Positions 1 through 64,000 of a DNA stretch of 64,000 nt are shown here, in pieces. This DNA comes from Amphiura filiformis (Eukaryota): positions 18,820,946 to 18,884,945 of the forward strand of contig NC_092647.1 of NCBI RefSeq assembly GCF_039555335.1, given 5' to 3'. The notes under the pieces are model-generated. The model was not told where the DNA came from. It saw only the letters and a list, made by a program, of their open reading frames with translations, and ran no database searches. The position numbers were made by a program, and so were the translations under genes. Numbering within the stretch: the first letter of the stretch is position 1; every line of letters starts with the position of its first letter.

Positions 1-367
1 TTATCAACATTTTGGAAAATTGTCTGTAATATGCAACAAACCGCACGCTTCTACACCTTTTACTGTTCCTGTAATAATCAAAAATCTAATTTCACTTTTT
101 ATACCAAAAATATGATGATTTGATGCAAATTCCTTGAAAAGTCAGATTTATACCCATGCAAATTTTTGTAGAAATGATTGGGATATACCTCACAGTGTTT
201 TCTTCAATTTTTAGTGAAATTTTGATGTTTTGCGACCGTTGTCGGTGCATTGGTTTCTCAACCTCGCCTCCGCTTAGCTCAATATACAACACACAGTTTA
301 CACAATCGTTCCAAAATGATGTAATGGCTATAGTTTTCATTTTCCCCGTTTTTCGTTCTTCGGTTTA

Positions 368-893
368 ATATACACCCCGGGGGGGGGGGGGCACTCCAAC
401 TTTGGAGGTGACGCATATGTAGGGCTGTTAAGACCCCCTTTTTCAGCATCGCTGTCACCCAAAGACCCCATATTTTTTTACGAACACATGCTCTTGTCAC
501 CCGAAGACCCCCTATTTTTCCATTTGATCTGTCACCCAAAGACCCTTACAAGTTCAATTTGAACAGCATCTTTCATTTATCACTGATTTTGTTACTTATT
601 TTGAAAAAACAATGAAATTTGAAGCCATTTAGAACTAGAAATTGGATTTTCGAGGTCTCTGTGGCGCTGTTTCGGCTCTCACCCAAAGATTCCATTTAAA
701 AAAAAGGTCATGTTCTCACCCAATGACCCCATATTTTTTACATTTTGGTCTCACCGAATGCCAAAAATCATGCTCTCACCCAATGACCCCATATTTTTTA
801 CATTTTGCTCTCACCGGATGCCCCTTAGTGCGCAAGTGCCAGCCCTACACCTATATCCATTTCATATTGAAGTGCCCTCCCCGGGATATACAC
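368..893. mobile_element. MITE-b copy 1 (element 376-885, 510 bp) with TIR CCCGGGGGGGCACTCC.../...GAAGTGCCC(T)CCCCGGG and 8-bp TSD ATATACAC (368-375 and 886-893)
   Basis: Terminal inverted repeat and a perfect 8-bp direct duplication are read directly. Internal 40-bp TCACCCAA(A/T)GACCCCATATTTTT subrepeats. A second copy lies at 37750-38053. Confidence 0.6.
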
Positions 894-984
894 CTGTATA
901 TACATGTATTGGCTCAGTACTAAAGCAGTACTAAACTGAGAACAAACTATGAGCACAAACGTGATACATCTGACAAAAAGAAGT

Positions 985-1115
985 TTAATAGGTGTAATAG
1001 CAAATTAGCCCTTTGGTGTTTTAGCTATTTCAATAAATCCCAACTTAAATATCATGAGCGCGATCATACAATGCCGTTTATATTTACTTGTAAACTCAGC
1101 TCACGATGAATCAAA
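985..1115. repeat. dispersed repeat of about 130 bp, with a second copy at 11985-12110
   Basis: About 85% identity between the two stretches (..TGGTGTTTTAGCTATT..ATCATGAGCGCGATCATACAATGCCGTTTATATTTACTTGTAAACTCAGCTCACGATGAAT..). Confidence 0.5.
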
Positions 1116-2711
1116 TAATTATACGTTATTAAATTTTCCCTTTATTGAAGTAGAAACTTAATACCTTTTGTTTTATGCTTATAATAAGAAATGTAGCTCA
1201 GAAAAAATTAATAGAATAAAATCAGATGTTTACACATGTGATGCGATCAAGTAAATTCAGTCGGAACTCGGAAATATTGATTTTGAGATATAGCCAAACA
1301 AAGGAAATATTTAGTCCAGCCGAGCGGCGGCTGGACTCCTGTTTTCAGTGGTTTCTTCTTCTTCTTTCTGTCAACATTTGACATAATTGGCTCTAGCTCC
1401 CTAATTATTTGACCGATTTTAACCATTATTATGTTTTCAGAATCTTGCTTCCTATACCTCTCCACACAGTTTAAAACGTCAAAAAAATAGCATATTGGAT
1501 CCATTTCGAATCCAATTTTAGCGCCACCTGGATCCCAATCCCCCGTGATTTTTAAAATCGCTGATTTTGCCGCCAATTTTAACGTATTGTAAATTGACCG
1601 ATCGTATGTGATCAAGAGATAACACAAACGCACTGTATGAGACTATTCATTCATGAACTCGATTTTGTTTATTTTGCTGTCAAACCGGGAGAATTTGATT
1701 TTCTACGGACGCGGAAAGAGATGTTTAATTTCATGATTCTAGGCTTGAAAGTCAACAATGTGGGGTACTAAATGCATGTTTCAGCTGCTTAGAAATGAAG
1801 AAATTAATGTGGTTTGTTGAAATATCTTTGGAAAGTACAAAAAAGTAGTAAAAACCGGTGCTAAACCACTACGTAAAAGCTGCAGAATTCGGCAATCTCG
1901 CACAATCGGACATCAAAAATTATCAAATTTTCCGACCAAACCAGAGGATTTATACCTGCCAAATGCCAATTATCACTTTTTGAACTAATTTGAGACTCTG
2001 CAAGGTGTGAATGATGTTAGCACAGACAAGGTAGGGTTTTAGATAAGCTTATGAAATCGGCAAATATAGTCCACCCAACTGCACTGTTGCCTTGGCTCTT
2101 GCACTGGCTGCAGGCTTGCACTCTGATTTTGTAGCTTAAGTTACGCTTACTTTATCAGTTTATTGCCTATCAAATATCATTATAAACACTTTATTACTTC
2201 ATATTTTTAACCCTCATAATTCAATTATATCATTTCGCAACTTACGAACGACTCGGAACGAGTACGTAACTTCATGAGACAGGGATTTTTTCCCATTTCT
2301 TTCCCTCTACATGTAGTGTTGGTAGGCAATCTCTGGGAAGTGCAGATTAGTAAATAATTTTAGTGAAATGTATTTTACAATACATTCTAAAGTTACGATG
2401 GATTTTGAGACTTACGAAGCGCTACGAATCGTCATAAATTTTGGTGAAATGAATCCCCATTAATTTAAATGTTACGGAAACTTATGGAATTCCGGAAGTA
2501 GGGCTGGCCAAAAAAAGTCCGGAAGTAGGCCGGAAAAAAAAAAAAAAAAAAATTTCAATTTTTTTTTTTTTTGCTCTAGGCATGTAAGATCAGTCGATTT
2601 TGACCTCCCCACAAAAAAAAAAAAAAAAATCACGAAAAATTTTTTTAAAAAAAATCGAATTTTGTCTTTTAATTTAAGATTCTGAAAACATAATAATGAT
2701 AAAATTGGATG

Positions 2712-2950
2712 GTTTATTTCACCCAATGCAAAATTTATTGGTCTCGCTATGAGTTTTAAAATATTGGACTCGACTACGTCTCGTCCAATATTTTAAAACT
2801 CATAGCTCGACCAATAAATTTGTGCATTGGGTTCAAACCATCCAATGCAAAATTTATTGGTCTCGCTATGAGTTTTAAAATATTGGACTCGACTATGTCT
2901 CGTCCAATATTTTAAAACTCATAGCTCGACCAATAAATTTGTGCATTGGG
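2712..2950. repeat. two tandem copies of a hairpin-forming unit of about 119 bp (each unit is an internal perfect palindrome)
   Basis: CAATGCAAAATTTATTGGTCTCGCTATGAGTTTTAAAATATTGGACTCGAC is followed by its reverse complement. The whole unit is duplicated with 1-2 mismatches. Confidence 0.75.
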
Positions 2951-3009
2951 TTCAAACCATCCAATTTTATATCAAACTTGGGTGAAAAGCTCCACTACCC
3001 CAGCCTTTA

Positions 3010-3480
3010 CATTTGACATGACCCATTTGGGGTCAAATGTCACGCATGAGTAATTTTGGCTAAAAATGCGATTTTTACCAAAAATGCTTCTTCTTTACAG
3101 ATTACATGGTAGCGCAATGAGACTTGGTCATCGGCATGGACTATAGTTGGGGTCTATGGGGTAAACACAGATTTGGGGTCAAAGGTCATTAAGGGATTTT
3201 TTCAGCACATAACAAAATAACTTCAAAATGCTTCTTTTCCTACAGATTACATGGTACAGAGATACGATTGACACATATGCATTGACATTAGCTGGTGTCT
3301 ATGGGGTAAACACAGATTTGGATTTCAAGGTCATGAAGGGGTCAAATAGGTTAGATTACTGAAAATTACCTTAAAATTCACTATTTACTACAGAATAATG
3401 CCAGAATGACTATAACATTGGGTGCATATAGGGTTATAATCAGATTTGGCTTGAACATGGGGAGGGTCTGTTTTGGGGTC
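3010..3480. repeat. tandem satellite of about 145 bp, roughly 3 copies
   Basis: Recurring CTTCTTCTTTACAGATTACATGGTA..CTATGGGGTAAACACAGATTTGGGGTCAAAGGTCAT blocks. Confidence 0.6.
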
Positions 3481-3720
3481 AAAAGGGTAAAATTCTCAAA
3501 TTTGTCCAATTCGAATGAAAATTAGTATATGTGATCACGATATGATTCAAAATATGATGGAGGTCATTTCAAGGTCACCAGAGGTCACCTAAAGGTTAAA
3601 AGGGGTAAAGTTCCAAAATTCGTCCAAATTAACTTTAAATTAGAATATATAATATTGATGTGATTTAAAACAAAATGGAGGTCATTTCAAGGTCATCAGA
3701 GGTCAACAAAGGTCAAATTG
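3476..3720. repeat. tandem repeat of about 125 bp x2, rich in AGGTCA motifs
   Basis: GGGGTAAAATTC..ATGGAGGTCATTTCAAGGTCACCAGAGGTCACCTAAAGGT is duplicated. AGGTCA half-site-like hexamers occur at least 10 times between 3470 and 3840. Confidence 0.6.
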
Positions 3721-4477
3721 TTTTATTAGCTAGATTGTTATTAAACTTAATGCCTACATCTGTCACGAAAATGCAATTTTGTTTCAAATCTTTTCAAGGT
3801 CATCAGATGTCACTTCAAGGTCACGGCTGGACTTCACAGCCTTACAGGGATGCAATATATCTAGTTCCTTTTGTTTTCTTTTGTTTTGGAAACTCTTTAG
3901 TTGCTCATATCTTTGGAACTGGTTGTTCAATTTCAATGGGGTTTTCTACAAAATGCAGCTTTGTAAATGCTCTTTACTATTCTGTAAAAAACCTGCAAAT
4001 TCAATATTTCCGGGTTCCGACTGATTTTGCTTGATCGCATCACATATTTCTTTTCAACATTGTTCCACTATGTTAAATAATGCAAACATTTTACACGCTA
4101 ATCTAAACATATTGGGTAATCTGATGAAGGTTAATAGATGAATGGAGGTGTTTTGAAGCACAAGCCCATAATTTATTTATTATAGGACTTCAGTTTGGAA
4201 TCTGTACGAAAAATAAGAATTTACCTTGCAGATTTAAAAAAAGACTAGACACAAACGGTTAATTTGATTAGAAAATGTTGATGAAATAAAAGACAATATT
4301 GCTCAAAGACAATATTGTTCAAGGTTGCGCTGCAGGCTTACAAAGAAATAATGTTGCTCCAAAATCAATAGCAAACAAGCTTAAACTATACATTAGGCCC
4401 CGATAGAGGGCAGGGCCTGAAAAATGAGAGGAAATTATGGGATGAAAAGTACAAAAAGTATGAAATGGGCTGTCTCA

Positions 4478-4720
4478 AACCCCAACCCACTAACCCTAAC
4501 CCTAACCCACTAACACTAACCCTAACCCATTAACCCTAACCCACTAACCCTAACCCCAACCCACTAACCCTAACCCTAGTAACCCACTAACCCTAACCCC
4601 AACCCACTAACACTAACCCCAACCCACTAACACTAACCCTAACCCACTAACCTCAACCGTAACCCTAACTCATTAACCCTAACACTAACCCACTAACCCT
4701 AACCGTAATGTAACATTGCC
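4478..4720 (-). repeat. interstitial telomere-like array (TTAGGG and variants on the minus strand), about 240 bp
   Basis: CCCTAACCCTAACCCACTAAC... repeated. A higher-order AACCCACTAACCCTAACCCTA variant is visible. Confidence 0.85.
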
Positions 4721-4874
4721 CAACTGCCCAACAAGCACCCTTAATGTAAATGTAAAACAGAGGGGGCTATTTACTGCCTTATATTCAGTCTCATATGGAC
4801 TGATTACGAGTGTGCGTTCAGTCGCATACAGTCTGAATATTAGAGAGACCAGGTTGGAATTCGTTCATGTCTTT

Positions 4875-5063
4875 TCATTTCATATGACAGTGTGAAGCTT
4901 TTGTTGCAATATTGGCAAGTATAAGGCTTCTCTTTCGTATAAATTCGTTCATGTATTTTAAATACATGAACGAATTTATGCTACTTGCCTGTGTGAAGCT
5001 GTTGTTGCAGATTTGGCACGTATAAGGTTTCTCTTTTGTATGAATTCGTTCATGTGCTTTCAA
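4875..5063 (-). CDS. ZF gene A distal degenerate fingers (3' terminus), containing a small palindromic inverted duplication
   Basis: HERIHTKEKPYTCQICNNSF.. finger motifs. AAATTCGTTCATGTATTTTAAATACATGAACGAATTT palindrome disrupts a finger. Confidence 0.5.
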   Translation of the reverse strand: MKAHERIHTKEKPYTCQICNNSFTQASSINSFMYLKYMNEFIRKRSLILANIATKASHCHMK

Positions 5064-5125
5064 GTTTCCTGGAGTTATAAAACGCAGTATTCATTGCAGT
5101 ATGTAAGGAGTCTCGTTGGTATGAA

Positions 5126-5581
5126 CTAGTTCAAGCTGCAAGTTGCAAGACTGTGTGAAGCCTTTATTGCATTTTTGACATATGTGTAAAGCTCCTCTCT
5201 CGTATGAATTCTTTCATGTCTTCTCAAGCTACAAGCCTGTGTGAAGCTTGTGTTGCAGATTTGGCAAGTATAAGGTTTCTTTTTTGTATGAATTCGTTCA
5301 TGTGCTTTCAAGTTACCTTTCAGTGTGAAGCCTTTATTGCAATATTGACATAAGTAAGGCTTCTCTTTCGTTTGAATTCGTTCATGTATTTTCAAGTAAC
5401 GGGACTTTGCGAAGCCTTTGTTGCAGACTTGGCAAGTATAAGGCTTCTCTTTTGTATGAATTCGTTCATGTATTTTCAAGTCACTTGACTGTGTGAATCC
5501 TTTGTTGCAATATTGACATATGTAAAGCTTCTCTCTCGTATGCATTCGTTCATGTCTTTTCAAGCTACCCAGCAAACACAA
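5126..5581 (-). CDS. ZF gene A fingers 11b-15 downstream of the MITE-a insertion (continuation of CDS 6234-7523)
   Basis: Starts ..SLKRHERMH, which is exactly the missing half of the finger broken at 6260. There are 4 more fingers. One has a H-to-Q ligand change (HERIQ). Confidence 0.65.
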   Translation of the reverse strand: MCLLGSLKRHERMHTREKLYICQYCNKGFTQSSDLKIHERIHTKEKPYTCQVCNKGFAKSRYLKIHERIQTKEKPYLCQYCNKGFTLKGNLKAHERIHTKKKPYTCQICNTSFTQACSLRRHERIHTREELYTYVKNAIKASHSLATCSLN

Positions 5582-6259
5582 AACGTTTTCGACATCATTC
5601 GCAAAAGGTTATAAAAGGTTGTCGGAAAACGTTTAAATGTCGGGTTATATAAAAGGTACATTAATGGTATAAAACGTCTTCATAACATTAAATAACATTT
5701 GTTGGTAATTTACTGCACAGCAAACACAAATGTTTTACAGAAAATATTTAAATGTCGAGTTATATAAAGGGTATAAAAACGTTTTAATAACATTCCAAAA
5801 ACATTTGTGAAAACTTGGTACAAATCATTCCAAACAGAATGTTATTTTGGGGTTGAAAAAATATTTTGCAAAAAATGTTTGCCCAAAATATTTAAAATAA
5901 CGTTTTTAAAATGTTTTCACGACCTTTATAAAACCCGACATTTAAATGTTATTAAAACGTTTTGTAAAAAACATTTAAAGAACATTTCTGTGTTTGCTGG
6001 GTGCAAATATTTTAATATAATGTTATTTAAGTGTTGACAAAATATTTGACCAAAAATGTTTGCAAAAATAGTTTACAATGACATTTCGAAAACATTTTAA
6101 AAATATTGTTGTAGTGTGTTTTCATACAAAACGTTTTAAAACGATTTCATGACCTTTATATAACCCGACATTTTAATGTTATTAAAACGTTTTACCTAAA
6201 CCAAAACCCAAAATATAACTTATTTAAAACGTTTTAAAAACGTTTTTGTGTTTGCTGGG
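5568..6259. mobile_element. composite MITE-a insertion #1 (692 bp): TIR CCCAGCAAACAC/GTGTTTGCTGGG, flanking TA duplication, internal nested copy 5713-6004
   Basis: The ends are perfect inverted repeats. TA is present at 5566-5567 and 6260-6261. The internal 292-bp unit has its own TIRs of about 70 bp (CAGCAAACACAAATGTTTTA..TAAATGTCGAGTTATATAAA). It is 92% identical to the copy at 56483-57173. Confidence 0.7.
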
Positions 6260-7523
6260 TACCTGACTGTATGAAGCTTTTGTTGCAGATTTGGCAAGTG
6301 TAAGGTTCCTCTTTTGAATGAATTCGTTCATGTATTTTCAAGGCACATGACTGTGTGAAGCCTTTGTTGCAGTATTGGCATATGAAAGGCCTCTCTTTCG
6401 TATGGATTCGTTCATGTATTTTCAAGGCACATGACTGTGTGAAGCCTTTGTTGCAATATTGACATGTGTAAGGCGTCTCGTTGGTATGAAATCGTTCATG
6501 ATATTTCAAGTAACCAGACGTTGTGAAGCCTTTGTTGCAGTATTGGCAAATATAAGGCCTTTCTTTGGTATGTATTCGTTCATGTATTTTCAAGTTCCCA
6601 GACTGTGCGAAGCCTTTGTTGCAGTATTGACATATGAAAGGCTTCTCTTTCGTATGAATTCGTTCATGTGTTTTCAATTCACCAGACTGTGTGAAGCCTT
6701 TGTTGCAGTATTGGCATATGAAAGGCTTCTCTTTCGTATGGATTCGTTCATGTGTTTTCAAGTGACCTGACGTTGTGAAGCCTTTGTTGCAGTATTGGCA
6801 TATGAAAGGCTTCTCTTTCGTATGAATTCGTTCATGTCTTTTCAAGTTACCTGACGTTGTGAAGCCTTCGTTGCAGTATTGGCATATGAAAGGCTTCTCT
6901 TTCGTATGGACTCGTTCATGTATTTTCAAGGCACATGGCTGTGTGAAGCCTTTGTTGCAATATTGACATATGTAAGGCGTCTCGTTGGTATGAATTCGTT
7001 CATGTGTTTTTAAGTTCCCAGACGTTGTGAAGCCTTTGTCGCAGTATTGGCATATGAAAGGCTTCTCTTTCGTATGGATTCGTTCATGTGTTTTCAAGTG
7101 ACCTGACTGTGTGAAGCCTTTATTACAGTATTGACATATGAAAGGCTTCTCTTTCGTATTATTTTGTTTATGTACATTTACCTTACTGATTGAAAACGGT
7201 TTGTCAAAATTTTGACCTTGATAAAATACCAATTGCGAATCGTTCTCATTGGTTGGTTTGCTTGATGAACCATTACCACTTGTCCATTGGTCAAGAGATG
7301 GTGACGTCAAATAACCATCGCTTCTGCTATTATCGGAGGTCTTTATATTTCTGCTTGGAATGGGTATCAATTTCTTCTTATAGTCATACCAATATGCACG
7401 AATCCACAGCTCATGACGCAGATGACGCAGATATCGATGATTATTATTAAAGAACCTTCGTCTGCAATATTTACACACGTGAGGCATCAGGTATTCCCAT
7501 TCTCGTGGTCTTCTTAGAGGCAT
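6234..7523 (-). CDS. ZF gene A: N-terminal domain (about 135 aa) plus 10 C2H2 fingers and the first half of finger 11. The stop is provided by the MITE-a insertion.
   Basis: ORF of 429 aa. ATG at 7521-7523 preceded by ..CATTCATTGCAG. C-x2-C-x12-H-x3-H units with HTKEKP(F/Y) linkers. Confidence 0.8.
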   Translation of the reverse strand: MPLRRPREWEYLMPHVCKYCRRRFFNNNHRYLRHLRHELWIRAYWYDYKKKLIPIPSRNIKTSDNSRSDGYLTSPSLDQWTSGNGSSSKPTNENDSQLVFYQGQNFDKPFSISKVNVHKQNNTKEKPFICQYCNKGFTQSGHLKTHERIHTKEKPFICQYCDKGFTTSGNLKTHERIHTNETPYICQYCNKGFTQPCALKIHERVHTKEKPFICQYCNEGFTTSGNLKRHERIHTKEKPFICQYCNKGFTTSGHLKTHERIHTKEKPFICQYCNKGFTQSGELKTHERIHTKEKPFICQYCNKGFAQSGNLKIHERIHTKERPYICQYCNKGFTTSGYLKYHERFHTNETPYTCQYCNKGFTQSCALKIHERIHTKERPFICQYCNKGFTQSCALKIHERIHSKEEPYTCQICNKSFIQSGTQQTQKRF

Positions 7524-8090
7524 TCCTGCAATGAATGGTAAAAAGCAATCTGTCTAATTAAGGCAACATTACGAATTTGAGAAAACTATTTCATTATTGG
7601 GTTACTTGTTAGTTCTACTTTCACGGGACTGTTCCAATTGTATGCCTCCTTGTAGGCGTTTCTGATACAAATTATATGCGAGGCTATTCTTTACTTGATT
7701 TGGAAGTCGTTAAGGGTAGACGAAGCAATTGTTGGTCGAAGCAACCTAAAAATCGATTTTCATTATCTTGATCAATATATTATTGAAAAATTACACCTTG
7801 ATGTTTTGCAAAAGTTCATTCTACAAATCGTATACTTTGCAAACTTGCTTAATTTATTGTTGTTAATGAGTTATGTACGTTTTACAAAAGTGTTGTTGTT
7901 TCAGCCCTCTTTACAACATAACTCAAGAACCACAGGACCTACAAAAGTATATCTGTGATATTTTAATTCTTCTACACAATCGCTATGAATTGAGCAATGC
8001 AGTTTTTGCCAAAGCTCACTACCATTCGTACGATGCTGTGAACTACCAAATCACAACAGTTTAAAATAATCAATAACCTTAAAGACATTT
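7524..8090 (-). promoter_or_regulatory. conserved upstream region of gene A (intron 3' end/promoter). Homologous blocks lie upstream of genes B, C, E, G and pseudogene F.
   Basis: 7524-7700 is about 90% identical to 28556-28750. 7700-8070 is about 80% identical to 25480-25800. A splice-acceptor-like YYYYCAG lies directly before the ATG. Confidence 0.4.
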
Positions 8091-8532
8091 TCAAGATTTT
8101 GAGTTGAAACATTTGTGCACAAATTGTGTTTTATGTTACATGTCCTGTTATTGCATTTAGCGCAGCACAATATCTAGGTCTCATCATCAGCGTACCCGAA
8201 ACTGAGTACATGGCAGTCAAATGCAACCCACAGCCACAGACACGACTTCAAGTGTATGAGAGCCTATCAAACATGTATCCAACTTCAAATATCTGGGATC
8301 AATGATGGCCTCTAGTACCAGCGACCGATCCAGACGGAAAGCAGTTCCTTTGACTGGTTTTAGGAAGTATTGGAAGAAGTCCATCAATCTCCATCATAAT
8401 TAAAATCAGGCTTTTCAACATCAACCATACATGCTATTGCCTCAGTAGTTGTGGATCGTAGAGAAACTTAGTAGTCGTCTGCTCCGAATTAAAGTGAAAT
8501 GAAAGAATGCCAAATGTCTCAAAGACTAAATT
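8090..8532 (+). repeat. intergenic spacer segment B of the tandem ZF duplication unit (copies at 28750-28912, 30810-31060, 49795-49930)
   Basis: GTTGAAACATTTGTGCACAAATTGTGTTTTATGTTACAT... and CCAACTTCAAATATCTGGGAT... blocks recur at the listed sites. Confidence 0.5.
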
Positions 8533-9294
8533 TGGAATAGTACAGGGTGTCCCTGAAAGAAATGTATCTTCAGAAACTTAATTGTTTGGGTATTTTAACG
8601 CCACAACTAAACATAACTAAATAATTGACGTGGTTTACATAGGCTTCAATCTGGAAAAACACATCTTATCTAAACCAGTGATGTGCACCCAATCCTGTTT
8701 TTGCTATCGGAAGTTAAAGAAGAAACGAAAAAGGAAAGAAGATGAATAAAGAAGTCACTTGGCAGAGATTCCGTGAGCATATAACACCGGCATATAACAC
8801 TTACAGTGATTGCGTCATCGCAGACCCGGGGATTCACGCATGCGCAGTGGTTTTCATCGTGGTATTTTGTGGTATCTATGGGTGTTAGGGTTAAGGAATA
8901 AATCAGCTATCACATACTTTTTGAATTTTGACAATTGACCTTGCCGTTCTTGAAATATAAGAATTTTACGAAACTCTTTCATTTTCAAACCTTTCCACGG
9001 ATTCAAATATCAATCGATGATCTGTATTCGGAGTGTTAATCACTACGCATAATCAGCGCATGAGGCGTCTATTGTCATTGATAGATATTTGACTCCGTGG
9101 AACGGATTGAAAATGATGCGGTTTCGTGAAATTCTTTTATTTCAAAAACAGAGCGGTCAATTGTAAAAATTCAAAAAGTATGTGATAGCTGATATTCCTC
9201 AACCGCATCAGTTATTTAGTTATGTTTGGTTTATGCGTTAAAATACGCAAAAAAATAAAGTTTCCGACGATAAAGTTCTTTCAGGGACACCCTG
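8533..9294. mobile_element. foldback element (762 bp) with terminal inverted repeats CAGGGTGTCCCTGAAAG and long internal inverted arms
   Basis: 8533-8640 is the reverse complement of 9190-9294. An inner arm pair lies at 8890-9010 versus 9060-9200. It is inserted between spacer segments B and A. The other spacer copies lack it. Confidence 0.6.
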
Positions 9295-10810
9295 TATGTA
9301 AGAGTTGAAACCTAATCAGATCTGATAATTTAACACAATTTGCTGTCTTGAATTTAATACAAAAATAAACATAAACATTTCTGTCGACAGTGTTTGTTAA
9401 AGTTCCTTTAATGATGACTAAGTGCAATTACTAAGCTAAAAGAACAGTATGATATTTGATTGGACCACAACTATTATCAACGTTCAACAGTTCAATATTT
9501 ACTTTTCTTCAACAATCCCAATAAACATACATATGAAAGGAAGTAACCTAACAATATACTTAGCATGATCGTCGTGTAAAGCCGTCAAATATACAGTATT
9601 TAGCAAAAGTGGGTGTTCTTGATGTATTTATCAAAAGCACACTCTGCCAATTAAATTATAATGAACTTCTAAACAAAACTGGATTCAACATCAAGCCAGT
9701 TTACTATGTTTATAATACCATCTCAAAATATTCACGTTTTGTGTAAATATTTTTACAAAACAAAGGACTCCAGACTGAGTCCTCACTCAGGTCCACCAGG
9801 CTGAAAGAAGTAATTCTGTTGGGTCAACTAGACCATGCAATATACAAAACAGAGAACCGTAAAAAAGAACACCTAAATTACCATGCTGCACATTATGAGA
9901 ATAAACTGGGTTTGCTGCAACCATGTATTGTTTGCTTTCGTTTGCAATACATTATAACATGCGCATCTACAATATGGTTCAATTGCAACAAGTTTAAGTG
10001 TACTTACTTGGAAGTGAGCTTAGAGGCTCTCGGATATGACCAGTTAAACGTTTCAGTTGTAGATTGATCACTGCCGTAATCCTGGAATTGACAATTATAA
10101 TTATTTGCTGAGCTTCGAGTGTATTTAACGTAAAAACGTACTTCCACAGCTACTGGATATGGTGGTTTTACGTGCGTTTTTAAAATACCACTGCCCTGTC
10201 CTATGATTCCACATGAGAGTGAACAATAATTAAGTAGGCTATATGTTATCTGGTTTTAAGCAACGCGTCCAAAGGTCGATCGATATGCATACACGATGTA
10301 GAGATTGAAGCTGTGTAATGCACGTTTTTGAATATTGCTCATTGTTCTACTTATTTTGATTGACAGCTACTTAAAGTACCTCTAATGAATGTAAACATGT
10401 ATGTATTGCTTGGAATGAGAACATGATACATTGCGTCGTGATTATGATTGAGTTGAAATCACTTGTATTTCACCGTCAGATTTGTCAAATCCATTTTGTT
10501 AATTGGTAGATTACATTTTGAATCAGGATATCAAGCGGAAACTAGAGCCTCTGCCCTCAATTCGTACATTTTATCAACATCGTTTAATTGCTGGCATATT
10601 CTAATACGCCTAACCTTCTAAAGAAAGAGAGTTTTAGGCTATACATACAACATATACAAAGAATAATAATATGCGTGAATCAAACAGCATGTGTATAAAT
10701 ATTAACTCTATAATCTTTATGTAAAAGTTTTACAAAAGATTTCTGTATCTTTTACGCTCGCTTGTGTAATTTTATTATGATTCTTATGAATTTCTTCTTT
10801 CACATTGGAT
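9295..10810 (+). repeat. intergenic spacer segment A (copies at 24240-25300, 31060-31900, 37255-38170, 49930-50720), ending in a relic finger-like sequence
   Basis: Multi-hundred-bp identity among the five copies, all in + orientation. The terminal CACATTGGATGTGTGAAGAGCTTTATGTGCAAGG resembles a degenerate ZF unit. Confidence 0.5.
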
Positions 10811-10869
10811 GTGTGAAGAGCTTTATGTGCAAGGATATCGATAAATTATTAAAATTTGTATATATCACC

Positions 10870-11350
10870 ATACCAATCCGCCGTTGTGGGGCTTTGTTAG
10901 TCTCGGGCCCAGCCGATTTGTGCTCCTTCGTCACTAAACAAACCGTCTGGCGACAACCTCATAGTACGTCTTTTCTGGTTGGCTGAACCTCACCTCACGA
11001 AAAAGTTAAGACGGTCAAAATTGGCATGCAGCTGTTGCGATTACATAAATCCACACAAGTACGTGCGTGCGCGCTGTGAGTCGCTGACATGAAATGCGAT
11101 ATATCAGACAATTGGCACCTGAATGTCTGCTCAGCTAGCGTACATTTCGCGTTTGCGGTATCTGCAAATAGTCATGATAGTGGAGGACCTGTCACTTACC
11201 CAAGTCACGTCCTTTTGCCAATTGAAAACAGTTTTATTTGCAAATTCATTAACCACTCGGTCATCGTCATTTCACGGGTTGTCGCCGGACGGTTTGTTTG
11301 GTGACAGAGGAACACAAACCGGCTGGGACCGAGACAAGGGCTTTGTTTGC
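10870..11350. repeat. inverted repeat with arms of about 80 bp separated by a loop of about 310 bp
   Basis: 10875-10960 (CCGCCGTTGTGGGGCTTTGTTAGTCTCGGGCCCAGCCGATTTGTGCTCC..) is the reverse complement of 11268-11345. Confidence 0.45.
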
Positions 11351-12099
11351 GTTTTAGCATACCCACTTATAAGGGTTTAATCGTCCAATTTATTGGACAA
11401 GGGTTTTAAAATAAAATGCAATTCGTGTTGTTAAGGTATACGTTACACAGTGTCATCGCCCCGATATCTTCATGGCAGAAATCGCCATGATGGTGAATCC
11501 ACTAACTTCTTCAACAGCCGCGCATGGCCATTTTGTTCCGACCTGTTTAATAGTTTTGAGACTATGGGCCGAGGGATCTCCGACTAAGGTTATTGACAAT
11601 AGCCTTGGTTACTGATCTGTGTAGATGTCAGTGAGCCTGCTACGTCATCTGCCTTAGACTATTTCCTGCTTTAGTCTACATTGCGCTACTACCGTGTTAT
11701 GTTCTGTAACCCTGCAGGGTTGACGAACACGCAGTCCTTTTTTTCTTCTGCACATATAAAATCCGAATTTTTGTCATTTTTTGATTTCAAAACGCACGGT
11801 TGTTTATCAATACGCACGAATGCAGCTATCATGTTTTAACAACACATATATTCAAGTGCAAGCCTTAAAATTGATTTCTTTGGAAAGCAAAAATGACGGA
11901 AGATATTCATCATTTTCTACCCCGGTATCCAAAGATAGCAGATACACCACCCTACGCTAGTGCTGCACTCGGCTGCCCAACTGTCTAGCTCTTTGGTGTT
12001 TAGATCTATTGCAATTAGCCCCATGATTAAACATCAAGTTATATCATGAGAGCGTTCATACAATGTCGTTTATATTTACTTATAAACTCAGCTCATGAT

Positions 12100-12715
12100 G
12101 AATGAAATTGAACTGTCATTGAACTTTCAAAGCAAACTGTTAAAGATACTTGAAAAGTTATCACGTTGATCCACACTATTTTATTTTAATATTTTCTCTC
12201 GTTTAGATAATGCTGTTTGGAAAGAATAACTTTTCTTATGTGACTTTTGAACTTGAACTTGAATTTGAGCATTTGAACTTGAATCTTTCAAAGCAAAACA
12301 GTGTTCATAGCATGAAATTCATGTATGAATTGGTGAATTTTGTCATCTATGATTTTACATCATGAAATTGTTTATAAACTTTATTTATCTTTGAACTTCC
12401 ATAGCAAACTATTAAAGATACATGTTTCCAGAGCTTTTTTGGTGAAAAGTTACCTCATTGTTCTCCAATATTAATTTTAATATTGCTCTCGCTTTGATAA
12501 TGCTGTTTGGAAAGAATAACTCTTCTTATGTGACTTTTGAACTTGAACTTGATCATTTGAATTTGAGCATTTGAACTTGAGCATTTGAATTTGAGCATTT
12601 GAACTTGAATCTTTCAAAGCAAAACAGTGTTCATAGCATGAAATTCATGTATGAATTGGTGAATCTGTCATCTATGATTATGCAACATGAAATTGTATTT
12701 AAACTTTATTTATCA
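12100..12715 (+). repeat. tandem repeat of about 310 bp x2 containing a (GAACTTGAGCATTT)n minisatellite; possibly the 5' UTR of the adjacent LINE
   Basis: 12180-12400 and 12480-12715 are near-identical. CR1-type LINEs often carry tandem-repeated 5' UTRs. Confidence 0.55.
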
Positions 12716-12960
12716 TTTCCAGAATGTACTTGGTGATCATCATGTTTATTCATATCCATATTGCTTAAATTTATCTCGTATTGAAATGTATTGTGTGTGT
12801 ATTTTCCCCACATTTTCCCATTATGTTTCCTCATTTATATATTTTTTTCTCTCGTTTACATATATTTCTTATTTGTTTTATTTACTTACCTAGGTACTTT
12901 AAATTCATTCTTGTACTGTTTAATTCTTTGTCGCCTTTTATTGACTATCTTTAATTATTA

Positions 12961-15540
12961 ATGTTTTTCTTATTTATTCAATCTCTTATTTATTTATTTA
13001 TTTATTTACTACTTATTTACCATTATACTTTTTTTTCTTCTTCTTACCCTGTCATTTGTGCTCTATCATTCATTATTATTCTTGGTAGGTTTCCGCCTCA
13101 CACCACCTGTGTTTCTACTGCCTTAACTTCTTTTAGTGTATTAAACCCTCTTGTTTTTGTATTAAGTGTTTTTCGTATCTATATAATTGTTGTATGTTGG
13201 TATTTTATGGCAGAAAAGTGTAATAATTGCTGTAAATTGATTTTAAGACATCATTCTCATATATCATGTACTTCTTGTAATTATTTATATCATACCCGTT
13301 GTGTTTATACTGATGTTGACAATCACCTAGATTGGTTTTGTTTCAAATGTACTGGTAACCTTTTCCCTTTTAACCATTATGTCGATGACGACGAGTTCAG
13401 ATTTGCCTTATTTTGTTTTGACAATACAATTGAGTTTAATCGTATGCTTAGTTTGAAATTAAATCCCTTTAACTTTGAAGATATGTTTCGGACATCATCC
13501 AATGAATCTATTAATTTGAATGAGCACACAAGCCCTCTCAATAATTGTTCTTATTTATTTGACAACGATATTACCTGTTCAGGTGATAATGATTTTTCAA
13601 TTTTGCATTTCAATTCACGTAGTCTCAACAAAAATTTTGATAACATTCATAGCTTTATTTCTGGACTAAGTCACACTTTTACAATTATTTCCATTTCAGA
13701 AACGTGGTTAAATGATGACAATTTTAATATGATTGATATTGAAAATTATGTTCTCGTTAATGCACCCCGACAAGGTAGAAGAAGCGGTGGCTCTGCTATT
13801 TATATTCATGATTCAGTTGCTTACCGTGAAAGGGAAGATCTTAAATTAATTGTTGAATCATCTGATGACATCGACCACTCTGAGTCTGTATTTATTGAAA
13901 TTTTAAATTCTGTTAACAAAAATATAATTGTGGGTAATATTTATCGTGCACATCGTACTAATGTAAATATGTTCCTTACTGACTTGGAAAATTGTGTTGC
14001 TAAATTGTCGTGTGAAAATAAGCAGTGTTATGTTTCTGGCGATTTTAATTTTGATTTATTACAGTATACTAACAATAACACAATTAATGATTTTCTCAAT
14101 ATTTTTTACAATAATAATATGCACCCACTGATTGACAGGCCTACTAGAATAACACCCACTACCGCTTCTTTACTTGACAATATTTTTACAAATGTCCTCA
14201 CACACCAAATAAAATCTGGTATTTTCGTTAGAGGCTTAACTGATCATTACCCTATTTTTCAAATTACCAAATCTATTCCTCTTACACACCCACGCCACCA
14301 CCAGCATACAACATATCGTTTAATTAATCAAAATAGAATCCGAAATTTTCAGAATCATTTAAAACTGGTTGATTGGAATTTTGTTGAAAACATAGGTTCT
14401 TGTGAGCCTGCCTACATGGCTTTTCTTAATAAATTTTCTGATTTATATAACATTCATTTTCCCTTGAAATCGTCTCGCTCTAGTAGTTCCAGTAGTCGTC
14501 GAACTCCTCGCAAACCGTGGATTACAACAGCTGTCCTTAAATCTATTGTTCGAAAGGAAAAACTTTACAGAAAGTATGTCGGTCATCCAACAGAGTCTAA
14601 TAAAACGAATTATCATGTTTATCGCAATCGACTGACTTCTATCATTAGGTCTTCCAAAAAAGATTACTACGCTGAGAAACTAGAGAATTGTAAAAATAAC
14701 TCAAAACGAACTTGGAATATTTTAAATTCCATTCTAGGTCGCCAACATAGGCTTGATCTTCCAACCATGTTTAACATCAATAACGTTTCAACTTCGGATT
14801 CTCAGCATATTGCAGATAATTTCAATTCATATTTTGTTAATATTGGCTCTAAATTAGCTAGCAAAATTCATCAACCAAATACTGATTTTCGTGAATTTTT
14901 AATTAATGCTCATTCTCCTGTTAACTCACTCTTTTTTTCACCCACCAACTTCGATGAAGTAGTCAATCTTTGTATGGCACTGAAGCCTGGGGCAAGCTGT
15001 GGTCATGATGAAATCAAACCCGAGGTTATTAAAGCAGTCAGCACCTTAATCGCAACCCCACTTGTCCACATTTTTAATTTATCCCTGTCTTCTGGTTTTG
15101 TTCCCCACCAACTCAAGATCGCTAAAGTTGTTCCCATTTTTAAGATGGTGATCGCCACGATTCTTCCAATTATAGACCAATTTCAGTTCTTCCTGCTTTT
15201 TCAAAAGTTCTTGAGCGTCTGGTCCACAAGAGGTTGTACAATTTTATTTCCCGATTTAATCTACTTCATAACTCCCAATTTGGTTTTCGTTCTAACCGTT
15301 CCACATCTATGGCCATCATGGAAGTCTACAATAAAATTGTTAACGATCTCGATAACAAAAATCACGCCCTTGGTATCTTCCTGGACCTCTCGAAGGCATT
15401 CGACACGGTTAACCATGATATTCTTTTTTCAAAACTCGCTCATTACGGTATTCGTGGGAATGCCTTCGATTGGTTCAGGAGTTACCTTACTGATAGGTCC
15501 CAGTTCGTTAACTTTAATCATCGTAAATCAATTCATTTGA
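12961..15540 (+). CDS. LINE-1 ORF: PHD-like finger, APE-type endonuclease and RT N-terminal region (real start probably ATG at 13207)
   Basis: PHD-like CNNCCKL..HHSHISCTSCNYLYHTRC..CFKC. Endonuclease motifs FNSRSL, SETWL, SGDFNFDLL, LTDHYPIF. The first 80 aa are low-complexity and not credible. Confidence 0.75.
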   Translation: MFFLFIQSLIYLFIYLLLIYHYTFFSSSYPVICALSFIIILGRFPPHTTCVSTALTSFSVLNPLVFVLSVFRIYIIVVCWYFMAEKCNNCCKLILRHHSHISCTSCNYLYHTRCVYTDVDNHLDWFCFKCTGNLFPFNHYVDDDEFRFALFCFDNTIEFNRMLSLKLNPFNFEDMFRTSSNESINLNEHTSPLNNCSYLFDNDITCSGDNDFSILHFNSRSLNKNFDNIHSFISGLSHTFTIISISETWLNDDNFNMIDIENYVLVNAPRQGRRSGGSAIYIHDSVAYREREDLKLIVESSDDIDHSESVFIEILNSVNKNIIVGNIYRAHRTNVNMFLTDLENCVAKLSCENKQCYVSGDFNFDLLQYTNNNTINDFLNIFYNNNMHPLIDRPTRITPTTASLLDNIFTNVLTHQIKSGIFVRGLTDHYPIFQITKSIPLTHPRHHQHTTYRLINQNRIRNFQNHLKLVDWNFVENIGSCEPAYMAFLNKFSDLYNIHFPLKSSRSSSSSSRRTPRKPWITTAVLKSIVRKEKLYRKYVGHPTESNKTNYHVYRNRLTSIIRSSKKDYYAEKLENCKNNSKRTWNILNSILGRQHRLDLPTMFNINNVSTSDSQHIADNFNSYFVNIGSKLASKIHQPNTDFREFLINAHSPVNSLFFSPTNFDEVVNLCMALKPGASCGHDEIKPEVIKAVSTLIATPLVHIFNLSLSSGFVPHQLKIAKVVPIFKMVIATILPIIDQFQFFLLFQKFLSVWSTRGCTILFPDLIYFITPNLVFVLTVPHLWPSWKSTIKLLTISITKITPLVSSWTSRRHSTRLTMIFFFQNSLITVFVGMPSIGSGVTLLIGPSSLTLIIVNQFI

Positions 15541-16370
15541 ATACAAGTTGTGGAGTTCCACAGGGCTCGATCTTAGGCCCCTTATTATTCATTTTATATA
15601 TAAATGACATTGTGTTTACAAGTAAATTCTTCTCATTTGTCATCTATGCTGATGACACTAATTTATTGGCTTCACATAAAAATCTCCATCACCTCATACA
15701 TTCAGCTAATATCGAACTTACAAAAATTTCCACATGGCTTAAAGTAAACAAACTTTCCCTTAATATTAAAAAGACCACGTATATGTTATTTAAAAACAAA
15801 CACAACACGCGCTTAACGTATCCAGACACCATATCAATAAATATTGAAAACAAACCTATCTCAAGGGTCTCTCACACAAAATTTCTCAGGATAATTCTTG
15901 ATGATTCTCTAACATGGCATCAACATAACACTTATATTACAAATATTGTTTCGAAGTATTCAGGTATCCTTTATCGTCTTAAACACATACTTTCTGGCTC
16001 AACGTTATTTTCTCTTTATTCTAGTTTGGTTTTACCACATATTCAATATTGTAATATCATTTGGGCCGACAAGAATAATTGCTATTTACAATCTATTTAT
16101 CTCAAACAAAAGAAAATTGTCCGTTTATGCACCAACTCACATTACCTTGCACACACACAACCTTTGTTTAAGAGATTAAATACACTTACAGTCTTTGATA
16201 TTTACAAATATCAAATTTCCCTCTTATGTATAAGTTCAAAAGTGGCTTACTCCCAAATATTTTCACTGATTATTTTAAGAAGAGTAATACCTTCCATTCT
16301 TATGGAACCAGGTCAGCTGAACTGTATAGACCTCACAACTTCAGAACAGATCTTGCAAATAACACAATGA
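15234..16370 (+). CDS. LINE-1 reverse transcriptase (post-frameshift segment)
   Basis: [42 protein letters not shown] (YxDD) motifs. Confidence 0.8.
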   Translation: MYNFISRFNLLHNSQFGFRSNRSTSMAIMEVYNKIVNDLDNKNHALGIFLDLSKAFDTVNHDILFSKLAHYGIRGNAFDWFRSYLTDRSQFVNFNHRKSIHLNTSCGVPQGSILGPLLFILYINDIVFTSKFFSFVIYADDTNLLASHKNLHHLIHSANIELTKISTWLKVNKLSLNIKKTTYMLFKNKHNTRLTYPDTISINIENKPISRVSHTKFLRIILDDSLTWHQHNTYITNIVSKYSGILYRLKHILSGSTLFSLYSSLVLPHIQYCNIIWADKNNCYLQSIYLKQKKIVRLCTNSHYLAHTQPLFKRLNTLTVFDIYKYQISLLCISSKVAYSQIFSLIILRRVIPSILMEPGQLNCIDLTTSEQILQITQ

Positions 16371-16818
16371 AAAGACAGGGTCCATTAAGTTGGAATGTAA
16401 TTGATCTCAATATTCGTAACTGTAACACCGTTAAATGTTTTAGTAACCTGTATAAAGATTATCTTGTATCACAATATGAGTTGTAATTAGATTGCTTCGG
16501 GATTTATCTATTCATCATGTTGATTTCCAATAAATATTTTCTTGACTTGTGTCTCGTAAAACCATTATTTATTATCATGATTATACTGCCATTGCCAACA
16601 TACTTGTCTGTCTCACCTGTGTTGTCCTGTCTCGTTTTGCACATTGTAGTTTTGTCGCTTTATAATGTCTCTTGTCTCTGCACGTAGTATTTAAGTTAGC
16701 TCTCTCATAAATTTCTTTCAGGGTGGCCAAACTTGTACGAGCCTTGTGCTCTTTTTTGGTCATCCCTCCATTAATTGCGTTTGTTTTCGATTTATATGAT
16801 AAATTTATATGGTAAATA

Positions 16819-16850
16819 AACTGAAACTGAAACTGAAACTGAAATATAGT
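16819..16850 (+). repeat. (AAACTG)5 microsatellite, the 3' tail of LINE-1
   Basis: Read directly. Confidence 0.8.
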
Positions 16851-17799
16851 TATCAAATTTCATTTATTAAAGTAGAAACGCAATGCCTTTCATTTTAAAT
16901 ACTCATAAAATATGTTTAATAGCATAGCATAAGATGATTAATGTAGCTTTTCAGTCAGTGCACCAAACATTTGCAGATTGGTTTTTGATTTGGTTTCTAA
17001 AATTTAATGATGTCTTTTCCAAAATTGCACATACTTGCTAACAAATCGCAGCCTTGTAGGCATACTTGTAGTATGTCTTTTTGAATTTGTACTCATTTTG
17101 TGGGACAGGGACAAATAGCATAATATTTTGAGGTTTACTAAAAAGTTTGGCTAACCCAGCCAGGGTACAATGACCTTACTATTGACAAGGCTTTTTTCTA
17201 TGTCATGAACGATCTAGACCCAGGGTCTTTGGTGTGAAAATAATGGCATACCCAGTGGAGTAGTGTTTATACCCTCATGGAAGGGACAGATTTTCTTAAT
17301 TTTTTTGATCAATAGTAGGTGGGTATGTTCTAGTATCTTTGCCACTGAGCTCCATGCTGTTGATGGGCAAATAATGGTGATGCAAAGGGATAAAATCTGA
17401 TGTAGTGAAATTAGTAGTAAAATGTTGAAAAAGTATTAAAAAACACTGAGAAGAACAAATTGCTGCTAGAATTGTCAGCAGTAATTTCTTTTGAGCAGGA
17501 AAAAAACAAATTTTGTTGAGCGTTTTAATGGTAGGCCTGCCCAATCATGCTGAAAGTCACGCCTCTTAGTCTTAGCTCCTCTTGTTGAAAGCAACGACGT
17601 GTAGGCTTATGCAGCACTGGCACATATTAGGGAGTGTTCAGAATTACCTTGGTGGGGGCGGAAAATATGTGGGGGTCATAAAATTGTTGGAATTCTGAAT
17701 AGGGGGTTAAAAACGTTTTAGGCGTGTAAACAGGGGGGTTAAAACGTTATTTAGCACATAGAAGGGGGGAGTGTAAAAACTTAAACTTAAAAATACAAA

Positions 17800-18110
17800 A
17801 TTGAGGTCAAAGGTCAAATGTTGAAATGGACCCGAATTAACTTGGTGCAAATCATCTTTGATACGAGGGGAGCATATGCAAAAGTCAACCTGAGGTTACC
17901 CAAGGCGAAAGGTCAAATGAGGTTACATGTTAAAATTTGTCCGATTGGGCTTAAACTTGATGCAAAGAATCCTTAATATGAGCTAGGGAACATGAAAAGT
18001 CAATCTAAAGTTACCCAAGGTCAAAGGTCAAATGATGTCAAATGTTGAAATGGGCCCGATTGTGCTTAAACATGGTGAATATCATCTTTGATGTCAGGGG
18101 AACATGAAAA
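17800..18110. repeat. tandem repeat of about 105 bp x3 (AAGGTCAAAGGTCAAATG..ATGGGCCCGATTG..CATCTTTGAT units)
   Basis: Three successive related blocks. Related to the 3476-3720 array. Confidence 0.6.
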
Positions 18111-18489
18111 CGTGAAGATAATGTTAAAAGTTAGGTTAGAAAATATTTCCATTATATTCATTACATTTCTCTTTCATGTGACACCACTAAAAGGGTCATA
18201 CCTTCTTGAAATTTAAAAATATGTCCATTTCAGACAAAAACGTTACTAAGTGCAGAAATAAGGAAGTCATGAAATAAGGAAATAACATAAACTAACATAA
18301 GCTAACACTATCTTACGGTTCACCAAAAAAAAAGCTAATACCTTTTCATGGTTCTCAAAAACACTACTACACATCACTCAACCAAACCTTTCAACAAAAC
18401 GCCAAACGATATATTAGGCTCCTGACTGAGCAACAGTTGCTCTAGTTCTCTTTTGAATTAGCTCGTTCATATAGTTTTAAATGAGTTAT

Positions 18490-18794
18490 ATTTTGGGGTA
18501 TAGTTTTGGTAAAAACGTTTTAATAACATTAAAATGTCGGGTTATACAAAGGTCATCAAAACGTTTTTAATACATATTAAAACACACTACAACGAACTTG
18601 TTGTCAAAATGTTATTGTAAAATGTTTTTGCAAACATGTTTTAACAAATATTTCGTCAACACCTAAGTTACATTATGTTATAAAAACGTTTTATACTCTT
18701 TATATACCTTTTATATAACCCGACATTTACACGTTTTTTGGCAATCTTTTTAACCTTTTGTGAATGTTGTCGGAAACGTGTTGTGTTTGCTGGG
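18490..18794. mobile_element. partial MITE-a (right TIR GTGTTTGCTGGG at 18783-18794) forming the 3' end of ZF gene B
   Basis: TTATATAACCCGACATTTACACG..GTGTTTGCTGGGG junction abutting a finger. The same junction is found at 26817-26828 (gene C). Confidence 0.55.
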
Positions 18795-19230
18795 GCGTCT
18801 TTTTGGCATGACTTCGCTCATGTGTTTTCAAATTACCTGACTTTGTGAAGCCTTTGTTGCAGTATTGACATATGTAAGGCTTCAATTTAGTATGAATTCG
18901 TTCACGTGTTTTCAAGTTACCTAACTGCATGAAGCCTTTGTTGTAGTATTGGCATATGTAAGGCTTCTCTTTGGTATGGATACATTCATGTCTTTTCAAG
19001 CTACCTGACTGTGTGAAGCCTTTGTTGCAGTATTGGCATAGGTAAGGCTTCTCTTAAGTATGAATTTGCTCATGTGTTTTGAAGTCACTAGACTGTGTGA
19101 AGCATTTGTTGCAGTATTGGCATATGTAAAGCTTCCCTTTGGCATGAATTAGTTCATGTGTTTTCAAGCTACCTGACTGTGTGAAGCATTTGTTGCAATA
19201 TTGGCACATGTAAGGTTTCTCTTTCTTATT

Positions 19231-19501
19231 GTTTGTTTGTTTGTTTGTTTACCCAGGTTGGTCCGTGAGGAACACATGCTAATCCATGGAAAACCATGGA
19301 CAGTTCCAAGCTCATACAAATGCACAAGCCTGGATAGCCAGTGTAGGCTAATATATGCATGTTGGCCTAGATAGCTTTGATAAACAAAGCAAGAAATGGA
19401 AGAAAATAGCTAGGAAAAAGAGAAAAGAGAGAAGGCCACTCCCAAACACAATTGTACAATTTTACTCTTAGCCCTTACTTCGTGAGAAAGGAAACTGGAA
19501 T
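19231..19501 (-). mobile_element. insertion of about 270 bp into a finger of gene B, with a (TTTG)5 terminus; SINE-like, family unknown
   Basis: The ZF consensus TTCTCTTTCGTATGAATTCGTTCATG is split between 19230 and 19502 by unrelated sequence that starts with TGTTTGTTTGTTTGTTTGTTT. Confidence 0.4.
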
Positions 19502-19677
19502 TCCAATCTGAATTCGTTCATGTATTTGTAAGTTCCCAGATTGTGTGAAACCTTTGTTGCAGTATTGGCATATATAAGGCTTCACTTTGGTATGGATACG
19601 TTCATGTCTTTTCAAATAAACAGAATGTGTGAAGCCTTTGTTGCAGTATTGGCATAGGTAAGGCTTCTCTTTTGTAT

Positions 19678-21193
19678 CAAACTGTGTAGACTCTCATTCA
19701 TCTGGGTATGTTGAAATTAAGATTTAATTTAAATCTGGTCAACCAGACATACCTATTTTTGACGGACGAACCGACGTTGCGACTGAAACCTTCAGTCTTC
19801 AGCTGGGTTGTGATGCAAATGACCTTGAGTACCGGACACTTCCGGTATTGATGACAATCGACGAGGAATGTCCTTTATGATCCTGTCCCAGCCGTGTGAA
19901 CACTTCATGAACGGACAAACTTGTCTCCTGATCAATTATGTGATCTACTTAGTCTCTGCTTAGATAACACCTACTTTTCGTACAGTGGAAAATTTTACCA
20001 ACAATGTCATGGATGTTCCATGGGTTCGCCCGTCTCACCGATTATCGCTAACTTGTATATGGAAAGATTTGAGCGCATTGCTTTGTCAATTTTTCCCGGT
20101 ATAGCGCCATCTAGATGGTATCGATACGTGGATGATACTTGGATTTTAATTAAATCCAACGAACTTGATAGGTTTTTCAACCACATCAATGAAATCGATC
20201 CCCATATCAAGTTCACGCAGGAAGGAGTGTCAAATAACAAACTCGCGTTTCTTGACTGTTTAGTGTCCGTGGAAGAAGATCGCTCCCTTACTGTGTCTGT
20301 TTATCGAAAACAGACACACACGGACCAGTACCTTCAATTCGGTTCCAATCACCCGCTCATTCAGAAACTCGGCGTGGTCAACACCTTGTTCCACAGAGCT
20401 GAGTCGATCATCACCAAAGACTCAGATAAGATTGCTGAACAACAACATCTTCGCAAAGCGCTGGGTAACTGTGGTTACCAGGACTGGGCCATAAACAAGG
20501 CCTTGAACAAGGACAGCAATAAACCCACCGCCAGTAGCACGAATCAGACGGGGAGAACAACAAGTATTACCATCCCATATCACGGAGACTTATCGGAAAA
20601 ACTCAAAAGAATCTATCGCGACCACGGAATTACCACCCACTTTAAACCAACGAACACGATCCGCCAGTCCTTAGTGCATCCCAAGGACAAGCAGCCCAAG
20701 GGGAGAATCAGTGGAGTGGTCTACGGGGTCCGCTGTTCCGAAGAGCAAGCCTGTCAAGACTCTTACATAGGAGAAACCGCCCAACCTCTTCACAATCGCA
20801 TGTTACAACATCGCAGAGCCAGCTCAGGTGGAAACGACTCATCAGTGTATTTACATTTGAAAGCCACCGGACACCATTTTGACACCAAGGATGTCCGAAT
20901 CCTAGATCGCGAGCATCGTTGGTTTGAGCGTGGAGTGAAAGAGGCAATCTGGGTGAGGGCTGAGCAACCATCCCTCAACCGCGGTGGCGGTGTCCGGGCC
21001 AAACTATCACACGGCTGGGACAGGATCATAAAGGACATTCCTCGTCGATTGTCATCAATACCGGAAGTGTCCGGTACTCAAGGTCATTTGCATCACAACC
21101 CAGCTGAAGACTGAAGGTTTCAGTCGCAACGTCGGTTCGTCCGTCAAAAATAGGTATGTCTGGTTGACCAGATTTAAATTAAATCTTAATTTC
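19678..21193 (+). mobile_element. truncated Penelope-like retroelement with inverted-repeat termini of about 195 bp (19713-19899 versus 21007-21193) and a 10-bp TSD TCTTTTGTAT
   Basis: Inverted repeats are near-perfect. TSD at 19668-19677 and 21194-21203. The right IR encodes the last 36 aa of the ORF. Inserted in a ZF finger. Confidence 0.8.
19921..21114 (+). CDS. Penelope-like RT (C-terminal motifs, YVDD) fused to a GIY-YIG endonuclease
   Basis: GSPVSPIIANLYME, WYRYVDDTWIL, then GVVYGVRC..YIGET (GIY-YIG). Confidence 0.8.
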   Translation: MSPDQLCDLLSLCLDNTYFSYSGKFYQQCHGCSMGSPVSPIIANLYMERFERIALSIFPGIAPSRWYRYVDDTWILIKSNELDRFFNHINEIDPHIKFTQEGVSNNKLAFLDCLVSVEEDRSLTVSVYRKQTHTDQYLQFGSNHPLIQKLGVVNTLFHRAESIITKDSDKIAEQQHLRKALGNCGYQDWAINKALNKDSNKPTASSTNQTGRTTSITIPYHGDLSEKLKRIYRDHGITTHFKPTNTIRQSLVHPKDKQPKGRISGVVYGVRCSEEQACQDSYIGETAQPLHNRMLQHRRASSGGNDSSVYLHLKATGHHFDTKDVRILDREHRWFERGVKEAIWVRAEQPSLNRGGGVRAKLSHGWDRIIKDIPRRLSSIPEVSGTQGHLHHNPAED

Positions 21194-22839
21194 TCTTTTG
21201 TATGATTTTTGTCATGTGTTTTCAAGTCACTAGACTGTGTGAAGCTTTCTTTGCAGTATTGGCACATGTAAAGCTTCCCTTTGGCATGAAGTAGTTTATG
21301 TGTTTTCAAGTTACCTGACTGTGTGAAGCATTTGTTGCAATATTGGCACATGAAAGGCTTCTCTTTCGTATGAATTCGTTCATGTATTTTCAAGTAACCA
21401 GACGTTGTGAAGCCTTTGTTGCAGTATTGGCATATGAAAGGCTTCTCTTTGGTATGAGTTCGTTCATGTGTTTTCAAGTTACCAGACTGTGTGAAGCCTT
21501 TGTTGCAGTATTGACATATGAAAGACTTCTCTTTCGTATGAATTCGTTCATGTCTTTCCAAGTCAACAGACCGTGTGAAGCCTTTGTTGCAGTATTGGCA
21601 TTTATATGGCTTCTCTTTGGTATGAGTTCGTTCGTGTGTTTTCAAGTGATTAGACTGTGTGAAGCCTTTATTACAGTATTGGCATATATAAAGCTTGTCT
21701 TTGGTATGAATTCGTTCGTGTGTTTTCAAGCTATTTGACCGTGTGAAGCATTTGTTGCAATATTGGCACATGTAAGGTTTCTCTTTCTTATGAATTCGTT
21801 CATGTGTTTTTAAGTTCCCAGATTGTGTGAAACCTTTGTTGCAGTATTGGCATATGAAAGGCTTCTCTTTGGTATGGATACGTTCATGCCTTTTCAAGTG
21901 ACAATAATGTGAGAAGCCTTTGTTGCAGTATTGACATGGGTACGGCTTCCCTTTTGTATGAATTTGTTCATGTGTTTTCAAGTCACTAGACTGTGTGAAG
22001 CATTTGTTGCAGTATTGGCATATGTTAAGCTTTCCTTTGGCATGAAGTAGTTCATGTGTTTTCGAGGTACCTGACTGTGTGAAGCATTTGTTGCAATATT
22101 GGCATATGAAAGGCTTCTCTTTCGTATGAATTCGTTCATGTGTTTTTAAGTTCCCAGACGTTGTGAAGCGTTTGTCGCAGTATTGGCATATAAAAGGCTT
22201 CTCTTTCGTATGAATTCGTACATGTATTTTCAAGTAACGAGACTGTGCGAAGCCTTTGTTGCAGTATTGACATATGTTAGGCTTCTCTTTCGTATGAACT
22301 CGTTCGTGTGCTTTCAAGTTACTAGACTGTGCGAAGCCTTTGTTGCAGTATTGACATATGTAAGGCTTCTCTTTCGTATGAATTCGTTCATGTCTTTCCA
22401 AGTCAACAGACTGTGTGAAGCCTTTGTTGCAGTATTGGCATATGTAGGGCTTCTCTTTTGTATTATTTTGTTTATGTACGTTTACCTTACTGATTGAAAA
22501 CGTTTTGTCATAATTTTGACCTTGGTAAAATAACAGTTGCGAATCGTCCTCCTCGTTCGTTTTTTTGCTTGATGAGTCATTACCACGTGTCCATTGGTCA
22601 GGAGAGGGTGACGTCAGAAAACCATCGCTTCTGCTCTTATCGGAGGTATTTATATTTCTGCTTGGAATGGGTATGAACTTCTTCTTATACGAGTAGTCAT
22701 ACCAATATGCACGAATCCACAGCTCATGATGACGCAGATGATGAAGATATCGATGATTATTATTAAAGAACCTTCGTCTGCAATATTTACACACGTGAGG
22801 CATCAGGTAATCCCATTCTCGTGGTCTTCTTAGAGGCAT
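21055..22839 (-). CDS. ZF gene B: N-terminal domain plus about 16 fingers. The last 46 codons (21055-21193) are read-through into the Penelope IR.
   Basis: MPLRRPREWDYLMPHVCKYCRRRFFNNNHRYLHHLRHH... ATG at 22837-22839 preceded by TTTCAG. Confidence 0.75.
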   Translation of the reverse strand: MPLRRPREWDYLMPHVCKYCRRRFFNNNHRYLHHLRHHELWIRAYWYDYSYKKKFIPIPSRNINTSDKSRSDGFLTSPSPDQWTRGNDSSSKKTNEEDDSQLLFYQGQNYDKTFSISKVNVHKQNNTKEKPYICQYCNKGFTQSVDLERHERIHTKEKPYICQYCNKGFAQSSNLKAHERVHTKEKPNICQYCNKGFAQSRYLKIHVRIHTKEKPFICQYCDKRFTTSGNLKTHERIHTKEKPFICQYCNKCFTQSGTSKTHELLHAKGKLNICQYCNKCFTQSSDLKTHEQIHTKGKPYPCQYCNKGFSHYCHLKRHERIHTKEKPFICQYCNKGFTQSGNLKTHERIHKKEKPYMCQYCNKCFTRSNSLKTHERIHTKDKLYICQYCNKGFTQSNHLKTHERTHTKEKPYKCQYCNKGFTRSVDLERHERIHTKEKSFICQYCNKGFTQSGNLKTHERTHTKEKPFICQYCNKGFTTSGYLKIHERIHTKEKPFMCQYCNKCFTQSGNLKTHKLLHAKGKLYMCQYCKESFTQSSDLKTHDKNHTKEKLRFNLNLVNQTYLFLTDEPTLRLKPSVFSWVVMQMTLSTGHFRY

Positions 22840-22922
22840 TCCTGAAATGAATGGTAAATAGCAGTCTGTCTAATTGAGGCAACATTACGAATCTGATAAA
22901 CCATTTCATTATTGGGCTACTT

Positions 22923-23010
22923 CCCAGCAAACCCAAAAATGTTTTGAAAGAGTATAAACGTGTTATAAACACGATTTGGTTTTGGTCAAAACGTTTTAAG
23001 AACAAAAAAT
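22923..23010. mobile_element. MITE-a fragment (CCCAGCAAACCCAAAAATGTTTTGAAAG...) about 84 bp upstream of the gene B ATG
   Basis: Left TIR-like end. The conserved upstream block of the other paralogs is truncated here. Confidence 0.4.
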
Positions 23011-23211
23011 GTAGGTAATGGTGAATCCATCGGACGAGGACCCAAATCAAGTATCAATAGTCATGATGTTACCTTTAATATGAACAACTGGAAAGAAAGA
23101 GAGTAAGGTACTCCAACTTGACGTGGGCAAACAAGTAAAATACAGACTATATAACATTCAATAACTAAATAGCATTTAACTCAATAACATTCAAACGTCG
23201 GGTTATGTAAA

Positions 23212-23345
23212 ACATTATTTAGAGAATAAACAATAGGAATTTTTGTTTTTACTATCCTCTACCGTGTGATAGACGACAGGCAGGTCCAATATCACTACGA
23301 AAAATATATTGTACCTGCCTGTTGTCTATCATCAACCTAGAAAGG
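23212..23345. repeat. hairpin element related to 23700-23885
   Basis: CTACCGTGTGATAGACGACAGGCAGGTCCAATAT and its inverted partner. Confidence 0.5.
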
Positions 23346-23699
23346 CAGCATTTACTTAATTCGCTTCCCTCGGACACATCTAGAGGATGCCAGTATCAGT
23401 AGAGGAGCTCTGTAGAAGGTGAGGCAAACGCCCCCCCCCCCGACAAAACTCTTGCCCCAGTCCCCCCCTCGTAAAAAGCCCAAATTACGAAAAAAAAAAA
23501 AACACCTTTTGCGGTAATTTTGTGCAAAATTTGTTGATTTTGCCCCCCCTTGAAATTCTTTTTACCCCCCCATGTCTGCCCGAAAAAGACCAGGGCTACA
23601 AAGGACAGTTGGGAATACCAACAACGATTTACAACCAGCCTCACTCGCGGAAAAACTTTGTAGTCAGTTGTCTGCGCCGCAGTCGAATGAAACGTCTAA

Positions 23700-23885
23700 T
23701 TAGAGAATAAACGATAGGAATTTTTATTTTGCCTATCCTCTACCGTGTGATAGACGACAGGCAGGTCCAATATTTTGAGTAATGGATGCCGGCGCAGCCG
23801 GTATCCACTACGATAAAAATATTGGACATGCCTGTCGTCTATCATAGGTAGAGTATAGGCAAAATACAAATTCCTATCGTTTATT
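23700..23885. repeat. near-perfect 185-bp palindromic (foldback) element
   Basis: GAGAATAAACGATAGGAATTTTTATTTTGCCTATCCTCTACCGTGTGATAGACGACAGGCAGGTCCAATATT is mirrored by its reverse complement. Confidence 0.65.
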
Positions 23886-24239
23886 CTCATTCTTAGTCAG
23901 TTAAATATTATTTTAATAACTGTAAACAATTTTTTTAAAGCAAAACTAAGTTACCGTTATAAAAACTCCCCTCATTATAAAATGAACGAAGCTTGTTTAC
24001 AACTTCACGTATTCTGTTGCGCGTACTGCTAACTTCTTCCGCACTAGTCTACGCATCCAGCACGATACATACGCGCACCTCTACACGCGTGTTACGCATT
24101 ATCAAGACGCATGACGTGGGGTCGTCTACGGCCTGATAGACGGCACCCGAAATCATGCGATTGTCCAATCAGAAATGTGTCTACGAACTAGACCACTCCC
24201 ACTGACTAAGAATACACTAATATTTAGGCTTAAAGTACT

Positions 24240-25300
24240 AATTCATTTGCGACCATGCGATATGTAAAACGGACAACCGTAAAAAAGGACACCGAAATTG
24301 CTACACTGATTATGAGAAGAAACTAAATTGGCTGAAACTTTGTGTTGTTTTCTTTCTGTTGCATGCAATAGGCTTACATTATCACACGTACACCCATAAT
24401 ATGGTTCAATTGTAACGAGTTTAAGTGAACTTACTTTGAGATGTCGAGTTAAACGTTTCAGTTGTAGATTGCTCACTGTAGTAATCCTTAAATTCACAAT
24501 TATAATAATTCGCTTCGAATGCAGATAACATAAAAAGGTACTTTAAAAGCTACTGGATACGGTGGTTTAGCGTGCTTCTTAAAAATATCACTTCCCTGTC
24601 TATATGCTGCCGCATGAGAGTGAACAATAATACGTTATCTTGTTTTTAGTCAACGCGCGCGTCCAAAGGTCGATTGATATGCATACACGATGTAGAGCCT
24701 TCCGGTGCATTTAGATTCATCTAAATTCCCGGTGGATTATGTGTATTTAGATTGAAGATGTCCAAATAATTGTAATCTGTTTTACATGCACCTTTTCATG
24801 AGAACATGATACCTTACTTCATGATTATGATTGAACTGAAATTACTTTATGGATTTCACAGATTTGTCAGAGGGTAGTTCATAATTACAACGCAGCGTAC
24901 GTGCTATCAATGACTTTCTTTCCATTTTGCTAATTGGTAGATTATATTTTGATACAATTAACATCGTTTAGTTTGGGGCAATTTGTAACACGTCTAATGC
25001 TCTAAAGAAAGAGGGTATACATACATGTACAACATGAACAAAGAACAATAAGGCCGTATAAAATTAATTTGACATTGAAAAAATCTCCCTCCCTCATCAA
25101 TTCAAGAAAATTCTCTAGACGAGAACCAAAGCATCAATTTTATACCGCCTAATATGCGTGAATCAGAAAAAGTATAATCATTCTGTAACAGTTTTACAAA
25201 AGATTTGTGTAAATTTTACTTGATTTCTGTATCTTTTACGCTTAATTGTATCATTTTGATTCCTAGAGATTTCTTTTTTCACATCGGATGTGTCGGCATT
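24240..25300 (+). repeat. spacer segment A copy, ending exactly at the 3' end of pseudogene F
   Basis: Homologous to 9780-10810. Confidence 0.5.
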
Positions 25301-25799
25301 GAAAATAATCACAATTTTAAGTGTAAGGCTTCCCTTTTTGATTAATTTGTTTATGTCTCTTCATGATGTCTGACCTTGTGAAGCCTGTATTGGCATATTT
25401 AACGTTTCTCTTTCGTACGTTCATGTGTTTTCAAGCTACCTCATCATGTGAAGCCTTTGTTGCAGTATTGGCACATTTAGGGGTACACGATGTATTGTTG
25501 GTCGAAGCAGCCAAAATATCGATTTTCATTATCTTATATAATTGAAAAATAACACTTTTGTGTTTTGCAGTAGTTCATTCTACAAATCATATACTTTGAA
25601 AACTTGATTTATTGTTGTTATTTACAAAAGTGTTGTTGTTTCAGCTCTCTTTACAACATAACTCAAATACCTACAAAATTAAATATGTGATATTTGAATT
25701 CTTCTACACACTAGCTATGAAATGATCAATGTAATTTTTGCCAAAGCTCACTACCATTGCAAGATGCTGTGAACTACCAAATCGCAACAGTTTAAAATA

Positions 25800-25800
<1 letters not shown>
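25300..25800 (-). pseudogene. ZF pseudogene F: the conserved upstream block (25480-25800) is fused directly to degenerate terminal fingers, with the N-terminal domain deleted
   Basis: 25480-25800 is homologous to 7700-8070. 25305-25480 holds 2 decayed fingers plus the terminal motif AAGTGTAAGGCTTCCC shared with 47930 and 55925. Confidence 0.5.
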
Positions 25801-26579
<779 letters not shown>

Positions 26580-26580
<1 letters not shown>

Positions 26581-26828
26581 CAAAGGTCATCAAAACGTTT
26601 TTAATACATATTAAAACACACTACAACGAACTTGTTGTCAAAATGTTATTGTAAAATGTTTTTGCAAACATGTTTTAACAAACATTTCGTCAACACCTAA
26701 ATTACATTATGTTATAAAAACGTTTTATACTCTTTATATACACTTTATATAACCCGACATTTACACGTTTTTTGGCAATCTTTTTTAACCTTTTGCGAAC
26801 GTTGTCGGAAACGTGTTGTGTTTGCTGG
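26580..26828. mobile_element. partial MITE-a forming the 3' end of ZF gene C (right TIR at 26817-26828)
   Basis: Same finger/MITE junction sequence as at 18794. Confidence 0.55.
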
Positions 26829-27245
26829 GGCGTCTCTTTGGCATGACTTCTCTCATGTGTTTTCAAGTTACCTGACTTTGTGAAGCCTTTGTTGCAGTAT
26901 TGACATATGTAAGGCTTCATTTTTGTATGAATTCGCTCACGTGATTTCAAGTTACCTAACTGTATGAAGCCTTTGTTGTAGTATTGACATTATGTAAGGT
27001 TTCTCTTTGGTATGGATACATTCATGTCTTTTCAAGCTACCTGACTGTGTGAAGCCTATGTTGCAGTATTGGCATAGGTAAGGCTTCTCTTTAGTATGAA
27101 CTTGCTCATGTGTTTTGAAGTCACTAGACTGTGTGAAGCATTTGCTGCAGTATTGGCATATGTAAAGCTTCCCTTTGGCATGGAGTAGTTCATGTGTTTT
27201 CAACTTACCTGACTTTGTGAAGCCTTTGTTGCAGTATCGGCACAT
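26702..27245 (-). CDS. ZF gene C distal fingers (two ORF pieces, 26952-27245 and 26702-26950, separated by 1-bp indels), ending inside the MITE-a
   Basis: Finger motifs. The C-terminus ..HAKETPQQTQHVSDN.. is encoded by the MITE-a TIR. Confidence 0.6.
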
Positions 27246-28555
27246 GTAAGGCTTCTCTTTGTATGAATTCGTTCATGTGTTTTTAAGTTCCCAGATTGTG
27301 TGAAACCTCTGTTGCAGTATTGGCATATGAAAGGCTTCTCTTTGGTATGGATACGTTCATGCCTTTTCAAGTGACAATAATGTGAGAAGCCTTTGTTGCA
27401 GTATTGACATGGGTACGGCTTCCCTTTTGTATGAATTTGTTCATGTGTTTTCAAGTCACTAGACTGTGTGAAGCATTTGTTGCAGTATTGGCATATGTTA
27501 AGCTTTCCTTTGGCATGAATTAGTTCATGATATTTCAAGCTGCTTGATTGTGTGAAGCTTTTGTTACAGTATTGACATACATATGGCTTTTTGTTGGTAT
27601 GGATTCGTTCATGTGTTTTCAAGTTACTTGACTGTGTGAATCCTTTGTTGCAGTATTGGCATACATATGGCTTTTTGTTGGTATGGATTCGTTCATGTGT
27701 TTTCAAGTTACTTGACCCTGCGAAGCCTTTATTGCAATATTGGCATATGAAAGGCTTCTCTTTCGTATGAATTCGTTCATGTACTTTCAGGTCATCAGAC
27801 CGTGCGAAGCCTTTGTTGCAGTATTGGCATAGGTAAGGCGTTTCTTTCATATGAATTCGTTCATGTCTTTTCAATTCACCAGACTGTGTGAAGCCTTTGT
27901 TGCAGTATTGGCATATGTAAGGTTTCTCTTTCGTATGAATTCGTTCATGTCTTTTTAAGTTCCCAGAGTGTGTGAAGCCTTTGTTGCAGTATTGGCATAT
28001 GAAAGGCGTCTCTTTCGTATGAATTCGTTCATGTGTTTTCAAGTTACCATACTGTGCGAAGCCTTTGTTGCAGTATTGACATATATAAAGCTTCTCTTTG
28101 GTGTGGATTCGTTCGTGTGTTTTCAAGCTACTTGACCGTGTGAAGCCTTTGTTGCGGTATTGGCATATGAAAGGCTTCTCTTTCATATTATTTTGTTCAT
28201 GTACGTTTACCTTACTGATTGAAAACGGTTTGTCATAATATTGACCTTGGTAACATAACAGTTGCGAATCGTCCTCCTCATTCGTTTTTTTGCTTGTTGA
28301 GTCATTACCACGTGTCCATTGGTCAAGAGATGGTGACGTCAGAAAACCATCGCTTCTGCTATCGGATGTATTTATATTTCTGCTTGGAATGGGTATCAAC
28401 TTCTTCTTATAGTCATACCAATATGCACGAATCCACAGCTCATGATGACGTAGATGACGCAGATATCGATGATTATTATTAAAGAACCTTCGTCTGCAAT
28501 ATTTACACACGTGAGGCATCAGGTATTCCCATTCTCGTGGTCTTCTTAGAGGCAT
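27200..28555 (-). CDS. ZF gene C: N-terminal domain plus about 11 fingers
   Basis: ORF of 451 aa. ATG at 28553-28555 preceded by TTTCAG. Confidence 0.8.
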   Translation of the reverse strand: MPLRRPREWEYLMPHVCKYCRRRFFNNNHRYLRHLRHHELWIRAYWYDYKKKLIPIPSRNINTSDSRSDGFLTSPSLDQWTRGNDSTSKKTNEEDDSQLLCYQGQYYDKPFSISKVNVHEQNNMKEKPFICQYRNKGFTRSSSLKTHERIHTKEKLYICQYCNKGFAQYGNLKTHERIHTKETPFICQYCNKGFTHSGNLKRHERIHTKEKPYICQYCNKGFTQSGELKRHERIHMKETPYLCQYCNKGFARSDDLKVHERIHTKEKPFICQYCNKGFAGSSNLKTHERIHTNKKPYVCQYCNKGFTQSSNLKTHERIHTNKKPYVCQYCNKSFTQSSSLKYHELIHAKGKLNICQYCNKCFTQSSDLKTHEQIHTKGKPYPCQYCNKGFSHYCHLKRHERIHTKEKPFICQYCNRGFTQSGNLKTHERIHTKRSLTCADTATKASQSQVS

Positions 28556-28750
28556 TCCTGAAATGAATGGTAAAAAGTAATCTGTCTAATTAAGGCAACA
28601 TTACGAATCTGAGAAAACTATTTCATAATGGGTTACTTGTTAGTTCTACTTTCACGGGACTGTTCCAATTGTATGCCTCCTTGTAGGCGTTTCTGATACA
28701 AATTATATGCGAGGCTATTCTTTACTTGATTTGGAAGTCTATAAAGGCAT
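28556..28750 (-). promoter_or_regulatory. conserved upstream block of gene C
   Basis: About 90% identical to 7524-7700. Confidence 0.4.
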
Positions 28751-28914
28751 ATTCAAGATTTTGAGTTGAAACATTTTTGCACAAATTGTGTTTTATGTTA
28801 CATATACTGTTATTGCATTTAGCGCAGCACAACATCTAGGTCTCATCATCAGCGTACCCACAACTGAGTACATGACAGTCAAATGCAACCCACAGCCACA
28901 GACACGACTTCAAT

Positions 28915-28996
28915 ACAACACAATACACTACAATACAATACAATACAATACAATACAATACAATACAATACAATACAATGCAATACAATACAATAC
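28915..28996. repeat. (CAATA)n microsatellite, about 16 units
   Basis: Read directly. Confidence 0.85.
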
Positions 28997-30809
28997 AAGG
29001 AGTATTTGCGCCATTTCCAAAAGGCTCAGAGCGCTTACAATATAAAAACCTTAAGGGCGTACTACACCCATATATTGGTTTGATTGGTCTAAAAAAATAT
29101 TTTTTCATTTATAGCGAGGCGATATATGCACGGATCATGTGAGATAAAAATTTTTTTAAAAAAATAAATAAAAAAAGGTGCTTTTAAACCATTGTATAGT
29201 AAGTCATTTTAGCCCTATATATTTTTTTGTTTACCGTATCCTGGTAACTCAGATGCGTGTTTCATAACAAACCATAATTTATTCTTTTCAACATGTTCAA
29301 GTAGGGTACATGAATAGAATACATTAAATCCTTTGTTATACTCTCTATAGAAAATCTAGTGGTGCTTGCAAAATATATAACACTGAATAAATTAAATAAA
29401 CACTTACACAATAGATGCATAGTCATTAGTCAATTTGATATTGATGTTGTTATTGATGTGTTGTTAGGAGAAGAAAAGGCTATTAGGTCACCGTATGTCA
29501 GGTTATAGGTCAATTGGTTCAGGTCAAATTTAAGCATCAATTTTGAATACACATGTGAGAGTCTGTGATACAAAATGTATCATAATGAGGAATAATTTTG
29601 ATATTCTGTCTTTAACTGGATATATATCGAGAAGTGCAAGGTGGATATACTAATATACCTTGGGATGTAAATGGTGAGTACAATTTAGAATGCCTAGTTG
29701 AGATAGATTTCACAAATAAATATAAAATAGTTACCAAAATCACAAAAGTTACTCTTACGGAAAAATACTCAATATGGTGGTATAGGCGACAAGAAATACA
29801 ATTTTTTTCAACATTGCTGTAGTATGGTTGTGGTAACCTGTTACCTATGGCTTAATTAAGTTTCAGTGAAATAATGTCGTAAGTTAAAAATACAAAATAT
29901 AGCTCAACATTGAAAATAGAAGCATTTTAACCAGTTCCTTTTTGATAGTTGTGGAGCACCAAGTTCATGAAGTCATAAAAGAAATCAGGAACCACTTATT
30001 CCCATTTTACATATCAACTTTATTTCCCTAACGTGTTAGCAACACATATCCAAAATTTTAACGAAATCCGTTGATATTAAGCTTTCCAAAATGAAGTGAA
30101 TTTAAATCATCAGTGATGTACCACCTTTTGGCTTCTACTTTTAAAAGCATGTGAGCTACGTTGATACCGATGCCACCAATAAAACGAGATGATTTGCCCC
30201 TTCATTTTGCATACCACTTTGTCCAATTTTTTTTGTAATTTCTTCACAAAATGCAAAAAATGCAAAAAAAAAAAATCAATGGGTGTAGTACCCCTTAATA
30301 TTACCACTTAAAACTATACATTTGTATAGGTGCATCTTAAAAAATATAAAATTACAATATCAATTAAAAACAGGTTACGGAAGCAAATAAGTTTTTTCAA
30401 AACCATCAAAACATCCAACAGGAAAAAAATCAACTGGCAACACAGTCAACAAGTCAATCACCAAAAAATCAATAGGTGATTGGATGACCAGTTCACAGTA
30501 CTTAGCAGTCTTCATTCAGTGTTGATAAAGATAACCGAGTGGTTATCGAAACGTACACAGTAAGTGCAATTTATTGGATCAGAAATAGAACCTTTTGATT
30601 GAAGTTTTTTCAGAGCTTTTAAAAACATTTTTGTAGATGAAGATTGTCTAATATAGACAGGTAACTTATTCCACTCTTTTGATGCAGAAACTGTGAAAGT
30701 TCTATCGCCAGCTAATAATCTAGTGATGGGATAGTCAAGACGAAGATACTCATTGCAAAATCGGAGTTGCCTCTTTGGAACATATAATGATAAACAATTT
30801 TTAAATTAG

Positions 30810-31900
30810 CATTTATCCAACTTCAAATATCTGGGATTAACGATGGCCTAGTACCAGCGACCGATCCAGGCGGAAAGCCTGGACTGGTTTTAGGAAGTTA
30901 GTGCACCTTCGAAGAAGTCCATCAATCTCCATCGTAATTAAAATCAGGCTTTTCAACACCAACCAGAGATGCTATTGCCTCAGTAGTTGTGGATCGTGGA
31001 GAAACTTTGTAGTCGTCTGCTCTGAATTCAAATGAAATGAAATAATGCCAAACGTCTCATAGTACTTAAATAATAAATTTTCACCTTTCAATATTTACTT
31101 TTCTTCAACAATCCCAATAAACATACATATGAAAGGAAGTAACCCAACAATATACTTAGCATGATCGTCGTGTAAAACAGCCAACATTTACAGTATTTAG
31201 CAAATAATTTAAGTGGGTGTTGTTGATGTATTTATCAAAAGCGCACTCTGCCAATTAAATTATAATGAACTTTTAAACAAAACTGGATTCAACATCTCGC
31301 CCAAAGTGATAACATTACCCACTGTTCAGTAGCCACTTGATTATTACGAATACTTCAGTCAGTGTGCTATGTTTAAAATGACCATCTAAAGTGACAAACT
31401 AAAAATATTCACGTTTTGTGTAAATATTTTTGAAAAACATTAGGACTCCAGACTGGGTCCAGACTCATATCCAGTAGGCTGAAAGTACTTATTATGTTGT
31501 GTCAACTAGACCATCATGACCATGTGATGTACAAAACAGAGAACCGTAAAAAAGGACAACGGAATTGCTATACTGCACATGAATTCTATGGTGTTCTTGA
31601 TGTAGTTACATCAATCGCACTCTGTCAATTAAATCATAATACATTTCTGAACAGAACTGGATTCAACATCTCGCTCAAAGTGTTAACATTACCCACTGTT
31701 AATGGAACTCAATAGCCACATGATCATTTCTAAAGTGACAAACCGAATACGTTCACGTTTTGTGTAAATGTTTTTGAAAAACATTATGGAGCTATAATCA
31801 GGAGCTATAATCACAGACCCAACAGTCATATCAAACGGATTCAACGATTTCTTTGTTAATGTAGGACCTAAATTAGCATCTCCTATTCCACTGATTTCTT
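30810..31900 (+). repeat. spacer segments B+A copy with an internal duplication of about 160 bp, truncated by the LINE-2 insertion
   Basis: Homology to 8278-8520 and 9480-9800. 31190-31450 and 31600-31800 duplicate each other. Confidence 0.5.
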
Positions 31901-32470
31901 GCGTACATTGGAAACGACACCCCCTGGTTCAAAAGCCGTTGTTGACTGTGGTATCTCCGCACAATTATGCAGGCATCTGGACTCTAAATCTTCTCCGTTA
32001 TCCTTGTCCTTTTCATCAGAATCCGCTTCAAAGTTCTCAATCACAACCTAACAGAAAAACTAAGCGCTGGAAAAAGCGTGGAAAAAAAGGTGGTCGCAAA
32101 TCACGACTACAGAACCTTGAACCAAACCCCATCCCCGTGCTCATAACTACTAGACTGGTTTCACCCACCCATTGTCAGTCTTCTGTAAATCACAAGTTCT
32201 TGCGTTCATTTCAAAGACAAAATGATAGAAATGTTAACATTCGACAATGGAACGCACGCTCAGTCCGTAAGAAAACTGTGGCAATTAGCGAAAACATCAT
32301 TGAAAACGATGTTGACATTTTCGTGATCACCGAAACTTGGCTTGCTGAAGACGACCCAGTAGTGATAGGCGAACTGCTACCCCCCGGGTATTCATTTATG
32401 AATTTCCCCAGAAAAAGTAGTGAGCATGGCGGTATTGGTATTGTTCACAAAACCCAACTGAGCCTTCAGA

Positions 32471-33940
32471 GTGCTCCTACATGCCAGTGTAATTGTCAAA
32501 AAAACTGGACTTAGAATAATATCAATCTACCGTCCCCCTCCGTCCAAAGAAAATGGGTTTAAAACGAGTGATTACCTGTGTGAATTTGAAGCTTTCTTAG
32601 ATGAAATTTGTCTCACTCCGACAAAAACCATTCTCCTTGGGGATTACAACATTCACGTTGATCTACCTTCTAAGCCAGAGGTGTCTAGGTTTCTGGATGC
32701 CCTCACCGTCAATGGTCTTCACCAGCATGTTGATTCACCAACACATAAGGATGGTCACATACTGGACCTCGTCATATCACGTCCTGAAGATGACCTAGTG
32801 GACAAGTGTTGTGTTTTGCCAGGCTTAGGATCTGATCACAAGTTGGTATACTGGACCTTAAATTGTATTAAACCAGCGCCACTCAGGGTTACGTCAATTG
32901 TTAGGAACATTAAAAACATTGACGCGATTTTATTTGCAAATGATCTTAAATCTGAAGTTGGAGGTCTTGATGCTCGGGGTCCTGTCGATGAGATGCTCGA
33001 TAAATTTGATTTATCCGTGTCTGGTGTGTTCGACGTTCATGCACCTCCTCGACAACGATCTCGGAGTATCAAACCTCGGCTTCCTTGGTGTAATGAAGAC
33101 ATTAATGTTGCCAGACGTGAAAGGAGAAGGATTGAGCGTAAATGGCGCAAATCCAAGAGTAATGTAGATCTTGAAGCCTATGTTGAGCAAACTAAATATG
33201 TCAGTAAATTAATCCAGTGTGCTAAGGAAGTATACTATAATGATATTCTTGAGTCTGCCGATACTAAGAACATGTACTTTACCTTAAACAAACTGTTGAG
33301 TAAGAACACTAGACAACTGCCTGATGCAGAATGTATGATTGAATTGTGCAATTCATTTGCAAGGTACTTTACTCAAAAGGTAATTAAGATCAGAAATGAA
33401 CGCGATGCAACACCTGTTACGTATAATGCTGCCCATACTATACTTGATGAGAGTTCTAACCTTAACACACCATCTTTTTGTGAGTTTAGGCATGTTTCTG
33501 CTGATGATATCAAGAAAATTGTGCTCGCAACACCTAACAAGACTAGTTCTTTAGACACAATTCCTATGGAGTTGCTCAAAGATAATATCAATGTTTTGAT
33601 CCAACCTCTTGCCAGTATATCGTTCATCAATCACTCAGTAGCGGAGTATTTCCTTCAAAACTTCGTGAGGCGGTGGTATCTCCCATCCTCAAAAAATCCA
33701 CGCTTGACAAAAACATCCTTAAGAACTACCGCCCTGTCTCAAATATCAGGTACCTCTCGAAAATCATGGAGAAAATTGCTTGTGCTCAAATCAAAGATCA
33801 TCTCAGTACCAATTGCCTTCTTGAGGATTTCCAATCTGCGTACAGACAGCAGCACAGCACGGAGACGGCTTTACTACGAGTCGAAACGGATATCCTGTGT
33901 GCTTTGGACAATTATAAGGCTGTGGCTGTTGTGTTGTTAG
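32471..33940 (+). CDS. LINE-2 endonuclease and RT N-terminal segment
   Basis: See element evidence. Confidence 0.65.
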   Translation: MLLHASVIVKKTGLRIISIYRPPPSKENGFKTSDYLCEFEAFLDEICLTPTKTILLGDYNIHVDLPSKPEVSRFLDALTVNGLHQHVDSPTHKDGHILDLVISRPEDDLVDKCCVLPGLGSDHKLVYWTLNCIKPAPLRVTSIVRNIKNIDAILFANDLKSEVGGLDARGPVDEMLDKFDLSVSGVFDVHAPPRQRSRSIKPRLPWCNEDINVARRERRRIERKWRKSKSNVDLEAYVEQTKYVSKLIQCAKEVYYNDILESADTKNMYFTLNKLLSKNTRQLPDAECMIELCNSFARYFTQKVIKIRNERDATPVTYNAAHTILDESSNLNTPSFCEFRHVSADDIKKIVLATPNKTSSLDTIPMELLKDNINVLIQPLASISFINHSVAEYFLQNFVRRWYLPSSKNPRLTKTSLRTTALSQISGTSRKSWRKLLVLKSKIISVPIAFLRISNLRTDSSTARRRLYYESKRISCVLWTIIRLWLLCC

Positions 33941-34461
33941 ACCTATCCGCAGCCTTCGACACTGTAGATCATCAGATACTGTTGAAACGGCTTTCGAATA
34001 CTTTTGGTATTTCTGGAACAGTCCTGAATTGGATAAGATCCTATCTCAAGGACCGCTCATTCCGGGTGTGTCTGGGGGATAATTCGTCCATTAATCACAC
34101 GCTTGACTTCGGCCTCCCACAAGGATCTGTTGTTGGACCTTTATTCTTCAGCATGTATACTTATCATATCGGTGCCATCATACGGAATCATAACATCTGC
34201 TACCATATGTATGCCGATGATGTCCAACTTTATCTGACGTTCAACCCAAAAGTGGATGGAGACGGTCATCGAGCAGTGACCAGATTGGCAGCCTGCATTG
34301 ATGAAATTAGTGCATGGATGACTCAGAATAAACTGAAACTTAACAATGATAAGCCGTTACATTACCACAGAAAGTTGCCATCATCTTGTCCGTGCTCTGA
34401 TTCTGTCCCGGCTCGACTACGCCAATGCTCTGATGTTTGGGATTTCGGCCAAAGACCGTAA
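33673..34461 (+). CDS. LINE-2 RT core
   Basis: FDTVDH, YADDVQLY. Confidence 0.7.
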   Translation: MVSPILKKSTLDKNILKNYRPVSNIRYLSKIMEKIACAQIKDHLSTNCLLEDFQSAYRQQHSTETALLRVETDILCALDNYKAVAVVLLDLSAAFDTVDHQILLKRLSNTFGISGTVLNWIRSYLKDRSFRVCLGDNSSINHTLDFGLPQGSVVGPLFFSMYTYHIGAIIRNHNICYHMYADDVQLYLTFNPKVDGDGHRAVTRLAACIDEISAWMTQNKLKLNNDKPLHYHRKLPSSCPCSDSVPARLRQCSDVWDFGQRP

Positions 34462-34855
34462 GCAGCTGCAGAAAGTCCAAAACAGGGCCGCAAGAATTGT
34501 TTTTAGAGCCGAAAGACTGCATCCATCAGCACCGCTACTCAAACACCTTCATTGGCTGCCAATTGAACAGCGAATCAAGTTCAAAATCTTGCTTATCACC
34601 TTCAAAGGAGTCCACGGCCTCATTCCACCTTACCTCGCCGAATTTCTTCAGAGATATTCATGCGGTAGGCCAAACTTGCGTTCCAGTGATGACAGTCTCC
34701 TTTTACGCAATCCACGAACCTACAGAAACGACGGTGACAAGGCCTTCTACGCTGCAGCCCCCCGACTATGGAACTCCATACCTGCTTCCCTTCGTCATTC
34801 CTCCTCTGTCCTTGCTTTTAGGAAGGGTCTTAAGACCTATTTATTCCCCGGTTGA
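34346..34855 (+). CDS. LINE-2 RT C-terminal conserved domain
   Basis: RLDYANALMFG..LHWLPIEQRIKFKIL. Confidence 0.65.
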   Translation: MISRYITTESCHHLVRALILSRLDYANALMFGISAKDRKQLQKVQNRAARIVFRAERLHPSAPLLKHLHWLPIEQRIKFKILLITFKGVHGLIPPYLAEFLQRYSCGRPNLRSSDDSLLLRNPRTYRNDGDKAFYAAAPRLWNSIPASLRHSSSVLAFRKGLKTYLFPG

Positions 34856-35425
34856 TACCACCGCCTTATTCACGCCCCGTAAAATTGTGTTTTGTGGAGT
34901 TTTTATATGTATTTTGTTTGTTTTTATCCATGAACTGCTATGCCGGACTGGCATCTTTTATAACATGTGTTCATGCAGCATGCTCCTCTGCTTTAATCAA
35001 TTATTGTGTGTTTTTGATGTATTTTGCTTGCGTACATTTAAATTTGCTATGTTTTTGTAAAACATTTTTGCATGTTGGTTGCTACTGTTCTTCCAAATTG
35101 AGCTGGTCACGCTATGTATTTTATCATGTAATTGTTGTGTATATCGTGCTGCCTATGAGTCTTTCATATGTAATAGGCCCTCCAGCCACATAGCGGGAGT
35201 TCCATATTGAGCTGTTTTAAAATTGTATAATTTCCTGCTCTTTTAAATAATGAGCTGGTCTCGCTAAGTATTTTTAACTTTTTATCGTATTTCTTGCTAA
35301 ATTATTGGGTTTTTGTTTTCTTGCCATATGTAGTGCTATTTTTGTTGTTTTTATAATGTATTGTATTGTAAAGCGCTTTGTACATGAAAAGGCGCTTAAT
35401 AAATGATGCTTATTATTATATTATT

Positions 35426-37250
35426 ATTATCTCTAATTCATAACTCTGGCAAAAATTATTACGATTATCTAAGTGAACCATGCCAAAACAGTATATTTCT
35501 GAAACCAATAGTTGAATCAGAGATCTTGAAAATAATCAACAAATTCAACCAGAATAAAAGCGCAGGTCATGACGACATAGGAAACTTCGTTGTAAAAAAA
35601 ACTTGCTCAACCTCTTACAGCAATCTTTAATTTGTCTTTGTCAACAGGATATGTTCCTACCCAATTAAAATTAGCTAAGATAATCCCTATCTATAAAAAA
35701 GATGATGCCGAGATATTATCAAATTACAGACCTATATCACTTCTGCCGGTTTTCTCCAAAATCCTTGAAAGATTGATCTTTAATAGAAGTGTTGAATTTA
35801 TTAATAATAATAACATTCTCAATGATAAACAATTTGGATTTAGAGCCAATCATTCCACTCAAATGGCAATTATGCATCTGGTTGATAAGATAAATAATGC
35901 AGTAGAAAAAATGATGATACTACTATAGGAGTGTTTCTAGACCTATCAAAAGCTTTCGACACTATTGACCATAGTATTCTACTTCATAAATTAGAACATT
36001 TTGGATTCAGAGGAATTGCTTATGACTGGTTCAAGAGCTATTTAAGTGATAGAAAACAATAGAAAACAACACTTCAATAATAAAAATTCCAAATATAAAA
36101 GTATAATTTGCGGAGTCCCTCAAGGCTCAATATTAGGTCCTTTACTATTTATATTGTACATAAATGATATAACGAATACATCGACTATATTAGACTTTGT
36201 ATTGTTTGCTGATGATACGACAATTTGCTAATCAAATGTCATTAATAAATAAAGAGTTATCCGAAGTGAGTAACTGGTTTAAAGCAAACAAACTTTCTGT
36301 AAATGCTAGTAAAACTAATTACATGATTATGGGTACCCCTAGAATGACTTCGATAAATAATTCACAAGAAAACAGAGATATTACTTTGGATGGTACAAAC
36401 TTGCAAAGGGTAACCGAAACCAAATTTTTAGGTGTAATTATCGATGAAAATCTCACATGGAAAAACCATATCATCGGAATCTCAAAAACAATCTCACGGA
36501 ATATAGGTATGATAAACAAGTTGAAATTTTTTATACCTGGGCGTGTTTTGCACACGCTTTATTGTACGCTTGTCTTGCTTTATATTAATTATGGTATACT
36601 TACATGGGGGAATGCATGTAAAACATATCTTGATCAAATACATTTGCTCTAAAAATGGGCCATGAGAACCATTTCAAATAGCCATTATCGAGGCCATTCT
36701 GGACCACTATTTCATAAATTCAATATGCTCAATGTATATGATATATTCAAACTAGAACTAGGTGTATACATGTATAAATATTCTATTAAACAACTGCCAT
36801 GTTCATTTGACAGTTTCTTTCTAAAACGATCCGATATTCATAGCTATCACACAAGAAACAGTAATAGTATAATCAAACAAGAAACAAGTAAGTATTCACT
36901 GGTCATTCAATCTGGACTACCGGCCCACTGTTATGGAATTCCCTGAACGATAACCTTAAAGTAGCAAACTCAATCAAACATTTTCGAAACAAATATAAAA
37001 CACAGCTAATCTCATTTTACAACTAGTTCTTGGAGCCCCGTTTTTGTTCTTGTGTGATAGGCTTAATATACTCTGTTTGTTTGTTGTTGTATTAATTTAG
37101 TTCTGTAAGGGGATGGTCAATGCTGGCCTTAATGGCCTTTCGATCATCTCCTCCATAATTGTCTTGTTTTATTTTTATGATGTTGAATTTCTTTGTATTT
37201 TGTTGTTTTTTATTATGGAAATAAAGATTCATTCATTCATTCATTTGTAT
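35426..37250 (+). mobile_element. 5'-truncated copy of the LINE-1 family (LINE-3), RT region only, several frameshifts, (CATT)4 tail; inserted directly after LINE-2
   Basis: KSAGHDDI, LAKIIPIYKK, CGVPQGSILGPLLFILYINDI (identical peptide to LINE-1 at 15550), LSVNASKTNYMIMG. Confidence 0.65.
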
Positions 37251-37254
37251 GACT

Positions 37255-38170
37255 CCAGACTTGGTCTTCACTCAGGTCCACCAGGCTGAAAGTACTAATT
37301 CTGTTGGTTCAACTAGACCAGACGATAAACAAAACAGAGAACCGTAAAAAGGAACACCGAAATTACCATGCTGCACATTTATGAGAATAAACTGGGTTTG
37401 CTGCAACCATGTGTAAATTGTTTGCTTTCGTTTGCAATACACTATAACAAAAAATTTAACATGCGCATCTACAATATCACATATGGTTCAACTGCAATAA
37501 GTTTAAGTGAACTTACTTGGAAGTGAGCTTGGAAGCTCTCGGATATGACCAGTTAAACGTTTCAGTTGTAGACTGCTCACTGCAGTAATCCTGAAATTGA
37601 CAATTCGCTGAGCTCGAGGCTGAGCTTCGTGTGCAGTTCCGGGGTGCAGTTAACATAAAAAGATTCTTCTAAAGCTACTGGATACGGTGCTTTTAAAATA
37701 CCACGTCCCTGTAAGCTCCTGTATGCACGAGAGTGAGCAATAATTATACCCGGGGGGGCACTCCAACTTTGGAGGTGACGCGTATGTAGGGCAGTTAAGA
37801 CACCATTTTTCAGCGGCGCTGTCACCCAAAGACCCCATATTTTTTTACGAACACATGCTCTGTCACCCGAAGACCCCTATTTTTCCATTTGATCTGTCAC
37901 CCAAAGACCCTTACAAGTTCAATTTGAACAGCAACTTTCATTTATCACTGATTTTGCCAAAAATCATACTCTCACCCAATGACCCCATATTTTTGACATT
38001 TTGCTCTCACCGAGCCCTACACCTATATCCATTTCATATTGAAGTGCCCCCAGGAATTATACGTTATCTGGCATTTTATAATCAACGCGTCCGAAGGTCA
38101 ATCGATGTGCATACACGATCCTGCAGATAGAAGTGGCGTGTATTTGGTTTGAAGATGTCCGTATTCAGCA
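37255..38170 (+). repeat. spacer segment A copy interrupted by a nested MITE-b
   Basis: 37255-37749 plus 38054-38170 is collinear with 9780-10330 and 50160-50720. Confidence 0.55.
37742..38061. mobile_element. MITE-b copy 2 (element 37750-38053, 304 bp) with 8-bp TSD AATTATAC
   Basis: TSD at 37742-37749 and 38054-38061. The uninterrupted target AATAATTATACGTTATCTG is present in the paralogous spacer at 50620. Confidence 0.7.
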
Positions 38171-38805
38171 TGATATTAATATTCTATAGAATTACGATCC
38201 AAGTCTCTTATACTTATTCTTTAAAATTGATGGTTCAATGCAGTGGTACCCCGTGGACATAGTAGTGAAGTGGGATATATTCATAAATTGTTTTAACCTA
38301 TTGCTATGGTAGTTAATCCTGTTAGATCATCACTTCTACGACGAAAACCCGGACGAAATTTTGTTTATTCGAGTCGCCTGCCAGGTTAGTCTCGCGGCCA
38401 GACTGTATGTGGCTATCACGAACATACAGTCTGGGAAACTGAAGGATCTACGTGATTGTGATTGGACAGTCGATTCTGAGTGTCAAGTCACGCAATTGAT
38501 ATAACATCGTTCGCAATTGGTCAAGATACCATGACGTAATTTAACCCCGGAAGCCGTTCGTCAGCTGGCTGCAGTGTATTACGGGATTTCCTGGAACTGT
38601 TTACGGTTATGTTTACGAGGATTTTATGTAAACAAACAAGGTGTTAAACATGAACAAAAGAAAGTATAATTAAAATGCTGTGTGGCGATCCGAGTGACAC
38701 TTTATGGATACAATTTGTATGGATTTACCGTGACCGGCGCGGCCGCCAGCTGAGGCACGATCGCGACAGTGCAGAGACAATACTGGCAGTTTTGTGCTGA
38801 TCTAA

Positions 38806-39278
38806 GGGGTGGTGCAATAATTATGTGTACCCCGGGGTGAATTCTCAAAATGGTCTGCCAAAATCGCTTGCCCCCCTTTGGCCGTGCCAAAAACCTTTTC
38901 CCCCCTTTCGACATGCCAAAAACCTTTGCCCCCCCCTTTTGACGTGCCAAAAATCTTTGCCCCCCTTACACATGCAAGATTTTGGGGAACCCGAATTTAA
39001 AACCTTAAATTGTCTTAACATATATTGCGAGCGCAGCGAGCAGGAAATTTTGCATATTTGAACGTGTTCGTAACGTTTTCCTACGCCTTTTAGGGCGTAA
39101 TATAGAAACGGTGCCCAAAATATCTGTGCCAAAAATTGCTTGCCCCCCCTTTCGACCTGCCAAAATCGCTTGACCCCCCTTTCGACCTGCCAAAAATGCT
39201 TGCCCCCCTTTTGGCCTGCCAAAAATCTTGCCCCCCTATAATTCACCCCGGGGTACACATATAATTATTGCACCACCC
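38806..39278. mobile_element. MITE-c (473 bp): TIRs of about 35 bp, GGGGTGGTGCAATAATTATGTGTACCCCGGGGTGAATT, TAA flanks, two arms each carrying 4 direct 25-bp subrepeats (TGCCAAAAATCGCTTGCCCCCCTTTCGACC)
   Basis: Read directly. TAA at 38803-38805 and 39279-39281. Confidence 0.65.
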
Positions 39279-39877
39279 TAAGAAAGCTTAAAAGTGACGT
39301 GAGTATATTTATATTTAATTAAATAATTAGGTGGCTGGCATTTTCTTCGGAAGGGGGTGGGTCTCAAATATACTTGGGGGGGGGTCATACAATTTTTAGA
39401 CCAAAAATAGGGGGGTTATAATTTTTTAACACCCAAAATAGGGGGTTTGTAGAATTATTAAGGGCTGGCGACTAAAAATTTTCACGTGCTGCGTGCGCAT
39501 TCTTTAACTTCACAATCAAAATGTGCATACAATCTATAGCTATATAATGCAAATTTTTTATGCACTTCACGCGTCTTCATCGCTCTTAGCCTTTGGCGCA
39601 CTCCGCTTTAGTTCCGGCAATGAATGATTTGTCTTGAGTGCGTGTAGGTGGAAGGGGTGGGGGTGGGGTTGGTCATAAACATTTTTGACCCAAGATAAGG
39701 GGGTTGTTAAAAAGTTTTGGCCGCGATAGGGGGGTCATAAAAAATTGACTCTGGTCACTGACATATTTGGGACCCCCTTGTGAAGAAAATGCCAGCCCCT
39801 TATACTAGGTGCTTTACATGAATTGAATCCTACAGTCTGAGGGCAGATGACACACATTCGATGGGTGTAAGGTGCTT

Positions 39878-39998
39878 GCATGGAAGGTCATTAGTTCAAA
39901 TCATCATCCACTGACCTCCAGACTGGCGCTCCAGAAGACATGCAAATGCATTTGCATGTCTTCTGGAGCATGTCTGGAGGATGATTTGAACTGATGAC
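39878..39998. repeat. 120-bp near-perfect palindrome centred on CATGCAAATGCATTTGCATG
   Basis: GGAAGGTCATTAGTTCAAATCATCATCC..CTCCAGAAGACATGCAAATGCATTTGCATGTCTTCTGGAG..GGATGATTTGAACTGATGACCTTCC. Confidence 0.7.
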
Positions 39999-40015
39999 CT
40001 TCCGTGCAATAATTA

Positions 40016-40342
40016 GGGGCTGTGCAATAATTATGAGCCGGGGGGAGGGTAAAATTTCCGAACGGTTCGCCAAAAATTGCTTGCCCCACCCTCTCTCAAC
40101 CTGCCAAAAATTATTCGCCCCCCCCTTGCGCATGGCCGCATGCCAAATTTTTGGGATCCTAATTTACAAGATACATGTTGTGAGCGCAGCAAGCAGGAAT
40201 ATTTGCGTATTTAAGCATTTCTGTACTGTTTTCCTAAGCCTTTTTAGAGCGTTTTATTTAAAAGGCGCCACATGAATGTGTGCCAAAAATTCCTAGCACC
40301 CCCAATTTTACCCTCTAGGGCTCATAATTATTGCACAGCCCC
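40016..40342. mobile_element. MITE-c copy (327 bp): TIR GGGGCTGTGCAATAATTATGAGCC, TTA TSD (40013-40015 and 40343-40345)
   Basis: Read directly. The internal core GTGAGCGCAGCAAGCAGGAATATTTGCGTATTTAAGC is shared with 38990-39060. Confidence 0.7.
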
Positions 40343-42049
40343 TTATATGTACCGCAGGGTGGTGAATTGGGGGGGGGGGGCAAAGTTTTTTTGGTAGGCC
40401 TGTTCTATGGGGCTGACCTACTGAGATTTTTCCAAAATTGGGAAACAATTTAAGTTTACAAATGAATGCCACTGAGTAAACCAAATGTTGGGAGGGTAAT
40501 TTTTAAAGTTTGACTACCTATAAAAATGTACCTACAGTCCACCTGATCTGCAACCAGTATGTGACCAGTCACAGTGTATCATTTTCAATTTACCAAAAAC
40601 ATTGTTTGATTTTAAACAATAAAAATATTTTATTCTTTTTTTTTTAAAATTTACAGGTTGAGGTGGTAAGCCGAGTGGTTGACCAAGCCTGGGAAACTTA
40701 CAGAAGCCACCTGGGAGTCAGCAATATGAGGTTCCACATTCTGCGTTATTAGTCCGATGTACACTGGTGTGGCAACAAGCACTCCACAAACAACTTTTAA
40801 TTTAACACATTCCAATTTAGAAACTAAATTTATGCAGTGAACTGTGGCAACAAATGAATAAGGATTGATATTATGAAGCTTTGTTAGACTGGATAGACAG
40901 AAGCTGAGAATCATGTTTATTCAGTGATTCTCAAATCTCCAATGAGTGCACCACTGTGAACTCTTTAAATTACACCATAGTACCACTTTCAGTGCACCTT
41001 AATAGCATGTAATTGGTACAAAATTCACAGCGAAATCATCTGGCCATTCTTACATCTGTTCACAGCTCAACTTATTGTCAGAAAAATGCAAGTATTTTCA
41101 TACCCTATGAAATACTTCCACTAACTCATTGTGTGGCAATAGATGGCCTTGAGGTCTACATGAAATGTGTAATTTCCACCTCTTGATAGGAAATTTAGTT
41201 TCATCTCTTTTAAAAAGGGTCAAGGTTCACTTGTTTCATTTAGACTTTAAATGTGTTTATGTGTTACTGGTAACATATGTCCTGGAATTAACTCTCAGTT
41301 GGTCAGCCAAATATTTTATAGTGAATTGTGATCACATGTACATGCTGTTGAGGTCTGTCAGGAACTAGTAAGGACATTGATGAGAGATGAATGACTATAA
41401 TCTGACTTATAAATGACCATGGTATATAAAAAGTACATTTTATTCAACCTCTTTTCATGGTATCTGAAGATTTACTTTTCATACACTATTGAAAGAAACT
41501 ATAATTATATTTGATAACACAAGCACTGGTAATACTGTTGGTAATTACAGATGGCATTTAATAACAATCATGACTTTGTATTTCATGACTTTGTATGTGT
41601 AACAATGGAAAGAAAGAATAATAATTACAAGCATAATTATTTTAGTTTGTTTGAATTTGCTTCGGTGTTAATACCTGGGGAACCACTCAGAATAAATGTG
41701 TTGTCATCATCGAGCAAAAATTTGCAGGAAAGGGTACTCTTTTCATGCATCATCGCGGTCTGCAATTTAATATACAATCCTACAAACCTATGGGACAAAA
41801 ATATTTTTGCAGGCAAAAATAAAAATCATGAAAGATCATGGGTTTTATTTTTGCCTGCAAAAATGTTTTTGTCCCGTAGGCTGTAAATGTTTGAAACTGT
41901 GAATACAAGAAACTGCAAGTTGAAGGGGTTGGAATAAGCGATAGCCCGATAGCCATGCCTACCAAATTTTCCATTGGGCTATTGGGTTTTATCTCCATGT
42001 GGCCCGTTGGGCTATTTAAAAAACATTTAATTAATTTATTTAGTTATTT

Positions 42050-42612
42050 ATTTTTTCGGTTTTGGAGTGTCCCTGGACCCTAGAGCTAAGGCCTTAAAAA
42101 ATTGTTTGATTGGCGTAACCCGAGCGACCCTAAACTTAAACACCCTAAAAAAATAATAATAAAAAAACCTTTTTTTTAAGTTCCAAGGCCTTTATCATAC
42201 GCAATTTACAGCTTAAAAAGCGGGTGCAAAAACGAAGAAAAAAAAAAGGGAAAAAATGCTGACCAACCTACCCTAATTTTTCAAATGTCAATCAAACAAT
42301 TTTTAGGCCTAAATGCTAGGATCATTCATGGTTGATATTTAAAAAAGAAGAAAAAAAAAATAATAGGCCCTAGTGTTTTTAATATGCAAATAGTTATATA
42401 TAATGTGTTCATGTCATACTCTATTAATGATTTCAAAATGGATACAAATGCATTTTGAAATCATTAATAGAGTATCTCATGAACACACCGAATTATAGCT
42501 TTGCAAAAACACTGGGGCCTTATTTTTCTTATCTTTTGTTTTAAATGTCAATGAAGACTGATCCTAGCATTTAGCTCTAGTACAGGGACACTCCAAAACC
42601 AAAACAATAAAA
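42050..42612. mobile_element. foldback element of about 560 bp with nested palindromes
   Basis: The outer arm TTTCGGTTTTGGAGTGTCCCTGGACCCTAGAGCTAA is the reverse complement of 42570-42610. The inner perfect palindrome 42362-42520 is centred on TTTCAAAATGGATACAAATGCATTTTGAAA. Confidence 0.6.
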
Positions 42613-43914
42613 AAACAAAAAAAACTTAAATACAGAACTGTACTCTCTGAACTTTAATTATTGTTCCTAGTTTGGTTCCTGAACCAAACCGTTGATTTTC
42701 AAAATTAAAAAGTAAGTGACAGATGCTTTACCACGTAACAACATACACCTTTTTAATTTCTTTGTAGCAAAATTAATTACGGTACTCAAAAATTAAATTT
42801 TCTGACTGCAGTTCTTTCAGAGGCCCTGTATTAAATCAAATTCCTGTGTCATAATCTTTGAGTGTTATACATGTGTACATTGTTTATGTAATTTTTAGAG
42901 TAATACTGGAGCCCTTTTAGTTTTGTTCTCCATGAACACAATCATTTTGTGTTCTGTGTTTCTGCACAATTCATTTTCATACAGGCCAAACAAGTGTTTT
43001 TGTCTGATTTTTCTCAATTGCTGAATGCTGTAACTTTACATCTAATTGCTATTTGAGAAGTATGTGACAAATCAGTAGGCTACATAATCCACTGAATAAT
43101 CAGCAATAATAGTTCTGTTCTGTCTGTTGATTCAAAAATCAGTTGTTCAAGGTGGCCATCACAAGGTCCAATTTCCAAATCATCATGCATGCTCCTGTAA
43201 GACAATAATAACAATTAAACATAATATATTAAATGGGTCTGATAAATGTCTGCATGGAGATTTATTCACCAATAAAGTGAGTGCTGAGACATCTCATTAC
43301 GTATCATTGAATCAGTGACATTATGGGGATTTAGTATTTTTTCTTTCAAATCAAAAACAAGTAAAAAGAGCCATTTTAATGTGCTGCCATAGATTATGTT
43401 TTTCACATTTTCAAGCCTTTCTGTGATTGTTTAGCGTAATGTAGCCTCTTCCAGTTTTTTAGTTGCTTGTCTTATCTAAGCTTATTTATATTCCACCATT
43501 CTTAATTTCACCATTATACTCTATGGTGTTTTGCTGTTGGCATGATTCTAAAGGAAAAATGAGTTGACATTAAGAATGTTTTTATTTACAAAGTAACAGG
43601 TCACTGTCTGTCAGAAATCCAAGATCGTGTTGCATCAAGCCATCTCCATTACTGTTGTTCATCAGATGTCATCTTGGTCAACTGCAAACCAAATACACAA
43701 ATTAATGATTTAATAAATAGCAGTTTTTTTCTCACAAATGATGTTTTCATCATAAAATGAGTAAAAACTTTTTAGGGTATATCCCAATTTACCAATTCCT
43801 CATGTTTGCTAAAAAATTGTGCCCTGAGCTGGCGCTCTAATTGGATATGCTATATTAACCGGCACTCAACTTGAGCTAGCTAAACCTGATTTGTCTCTAG
43901 GCCTCAACCGATAT

Positions 43915-44360
43915 GGCAGAACTGTCTACCGATTGGATATCGATGTAAATAATACCGGCCAATATCTGATCCGATCAGATATCAGTTTAAAAAAAAAAAT
44001 TTAATTCAATTAAAAAAAAAATTTTCCCAAAGTTTCCAGCGACTTTGAAGAACCACTGGACCTATTCTGAGGTGCTAAGATCAGAAACAATTACAATTTT
44101 CCATGCATTTATAATAATTATGTAGGCCTAATAGATGAAGAGCTAAGAGGTAAACATTTGTTGATAGTTTGCATATTGGATAACAAACTGTAATGTTTTC
44201 GTAATTTTTTTCCAAATTTTTTTCTTCAAATTAACTATGCTAGCACCTCAGAATATGTGCAGTGGTTCTTCAAAGTTGCAGAAAACTTTTTTTGGACTGA
44301 TATCCGATCCAATACCAATATCGAAAATATCTGGCCGACGTCACGGTACAATATCCGATT
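43915..44360. mobile_element. foldback element of about 440 bp
   Basis: 44025-44080 (CCAAAGTTTCCAGCGACTTTGAAGAACCACTGGACCTATTCTGAGGTGCTAA) is the reverse complement of 44232-44290. The outer arms 43918-43985 and 44290-44360 are also inverted. Confidence 0.55.
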
Positions 44361-46236
44361 TAATGATACTGAGATAAAATTGTTACTAATTTTGAGTTAG
44401 ATTCAGAATGCCAAAATCGGGGACTTCACAAGTGAAAAAAAAATTTCCACCATACTCCCATGGGACCAGGATTTGTACCATTCGAGAATCGAGACAGTAA
44501 CGTTTGCTTACTACTTACTTGAGAACTCTAGCTTCAAATTTGCACACAATAGTTTTACATGTACAGCTTTGTACGCATTCGATGCTATCATGCTCGAGTC
44601 CATTTGCTATCATTATTTCAGTGGATCTGCCAATCAGCACTGACATGTAATATTTCTGCTGATTTTGATGCAAGTTAAAATTTGATTGAGTCAACTGTGT
44701 ATTTTAAGGAAATGCTGCCTATTTTTAACAGTCTAATATTTAGTTGAAGTGCAAACTGCAATTTTAGCAACATTTTTGATACGATCTCCAGCAGTGATCG
44801 GCTGTATTTACTTACAGCTTCCCTAGCCATTGATTTCTAAGTACTAGATTTTGATAGGTCAGGACTCGTCTTTAAATAGTGTGAAGCTATCTGTGACAAA
44901 TTCGAAGCTAGACTTCTCGTACAAGCGTTCATGTGTATTGTGTAATTACACACACAATCACATGTTTATAAATTAACACTGTTTGAAGGCCGCAGTCACC
45001 TCGCACCACATCCCGAACCCCGAAGAATCCCTAAGTATAATATGTTGTAGTAAACCTTTGATGAGCCCGTACGTACCGTGATGTTGCAAAGTCAGAGCTA
45101 ACAATGTGTTATGTACGGCACAAAGTTAATTTGTAAATTTCCACTGACTCCACATCAGCAGATCACCTCTGCAGAGCTCTGCAGACAACAATCAGACAAG
45201 TGTGTTCCAACAAATGACTGAGTAAATTTTGTGATGTACACTCTCGTCAAAGGTTTACTCATGTACTCCAAACGCCATGCCATCAGACAGAATCAGTATC
45301 ATGCATGCATGCAATGGCTAGTATTATAATATATTTATAATATTCCAGTGTAATAGTATGTGTGCCATGTACAAATGTGAAATGATGTAAACATTCATTG
45401 TAATGTACAGATGACAGATGTATCATGCACGGGATCATGCAGGAATTTTAGACGGGACTATATGGACCTAGCCTGCGCCTGTCGAGCTGTATCAATAAAA
45501 TCAACAGAAATCAGTTCGTTAAGTACTTACTTTCTCGTTTTGAGATTTTCTTTCGTGCTCAAAATTACCAAATAGATGTTGAAAATTCGTTCAATTTTCA
45601 ATCAAATCTGCTCCCGTTGACAGATCGTGCCACGGCGAACGAAATCAATCAGCTGTTCAAAGGTCAAATCAAATTGATCAGGTCAACAGTCACTTCCGTT
45701 TCCCCGAAATATGGGGAACCAATCAGAAGAGTCGTTATATGTGCTCTTTTGCAGACTGTTTGTTAGGAGGATCGACGAGTGTCAGACCGACGCAAACTGG
45801 CTGTGTAGGAGACTACTGCCAGGTAAAGCGTTTAAATGACGTCAGGTCAGTTACCAATTTAATGGACGAAGCCGTTTGCCCGAAGCAATGATACCACTTG
45901 TATGAGTAGCCAGTCGGCAAATATTTATTTTTCAACCTCATTGTATACACCACCAAATTCTTTCGACAAGTTTTTTTTAATTACACGTTACCTCTCGTAG
46001 GTTCTAGATGAATAAGAAGAGGTGTTTGTACACTACCGAAGAACGAAGAATAACGGACGGAGATTCAGTGAAGAAAGAAATTGTTCTAGATACACACCAT
46101 ACACATCGAACTTCTATTGACGCAGTACTAAAGCACTTACTTTGCTGAGAAAAGTAAGCACAAGTACACGTGGATTGATTTATTATAGGACTTGAGTTTG
46201 GAATCTTACCTTCAGAATTTCATAGACTAATGACTA

Positions 46237-46462
46237 CCCAGCAAACACACAGCGTTTTACAGAACATGTTTAAATGTCGGGTTATATAAAAACGTTCTAA
46301 TAACATTCATAAAACATTTTTGAAAGCGTGATGCAAAATATTTTAACAGAATGTTATTTAACTGTTGACAAAATATTTTGCCAATCTTAATATCATGACA
46401 TTTAAATGTTATTAGAAAAAACGTTTTGAATAACCGTTTTAATAACATTTTAGTGTTTGCTA
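46237..46462. mobile_element. solo MITE-a unit (about 225 bp), TA-flanked on the left, right TIR degenerate
   Basis: TA+CCCAGCAAACACACAGCGTTTTAC..TAAATGTCGGGTTATATAAA..AATAACATTTTAGTGTTTGCTAG. Confidence 0.55.
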
Positions 46463-46578
46463 GCTAGACACAGAAACAGTTAATTGGATTAGCAAATACA
46501 CTCAGTTGATAGCAAACGCTCTCCAAAAATTAGGAAGACAAATTTAATGAACAAACTAAATTTTAATCACAAAGTAAC

Positions 46579-47241
46579 TTAAGGGCTGGGGTATGAACGT
46601 TTGGACAGTATTTATTGTGGGACATTAGAGCACATCAGACATGTCGAATTGCATTCTGAATACGAAGAATGTCATTCTGATATCAAATAATTTTGATTTT
46701 TGAAATTCGCAATTTAATACACATTTTATGGCAAATCATTAAAATTGATATTTTTGATATTTAACAGTACTTGAAGTAAACTTTATAAATCTGATGATTT
46801 ATACTTAAAGTGTATGTAGGTGGGATGAAAAGCCGACGATCAATTGAAAATTTTGACCTTTCGTATTGAAAATATGGATTTTTTCCCAAAACACCAAAAA
46901 AATTAGGTCTTTTGGGAAAAAAATCCATATCTTCAATATGAAAGGTCAAAATTTTCAATTGACCGTCGGCTTTTCTCCTGCTACATACACTTTAAGAATA
47001 TGTCATTAGATTTATATAATTTACTTCGAGGACTGTTATATATCAAAAATTTGAAAAATATCAAATTTTTACAATTTGTCATAAAATTTGTATTATATTG
47101 TGATTTTCAAAAAATGGAAATTATTTAATATCAGAAAGACATGCTTCGTATTCAGAATGCAATTCGATAGGTCTGAGGTGCTCTCATGTCCCATAAAAAA
47201 TACTGTCGAAACGCAATAAACGCTCATTTTAGATCCCTTAA
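46579..47241. mobile_element. TTAA-flanked foldback element (655 bp, 46583-47237) with termini GGGCTGGGGTATGAAC.../...GATCCC
   Basis: TTAA at 46579-46582 and 47238-47241. The arms are near-perfect reverse complements meeting at about 46905. A near-identical copy lies at 59425-60091. Confidence 0.7.
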
Positions 47242-47294
47242 CAGAGAAAAATGATACCTAAAAACTGCATTGCTAGTGTAAAAATTTGTTTTGT

Positions 47295-47400
47295 AACATT
47301 TACGTAAACATAGATTAGGGGCTCTGCGATAATAATGAACCTCAGAGCAAAATTTCCAAAAGGACGTGCCAAAAACCGCTTCTTCCCCCCTCCCTCTCGG
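47295..47400. mobile_element. MITE-c fragment
   Basis: GGGGCTCTGCGATAATAATGAACCTCAGAGCAAAATTTCCAAAAGGACGTGCCAAAAACCGCTTCTTCCCCCC. Confidence 0.4.
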
Positions 47401-48021
47401 CCTGTCACATACATCCCCATGAGCACCACCAAACATTTTATGGAATTTTGACAGGTTTCATGTGTAAAATATCCGGTCCTCTTATGTGCTTTCGGCATGT
47501 TGTAAGATATTCATTTAATTTATCATCTTGTATTTGGAAAATTTAAATAACTAATGGGCATGTGAAAGTTTATGCTTGACCACGCCCATCTGATGATTTC
47601 TCGTTCAAGATAGGTATAATACTATAACGACATTAACACATCCAGTTAACATGGTTACCATGTACTTAGTATGCGGGCTTCTTTGTGCGAGCAATGATTC
47701 CGGCCGTTATGGCAAAAGAGCTCCTCGCCATCTGGGATCGAAACTATTGTAAATAAATTTTAGCAGTGAGAGCTGCGAACAAATTCTAAACAATTTTCTT
47801 GTGCATATCATAAAATAACAACAACAAAAAAAAGTCGGTTTCCAGCTTTAACCCGAATTTGCCGAGTGCAGATAAATAAACATTTATTTCCGCAAGAGGA
47901 CCAGTCTATCATGCGTCGAAATTGAAATCAATCCTAATTTTAAGTGTAAGACATCCCTTTTGGATGAATTAGTCTATTTTATTATCATGCTATCTGACCT
48001 TGCGAAGCCTTCATTGCAGTA

Positions 48022-48327
48022 TCAGCATATAATTATGTTAGGCTTCTCTTTCGTATGAATTCGTTCATGAGTTTTTAAGCTACATGGCTGTGTGAATCCA
48101 TTGCAGTATTGGTATATGCATGGCTTCTCTTTCGTATGGATTCGTTCATGTGTTTTCAATTCACTAAACTGTGTGAAGCCTTTATTGCAGTGTTGACATC
48201 TGTAAGGCGTCTCGTTTGTATGAACAAGTCCATGTGTTTTTAAGCCCCCTGACCATGTGAAGCCTTTATTGTAGTATTGACATCTGTAAGGCGTCTCTTT
48301 GGTATGAATTATTTCATGTGCTTTCAA
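48022..48327 (-). CDS. ZF gene E distal fingers (after a 4-bp frameshifting insertion at about 48370)
   Basis: Finger motifs. The terminal sequence at 47940-48020 is shared with the 3' ends at 25305 and 55925. Confidence 0.6.
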   Translation of the reverse strand: MKAHEIIHTKETPYRCQYYNKGFTWSGGLKTHGLVHTNETPYRCQHCNKGFTQFSELKTHERIHTKEKPCIYQYCNGFTQPCSLKTHERIHTKEKPNIIIC

Positions 48328-48352
48328 GTTACCTTTCAGCGTGAAGCCTTTA

Positions 48353-49357
48353 TTACAGTATTGACATAATTATGTAAGGCTTCTCCTTGGTATGGGTTCG
48401 TTCATGTCTTTTCAAGTGACCAGACGTTGTGAAGCTTTTGTTGCAGAGTTGGCATAAGTAAGGCTCCTCTCTCGTATGAATTCGTTCATGTGCTTTCAAG
48501 CTACATGCCTGTGTGAATCCTTTGTTGCAGAATTGGCAAGTATAAGGTTTTTCATTGGTATGAATTCTTTCATGTCTTTTCAAGCTATATGACAGTGTGA
48601 AACCTTTATTGCAGTATTGGCATTTGTAAGGCGTCTCTTTGGTATGAATTCTTTCATGTGCTTTCAATCCACTAGACTGTGTGAAGCCTTTGTTGCAGTA
48701 TTGACATGTGAAAGGCTTCTCTTTGGTATGAATTCGTTCATGTGTTTTCAAGTGACAAGACTGTGTGAACCCTTTGTTACAGTATTGGCATATGTAAGGC
48801 TTCTCTTTCGTATGAATTCGTTCATGTCTTTTCAAGCAACTTGACTGTGTGAAGCATTTGCGGCAGTATTGGCATATGTAAGGCTTCTCTTTGGTATGTG
48901 TTCGAGTGTGTTCTTTCAAGTCACATGACTGTGTGAAGCCTTTTTTACAGTATAAACATATGTAAGGCTTATCTTTGATGTGGGTTCGTTCATGTACGTT
49001 TATATTACTCACGATTGGAAACGTTTTTTCATAACGTTCACCTTGGTAATATTCCAATTGCGAATCGTTCTCATTCATTTCTTTGCTTATTGAGTCATTT
49101 CCACGTGTCCAATGGTTTAGAGATGGTGATGTCAGAAAACCATCTGTTCTGCTATCATCGGCGATGCTTATCTTACTGCTTGGTATTGGTATCGGTATCA
49201 ACTTCTTCTTATAGTCATACCAGTATGCACGAATCCACAGCTCATGATGACGCAGATGACGAAGATATCGATGATTATTATTAAAGAACCTTCGTCTGCA
49301 ATATTTACACACGTGAGGCATTAGATGGTCCCATTCTCTTGGTCTTCTTAGAGGCAT
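48353..49357 (-). CDS. ZF gene E: N-terminal domain plus about 7 fingers
   Basis: ORF of 334 aa. ATG at 49355-49357 preceded by TTTCAG. Confidence 0.8.
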   Translation of the reverse strand: MPLRRPREWDHLMPHVCKYCRRRFFNNNHRYLRHLRHHELWIRAYWYDYKKKLIPIPIPSSKISIADDSRTDGFLTSPSLNHWTRGNDSISKEMNENDSQLEYYQGERYEKTFPIVSNINVHERTHIKDKPYICLYCKKGFTQSCDLKEHTRTHTKEKPYICQYCRKCFTQSSCLKRHERIHTKEKPYICQYCNKGFTQSCHLKTHERIHTKEKPFTCQYCNKGFTQSSGLKAHERIHTKETPYKCQYCNKGFTLSYSLKRHERIHTNEKPYTCQFCNKGFTQACSLKAHERIHTREEPYLCQLCNKSFTTSGHLKRHERTHTKEKPYIIMSIL

Positions 49358-49439
49358 TCCTGAAATGAATGATGAATAGCAATCTGTCTAATTAAGACAA
49401 CATAACGAATCTGAGAAAACCATTTCATTATCGGGATTA
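49358..49439 (-). promoter_or_regulatory. conserved upstream block of gene E, truncated by a MITE-c insertion
   Basis: Homologous to 7524-7610. Confidence 0.4.
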
Positions 49440-49729
49440 CTTGTTAGTTCTACTTCCATGGAAGGAACTTTTGGCAAGCCGAGGGGTTGGGGGAAAGCGA
49501 TTTTTGGCACACATTCTTGGGGCGCCTTTTAAATAAAATCCTCTAAAAAGACTTGGGAAAACCGTACGGAAACTCTTAAATATGCAAATTTTCCTGCTCG
49601 CTGCGCTTGAAACATGTATATAGACCATTTAAGGTTTGCAAATTGGGATCCCAAAAATTTGGCATGGCGATTTTTGGCGAGCTGTTCGGAAATTAACCCC
49701 CGGGAGGCTCATAATTATTGCACAGCCCC
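49440..49729. mobile_element. MITE-c copy in opposite orientation, left TIR missing, right TIR GGCTCATAATTATTGCACAGCCCC followed by TAA
   Basis: Collinear with the reverse complement of 40016-40342. Confidence 0.6.
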
Positions 49730-49794
49730 TAAGCATACCCAGAACTGAGACAGACATCACTGTAAGTGCATGGAGTGCATATAAAGCACGTATC

Positions 49795-50720
49795 CAACTT
49801 GAAATAATTATATTCCATGCTGAGGTCACTTGCGGACTGTTTTTAGGAAGTTAGTGCTCCTGCGGAGATGTCCAATAATCTCCATCTCAACCACAATCAG
49901 GGTTCTTAACACCACCTGTATAACAGTGCTTTCATGGCTGTGAATCCTACGGTGTTCTTCATGTATTTATAAAAAAGCACACTCTGTCAGTTAAATTATA
50001 ACGAACTTCTGAACAGAGCTGGATTCAACATCTCGCCCAAAACTCAATAGCCACTGGAGCATTTGCAAAAAGAGGTCAATTTTGCTATGTTTATAATGAC
50101 AATCTAAAGTGACTATTATATACATTCATGTTTTTGCGTAAATGTTTTTAAACAACATTAGGATTCCAGAGTGGGTTCTCACTCAGGTCCACCAGGCTGA
50201 AAGAAGTAATTCTGTTGGGTCAACTAGACCACGCGATATATACAAAACAGAGAACCGTTAAAAAGAACACCGAAATTACCATGCTGCGCCTTATGAGAAT
50301 ATTAAACTGGGATTCCTGCCACCATGTATTGGTTGCTTTCGTTTGCAATACACTTTAACATGCGCATCCACAATATGGTTCAATTGCAACAAGTTTAAGT
50401 GTTCTTACTTGGAAGCGGGCTTGGAGGTTCTTGGATATATCCCGTTAAACGTTTCACTTGTAGTAATCCTGAAATTGGCGATTATGATTATTCGTTGAGG
50501 TTCGAGTGCAGTTAATATAAAAAGGTACTTCCAAAGCTGAATAAAGTGGTTCTACGTGTGCTTTTAAAATACCACGTCCCGGTCCCTATGATGCTACATG
50601 AGAGTGAACAATAATTATACGTTATCTGCTTTTTATCAACGCGTCCAAAGGTCGATCGATGTGTACACGATGTAGATCCTGCAGATAAAAGTAGCATGTA
50701 TTTGGATTGAAGATGTCTGT
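49795..50720 (+). repeat. spacer segments B+A copy
   Basis: Homologous to 8278-8520 and 9590-10330. Confidence 0.55.
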
Positions 50721-51354
50721 ATTAGATAAATGTCAACCTTGAGCGCAGAACTTTTGTAATCACAGCCCCATGAAATTTGGCACGGATGTAGAGGTTTCAA
50801 CCTTCAAACTCAAATAGAGAGCTTTTTAAAAATATTTGCTCAGTTTTTGAAGAAAAAGGTGATTTTCCCAATTTTTGGCTGGAAAATACGTAATTTGGAT
50901 TTTAACGATCTCGATACCCTAATTAATATAGATTTTAAAAGTTTATAACCATAGTAGCCATACCAAAATTCATGAATTTATGAATTGGAAGTAAAAATCC
51001 TGTCCGCAATGTGATCTACCTAAAAATCCAAGATGGCCGCCGTTTCTATGTCAACCATATGCGCGGACATTTTCTTCCGCCCATTCAAAATAGTTTCACC
51101 TGAGTACCATGAAAATAGGACCAATATTGCTTTTCCCTCGCAAGCTCTACCTACAACATAGAAAATAATATAAAATAGATTAGAAAATATTGATGAAATA
51201 GCAAGTTTATATTCAAAGGAATCCAAACTAATACAAGAAATATTAGGGGGACAATTTATCTTTATTGAGCTTAATTTTCATCATAAAGTAGCTTCACAGA
51301 GAAATAGGATACGCAAAAAATGCATTGCTAGTGTAAAAATGTGTTTTGTAAACA

Positions 51355-51500
51355 TATTACATAAACATAGATTCGGGGCTGTGCAATATTATTGAGCCTC
51401 CAGGGTCAAAATTTCAAAACGGCGTGCCAAAATACTCTTCCCACTCTCGGCCTGCCAAAAAAATGCTTCCCTTCCCCACTCGGCCTGCCCAAAATATCCT
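51355..51500. mobile_element. MITE-c fragment
   Basis: GGGGCTGTGCAATATTATTGAGCCTCCAGGG..CGGCCTGCCAAAAAAATGCTTCCC subrepeats. Confidence 0.4.
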
Positions 51501-52855
51501 TGCACCCCTCCACCATGTCCACCGTTTGCATATTTAAAAGTTGTCGTAAGATAGCATTATATTAAAAGGTACCCCTTAAATATGTATCAAAAGTTGCTTG
51601 CCACCAACACTTTTGACCTGACAAAAATGGCTTCTTCCTCACTTTTTGGACAGCACCCATCTGAGGATTTCTCGTTCAAATTAGCCACAATGCCTCAGTA
51701 GGACATTAACACATTTACACAAATGTTTGTTCATGGCATTACAATTTTTCAGCTGAGGTTAGAATTAACTCTGATTACAATGGTTGATATACTTATGTAT
51801 GCTAACTTCGCACAGTTATTCTGGCTGCAGTTCCGAAAGAGGAACTCGCTGTCAGGGACGCGTATTTACTTTCTGCAACTATAATGGGCCGCAATAGCTT
51901 ATTAATACACATATGACTCATATATATGTTAATTGCATACACTAATTTAAATGTACTGAATATTCATTAGCAATGTACTGAATATTCATTAGCAAAAGAA
52001 TTAACATGCTGATTAATCCATCATTAACCATGCATGCCCACTACCTCTCCCATATGAGATATGCATCCCGACCCTCCCTACCATCCTGACCATCCCTAGC
52101 ACGATAACCATCCATGCCCACTACCCCTCCCATATGAGATATGCACCAAAACCACTTTGAACAATCGCAAGTGAGAGGTACAACCTCCAAAGTAAAAACA
52201 ACCATAGACTAATTACTATAACTATACAGACCAATCACCAACAGCATAATCTGTTATAGAGAGCCAATCGTTCCATGAAGCACGCAAACGAAAACGCTAC
52301 ATCCAATCTGTGCCTGTTACCGTGTGGCCCGCGATATTTTTGTCGTACATCATTTTGGTAAATTTTGGATTTGTTTCCGTTTTTTATAATTTAACACGGA
52401 ATAAAGCAAAATTTATTGAAAAACAAGATTTACTGAAAAATCAACTGATTTTTCCGAATGTGTTGCAAAAACAAAATCGCATCCCGGGCCCCATGTATTC
52501 AGTTTCAAAGCACTAAACTGTACCATGTGTATGAGCTCTACACGTCTTGCTGTATAAAACCTATGAATTGGAGGTCTTGCTGATTTGAAGCTGGTTGAGT
52601 CTTGTCTGAGACAGAATCAGAAGCAAGCTATAAATTAAATGAATTACGATTTAGTACAGTTGGGTCTGAAGAGAAAGTAAATGATCTCGCTTGCAAAAAC
52701 GACCGAAGCATATCGATATCGATAACCTTCTTGCCTTTCAACAAGGCTTTGCCTCACACCACTCCACGCCATACATAAATTCTGCCAGTCACATTTCCCC
52801 AATATGAAATTTTTTTAAAGTAAAATTTTACTTTTAATTTTACTTCATTAAAGTT

Positions 52856-52946
52856 TGGCGGAGGCGGGGTTCGAACTCACGGCGGCGGACTGCTTTGGAT
52901 ACACTACGAACCCAGCGCCTTAGACCACTCGGCCACTTGGCTTCTT
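52856..52946 (-). ncRNA. tRNA-like pol III unit (type-II tRNA-like D arm and T-arm box): a tRNA pseudogene or SINE head
   Basis: Minus strand reads ..GTGGCCGAGTGGTCTAAGGCGCTGG..GTGAGTTCGAACCCCGCCTCCGCCA, with an A box TGGCCGAGTGG and a B box AGTTCGAACCC at correct spacing. I could not close a 7-bp acceptor stem or a canonical anticodon arm. Confidence 0.35.
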
Positions 52947-55322
52947 GGAATTCATTTGAAACTTATTGAAGATATAATCGCAACTTCAACATAGGCCTAC
53001 CACGTGACAAGCAAAGGCAGAAAACGTACCATATTTTGGAATTTTATTTGCCTAAAAACATTTATGTGTATTATTAGCGCTCAATTATTGTTAACTGCGT
53101 GTTTTATACAAAAAAAATCCAATAATAAACATGATAACTGTGCGTCTGTATGGACAATACATTATATCGATTTTGACACGTGCTTGTGTCTCAGTACATT
53201 TCCATGGTCAGTAAAATACTATAGAGGAAAACCTACCGTTTTCTTGTATACACGTTCGATGTTTTTATCAAATACATAAAAAATCCATTTTAGACCCCAA
53301 ATGTTTTTTCAGGAAATAAAAGATTAGATTACCATAAAAACGAAACAGTAATCTTTTGCCGGGTCTAATGTAATATTCACATAGGATTTTCAACGTTTTT
53401 CTATCCTTATTCTTGCTCAATTAAAAAATATTTTGGCGTATATAAAATTGAAATAAAATTCTCTGCTTCTTAAACGACATCAAATGTGCCACAATTGGGT
53501 ATCACGAATCGTTATATATGATGTGCAGTTAATATTCATATTTTCTTTTATACAGAGGATGCTTCAGTTTTGACAGGAAAAATATTTTCTTGAAAACCCT
53601 CTCACTCGGTTATTTTAAAAAGGTAACCACGCTTCCCTAGAATGTGCAATAAATTAGCATTAAAATTTTTCTTATTCTAACAGCAAGCGTTTCTAGAATG
53701 TATTTTGGCGAAATGTGGTGTAGCTTTGCCTAGAGCACCGTAGTGGGAGCGCCATCTATCTTATTCTACTTCCGGTCTGACAAAACTCGACTTTAACTTG
53801 GAGATCATATACTGCGGGAAATCCAAAAGGTGCCGCTACGTGATTCTGAGGTATTTCAGCCTCAAGCTGACCAATAGCTCGAGCCTTATCCAGGTCTGAT
53901 AATCGAACCATAGAACTTTCTTGCAAATTACCACAATGAAGAAGTGACCATCAAGAGATGTTGATCCATTTGAATCCACATGTAGTAGAACTGTTAATCT
54001 CATCCTAGCACTTTTCATTCAACATGATGTACTGCAAACAACTCTTCATTCATTCTTTTATTTATGCATTAAACCACTCGTTCATTCATTCATTCAAAGC
54101 AATATTGATGAGTGCAGACAATGGTCAGTTTGGCACATTTTCTTAAAGACCTCTCTGTCTTTCAAAGAAAGTTACTCAGCCGTGGAATAAGTTATTGTCA
54201 CAAATGAGATGTCATTGATGACAGAAAAGAACAATGTTTCCACTGATATGAATCAATATGGTGATAGATTTCAAAAATATCTGATATACAGCCGTTTTTG
54301 AGGAATTTATGTGCGCACTGTAACAAATGTCCGTTTTTCGAAATTTCTTGTATGGGCGGGTGTGGATTAGGTGGTTCTGATCACAAAAGGTGTTTTGCTT
54401 ACGGATTTCGACATTTCGTCCGTTAATTTACGGTCATTTTTTACAGTGTATGGTTACATAATCTTACACGTTTTTTGGTACATTTGGCCATTCATAGACA
54501 CGGGCGTTGAAACGATCGGCCCTCATGAACAAGCAATAATTCTCAGTGAATACAAAGCACAGGGACTTCGCCTGCTGGTGGATGGTTTGTGTGTTATAAG
54601 TCTATGAAAACAAAACTGCTAAGAAATTTGATCCAAAATTAAAAGCACACTGCCGAAAAATAATAATCATTATATTTTAAAAAGAAGCAATCTATTGTAT
54701 AAGTATTATAATCCTATAAAGTTTTTTCACGAATTTCAATTATTTTTTATTTTAAGAAAGAAATTGGCATAGATACAGTAACGTAGGCAGGGAGGGCAGC
54801 TTCCCTTCTGAGAAGTCTTGTGAGGGGCGGAGGAAGAGGAGGGCGGAGGGATAAGGTAAATGAGAGGAGGCCTAGAGGAAGAGAGAAAGAGGAAAAAATT
54901 AAAAAGAAATCGATGGTTCAGAACCAGAAAGCCTTAACTCACTTTTTTGCCATTTTGGGATTTTGGTACCACAATAATCGCCAGCATCCACAGATTCTTC
55001 CAATCATAAATCTTTAACACAATCAAACGTCATATTGCAGATTTATAGCGCAATTCTTCTTAGCCACATCTCAATATAGCCAATTGCAGTTAGCCAGAAG
55101 AGTTGAGGCTTTCTGGTTCGAACTCAATGTTGGTCAAACACTGAGATATCTTTCTGGCATGCACAATATTTATTATAATTGCTATTTATATATTCCAAAG
55201 AGAGTTTAACCTGGGTCACTTGAGGTTAACAATAATGTTCAAGTTTCACACTAATCCATCTCAAAGAACTTGTTTAAGTGTAGTTACAGAACTATAATAG
55301 ATAATAGGTAATTGAATGGTCA

Positions 55323-55573
55323 TTAGGGAGCGATCGTTATTTATGGCAGGGGGGAATGGGTAAATTTAGGGGGAACACGAAATTTTTTGTGGTCTTGAGG
55401 GGGGAACTTGAAATTTTTAGTTGAAATTTAAATTTTAAATGGAGAAAATTGGGAAAACAAGGGGGGAACGCGAAAATTTTGAGCGGACGCGAGGGGGGAA
55501 CGCGAAATTTGTTGTCGATATTTTTGCCAAAACACCCATTCCCCCCCTGCCGTAAATAACGATCGGTCCCTTA
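55323..55573. mobile_element. MITE-d (245 bp): 37-bp TIR AGGGAGCGATCGTTATTTATGGCAGGGGGGAATGGGT, TTA TSD, internal GGGGGGAACGCGAAATTT direct subrepeats
   Basis: TTA at 55323-55325 and 55571-55573. The TIRs are read directly. Confidence 0.7.
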
Positions 55574-56050
55574 GCTTCTATTGTAACACATTCCATCCAC
55601 CATTTACAACATTGAAAGTTAGAAGCCGTAAATCAGAGATTTCAGTTAACGCCAAACAAGACGTAACTCAGTACGTACAGGAATACTAAAGAATATCTTA
55701 AATTCCACTATTCTTATATATATTGACATTTGTTATAATGGATAGGATACAACATCCGGTTATTATAGGCTAAACTTGACTTAAATCAGACACTTACATT
55801 GTGAGTTATACTTAGGTTTAGTTCGGTAAAAATATTAAAACCTGTTCTCAAAATTGCATTTCTTGAGTTAAGGCTTTTCTGGTTCTCAACCCTCGAATAA
55901 ATAAATAGAAAGATAACAAAATAATTCGTTCATGTCTCTTCATGATATCACACCTTGTGAAACATTTTTCGCAGTATTAGCATAAGGCTTCTCTTTAGTA
56001 TGAATTCATTTATGTGTTTAGTAACTAGACAGTGGGAAGCCTTTGTTGCA

Positions 56051-56494
56051 TTATTTACCTATGTAAGGATTATCTTTGATATGAACTCTTTCATGCTTCT
56101 TCAAATTATTTGACGCTGCAAAGCTTTTATTGCAATACTGGCATTTGTAAGGCTTCTCTTTGGTATGGATTCGTTCATGTATTTTCAAGTTCCCAGACTG
56201 TGTGAAGCATTTTTTGCAGTATTTACATATGTAAGGCTTCTCTTTGGTATGAATTCGTTCATGTCTTTTCCAGTGACCTGACTGTGTGAAGCCTTTATTA
56301 CAGTATTGACATACGTAAGGCTTCTCTTTCGTATGGATTCGTTCATGTGTTTTCAACTTAAATAACTGTGTGAAGCCTTTGTTGCAGACTTTGCATAGGT
56401 AAGGCTTCTCTTTCGTATGAATTCGTTCATGTGTTTTCAAATTACATAACTGTATGAAGCCTTTGTTGCAGTATTGGCATATCCCAGCAAACAC
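56051..56494 (-). CDS. ZF gene G distal 5 fingers (continuation after the MITE-a insertion)
   Basis: Begins ICQYCNKGF, which completes the linker KETPY|I broken at 57174. Confidence 0.65.
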   Translation of the reverse strand: MFAGICQYCNKGFIQLCNLKTHERIHTKEKPYLCKVCNKGFTQLFKLKTHERIHTKEKPYVCQYCNKGFTQSGHWKRHERIHTKEKPYICKYCKKCFTQSGNLKIHERIHTKEKPYKCQYCNKSFAASNNLKKHERVHIKDNPYIGK

Positions 56495-57173
56495 AAAACG
56501 TTTTCGACATTATTCGCAAAAGGTTATAAAAGGTTGTCAGAAAACGTTTAAATGTCGGGTTATATAAAGGGCATATTAAGGGTATAAAACGTTTTCATAA
56601 CATTGAAAATCATTTTTTGATAATCTACTGCTCAGCAAACAAAAATATTTTACAGAAAACGTTTAAATGTCGGGTTATATAAAGGGTATAAAAACGTTTT
56701 AATAACATTCCAAAAACATTTTTGAAAACTTGATACAAAACATTCTAAACAGAATGTTATTTTGGGAGTTGAAAAATATTTTGCGAAAAATGTTTGCCCA
56801 AAATATTTGCAATAACGTTTTGAAAACGTTTTCATGACCTTTATATAACCCGACATTTAAATGTTATTAAAACGTTTTGAAAAAAACATTTTAAGAACAT
56901 TTCTGTGTTTGCTGGATGCAAATATTTTAACATAATGTTATTTAAGTGTTGACAAAATATTTGGCAAAAATGTTTGCAAAAAAGTTTACAATAACATTTT
57001 GAAAACATTTTAAAAATATTGTGGTAGTGTGTTTTCATACAAAACGTTTTAAAACGTTTTCATGACCTTTATATAACCCGACATTTTAATGTTATTAAAA
57101 CGTTTTTATGTAAACCAAAAACCAAAATATAACTTATTAAAAACGTTTTTAAAACGTTTTTGTGTTTGCTGGG
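56483..57173. mobile_element. composite MITE-a insertion #2 (691 bp), AT duplication at 56481-56482 and 57174-57175
   Basis: Same four-part internal structure, about 92% identical to 5568-6259. Perfect TIRs CCCAGCAAACAC/GTGTTTGCTGGG. Confidence 0.7.
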
Positions 57174-58642
57174 ATGTAAGGCGTCTCTTTGGTATGAATT
57201 CGTTCATGTATTTTCAAGTTATATGACCGTATGAAGCATTTATTACAATATTGGCATATGTAAGGCGTCTCTTTGGCATGAGTTTGTTCATGTACTTTCA
57301 AGTTACCTGACTTTGTGAAGCCTTTTTTACAGTATTGGCATATGTAAGGCTTCTCTTTGGTATGGATTCGTTCATGTTCTTTCAAGTGACCTGACCGTGG
57401 GAAGCCTTTATTACAATATTGACATATGTAAGGCTTCTCTTTCGTATGAATTCGTTCATGTGTTTTCAAATGACATAACTGTGTGAAGCCTTTGTTGCAG
57501 TATTGGCATATGTAAGGCGTCTTATTGGTATGAATTCGTTCATGTGATTTCAAGTGGCCAGACGTTGTGAAGCCTTTATTACAATATTGACATATGTATG
57601 GCGTCTCTTTGGTATGGATTCGTTCATGTGTTTTCAAGGGACTTGACTGTGTGAAGCCCTTATTACAGTATTGACATATGTAAGGCTTCTCTTTCGTATG
57701 AATTCGTTCATGTGTTTTCAAATGACATAACTGTGTGAAGCCTTTGTTGCAGTATTGGCATATGTAAGGCGTCTTATTGGTATGAATTCGTTCATGTGAT
57801 TTCAAGTGGCCAGACGTTGTGAAGCCTTTATTACAATATTGGCATATGTATGTCGTCTCTTTGGTATGGATTCGTTCATGTGTTTTCAAGTGACTTGACT
57901 GTGTGAAGCCCTTATTACAGTATTGACATATGTAAGGCTTCTCTTTCGTATGAATTCGTTCATGTGTTTTCAAATTACATAACTGTGTGAAGCCTTTGTT
58001 GCAGCGTTTGCATAGGTAAGGCCTCTCTTTGGTATGATTTAGTTCATGATTTTTCAAGCTATGTACATATGGAAACCCTTTATTGCAAAACTGACATAGG
58101 TACGGCGTCTCCTTGGTATGAATTCGTTCATGTCTTTTCAAGTTACCTGACTGTGTGAAGCCTTTTTTACAGTATTGACATATGTAAGGCTTCTCCTTGG
58201 TATGGATTCGTTCATGTACTTTCAAGTTACTTAACTGTGTGAAGCCTTTATTACAGTATTGACATATGTAAGGCTTCTCGGTTCGTTCATGTACTTTTAC
58301 CTTACTCCTGGTTGGAAACATTGTCTCATAATATTCACCTTGGTAAAATACCAATTGCGAATCGTTCTCCTTCGTTTGTTTGCTTGATGGGTCATTTTCA
58401 CCTGTCCATTGGTCAAGAAATGGTAACGTCAGAAAACCGCCTTTTCTAATGGCATCGGAGATGTTTATATTTCTGCTTGGAGAGGGTATCATCAACTTCT
58501 TCTTATACCAGTATGCTCGAATCCACAGCTCATGACGACGTAGATGACACAGATATCGATGTGTATTATTAAAGAACCTTCTGCAATATTTACACACGTG
58601 AGGCATCAAGCACTGCCATTCTCGTGATCCTCTTGGAGGCAT
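57149..58642 (-). CDS. ZF gene G: divergent N-terminal domain (MPPRGSREWQCLMPHVCKYCRRFFNNTHRYLCHLRRH..) plus 13 fingers. The stop is provided by the MITE-a.
   Basis: ORF of 497 aa. ATG preceded by TTGTTCCAG. Confidence 0.8.
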   Translation of the reverse strand: MPPRGSREWQCLMPHVCKYCRRFFNNTHRYLCHLRRHELWIRAYWYKKKLMIPSPSRNINISDAIRKGGFLTLPFLDQWTGENDPSSKQTKENDSQLVFYQGEYYETMFPTRSKVKVHERTEKPYICQYCNKGFTQLSNLKVHERIHTKEKPYICQYCKKGFTQSGNLKRHERIHTKETPYLCQFCNKGFPYVHSLKNHELNHTKERPYLCKRCNKGFTQLCNLKTHERIHTKEKPYICQYCNKGFTQSSHLKTHERIHTKETTYICQYCNKGFTTSGHLKSHERIHTNKTPYICQYCNKGFTQLCHLKTHERIHTKEKPYICQYCNKGFTQSSPLKTHERIHTKETPYICQYCNKGFTTSGHLKSHERIHTNKTPYICQYCNKGFTQLCHLKTHERIHTKEKPYICQYCNKGFPRSGHLKEHERIHTKEKPYICQYCKKGFTKSGNLKVHEQTHAKETPYICQYCNKCFIRSYNLKIHERIHTKETPYIPANTKTF

Positions 58643-59059
58643 TCCTGGAACAAACGAAACAATAAGAGCAATCTAATTGAGGCAATTATTGAACATTGCG
58701 AATCTGAGAGACTCGTTTCACTGATTCAATGATTATTGGACTACTTTTAAAGTTCTAGTTCACTATTTCTGATGAAATCTCGATGTCATTAAATAACTGA
58801 AATATTTTCTTCATCTGCTGTCACAGCAACATAATTGTTTTGGAGTCAGTTTCAACTCCAAATTATATCTAATTGGAGCCAGTGTAAATGAAGAATACTT
58901 ACTTGGAAATAAAAAGAACGCTAACTGGCTGTAACTGATAAATACAATCCACACATACACTGTTATTCCGATATTGTAGTTTGTAGTTCACCCTCTGTAT
59001 GATGATCACGAAGTAAAGAATAGTGCTCTAGTATTTAAGCTGATATGGGTGAAAAGTCA

Positions 59060-59270
59060 GCACTCCATTATAGTCGTTAACGTGCAACCACGCTCTAATG
59101 GATTTATGCATTATCGGGAATAATCCTTTTATGCTATAATTTTAATCCGGATTTTACGTGCTGAAGGACGAGCTGCCGCTATTTACATACATCACTGAAC
59201 ATCAAAATGCAGGCAAATATGTTGATCTCCGTGTCAGACAATGATACTTGTGATTGTGAATAGTAATTAC
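59060..59270 (+). repeat. direct repeat of about 200 bp, with a second copy at 61110-61320
   Basis: CACGCTCTAATGGAT..TTTACGTGCTGAAGGACGAGCT(G/A)CCGCT..ACATACATCA..AACATCAAAA shared at about 85%. Confidence 0.5.
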
Positions 59271-59424
59271 AATAGCATCCATACATTTTAAGTTTCACCT
59301 AACGAATTTTGAAATAAACATGATAAAGAGAATAAATATTTTAATGTAAAAATATTTAAAAAAGTTATGTGTAACCAAATTTGCATTCTATATACAATTT
59401 GTCACTTGTTTGGCTCATAAGTCT

Positions 59425-60091
59425 TTAAGGGCTGGGGTATGAACGTTTGGACAGTATTTATTTTGGGACATTAGAGCACATCAGACATATCGAATTGCAT
59501 TCTGAATACGAAGAATGTCCTTCTGATATGAAATAATTTTGATTTTTTGAAATTCGCAATTTAATACACATTTTATGGCAAATCATTAAAAATTGATATT
59601 TTTGATATTGAACAGTACTCGAAGTAAACTTTACAAATTTGATGATTTATACTTAAAGTGTATGTAGATGGGATGAAAAGCCGACGATCAATTGAGAATT
59701 TTGACCTTTCGTATTGGAGATATGGATTTTTTCCCCAAAACACCAAAAAAAAGGGTCTTTTGGGACAAAAATCCATATCTTCAATATGAAAGGTCAAAAT
59801 TTTCAATTGACCGTCGGCTTTTCCTCCCAGCTACATACACTTTAAGAATATATCATTAGATTTATATAATTTACTTCGAGGACTGTTATATATCAAAAAT
59901 TTGAAAAATATTAAATTTTCATAATTTGTCATAAAATTTGTATTATATTGTGATTTTCAAAAAATGAAAATTATTTGATTTCAGAAAGACATGCTTCGTA
60001 TTCAGAATGCAATTCGATAGGTCTGAGGTGCTCTCATGTCCCTCAAAAAATACTGTCGAAACGCAATAAACGCTCATTCTAGATCCCTTAA
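59425..60091. mobile_element. second copy of the TTAA-flanked 655-bp foldback element
   Basis: TTAA at 59425-59428 and 60088-60091. About 95% identical to 46583-47237. Confidence 0.7.
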
Positions 60092-60119
60092 ACAGATACA
60101 ATTATTTGACTTATACCAA

Positions 60120-61020
60120 ACACTCAGAACGCCACTGACTATCATCTATTGTTATGCATAGTCGCGCTAAAAGTTCACAGATACACCTTTTTGCTATGAA
60201 ATTCATTTTCTCGGTCAAATATAAAGAAATATTTTTTTCTTTAGTAATGTCAGTTAAAAACATAGTGCGTACCTTTTTTAGAACAAAATCTTGGTGTTAA
60301 AATTAGGCATAAAATAAATTGTGTCTTTCAGTATAAGATTTTTGATTTTTACAGGTCTCAACTTCGCCCGTGAGCTTTTTGCTTATTTTTTTTTGGCGTT
60401 TGAAACTAATATAGTTTGCTAAAGAAAGATATTTCCCACCTCTGTACTAAGGCACATCATGTGGGGCTATATATTGTAGTTTTGTCGGAATATCCGTTTT
60501 CACTTGCGACTGCCAAAATGTCCAACCAGTACAAAAATGTACTTCATTTCTAATAAAACTAGCAGACATAATCGATATTTCTATTGTGGCTTGCAAAATC
60601 ATCCATCCATGGGTACATTCGGGAGTTGATTTTGACAATATTGGTAGTCGGAATTGAAAAATGGTGCCGCAGAACCTGACAAAATTCTGACAAAACTATG
60701 ACATATAGTTTTACATAATGTGCTTTAGAAAGTTGGGAAATATCTTTCGTTAGCGAATTATGTTACTTTGAAAAGCAAAAACGTTGACCCAAAAAAGCTC
60801 GCGGGGCAAGTTGAAGCCTGTGAAAATCAAACATCTTACACTAGAAGCCTAAATTTCACACCTAAGTTTAACATCAGGTTTTAATAAAATATACAGCATC
60901 TATCATTATAGTTTTCTTCTGACATTTGCCGAAGAAATGAAAATTATTGGTTTTCATTTGACCGAGAAAATTAATTATGAAGTGAAAAGATGTAACTAAA
61001 AAATTTGCTAATTTCAACTC
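60120..61020. mobile_element. large foldback of about 900 bp (nested inverted arms: 60352-60447 versus 60725-60825, and 60150-60230 versus 60900-60990)
   Basis: CAGGTCTCAACTTCGCCCGTGAGCTTTTT is the reverse complement of AAAAAAGCTCGCGGGGCAAGTTGAAGCCTGTG. CATTTTCTCGGTCAAAT pairs with ATTTGACCGAGAAAATTAAT. Confidence 0.5.
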
Positions 61021-62302
61021 CGAATTCGATCATTTCAAGCGCTTAATTATATCATGATATAACTGAGTGGGTCTAGTTTAACAATAGCCATCGACTGACT
61101 AGCGTTGTACGTGTTTACTGTGCACCACGCTCTAATGGATCTATAGGGAACTATCCTTTTGTTATGCTAAACTTGTAATCTGGATTTTACGTGCTGAAGG
61201 ACGAGCTACCGCTGTCTACATACATCAGGGAACATCAAAAAGAAGGCAAGTATGTTGATCGCTGTGTCCCAAACAATAACACTTGTGTGTAGTAACTTAT
61301 AAGTTCCCCTCAACGCATTTGAAAATAAATAGAAGTTCAAATGTATCTCTTTTTGAAGCACAGCAATTACAACACAAGCTCTCACATTTTTATACATCAG
61401 AAACCCAATGATCTATTAATAGACCATTATGTAACATTGCAACACTTCCTGTGGGTATTCCCAGTGATGTCATACCTACTTTCTATTATCATGGGATTCC
61501 CCAGTTAACACTAAGCAATGCACTATGATTGAGCAATACAGGAATGTTCTGTAATAGTAGGGATTTTCCCAGACTCTGATTGAGTTTGTTTTAGAGTAAC
61601 TTGTTGTAACATGTTGTAATACACTTGGTTTTCCCCTTTCTCTTATCTCTCATGAAATACTTTCAGCTTGTAAGCAAAGTTAAATTAAATTAAATTTTCC
61701 AACTTCATCCTCCATGTCATAAAGAAATCTACGCCACTGTAAAAAAGAGGGCGATACGAGACCCCTTAACAAGTACCTAGGGACAACGCTGGTATCAACC
61801 GGTGTGTTATAAAATATTGGTGAGTATAAAGGTCATCTCTTGCTAAACTATATGTCTCAAATTGTTACTCTTCATAAACTGTTTTAAATCTTTAAGATTA
61901 AGAAGAGTTTTCTTACATTAGGTAACATAACAAAATAGGTCAAGGTCAATAGATTCAATTGGGACTTTTTCACCTATGTTACTATAGGTAATGAAACAAT
62001 CAAGACATGGAAAACGTTCTTAATTAAAAATGGTTTTGGAAGACAGATAATTTGAGACCATGTTTGAAAGGTTTTGACCCCATGGCCACGTGGAGCCCAA
62101 AAATGTGACCCTTTTGCTTATAATTAAAAAACAATACATAGCAGATAGGTCAAACTATACTTTTTCTGAACTGTTACTTTCAGGGTTTGAACAAGATTTG
62201 AGCAATTAATAATGACCTCTAAAACCTTTGACCAGGTTTTTTTGGATTTGCACCTCGGGGATATTCTAGACCTCACTGGTCACCTTCATAACCCCCAACC
62301 CG

Positions 62303-62665
62303 TTAAGGGGGTACTACACCCCTGTAGTAAATGTGTGACTATTTTTGCATTTTTCTCAAAAATTAATAACACACTTGTAACAAAAGTTAAGTATATTATT
62401 GGGGTAAGGAATCCAATTACTACACTGAAATTTCAGTGACTCAAGACAATCGGTTCAGTAAATATGATAGGAAATGAGGTACATCCTAGCGGTACCTCGT
62501 TTTCTATCATAAGTATCGAACCGCTTGTCTTGGGTCACTGAAATTCCAGTGTAGTAATGGAATTCCTTGCCCCTATAATACACTTTTGTTACCAATGTGT
62601 TATTAGTTTTTGAGAAAAATGCAAAAATAGTCACAAATTTATTGAGGGGTGTAGTACCCCCTTAA
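62303..62665. mobile_element. TTAA-flanked foldback MITE (355 bp, 62307-62661) with TIR GGGGGTACTACACCCCTGTAGTAAATGTGTGACTATTTTTGCATTTTTCTC...
   Basis: TTAA at 62303-62306 and 62662-62665. The arms are near-perfect reverse complements. The central hairpin is at about 62480. Confidence 0.7.
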
Positions 62666-62955
62666 ACATTCCAGTTGATGTAAATTTACTTAGGCCCTCA
62701 TGCAATGGAGAAGTATATAAATTTAAGGAAGAATGCAGAAAGAGTAGTACACATCTGTACCACTTGAGGGCGATTGACGCGCGGCGCGGTATCATCTTGA
62801 ACACATGACGAGTCAATTTAATGTCGCTTCAACCGTTGTAAACAATCAGCACTGTTGTATCACATCAATAATAATCCAGAGTTTTTCCGGAAATAGAGAT
62901 AAATGCCGTTGGTGGCGTCTGGCCAGATGAAGGGGGCTATATACCCGGCTACCTG

Positions 62956-62990
62956 TACATGTATAGACCCGTGACGTCACGCAGACGTCA
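62956..62990. repeat. 35-bp perfect palindrome containing two CRE-like TGACGTCA octamers
   Basis: GACCCGTGACGTCACGCAGACGTCACGGGTC. Confidence 0.6.
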
Positions 62991-64000
62991 CGGGTCTATT
63001 AGATCTGTCGACGGATAAAATGCACTTTTTGGCCCAGATCTACCGTATGCTGTTTTGTATATTTATCAGCGATTCCCTTTCGAAACCATTCTAAGGCATC
63101 CCATGCGCTACAATGTCAAATTGTGGCTACATCATAGATATCTCGGGCATCTCAGAGCATTACCTGGTTTTTCCATATGAAAGTAATTAAGGTGTTCCAT
63201 CAAAGCTTTCGTCGTGTGCTGCCACCTATCGGTGGTTCCGGGAACGTTGCGTCCAGTGGCAAATAGTCTACGACGCGGTCAGTTATTTCGAAGTTTCAAA
63301 CATTCGGTGCAATGATAGCACTAAGCGTGAGCGAATTTTCATGTTGGTCCTCTTCATATCAATTCTTCTTCTTTCGAACTTTGTCATAGCCAATAATTGC
63401 GGGTTTAATTGTTGTACCTATGTGATGAAGGCATTACAAACGGTCATATATTCGTCTCAGACAATCTACTCATCTTTGCATCTATGCCGACGAAACTTTA
63501 TATATTATTTATCAACATAGGCCTATTTGTTTGTGATATTTCAAGCGTTTTAAAATTTCAAAATAATCCCATTCAATTACACGGTTGACGATGAAAATTT
63601 ACTGAATTTAGAGAATGCAATGCGGCCACCACCTGGCTTCAACAGTGGACTTCGGTTGTATATATAAATGCGCATATATAAATGCGCACGTGACATCTAC
63701 AAGTCGCCATACCGTATTAAACGATATAAGGTACCCGGATGTACATAAACTCCCCGTGCAAAAGTATAGGGAAAATGACAGGTCGCAAGGAAAATTGCTT
63801 TTGCAAAATAGTGGCATTGATTGCAAAGGGTAAAATAACTTGACCCGAAAGATAAACTCTTTATTAACGTTTTCCATCACGGAAAAAAAAAAATTAACTA
63901 CGGAAAAGCTAGATATAGCTGATTTACAAACTTATATTTCATAATTTCCGTGCTAAATGGGCGTGCCAATTGGCCATATCTATGACGTAGTGCTGGTTTC

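Follow-up and report, generated by a model that had tools for sequence, protein, structure and literature searches.

TTAA-flanked foldback elements of probable Kolobok type in a zinc-finger gene cluster of Amphiura filiformis

Background

Autonomous elements of the Kolobok superfamily encode a DDD/E transposase with a C/DxxH signature, often together with a THAP domain. The superfamily is characterised by TTAA-specific 4-bp duplications and by termini that are 5'-RR and YY-3', 'unlike piggyBac' (PMC9587614). The T2-MITEs of Xenopus combine TTAA with a terminal AGGRR, and the ends of full-length Kolobok elements from Xenopus include AGGGGAACTATCATGA and AGGGGATCTATCATGA (PMC6004289). The terminal repeats of piggyBac begin CCYT and are 12–19 bp in length (PMC5601938). 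It is standard practice to class non-autonomous elements by their termini and duplication, for which the Repbase rule is a terminal alignment over positions 1–11 with no more than one mismatch to a classified element (PMC4455052).

The window, which is the whole stretch of 64,000 nucleotides of Amphiura filiformis DNA analysed here, holds two copies of one foldback element (family A, c1 and c2) and two related elements with different termini (family B, c3 and c4). Their coordinates, and those of a paralogous site lacking c1, are given in Table 1. It is very likely that all four are TTAA-inserting non-autonomous DNA transposons.

Table 1. Coordinates of the TTAA-flanked elements and of the c1 empty site within the window
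Feature	Position	Strand	Remarks
c1 left TTAA target-site duplication	46579..46582	.	read from sequence
c1, family A foldback, 655 bp	46583..47237	+	hairpin centre near 46892-46910
c1 right TTAA target-site duplication	47238..47241	.	read from sequence
c1 paralogous empty site	51237..51457	+	second copy of c1's host repeat; reads GTAGCTTCACAGAGAAA
c2 left TTAA	59425..59428	.	read from sequence
c2, family A foldback, 659 bp	59429..60087	+	orientation same as c1
c2 right TTAA	60088..60091	.	read from sequence
c3 left TTAA	62303..62306	.	read from sequence
c3, family B foldback, 355 bp	62307..62661	.	perfect 17-nt terminal inverted repeat GGGGGTACTACACCCCT
c3 right TTAA	62662..62665	.	read from sequence
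c4 left TTAA	29051..29054	.	c4 absent from the sequence-only reading
c4, non-foldback, non-coding, family-B termini, 1240 bp	29055..30294	+	GGGCGTACTACACCCAT... and ...ATGGGTGTAGTACCCC
c4 right TTAA	30295..30298	.	read from sequence

Genomic setting

The window is eukaryotic, with approximately 36% G+C, and its minus strand carries C2H2 zinc-finger ORFs in a tandem cluster, in which an 84-bp tandem repeat corresponds to the 28-residue finger unit. Between these ORFs are others from non-LTR retrotransposons. Five of the minus-strand C2H2 ORFs are paralogous (6234–7523, 21055–22839, 27200–28555, 48353–49357, and 57149–58642) and share an N-terminal region of ~130 aa, MPLRRPREW..HVCKYCRRRFFNNNHRYLRHLRHHELWIRAYWYDY. 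This region matched nothing in Pfam, and as a 134 aa query it retrieved no homologue from 5.8 billion proteins, and exact-protein look-ups of three zinc-finger ORFs returned no match. A full zinc-finger ORF gave generic C2H2 matches only, at no more than 57% identity, with the brittle star Amphiura among those named. The family of five paralogues looks lineage-specific. The best protein match to the LINE ORF has 69% identity; the contigs of two of the LINE matches share only the LINE, at ~72% nucleotide identity, and there is no MITE on them.

Several other repeats are present in the window. A 187-nt inverted repeat (19713–19899 and 21007–21193, 100% complementary) flanks a 397-aa ORF at 19921–21114 that encodes a reverse-transcriptase domain, appears on visual inspection to contain a GIY-YIG-like motif, and looks Penelope-like. 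The right arm of this repeat runs into the 3' end of the zinc-finger ORF at 21055–22839; the structure reflects either an insertion of very recent date or an error of assembly. The 756-bp element at 8541–9296 has 47-nt terminal inverted repeats (TA-CAGGGTGTCCCTGAAAG...CTTTCAGGGACACCCTG-TA), resembles a Tc1/mariner-type MITE in its TA flanks, and holds nested inverted repeats at 8578–9258 and 8902–9193. A 2.8-kb element at 1236–4045 has 50-nt inverted repeats (92%) starting ATGTGATGCGATCAAG, with mirrored ORFs of ~120 aa at both ends (1247–1633, minus strand, and 3675–4034, plus strand), an arrangement implying terminal inverted repeats far longer than 50 nt. The motif AACGTTTAAATGTCGGGTTATATAAAGG occurs in clusters of inverted copies at 5628–6180 and 56543–57093, which lie between zinc-finger ORF segments and occupy matching positions in two paralogous genes; similar sequence is present at ~46233–46460, in the left flank of c1. 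A 137-aa ORF at 38845–39258 is composed of GGKxFWQVERG-type repeats, is a short tandem repeat at the DNA level, and has no Pfam match.

TTAA flanks and the c1 empty site

TTAA is present on both sides of c1, c2, c3, and c4, at all eight flanks, and each element begins GGG and ends CCC. The frequency of TTAA in the window is 0.0084 per position, such that two TTAA flanks would be expected by chance at ~7e-5 per element, and none of the 16 remaining inverted-repeat pairs has such flanks. TTAAGGG is found 16 times in the window, where 8.2 ± 2.6 are expected; the excess of 8 equals the eight ends of c1 to c4. The sequence-only reading had placed TTAA on both sides of the three foldbacks, and its coordinates for them are exact. 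It had also named copies of the elements without TTAA flanks as the observation that would count against it. The nearest available test of this is c4, which has TTAA on both sides. No further elements were found in the window through a scan for TTAA-flanked terminal repeats, the pairing of all TTAAGGG sites, or searches with mismatches for the family A ends.

The repeat into which c1 is inserted is dispersed and has a second copy in the window, in which there is a single tetramer, TTCA at 51293–51296, at the site that in the occupied copy reads GTAACTTAA(c1)TTAACAGAGAAA. The left 60 nt of the empty site align to the c1 flank with a score of 23, compared with 4.7 ± 2.0 for shuffled sequences, none of which reach it (0/2000), and 23 of 30 positions match in the ungapped alignment. 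The right 170 nt are ~80% identical to the c1 flank, and the homology crosses the junction from both sides. Compared in this way, the empty site sets the boundaries of c1 at GGG...CCC and has one tetramer in the unoccupied state, as judged from a paralogue that is only ~80% identical and that carries TTCA rather than TTAA; the palindromic TTAA also fits parsing of the duplication as TA or TAA. The 4-bp parsing is favoured because all eight flanks are full TTAA and because of the symmetry of the ends. The search for an empty site had been proposed from the sequence and was successful for c1, while none was found in the window for c2, c3, or c4.

No similarity exists between c1 and c2 in the 600 bp that flank them. 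Membership in the segmental duplications that formed the cluster is therefore ruled out, and the two copies are independent insertions. Insertion into TTAA, as had been suggested, is thus supported by the paralogous empty site of c1, the unrelated flanks of c1 and c2, and the TTAA-flanked c4.

Structure of the family A foldbacks

The termini of c1 are GGGCTGGGGTATGAACG... (5') and ...CGCTCATTTTAGATCCC (3'). Alignment of c1 and c2 has 629 identical columns out of 661 (95.2%), which agrees with the 95% identity given in the sequence-only reading; of the differing columns, 8 are indels and 24 are substitutions (K2P 0.038). The two copies are 13 kb apart and in one orientation, a spacing that is compatible with local hopping but is no proof of it. 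The c2 copy lies upstream of the minus-strand zinc-finger ORF at 57149–58642, ~790 bp from its ATG. Directly downstream of c2, at 60179–60997, is a degraded foldback of ~819 bp with arms that are ~70–73% complementary and without TTAA flanks.

Folded as single-stranded DNA, c1, c2, and c3 have energies of -222.6, -222.5, and -136.1 kcal/mol, respectively, corresponding to z-scores against shuffles of -25, -37, and -26. Each forms a single long hairpin, as had been recognised from the sequence, yet the description of these as near-perfect was too strong: identity of each element to its own reverse complement is 80–85% with gaps, or 85–89% at aligned bases. There is no long ORF in any of the three. 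In the family A folds the outer 15 nt at the 5' end and 24 nt at the 3' end are unpaired, and the terminal inverted repeat is poor, with matches at 13 of the first 20 positions. The two ends have in common GGG/CCC plus ATGARCGTTT and nothing else. The reverse complement of the 3' end of c1 and c2 is GGGATCTAAAATGAG, in which the G-richness stops after GGG. The ends of the elements had been called G-rich; all of them do start with GGG, but past these three bases the term does not apply to this end of family A.

Within family A elements the arms differ by 12–15%, compared with 3.7% between corresponding arms of c1 and c2. Because the divergence between arms exceeds that between copies, the imperfect palindrome is, on this comparison, taken to have been present already in the common source of c1 and c2. 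The substitutions between the copies are 16 transitions and 8 transversions, with no compensatory pairs among the 24, in what is a low-power test. The pattern looks like neutral decay and gives no hint of selection on the hairpin, at this low power.

The centre of c1 has 21 sub-threshold Rfam matches to unrelated families on both strands, the best of them at 72 bits where the gathering threshold is 83 bits. The possibility that c1 is an Rfam miRNA hairpin (MIR7504, mir-548, and others) was rejected, as the matches are below the gathering threshold and are scattered over families and both strands, which is a generic resemblance to AT-rich hairpins.

The family B elements and a possible origin of c3

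The sequence of c3 is unrelated to c1 and c2. A profile of the c3 arms identified a related terminus at 30192–30294, and the sequence GGGGTACTACACCC, with as many as 2 mismatches allowed, is present at 4 sites in the window where 0.08 are expected. These 4 occurrences form two inward-facing pairs, each abutting TTAA, and thereby define a fourth element, c4. The terminal repeat of c4 is only 26 nt (81%). No ORF above 65 aa was found in its six frames, nor any Pfam match.

When the terminal repeat is excluded, the ~125 nt 3' subterminal region of c4 resembles both arms of c3, with scores that are reached by 0/1000 and 7/1000 shuffles, whereas the 5' subterminal region has no resemblance to the c3 arms. 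Since it is the 3' region rather than the 5' region that matches both arms, c3 probably arose when the 3' end of an element resembling c4 was duplicated in inverted orientation.

The surroundings of c4 differ between the zinc-finger paralogues. It is hosted by an insertion of ~1.9 kb (28914–29054 and 30299–30809), relative to the paralogous upstream region at 8251–8272. That region lacks the whole insertion, having 24 unrelated bases instead, and is otherwise 95–97% identical. The insertion begins with a (CAATA)n microsatellite at ~28914–28995, which suggests that the host is probably a retroposon on the minus strand, with (TATTG)n as its tail.

Superfamily assignment and alternatives

The 4-bp TTAA duplication of Kolobok is seen at 8 of the 8 flanks, together with the single tetramer of the c1 empty site, and c1 to c4 all have 5'-RR...YY-3' termini, a low-information feature that ~1 in 4 symmetric ends would possess. 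The elements share the TTAA duplication with piggyBac as well, but not the CCYT start, their ends being GGGCT, GGGAT, GGGGG, GGGCG, and GGGGT. They have the characteristics of MITEs, in that they are short and non-coding with terminal inverted repeats and a target duplication; c1 to c3 are 355–659 bp, while c4, at 1240 bp, exceeds typical MITE length. No transposase was found in the 64-kb window. It is considered probable that c1 to c4 are non-autonomous, MITE-like elements of Kolobok type with two families of termini, inserted at TTAA and moved in trans. The superfamily is here assigned solely from the features of the ends and the duplication. The elements would add members to an already known type of transposon, and as such are an ordinary feature.

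The sequence-only reading had observed that the GGG termini are unlike those of piggyBac, which is correct given the CCYT start of the piggyBac terminal repeats (PMC5601938). From this it had suggested a different TTAA-targeting group. Such a group is unneeded, as TTAA with 5'-RR...YY-3' is diagnostic of Kolobok, one of the two possibilities that had been named (PMC9587614, PMC6004289).

Direct comparison of the ends with 13 published Xenopus Kolobok ends is only suggestive. The c3 end matches at 8 of 11 positions in register, which 12% of shuffles reach, and the c1 3' end at 9 of 11 with a 2-nt offset, reached by 4% of shuffles; this likeness is treated as a lead rather than as a test. Scans with conserved 17-28-mers from families A and B gave no match in viral, metagenome, and genome collections, which include neither the source genome nor its close relatives. 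The c3 17-mer did have 7 single matches in bacterial genomes, with no inverted partner; ~70 would be expected by chance in 596 Gb and these were dismissed as chance occurrences.

The features used for the assignment carry little information, and the similarity of the ends to published Kolobok repeats is not significant when the G-rich start is allowed for. Both points would be accommodated by another or an undescribed TTAA-preferring cut-and-paste lineage, for example Sola-type, having GG ends that match the Kolobok rule by chance. Sola-type families generate 4-bp duplications. However, TTAA and RR...YY occur together in two unrelated families, a literature search found no link between Sola and TTAA, and no new group is required by the data, leaving this explanation unlikely. 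An origin from piggyBac, as MITEs that have atypical termini and depend on a transposase of that superfamily for mobilisation, is distinctly unlikely. Although the TTAA duplication is common to piggyBac and the 17-nt terminal repeat of c3 is inside its 12–19 bp range (PMC5601938), all eight ends are GGG rather than CCYT or CCC, and the Kolobok literature separates both superfamilies by exactly this end difference (PMC9587614).

Because of the palindromic nature of TTAA, the empty site does not distinguish between duplications of 2, 3, and 4 bp. The elements could in principle be Tc1/mariner-type, with a TA duplication and AGGG...CCCT ends, or PIF/Harbinger-type, with TWA and GGG ends, the outer T and A being present by chance. 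The ends of PIF/Harbinger and Tourist elements do often begin GGG or GGC. Mis-parsing of this kind is nevertheless highly improbable: in eight complete TTAA flanks, the bases outside the shorter duplication would match by chance at ~1e-4 for TA (8 positions) or ~0.01 for TWA (4 positions), by arithmetic from the window composition with T or A at ~0.32 each. The 3-bp TWA duplication of PIF/Harbinger (Tourist-like) elements is not what is seen, since full TTAA at all eight flanks and symmetric ends favour 4 bp, and a 3-bp parsing leaves the ends asymmetric by one base despite the perfect repeat of c3. A repeat-rich region containing a tandemly duplicated zinc-finger gene cluster is also one in which local palindromes, segmental duplication, or assembly artefacts might mimic mobile elements. 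This is scarcely credible here in light of the unrelated c1 and c2 flanks, the precise TTAA boundaries, and the paralogous empty site, while an arm divergence of 12–15% means that these are not chimeric-read palindromes.

Proposed mechanism, age, and significance

For the preferred Kolobok-type assignment, a Kolobok DDE transposase supplied from another locus in the genome would bind the terminal and subterminal repeats, excise the element, and integrate it at TTAA, with repair of the 4-nt staggered cut generating the TTAA duplication. The c1 to c3 foldbacks would be miniature derivatives, consisting mostly of an inverted duplication of one end, that subsequently spread. In relative terms c1 and c2 are young compared with the host repeat of c1, differing by 3.8% where the repeat copies are ~80% identical. 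The suggestion of recent mobilisation therefore holds only in a relative sense: the copies are relatively young (3.8% K2P), their duplications are intact, and their substitutions look neutral, but they need not be active at present. It is very unlikely that families A and B were moved by a TTAA-targeting lineage that is neither piggyBac nor canonical Kolobok, and/or that the hairpins, which have 300-bp arms and are within ~1 kb of the lineage-specific zinc-finger ORFs, are transcribed and feed small-RNA control of the cluster.

For annotation purposes, c1 to c4 should be masked as Kolobok-type non-autonomous elements, rather than being regarded as regulatory palindromes or assembly artefacts. 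The empty site of c1 serves as a within-window proof of element boundaries, and the c3/c4 pair may be a small, clean example of a foldback MITE arising by inverted duplication of one end. To our knowledge there has been little biochemical characterisation of the Kolobok superfamily. The termini could be used as genome probes for an autonomous, possibly still active, Kolobok transposon, with TCGAATTGCATTCTGAATACGAAG as the probe sequence for family A, the ends of which are GGGCTGGGGTATGAACG and GGGATCTARAATGAGCG, and GGGGGTACTACACCC as that for family B.

Comparison with known elements

In having long inverted arms that make up most of the element, the foldbacks are similar to Drosophila Foldback (FB). 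The arms of FB are built of tandem subrepeats and its insertions have 9-bp duplications, whereas the arms here are of unique sequence and the duplication is TTAA. The long AT-rich near-palindromes are also shared with the hairpin MITEs that are precursors of miRNAs and siRNAs, such as mir-548 and several plant MIR families, although the c1 matches are all below the gathering score. The elements resemble piggyBac-derived MITEs in being non-autonomous and in having short terminal inverted repeats and a TTAA duplication, but start with GGG where piggyBac has CCYT (PMC5601938).

The T2-MITEs of Xenopus (Xmix and others) likewise have a TTAA target and a 4-bp duplication, and are short, non-coding, and dispersed near genes (PMC6004289, PMC9587614). 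The termini are purine-purine in both, being AGGRR in T2 and GGGGG, GGGCG, GGGCT, or GGGAT here. The Amphiura elements differ in that the first base is G instead of A, with the first 11 nt matching Kolobok ends at 8–9 positions, and in that c1 to c3 are each nearly one hairpin over their whole length.

Follow-up and report, generated by a model that had tools for sequence, protein, structure and literature searches.

Two paralogous C2H2 zinc-finger genes of the 64-kb window (the whole stretch of DNA that was analysed) are interrupted by copies of one and the same composite transposon, here called MITE-a, in which a 286-bp member of the family is nested within a related member of about 403 bp. 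Very probably, this is a non-autonomous nested MITE that has been mobilised as a unit and has entered C2H2 paralogs twice, each time independently, with target abundance being sufficient to account for the repeated hits. The two composites are referred to as copies A and G after the genes that host them, and the coordinates of all features are collected in Table 1.

Table 1. Copies of MITE-a and their host genes (positions in the window; a slash inside a sequence marks an element boundary).
Feature	Position	Strand	Basis or remark
MITE-a composite copy A, 692 bp	5568..6259	+	sequence comparison; orientation as copy G
TA flanks of copy A	5566-5567 and 6260-6261
Inner element of copy A	5716-6001		flanked by TG on both sides
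Gene A, paralogous single-exon C2H2 gene	5126..7523	-	ORF analysis; interrupted after ..IQSG in the recognition helix
Older un-nested MITE-a copy	18469..18794	-	one TIR intact and abutting finger DNA (GCTGGG/GCgtct..); other end deleted
Duplicate of the 18469 insertion	26576..26829	-	segmental duplication; inside finger array 25840-28203
MITE-a terminal fragment	22923..23014	+	84 bp upstream of the ATG of an intact 594-aa paralog (21055-22839)
Short MITE-a copy, 228 bp	46237..46464	+	non-genic, outside any zinc-finger gene; TA at 46235-46236 and at 46465-46466
MITE-a composite copy G, 691 bp	56483..57173	+	286-bp element nested in a related element of about 403 bp
Left TSD copy of copy G, AT	56481..56482	.	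sequence read; the intact unit of gene G has a single AT
Right TSD copy of copy G, AT	57174..57175	.	sequence read
Outer left TIR of copy G, CCCAGCAAACAC, perfect	56483..56494	+	12-mer scan
Outer right TIR of copy G, perfect	57162..57173	-	12-mer scan; the + strand reads GTGTTTGCTGGG
Inner element of copy G, 286 bp	56631..56916	+	decayed TIRs CTCAGCAAACAA and GTGTTTGCTGGA
TG flanks of the inner element of copy G	56629-56630 and 56917-56918
Gene G, 5' part	57149..58642	-	ORF analysis; ATG at 58642, 13 fingers, reads into the element
Gene G, severed 3' part	56051..56482	-	five intact fingers and the original stop, open frame

The earlier note had placed at 56481-57175 a 691-bp element with 2-bp AT flanks; these coordinates proved to be exact, and the element is bounded by perfect 12-bp TIRs, which match at 12 of 12 positions in both composites. 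When up to one mismatch is allowed, the 12-bp terminus is found 11 times in the 64-kb window against an expectation of 0.23, and all 11 occurrences are ends of family copies. From a structural perspective, the features typical of a MITE are present: TIRs, a target-site duplication (TSD) with a reconstructable empty site, and elements that are small, noncoding and multicopy (228-692 bp; six loci in 64 kb), the longest internal ORF of copy G being 68 aa. Moreover, MITE-a carries subterminal inverted repeats of about 50 nt (AAATGTCGGGTTATATAAAGG…), and the palindrome AAAACGTTTT is repeated in about a dozen copies within the element, where it may represent putative transposase-binding sites. The 9-mer AAACGTTTT occurs 56 times in the window (1.9 expected), with 50 of the 56 occurrences falling inside family copies. 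Rfam and tRNA scans of the whole window returned no match. The possibility that the insert is a spliced intron was considered by eye and rejected, as no GT/AG pair near the junctions restores the frame.

Copies A and G are 92.9% identical over their full nested length, very close to the value of about 92% given previously. In both composites the inner element measures 286 bp and occupies an identical site with identical TG flanks on either side, and the identity between the two copies is 93.0% for the inner and 94.0% for the outer part. With the inner element and one copy of TG taken out, the outer arms run collinear through the junction (…TGCAAA…) with the un-nested/inner-type members of the family and with that at 46 kb; this collinearity identifies the structure as true nesting, as opposed to a rearrangement. 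The arrangement is thus that of a nested MITE, with an inner element that possesses its own TIRs and TSD and a host element that is collinear with its relatives after removal of the inner one. The shared inner site, the shared TG flanks and the equal divergence of inner and outer parts point to a single nesting event, after which the composite moved as a unit. As far as the termini of both copies are concerned, the outer ones are perfect at 48 of 48 bases and the inner ones carry 4 changes in 48 bases; the decay of the inner termini fits an immobilised inner element, the numbers being too few for significance.

The consequences for the host genes can be read directly at the junctions. With the insert in place, translation of gene G would run through 7 foreign residues (..TPYIPANTKTF) into a stop, so that the ORF encodes 497 aa instead of 632 aa and a 3' part of 144 codons is severed; the truncated ORF of gene A is 429 aa long. 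Removal of the element together with one AT gives, as had been claimed, an uninterrupted ORF of 632 aa on the minus strand (MPPRGSREW…KETPYICQYCNKGF…NPYIGK, followed by the stop). Likewise, gene A without its element and one copy of the TSD reads ..CNKSFIQSGSLKRHERMH.. in an uninterrupted ORF (…CNKSFIQSG/SLKRHERMH…), and the junction ..IQSG agrees with the earlier placement of this insert after QSG in the recognition helix. An intact unit of gene G, at about 57255-57277, has the sequence ttggcatATgtaaggcgtctc with one AT only. Furthermore, the 84-bp finger arrays delimited by Tandem Repeats Finder end exactly at the element boundaries, both in gene G (55983-56482 and 57174-58279) and in gene A (5139-5568 and 6264-7174).

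When the reconstructed 632-aa product of gene G was used in a protein homology search, the matches were dominated by generic zinc-finger proteins. The N-terminal region alone, used as protein query, found one homolog only, P0121, which is 62% identical and is encoded on a 1.3-kb contig of GCA_013332995.1. The finger cluster is characterised by this lineage-restricted N-terminal region and by an unusual TKEKPY linker. One LINE ORF in the window has its best matches among proteins from Amphiura filiformis, a brittle star (51-60% identity), which makes an echinoderm the probable source of the DNA.

The insertion in gene G had been described as second and independent, at a different finger position from that in gene A, and comparison of the two loci supports this reading, in which one pre-formed composite was inserted twice, independently. 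The junctions agree on neither side (tcaagcTA/…/TAcctgac for gene A; ggcatAT/…/ATgtaagg for gene G), and in the phase of the 84-bp finger unit the two insertion sites are separated by about 45 bp, each of them reconstructing an intact unit with its own clean 2-bp TSD. When the initial 390 nt of the ORFs are compared, the identity between gene A and the composite-free paralogs at 21 and 27 kb is 93-94%, whereas the same N-terminal comparison gives 83.7% for A and G, with G being the outgroup of the five paralogs that retain a full 5' end. Over the whole gene the A-G alignment shows 80.5% identity, against 93% for the composites (K2P 0.067). Gene A is thus nearer to insert-free paralogs than to gene G, and the composites are more alike (93%) than the genes that carry them (83.7%), which excludes inheritance or gene conversion. 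The proposal that the composite transposed as one unit once the genes had diverged is borne out by the shared inner site together with an insert identity above that of the genes. The statement that genes A and G "differ substantially" is right as to degree (83.7% in N-terminal DNA), but the two are clear paralogs. Gene conversion with identical flanks, named beforehand as an outcome that would overturn the independent insertion, is not what the flanks show, those of A being TA and those of G being AT.

One ancestral insertion, inherited when the genes duplicated or copied from one paralog to the other by gene conversion or unequal crossing-over, would be an alternative, and some properties of the two loci resemble what it predicts: both inserts are located about five fingers from the 3' ends of their genes (432 and 442 bp before the stop) in the same orientation, and a gapped BLAST alignment spans both loci (5022-7172 versus 55982-58048, 81%). 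However, shared descent is extremely improbable given junctions that differ on both sides, uninterrupted units with their own TSDs (TA versus AT) at a phase offset of about 45 bp, nearest paralogs of A (93-94%) that are free of the insert while G is the outgroup, and inserts that are 93% identical in genes that are 80.5-83.7% identical. The similar distance from the 3' ends is a coincidence; common descent is ruled out by the junctions.

Besides the two composites, the window contains further copies of the family. A total of six MITE-a loci was detected with nhmmer, corresponding to five independent genomic events and one nesting event. The copies at 18469 and 26576 lie in a segmental duplication (18544-19224 versus 26578-27260, 95.5% identity) and, having been duplicated together with their flank, represent one old insertion, whose intact end is located 9 bp from the gene G site in finger phase, with the element in the opposite orientation. 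For the terminal fragment at 22923 an empty site is available, because paralog A and the paralog at 27 kb continue past it (…GGGYTACTT/GTTAGTTC…). A scan for the terminus and subterminal motif gave 0 matches in the viral collection and 1 match in metagenomes (L002), where the terminus borders a satellite array and no further similarity is present; this match could be a relative or due to chance. A related 14-kb locus from an ENA assembly (P0129, L003) contains no family copy.

The four copies with both ends preserved are flanked by TA, AT, TG and TA, always 2 bp, two of these duplications being verified through the empty sites of finger units and one through collinearity within the family; GC and TT are further readings from single flanks. 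A zero-length or 3-bp duplication, or longer TIRs, fail across copies (at copy A a 3-bp duplication would set TAC against GTA). Matching 2-bp flanks of variable sequence indicate an enzyme that cuts with a stagger of 2 bp and has low specificity for the target sequence. A genome-wide lack of both enrichment in finger arrays and a consistent 2-bp duplication had been named as grounds for giving up the earlier reading; in the window the duplication is present at all four complete copies, with a sequence that varies. The intact ends of MITE-a are all of the type CC..GG and the TIRs begin with CCCAGC, CAC being seen at one decayed inner copy alone. As to the transposase, none was found among the ORFs of the window, the large ones encoding LINE or Penelope-like reverse transcriptases and zinc-finger proteins.

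Tc1/mariner elements duplicate TA, and the TSD of PIF/Harbinger is a 3-bp TWA. MITE-a resembles the MITEs derived from Tc1/mariner (Stowaway-like) in its short TIRs and 2-bp TSD, which is TA at two of the four complete copies; unlike them, it is also flanked by AT and TG, confirmed on both flanks, and by GC and TT, each read from one. PIF/Harbinger fits no better, as the complete copies all show 2 bp. ISL2EU (PHIS) transposons generate an AT duplication in an A/AT/T target and have termini starting with GG (PMC4482050); MITE-a shares with them a 2-bp TSD, AT at the 56483 site, but AT is found at only one of four copies, that site reads cat-AT-gta with T and G as neighbours, and the TIRs start with CC. 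The assignment to Tc1/mariner or ISL2EU put forward in the earlier note is therefore not supported. In the CMC(T) clade (EnSpm / Mirage / Chapaev / Plavaka) the TSDs are 2-5 bp long with no fixed sequence and the usual termini are 5'-CA..TG-3' (PMC12730594). The unfixed 2-bp TSD of MITE-a is within this range, whereas its 5'-CC..GG-3' termini are unlike those of the clade, the CAC of the decayed inner copy alone excepted, and this tells against a CMC(T)/Mirage-like affiliation. With its variable 2-bp duplication, MITE-a does not fit the superfamilies usually associated with duplications of this length.

According to the history proposed here, a 286-bp member of the family would have entered a member of about 403 bp, duplicating TG, and the inner termini would then have decayed while the outer ones stayed perfect. 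With its outer termini intact, the 691-bp composite could be mobilised as one unit by a transposase acting in trans. Copies of the composite subfamily would subsequently have entered the finger exons of two paralogs of the tandem cluster, with TA duplicated in gene A and AT in gene G, and the ORFs would thereby have been truncated to 429 aa and to 497 instead of 632 aa, respectively. The two composites diverge by about 6.7% (K2P), a value that dates the split of the source lineages and not the insertions. The severed 3' parts of both genes are still open; the chance that no new stop would arise at 3.5% neutral divergence is 0.35-0.38 per gene, and lower with indels. Open 3' parts next to a divergence of 6.7% imply either that the insertions took place long after the source copies had split, or that the 3' parts are still constrained. 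Both insertions are probably of recent date, with a different source copy behind each of them, and more composite copies are consequently predicted elsewhere in the genome.

Nearby reinsertion has been established for several cut-and-paste transposons, and one composite might have given rise to the other or be closely related to it, which would account for two composites within 52 kb. The density of the family (six loci in 64 kb) and the shared orientation of copies A and G agree with such local hopping. Nevertheless, we regard it as unlikely, as two recent arrivals from different sources fit better with a divergence of about 6.7% and undecayed ORFs; moreover, local hopping alone would leave the double landing in finger DNA unexplained.

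The double landing may also be viewed in terms of target choice. Finger-like DNA makes up 13.8-14.3% of the window and received three of the five independent events (P about 0.02), and four of the five fall in, or at most 100 bp from, the paralogs, which cover 17.7% of the window (P about 0.004); both are post hoc tests in one window, with n = 5 events, and this window was flagged because of these very insertions. The association with finger DNA thus exceeds simple abundance, in a post hoc comparison of small numbers that is suggestive but weak. A true preference, in which the transposase or a germ-line chromatin state directs MITE-a into this zinc-finger family, would accord with these proportions, with the position of two of the three array insertions 9 bp apart in the linker-coding segment, and with the presence of a family copy in, or abutting, five of the six paralogs. 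We hold it to be improbable all the same, in view of the post hoc character of the tests, made on five events of a single flagged window, and of the insertions themselves: the three array sites have no common motif and show TSDs of TA, AT and GC, one insertion is in the helix and two are in the linker, both element orientations occur, and family members have also entered each other and non-genic DNA. Furthermore, finger arrays are interrupted by unrelated insertions too (19226-19509 and 25481-25815). With finger DNA at about 14%, a dense family (six loci in 64 kb) and arrays that tolerate other insertions, two array insertions in 52 kb require no particular mechanism. We infer from this that targeting is absent, and 64 kb is in any case too short to show a preference for zinc-finger genes.

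Zinc-finger genes of this kind are usually thought to police transposons. If the preference were real after all, a transposon would be preferentially disrupting or remodelling tandem zinc-finger genes, whose arrays it would truncate repeatedly. The fuller version of this idea, namely that MITE-a represents an undescribed cut-and-paste lineage (with unfixed 2-bp TSDs and CC..GG termini) and at the same time has a genuine insertion bias toward a single, lineage-specific family of tandem zinc-finger genes in an echinoderm host, is an outside chance.

Young tandem finger genes of the C2H2/KZFP type, many copies of which are pseudogenised, accumulate insertions. The tandem finger genes described here resemble such clusters in bearing transposon insertions and differ from them in their lineage-restricted N-terminal region, for which one homolog was found, and in the TKEKPY linker. 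Nested and self-inserted MITEs are well documented and have long been known (PMC5172404). In the nested and multimeric MITEs of plants and mosquitoes, as summarised in that source, self-insertion is frequent in some families (Jiang and Wessler, 2001, via PMC5172404). MITE-a is similar to these systems, in so far as the summary describes them, in that a MITE has entered a MITE of the same family and is flanked by its own TSD; it differs from them, within the same account, in that the nested product was itself re-mobilised to two new sites, in an animal host that is probably an echinoderm and with a variable 2-bp TSD.

The feature is real and is ordinary transposon biology, in a genome that is under-annotated. 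With regard to annotation, two otherwise intact zinc-finger ORFs are split, and gene prediction will present them either as truncated or as separate genes. From the point of view of the element, the composite is a clean illustration that nesting leaves a MITE mobile while the outer termini are preserved. If the association with zinc-finger genes held genome-wide, MITE-a would be a useful system for the study of how transposons shape fast-evolving finger arrays.

The tandem single-exon C2H2 paralogs of the window share an N-terminal region (MPLRRPREW.YLMPHVCKYCRRRFFNNNHRYL…), common to all five of the listed copies, and carry an unusual TKEKPY linker. In a search of 5.8 billion proteins, this region returned one homolog only (P0121), at 62% identity, which is encoded on a 1.3-kb contig of GCA_013332995.1. 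These paralogs with their shared N-terminal region are a lineage-restricted zinc-finger family. Within gene G, the paralog split by a composite of the non-coding transposon family MITE-a, the array at 57174-58279 has a higher-order period of 252 bp (three fingers) with 89% matches, and this periodicity indicates a recent internal block duplication. Duplication is also seen on a larger scale, since 683 bp at 18544-19224 recur at 26578-27260 with 95.5% identity, carrying part of an old MITE-a copy together with five fingers. The distal part of the element is missing from the duplicate at 26.5 kb, where a deletion joined the remaining element to finger DNA.

Features of the window other than MITE-a
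Feature	Position	Strand
C2H2 paralog	6234-7523	-
C2H2 paralog	21055-22839	-
C2H2 paralog	27200-28555	-
C2H2 paralog	48353-49357	-
C2H2 paralog	57149-58642	-
Finger-array insertion 1	19226-19509	
Finger-array insertion 2	25481-25815	
~670-bp element, copy 1	46579-47245	
~670-bp element, copy 2	59425-60096	
Palindromic structure, ~820 bp	60179-60997	
Telomere-like array	4478-4708	
Reverse-transcriptase ORF (RVT_1)	19921-21114	+
LINE-type ORF	12961-16370	
LINE-type ORF	31939-34855	

Other repeats accompany the paralogs. The two ~670-bp copies are 95% identical and each is a long inverted repeat with arms about 83% complementary; they and the further palindrome possibly belong to a family distinct from MITE-a, made up of foldback-type or long-TIR elements. 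The RVT_1 ORF, which overlaps the 3' end of an intact paralog ORF (21055-22839), is possibly Penelope-like because of a GIY-YIG-like tail recognized by eye. Directly downstream of gene A, the other composite-split paralog, there is an interstitial telomere-like array of (AACCCT)n and variant units, with 11 copies at a period of 20.

Outside the window, the 22-nt MITE-a terminus CCCAGCAAACACAAAACGTTTT was found at positions 909-930 of the metagenome contig Ga0316188_10145005, exactly where a satellite of ~30-bp period meets unique AT-rich sequence. Apart from these 22 nt, similarity between contig and window is absent, and the match may represent a related element of another organism or chance.

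Two insertions unrelated to MITE-a lie inside the finger arrays of pseudogenised paralogs, the first starting with a (TTTG)n run that may be a SINE-like tail. Both show a general tolerance of insertions by these zinc-finger arrays.
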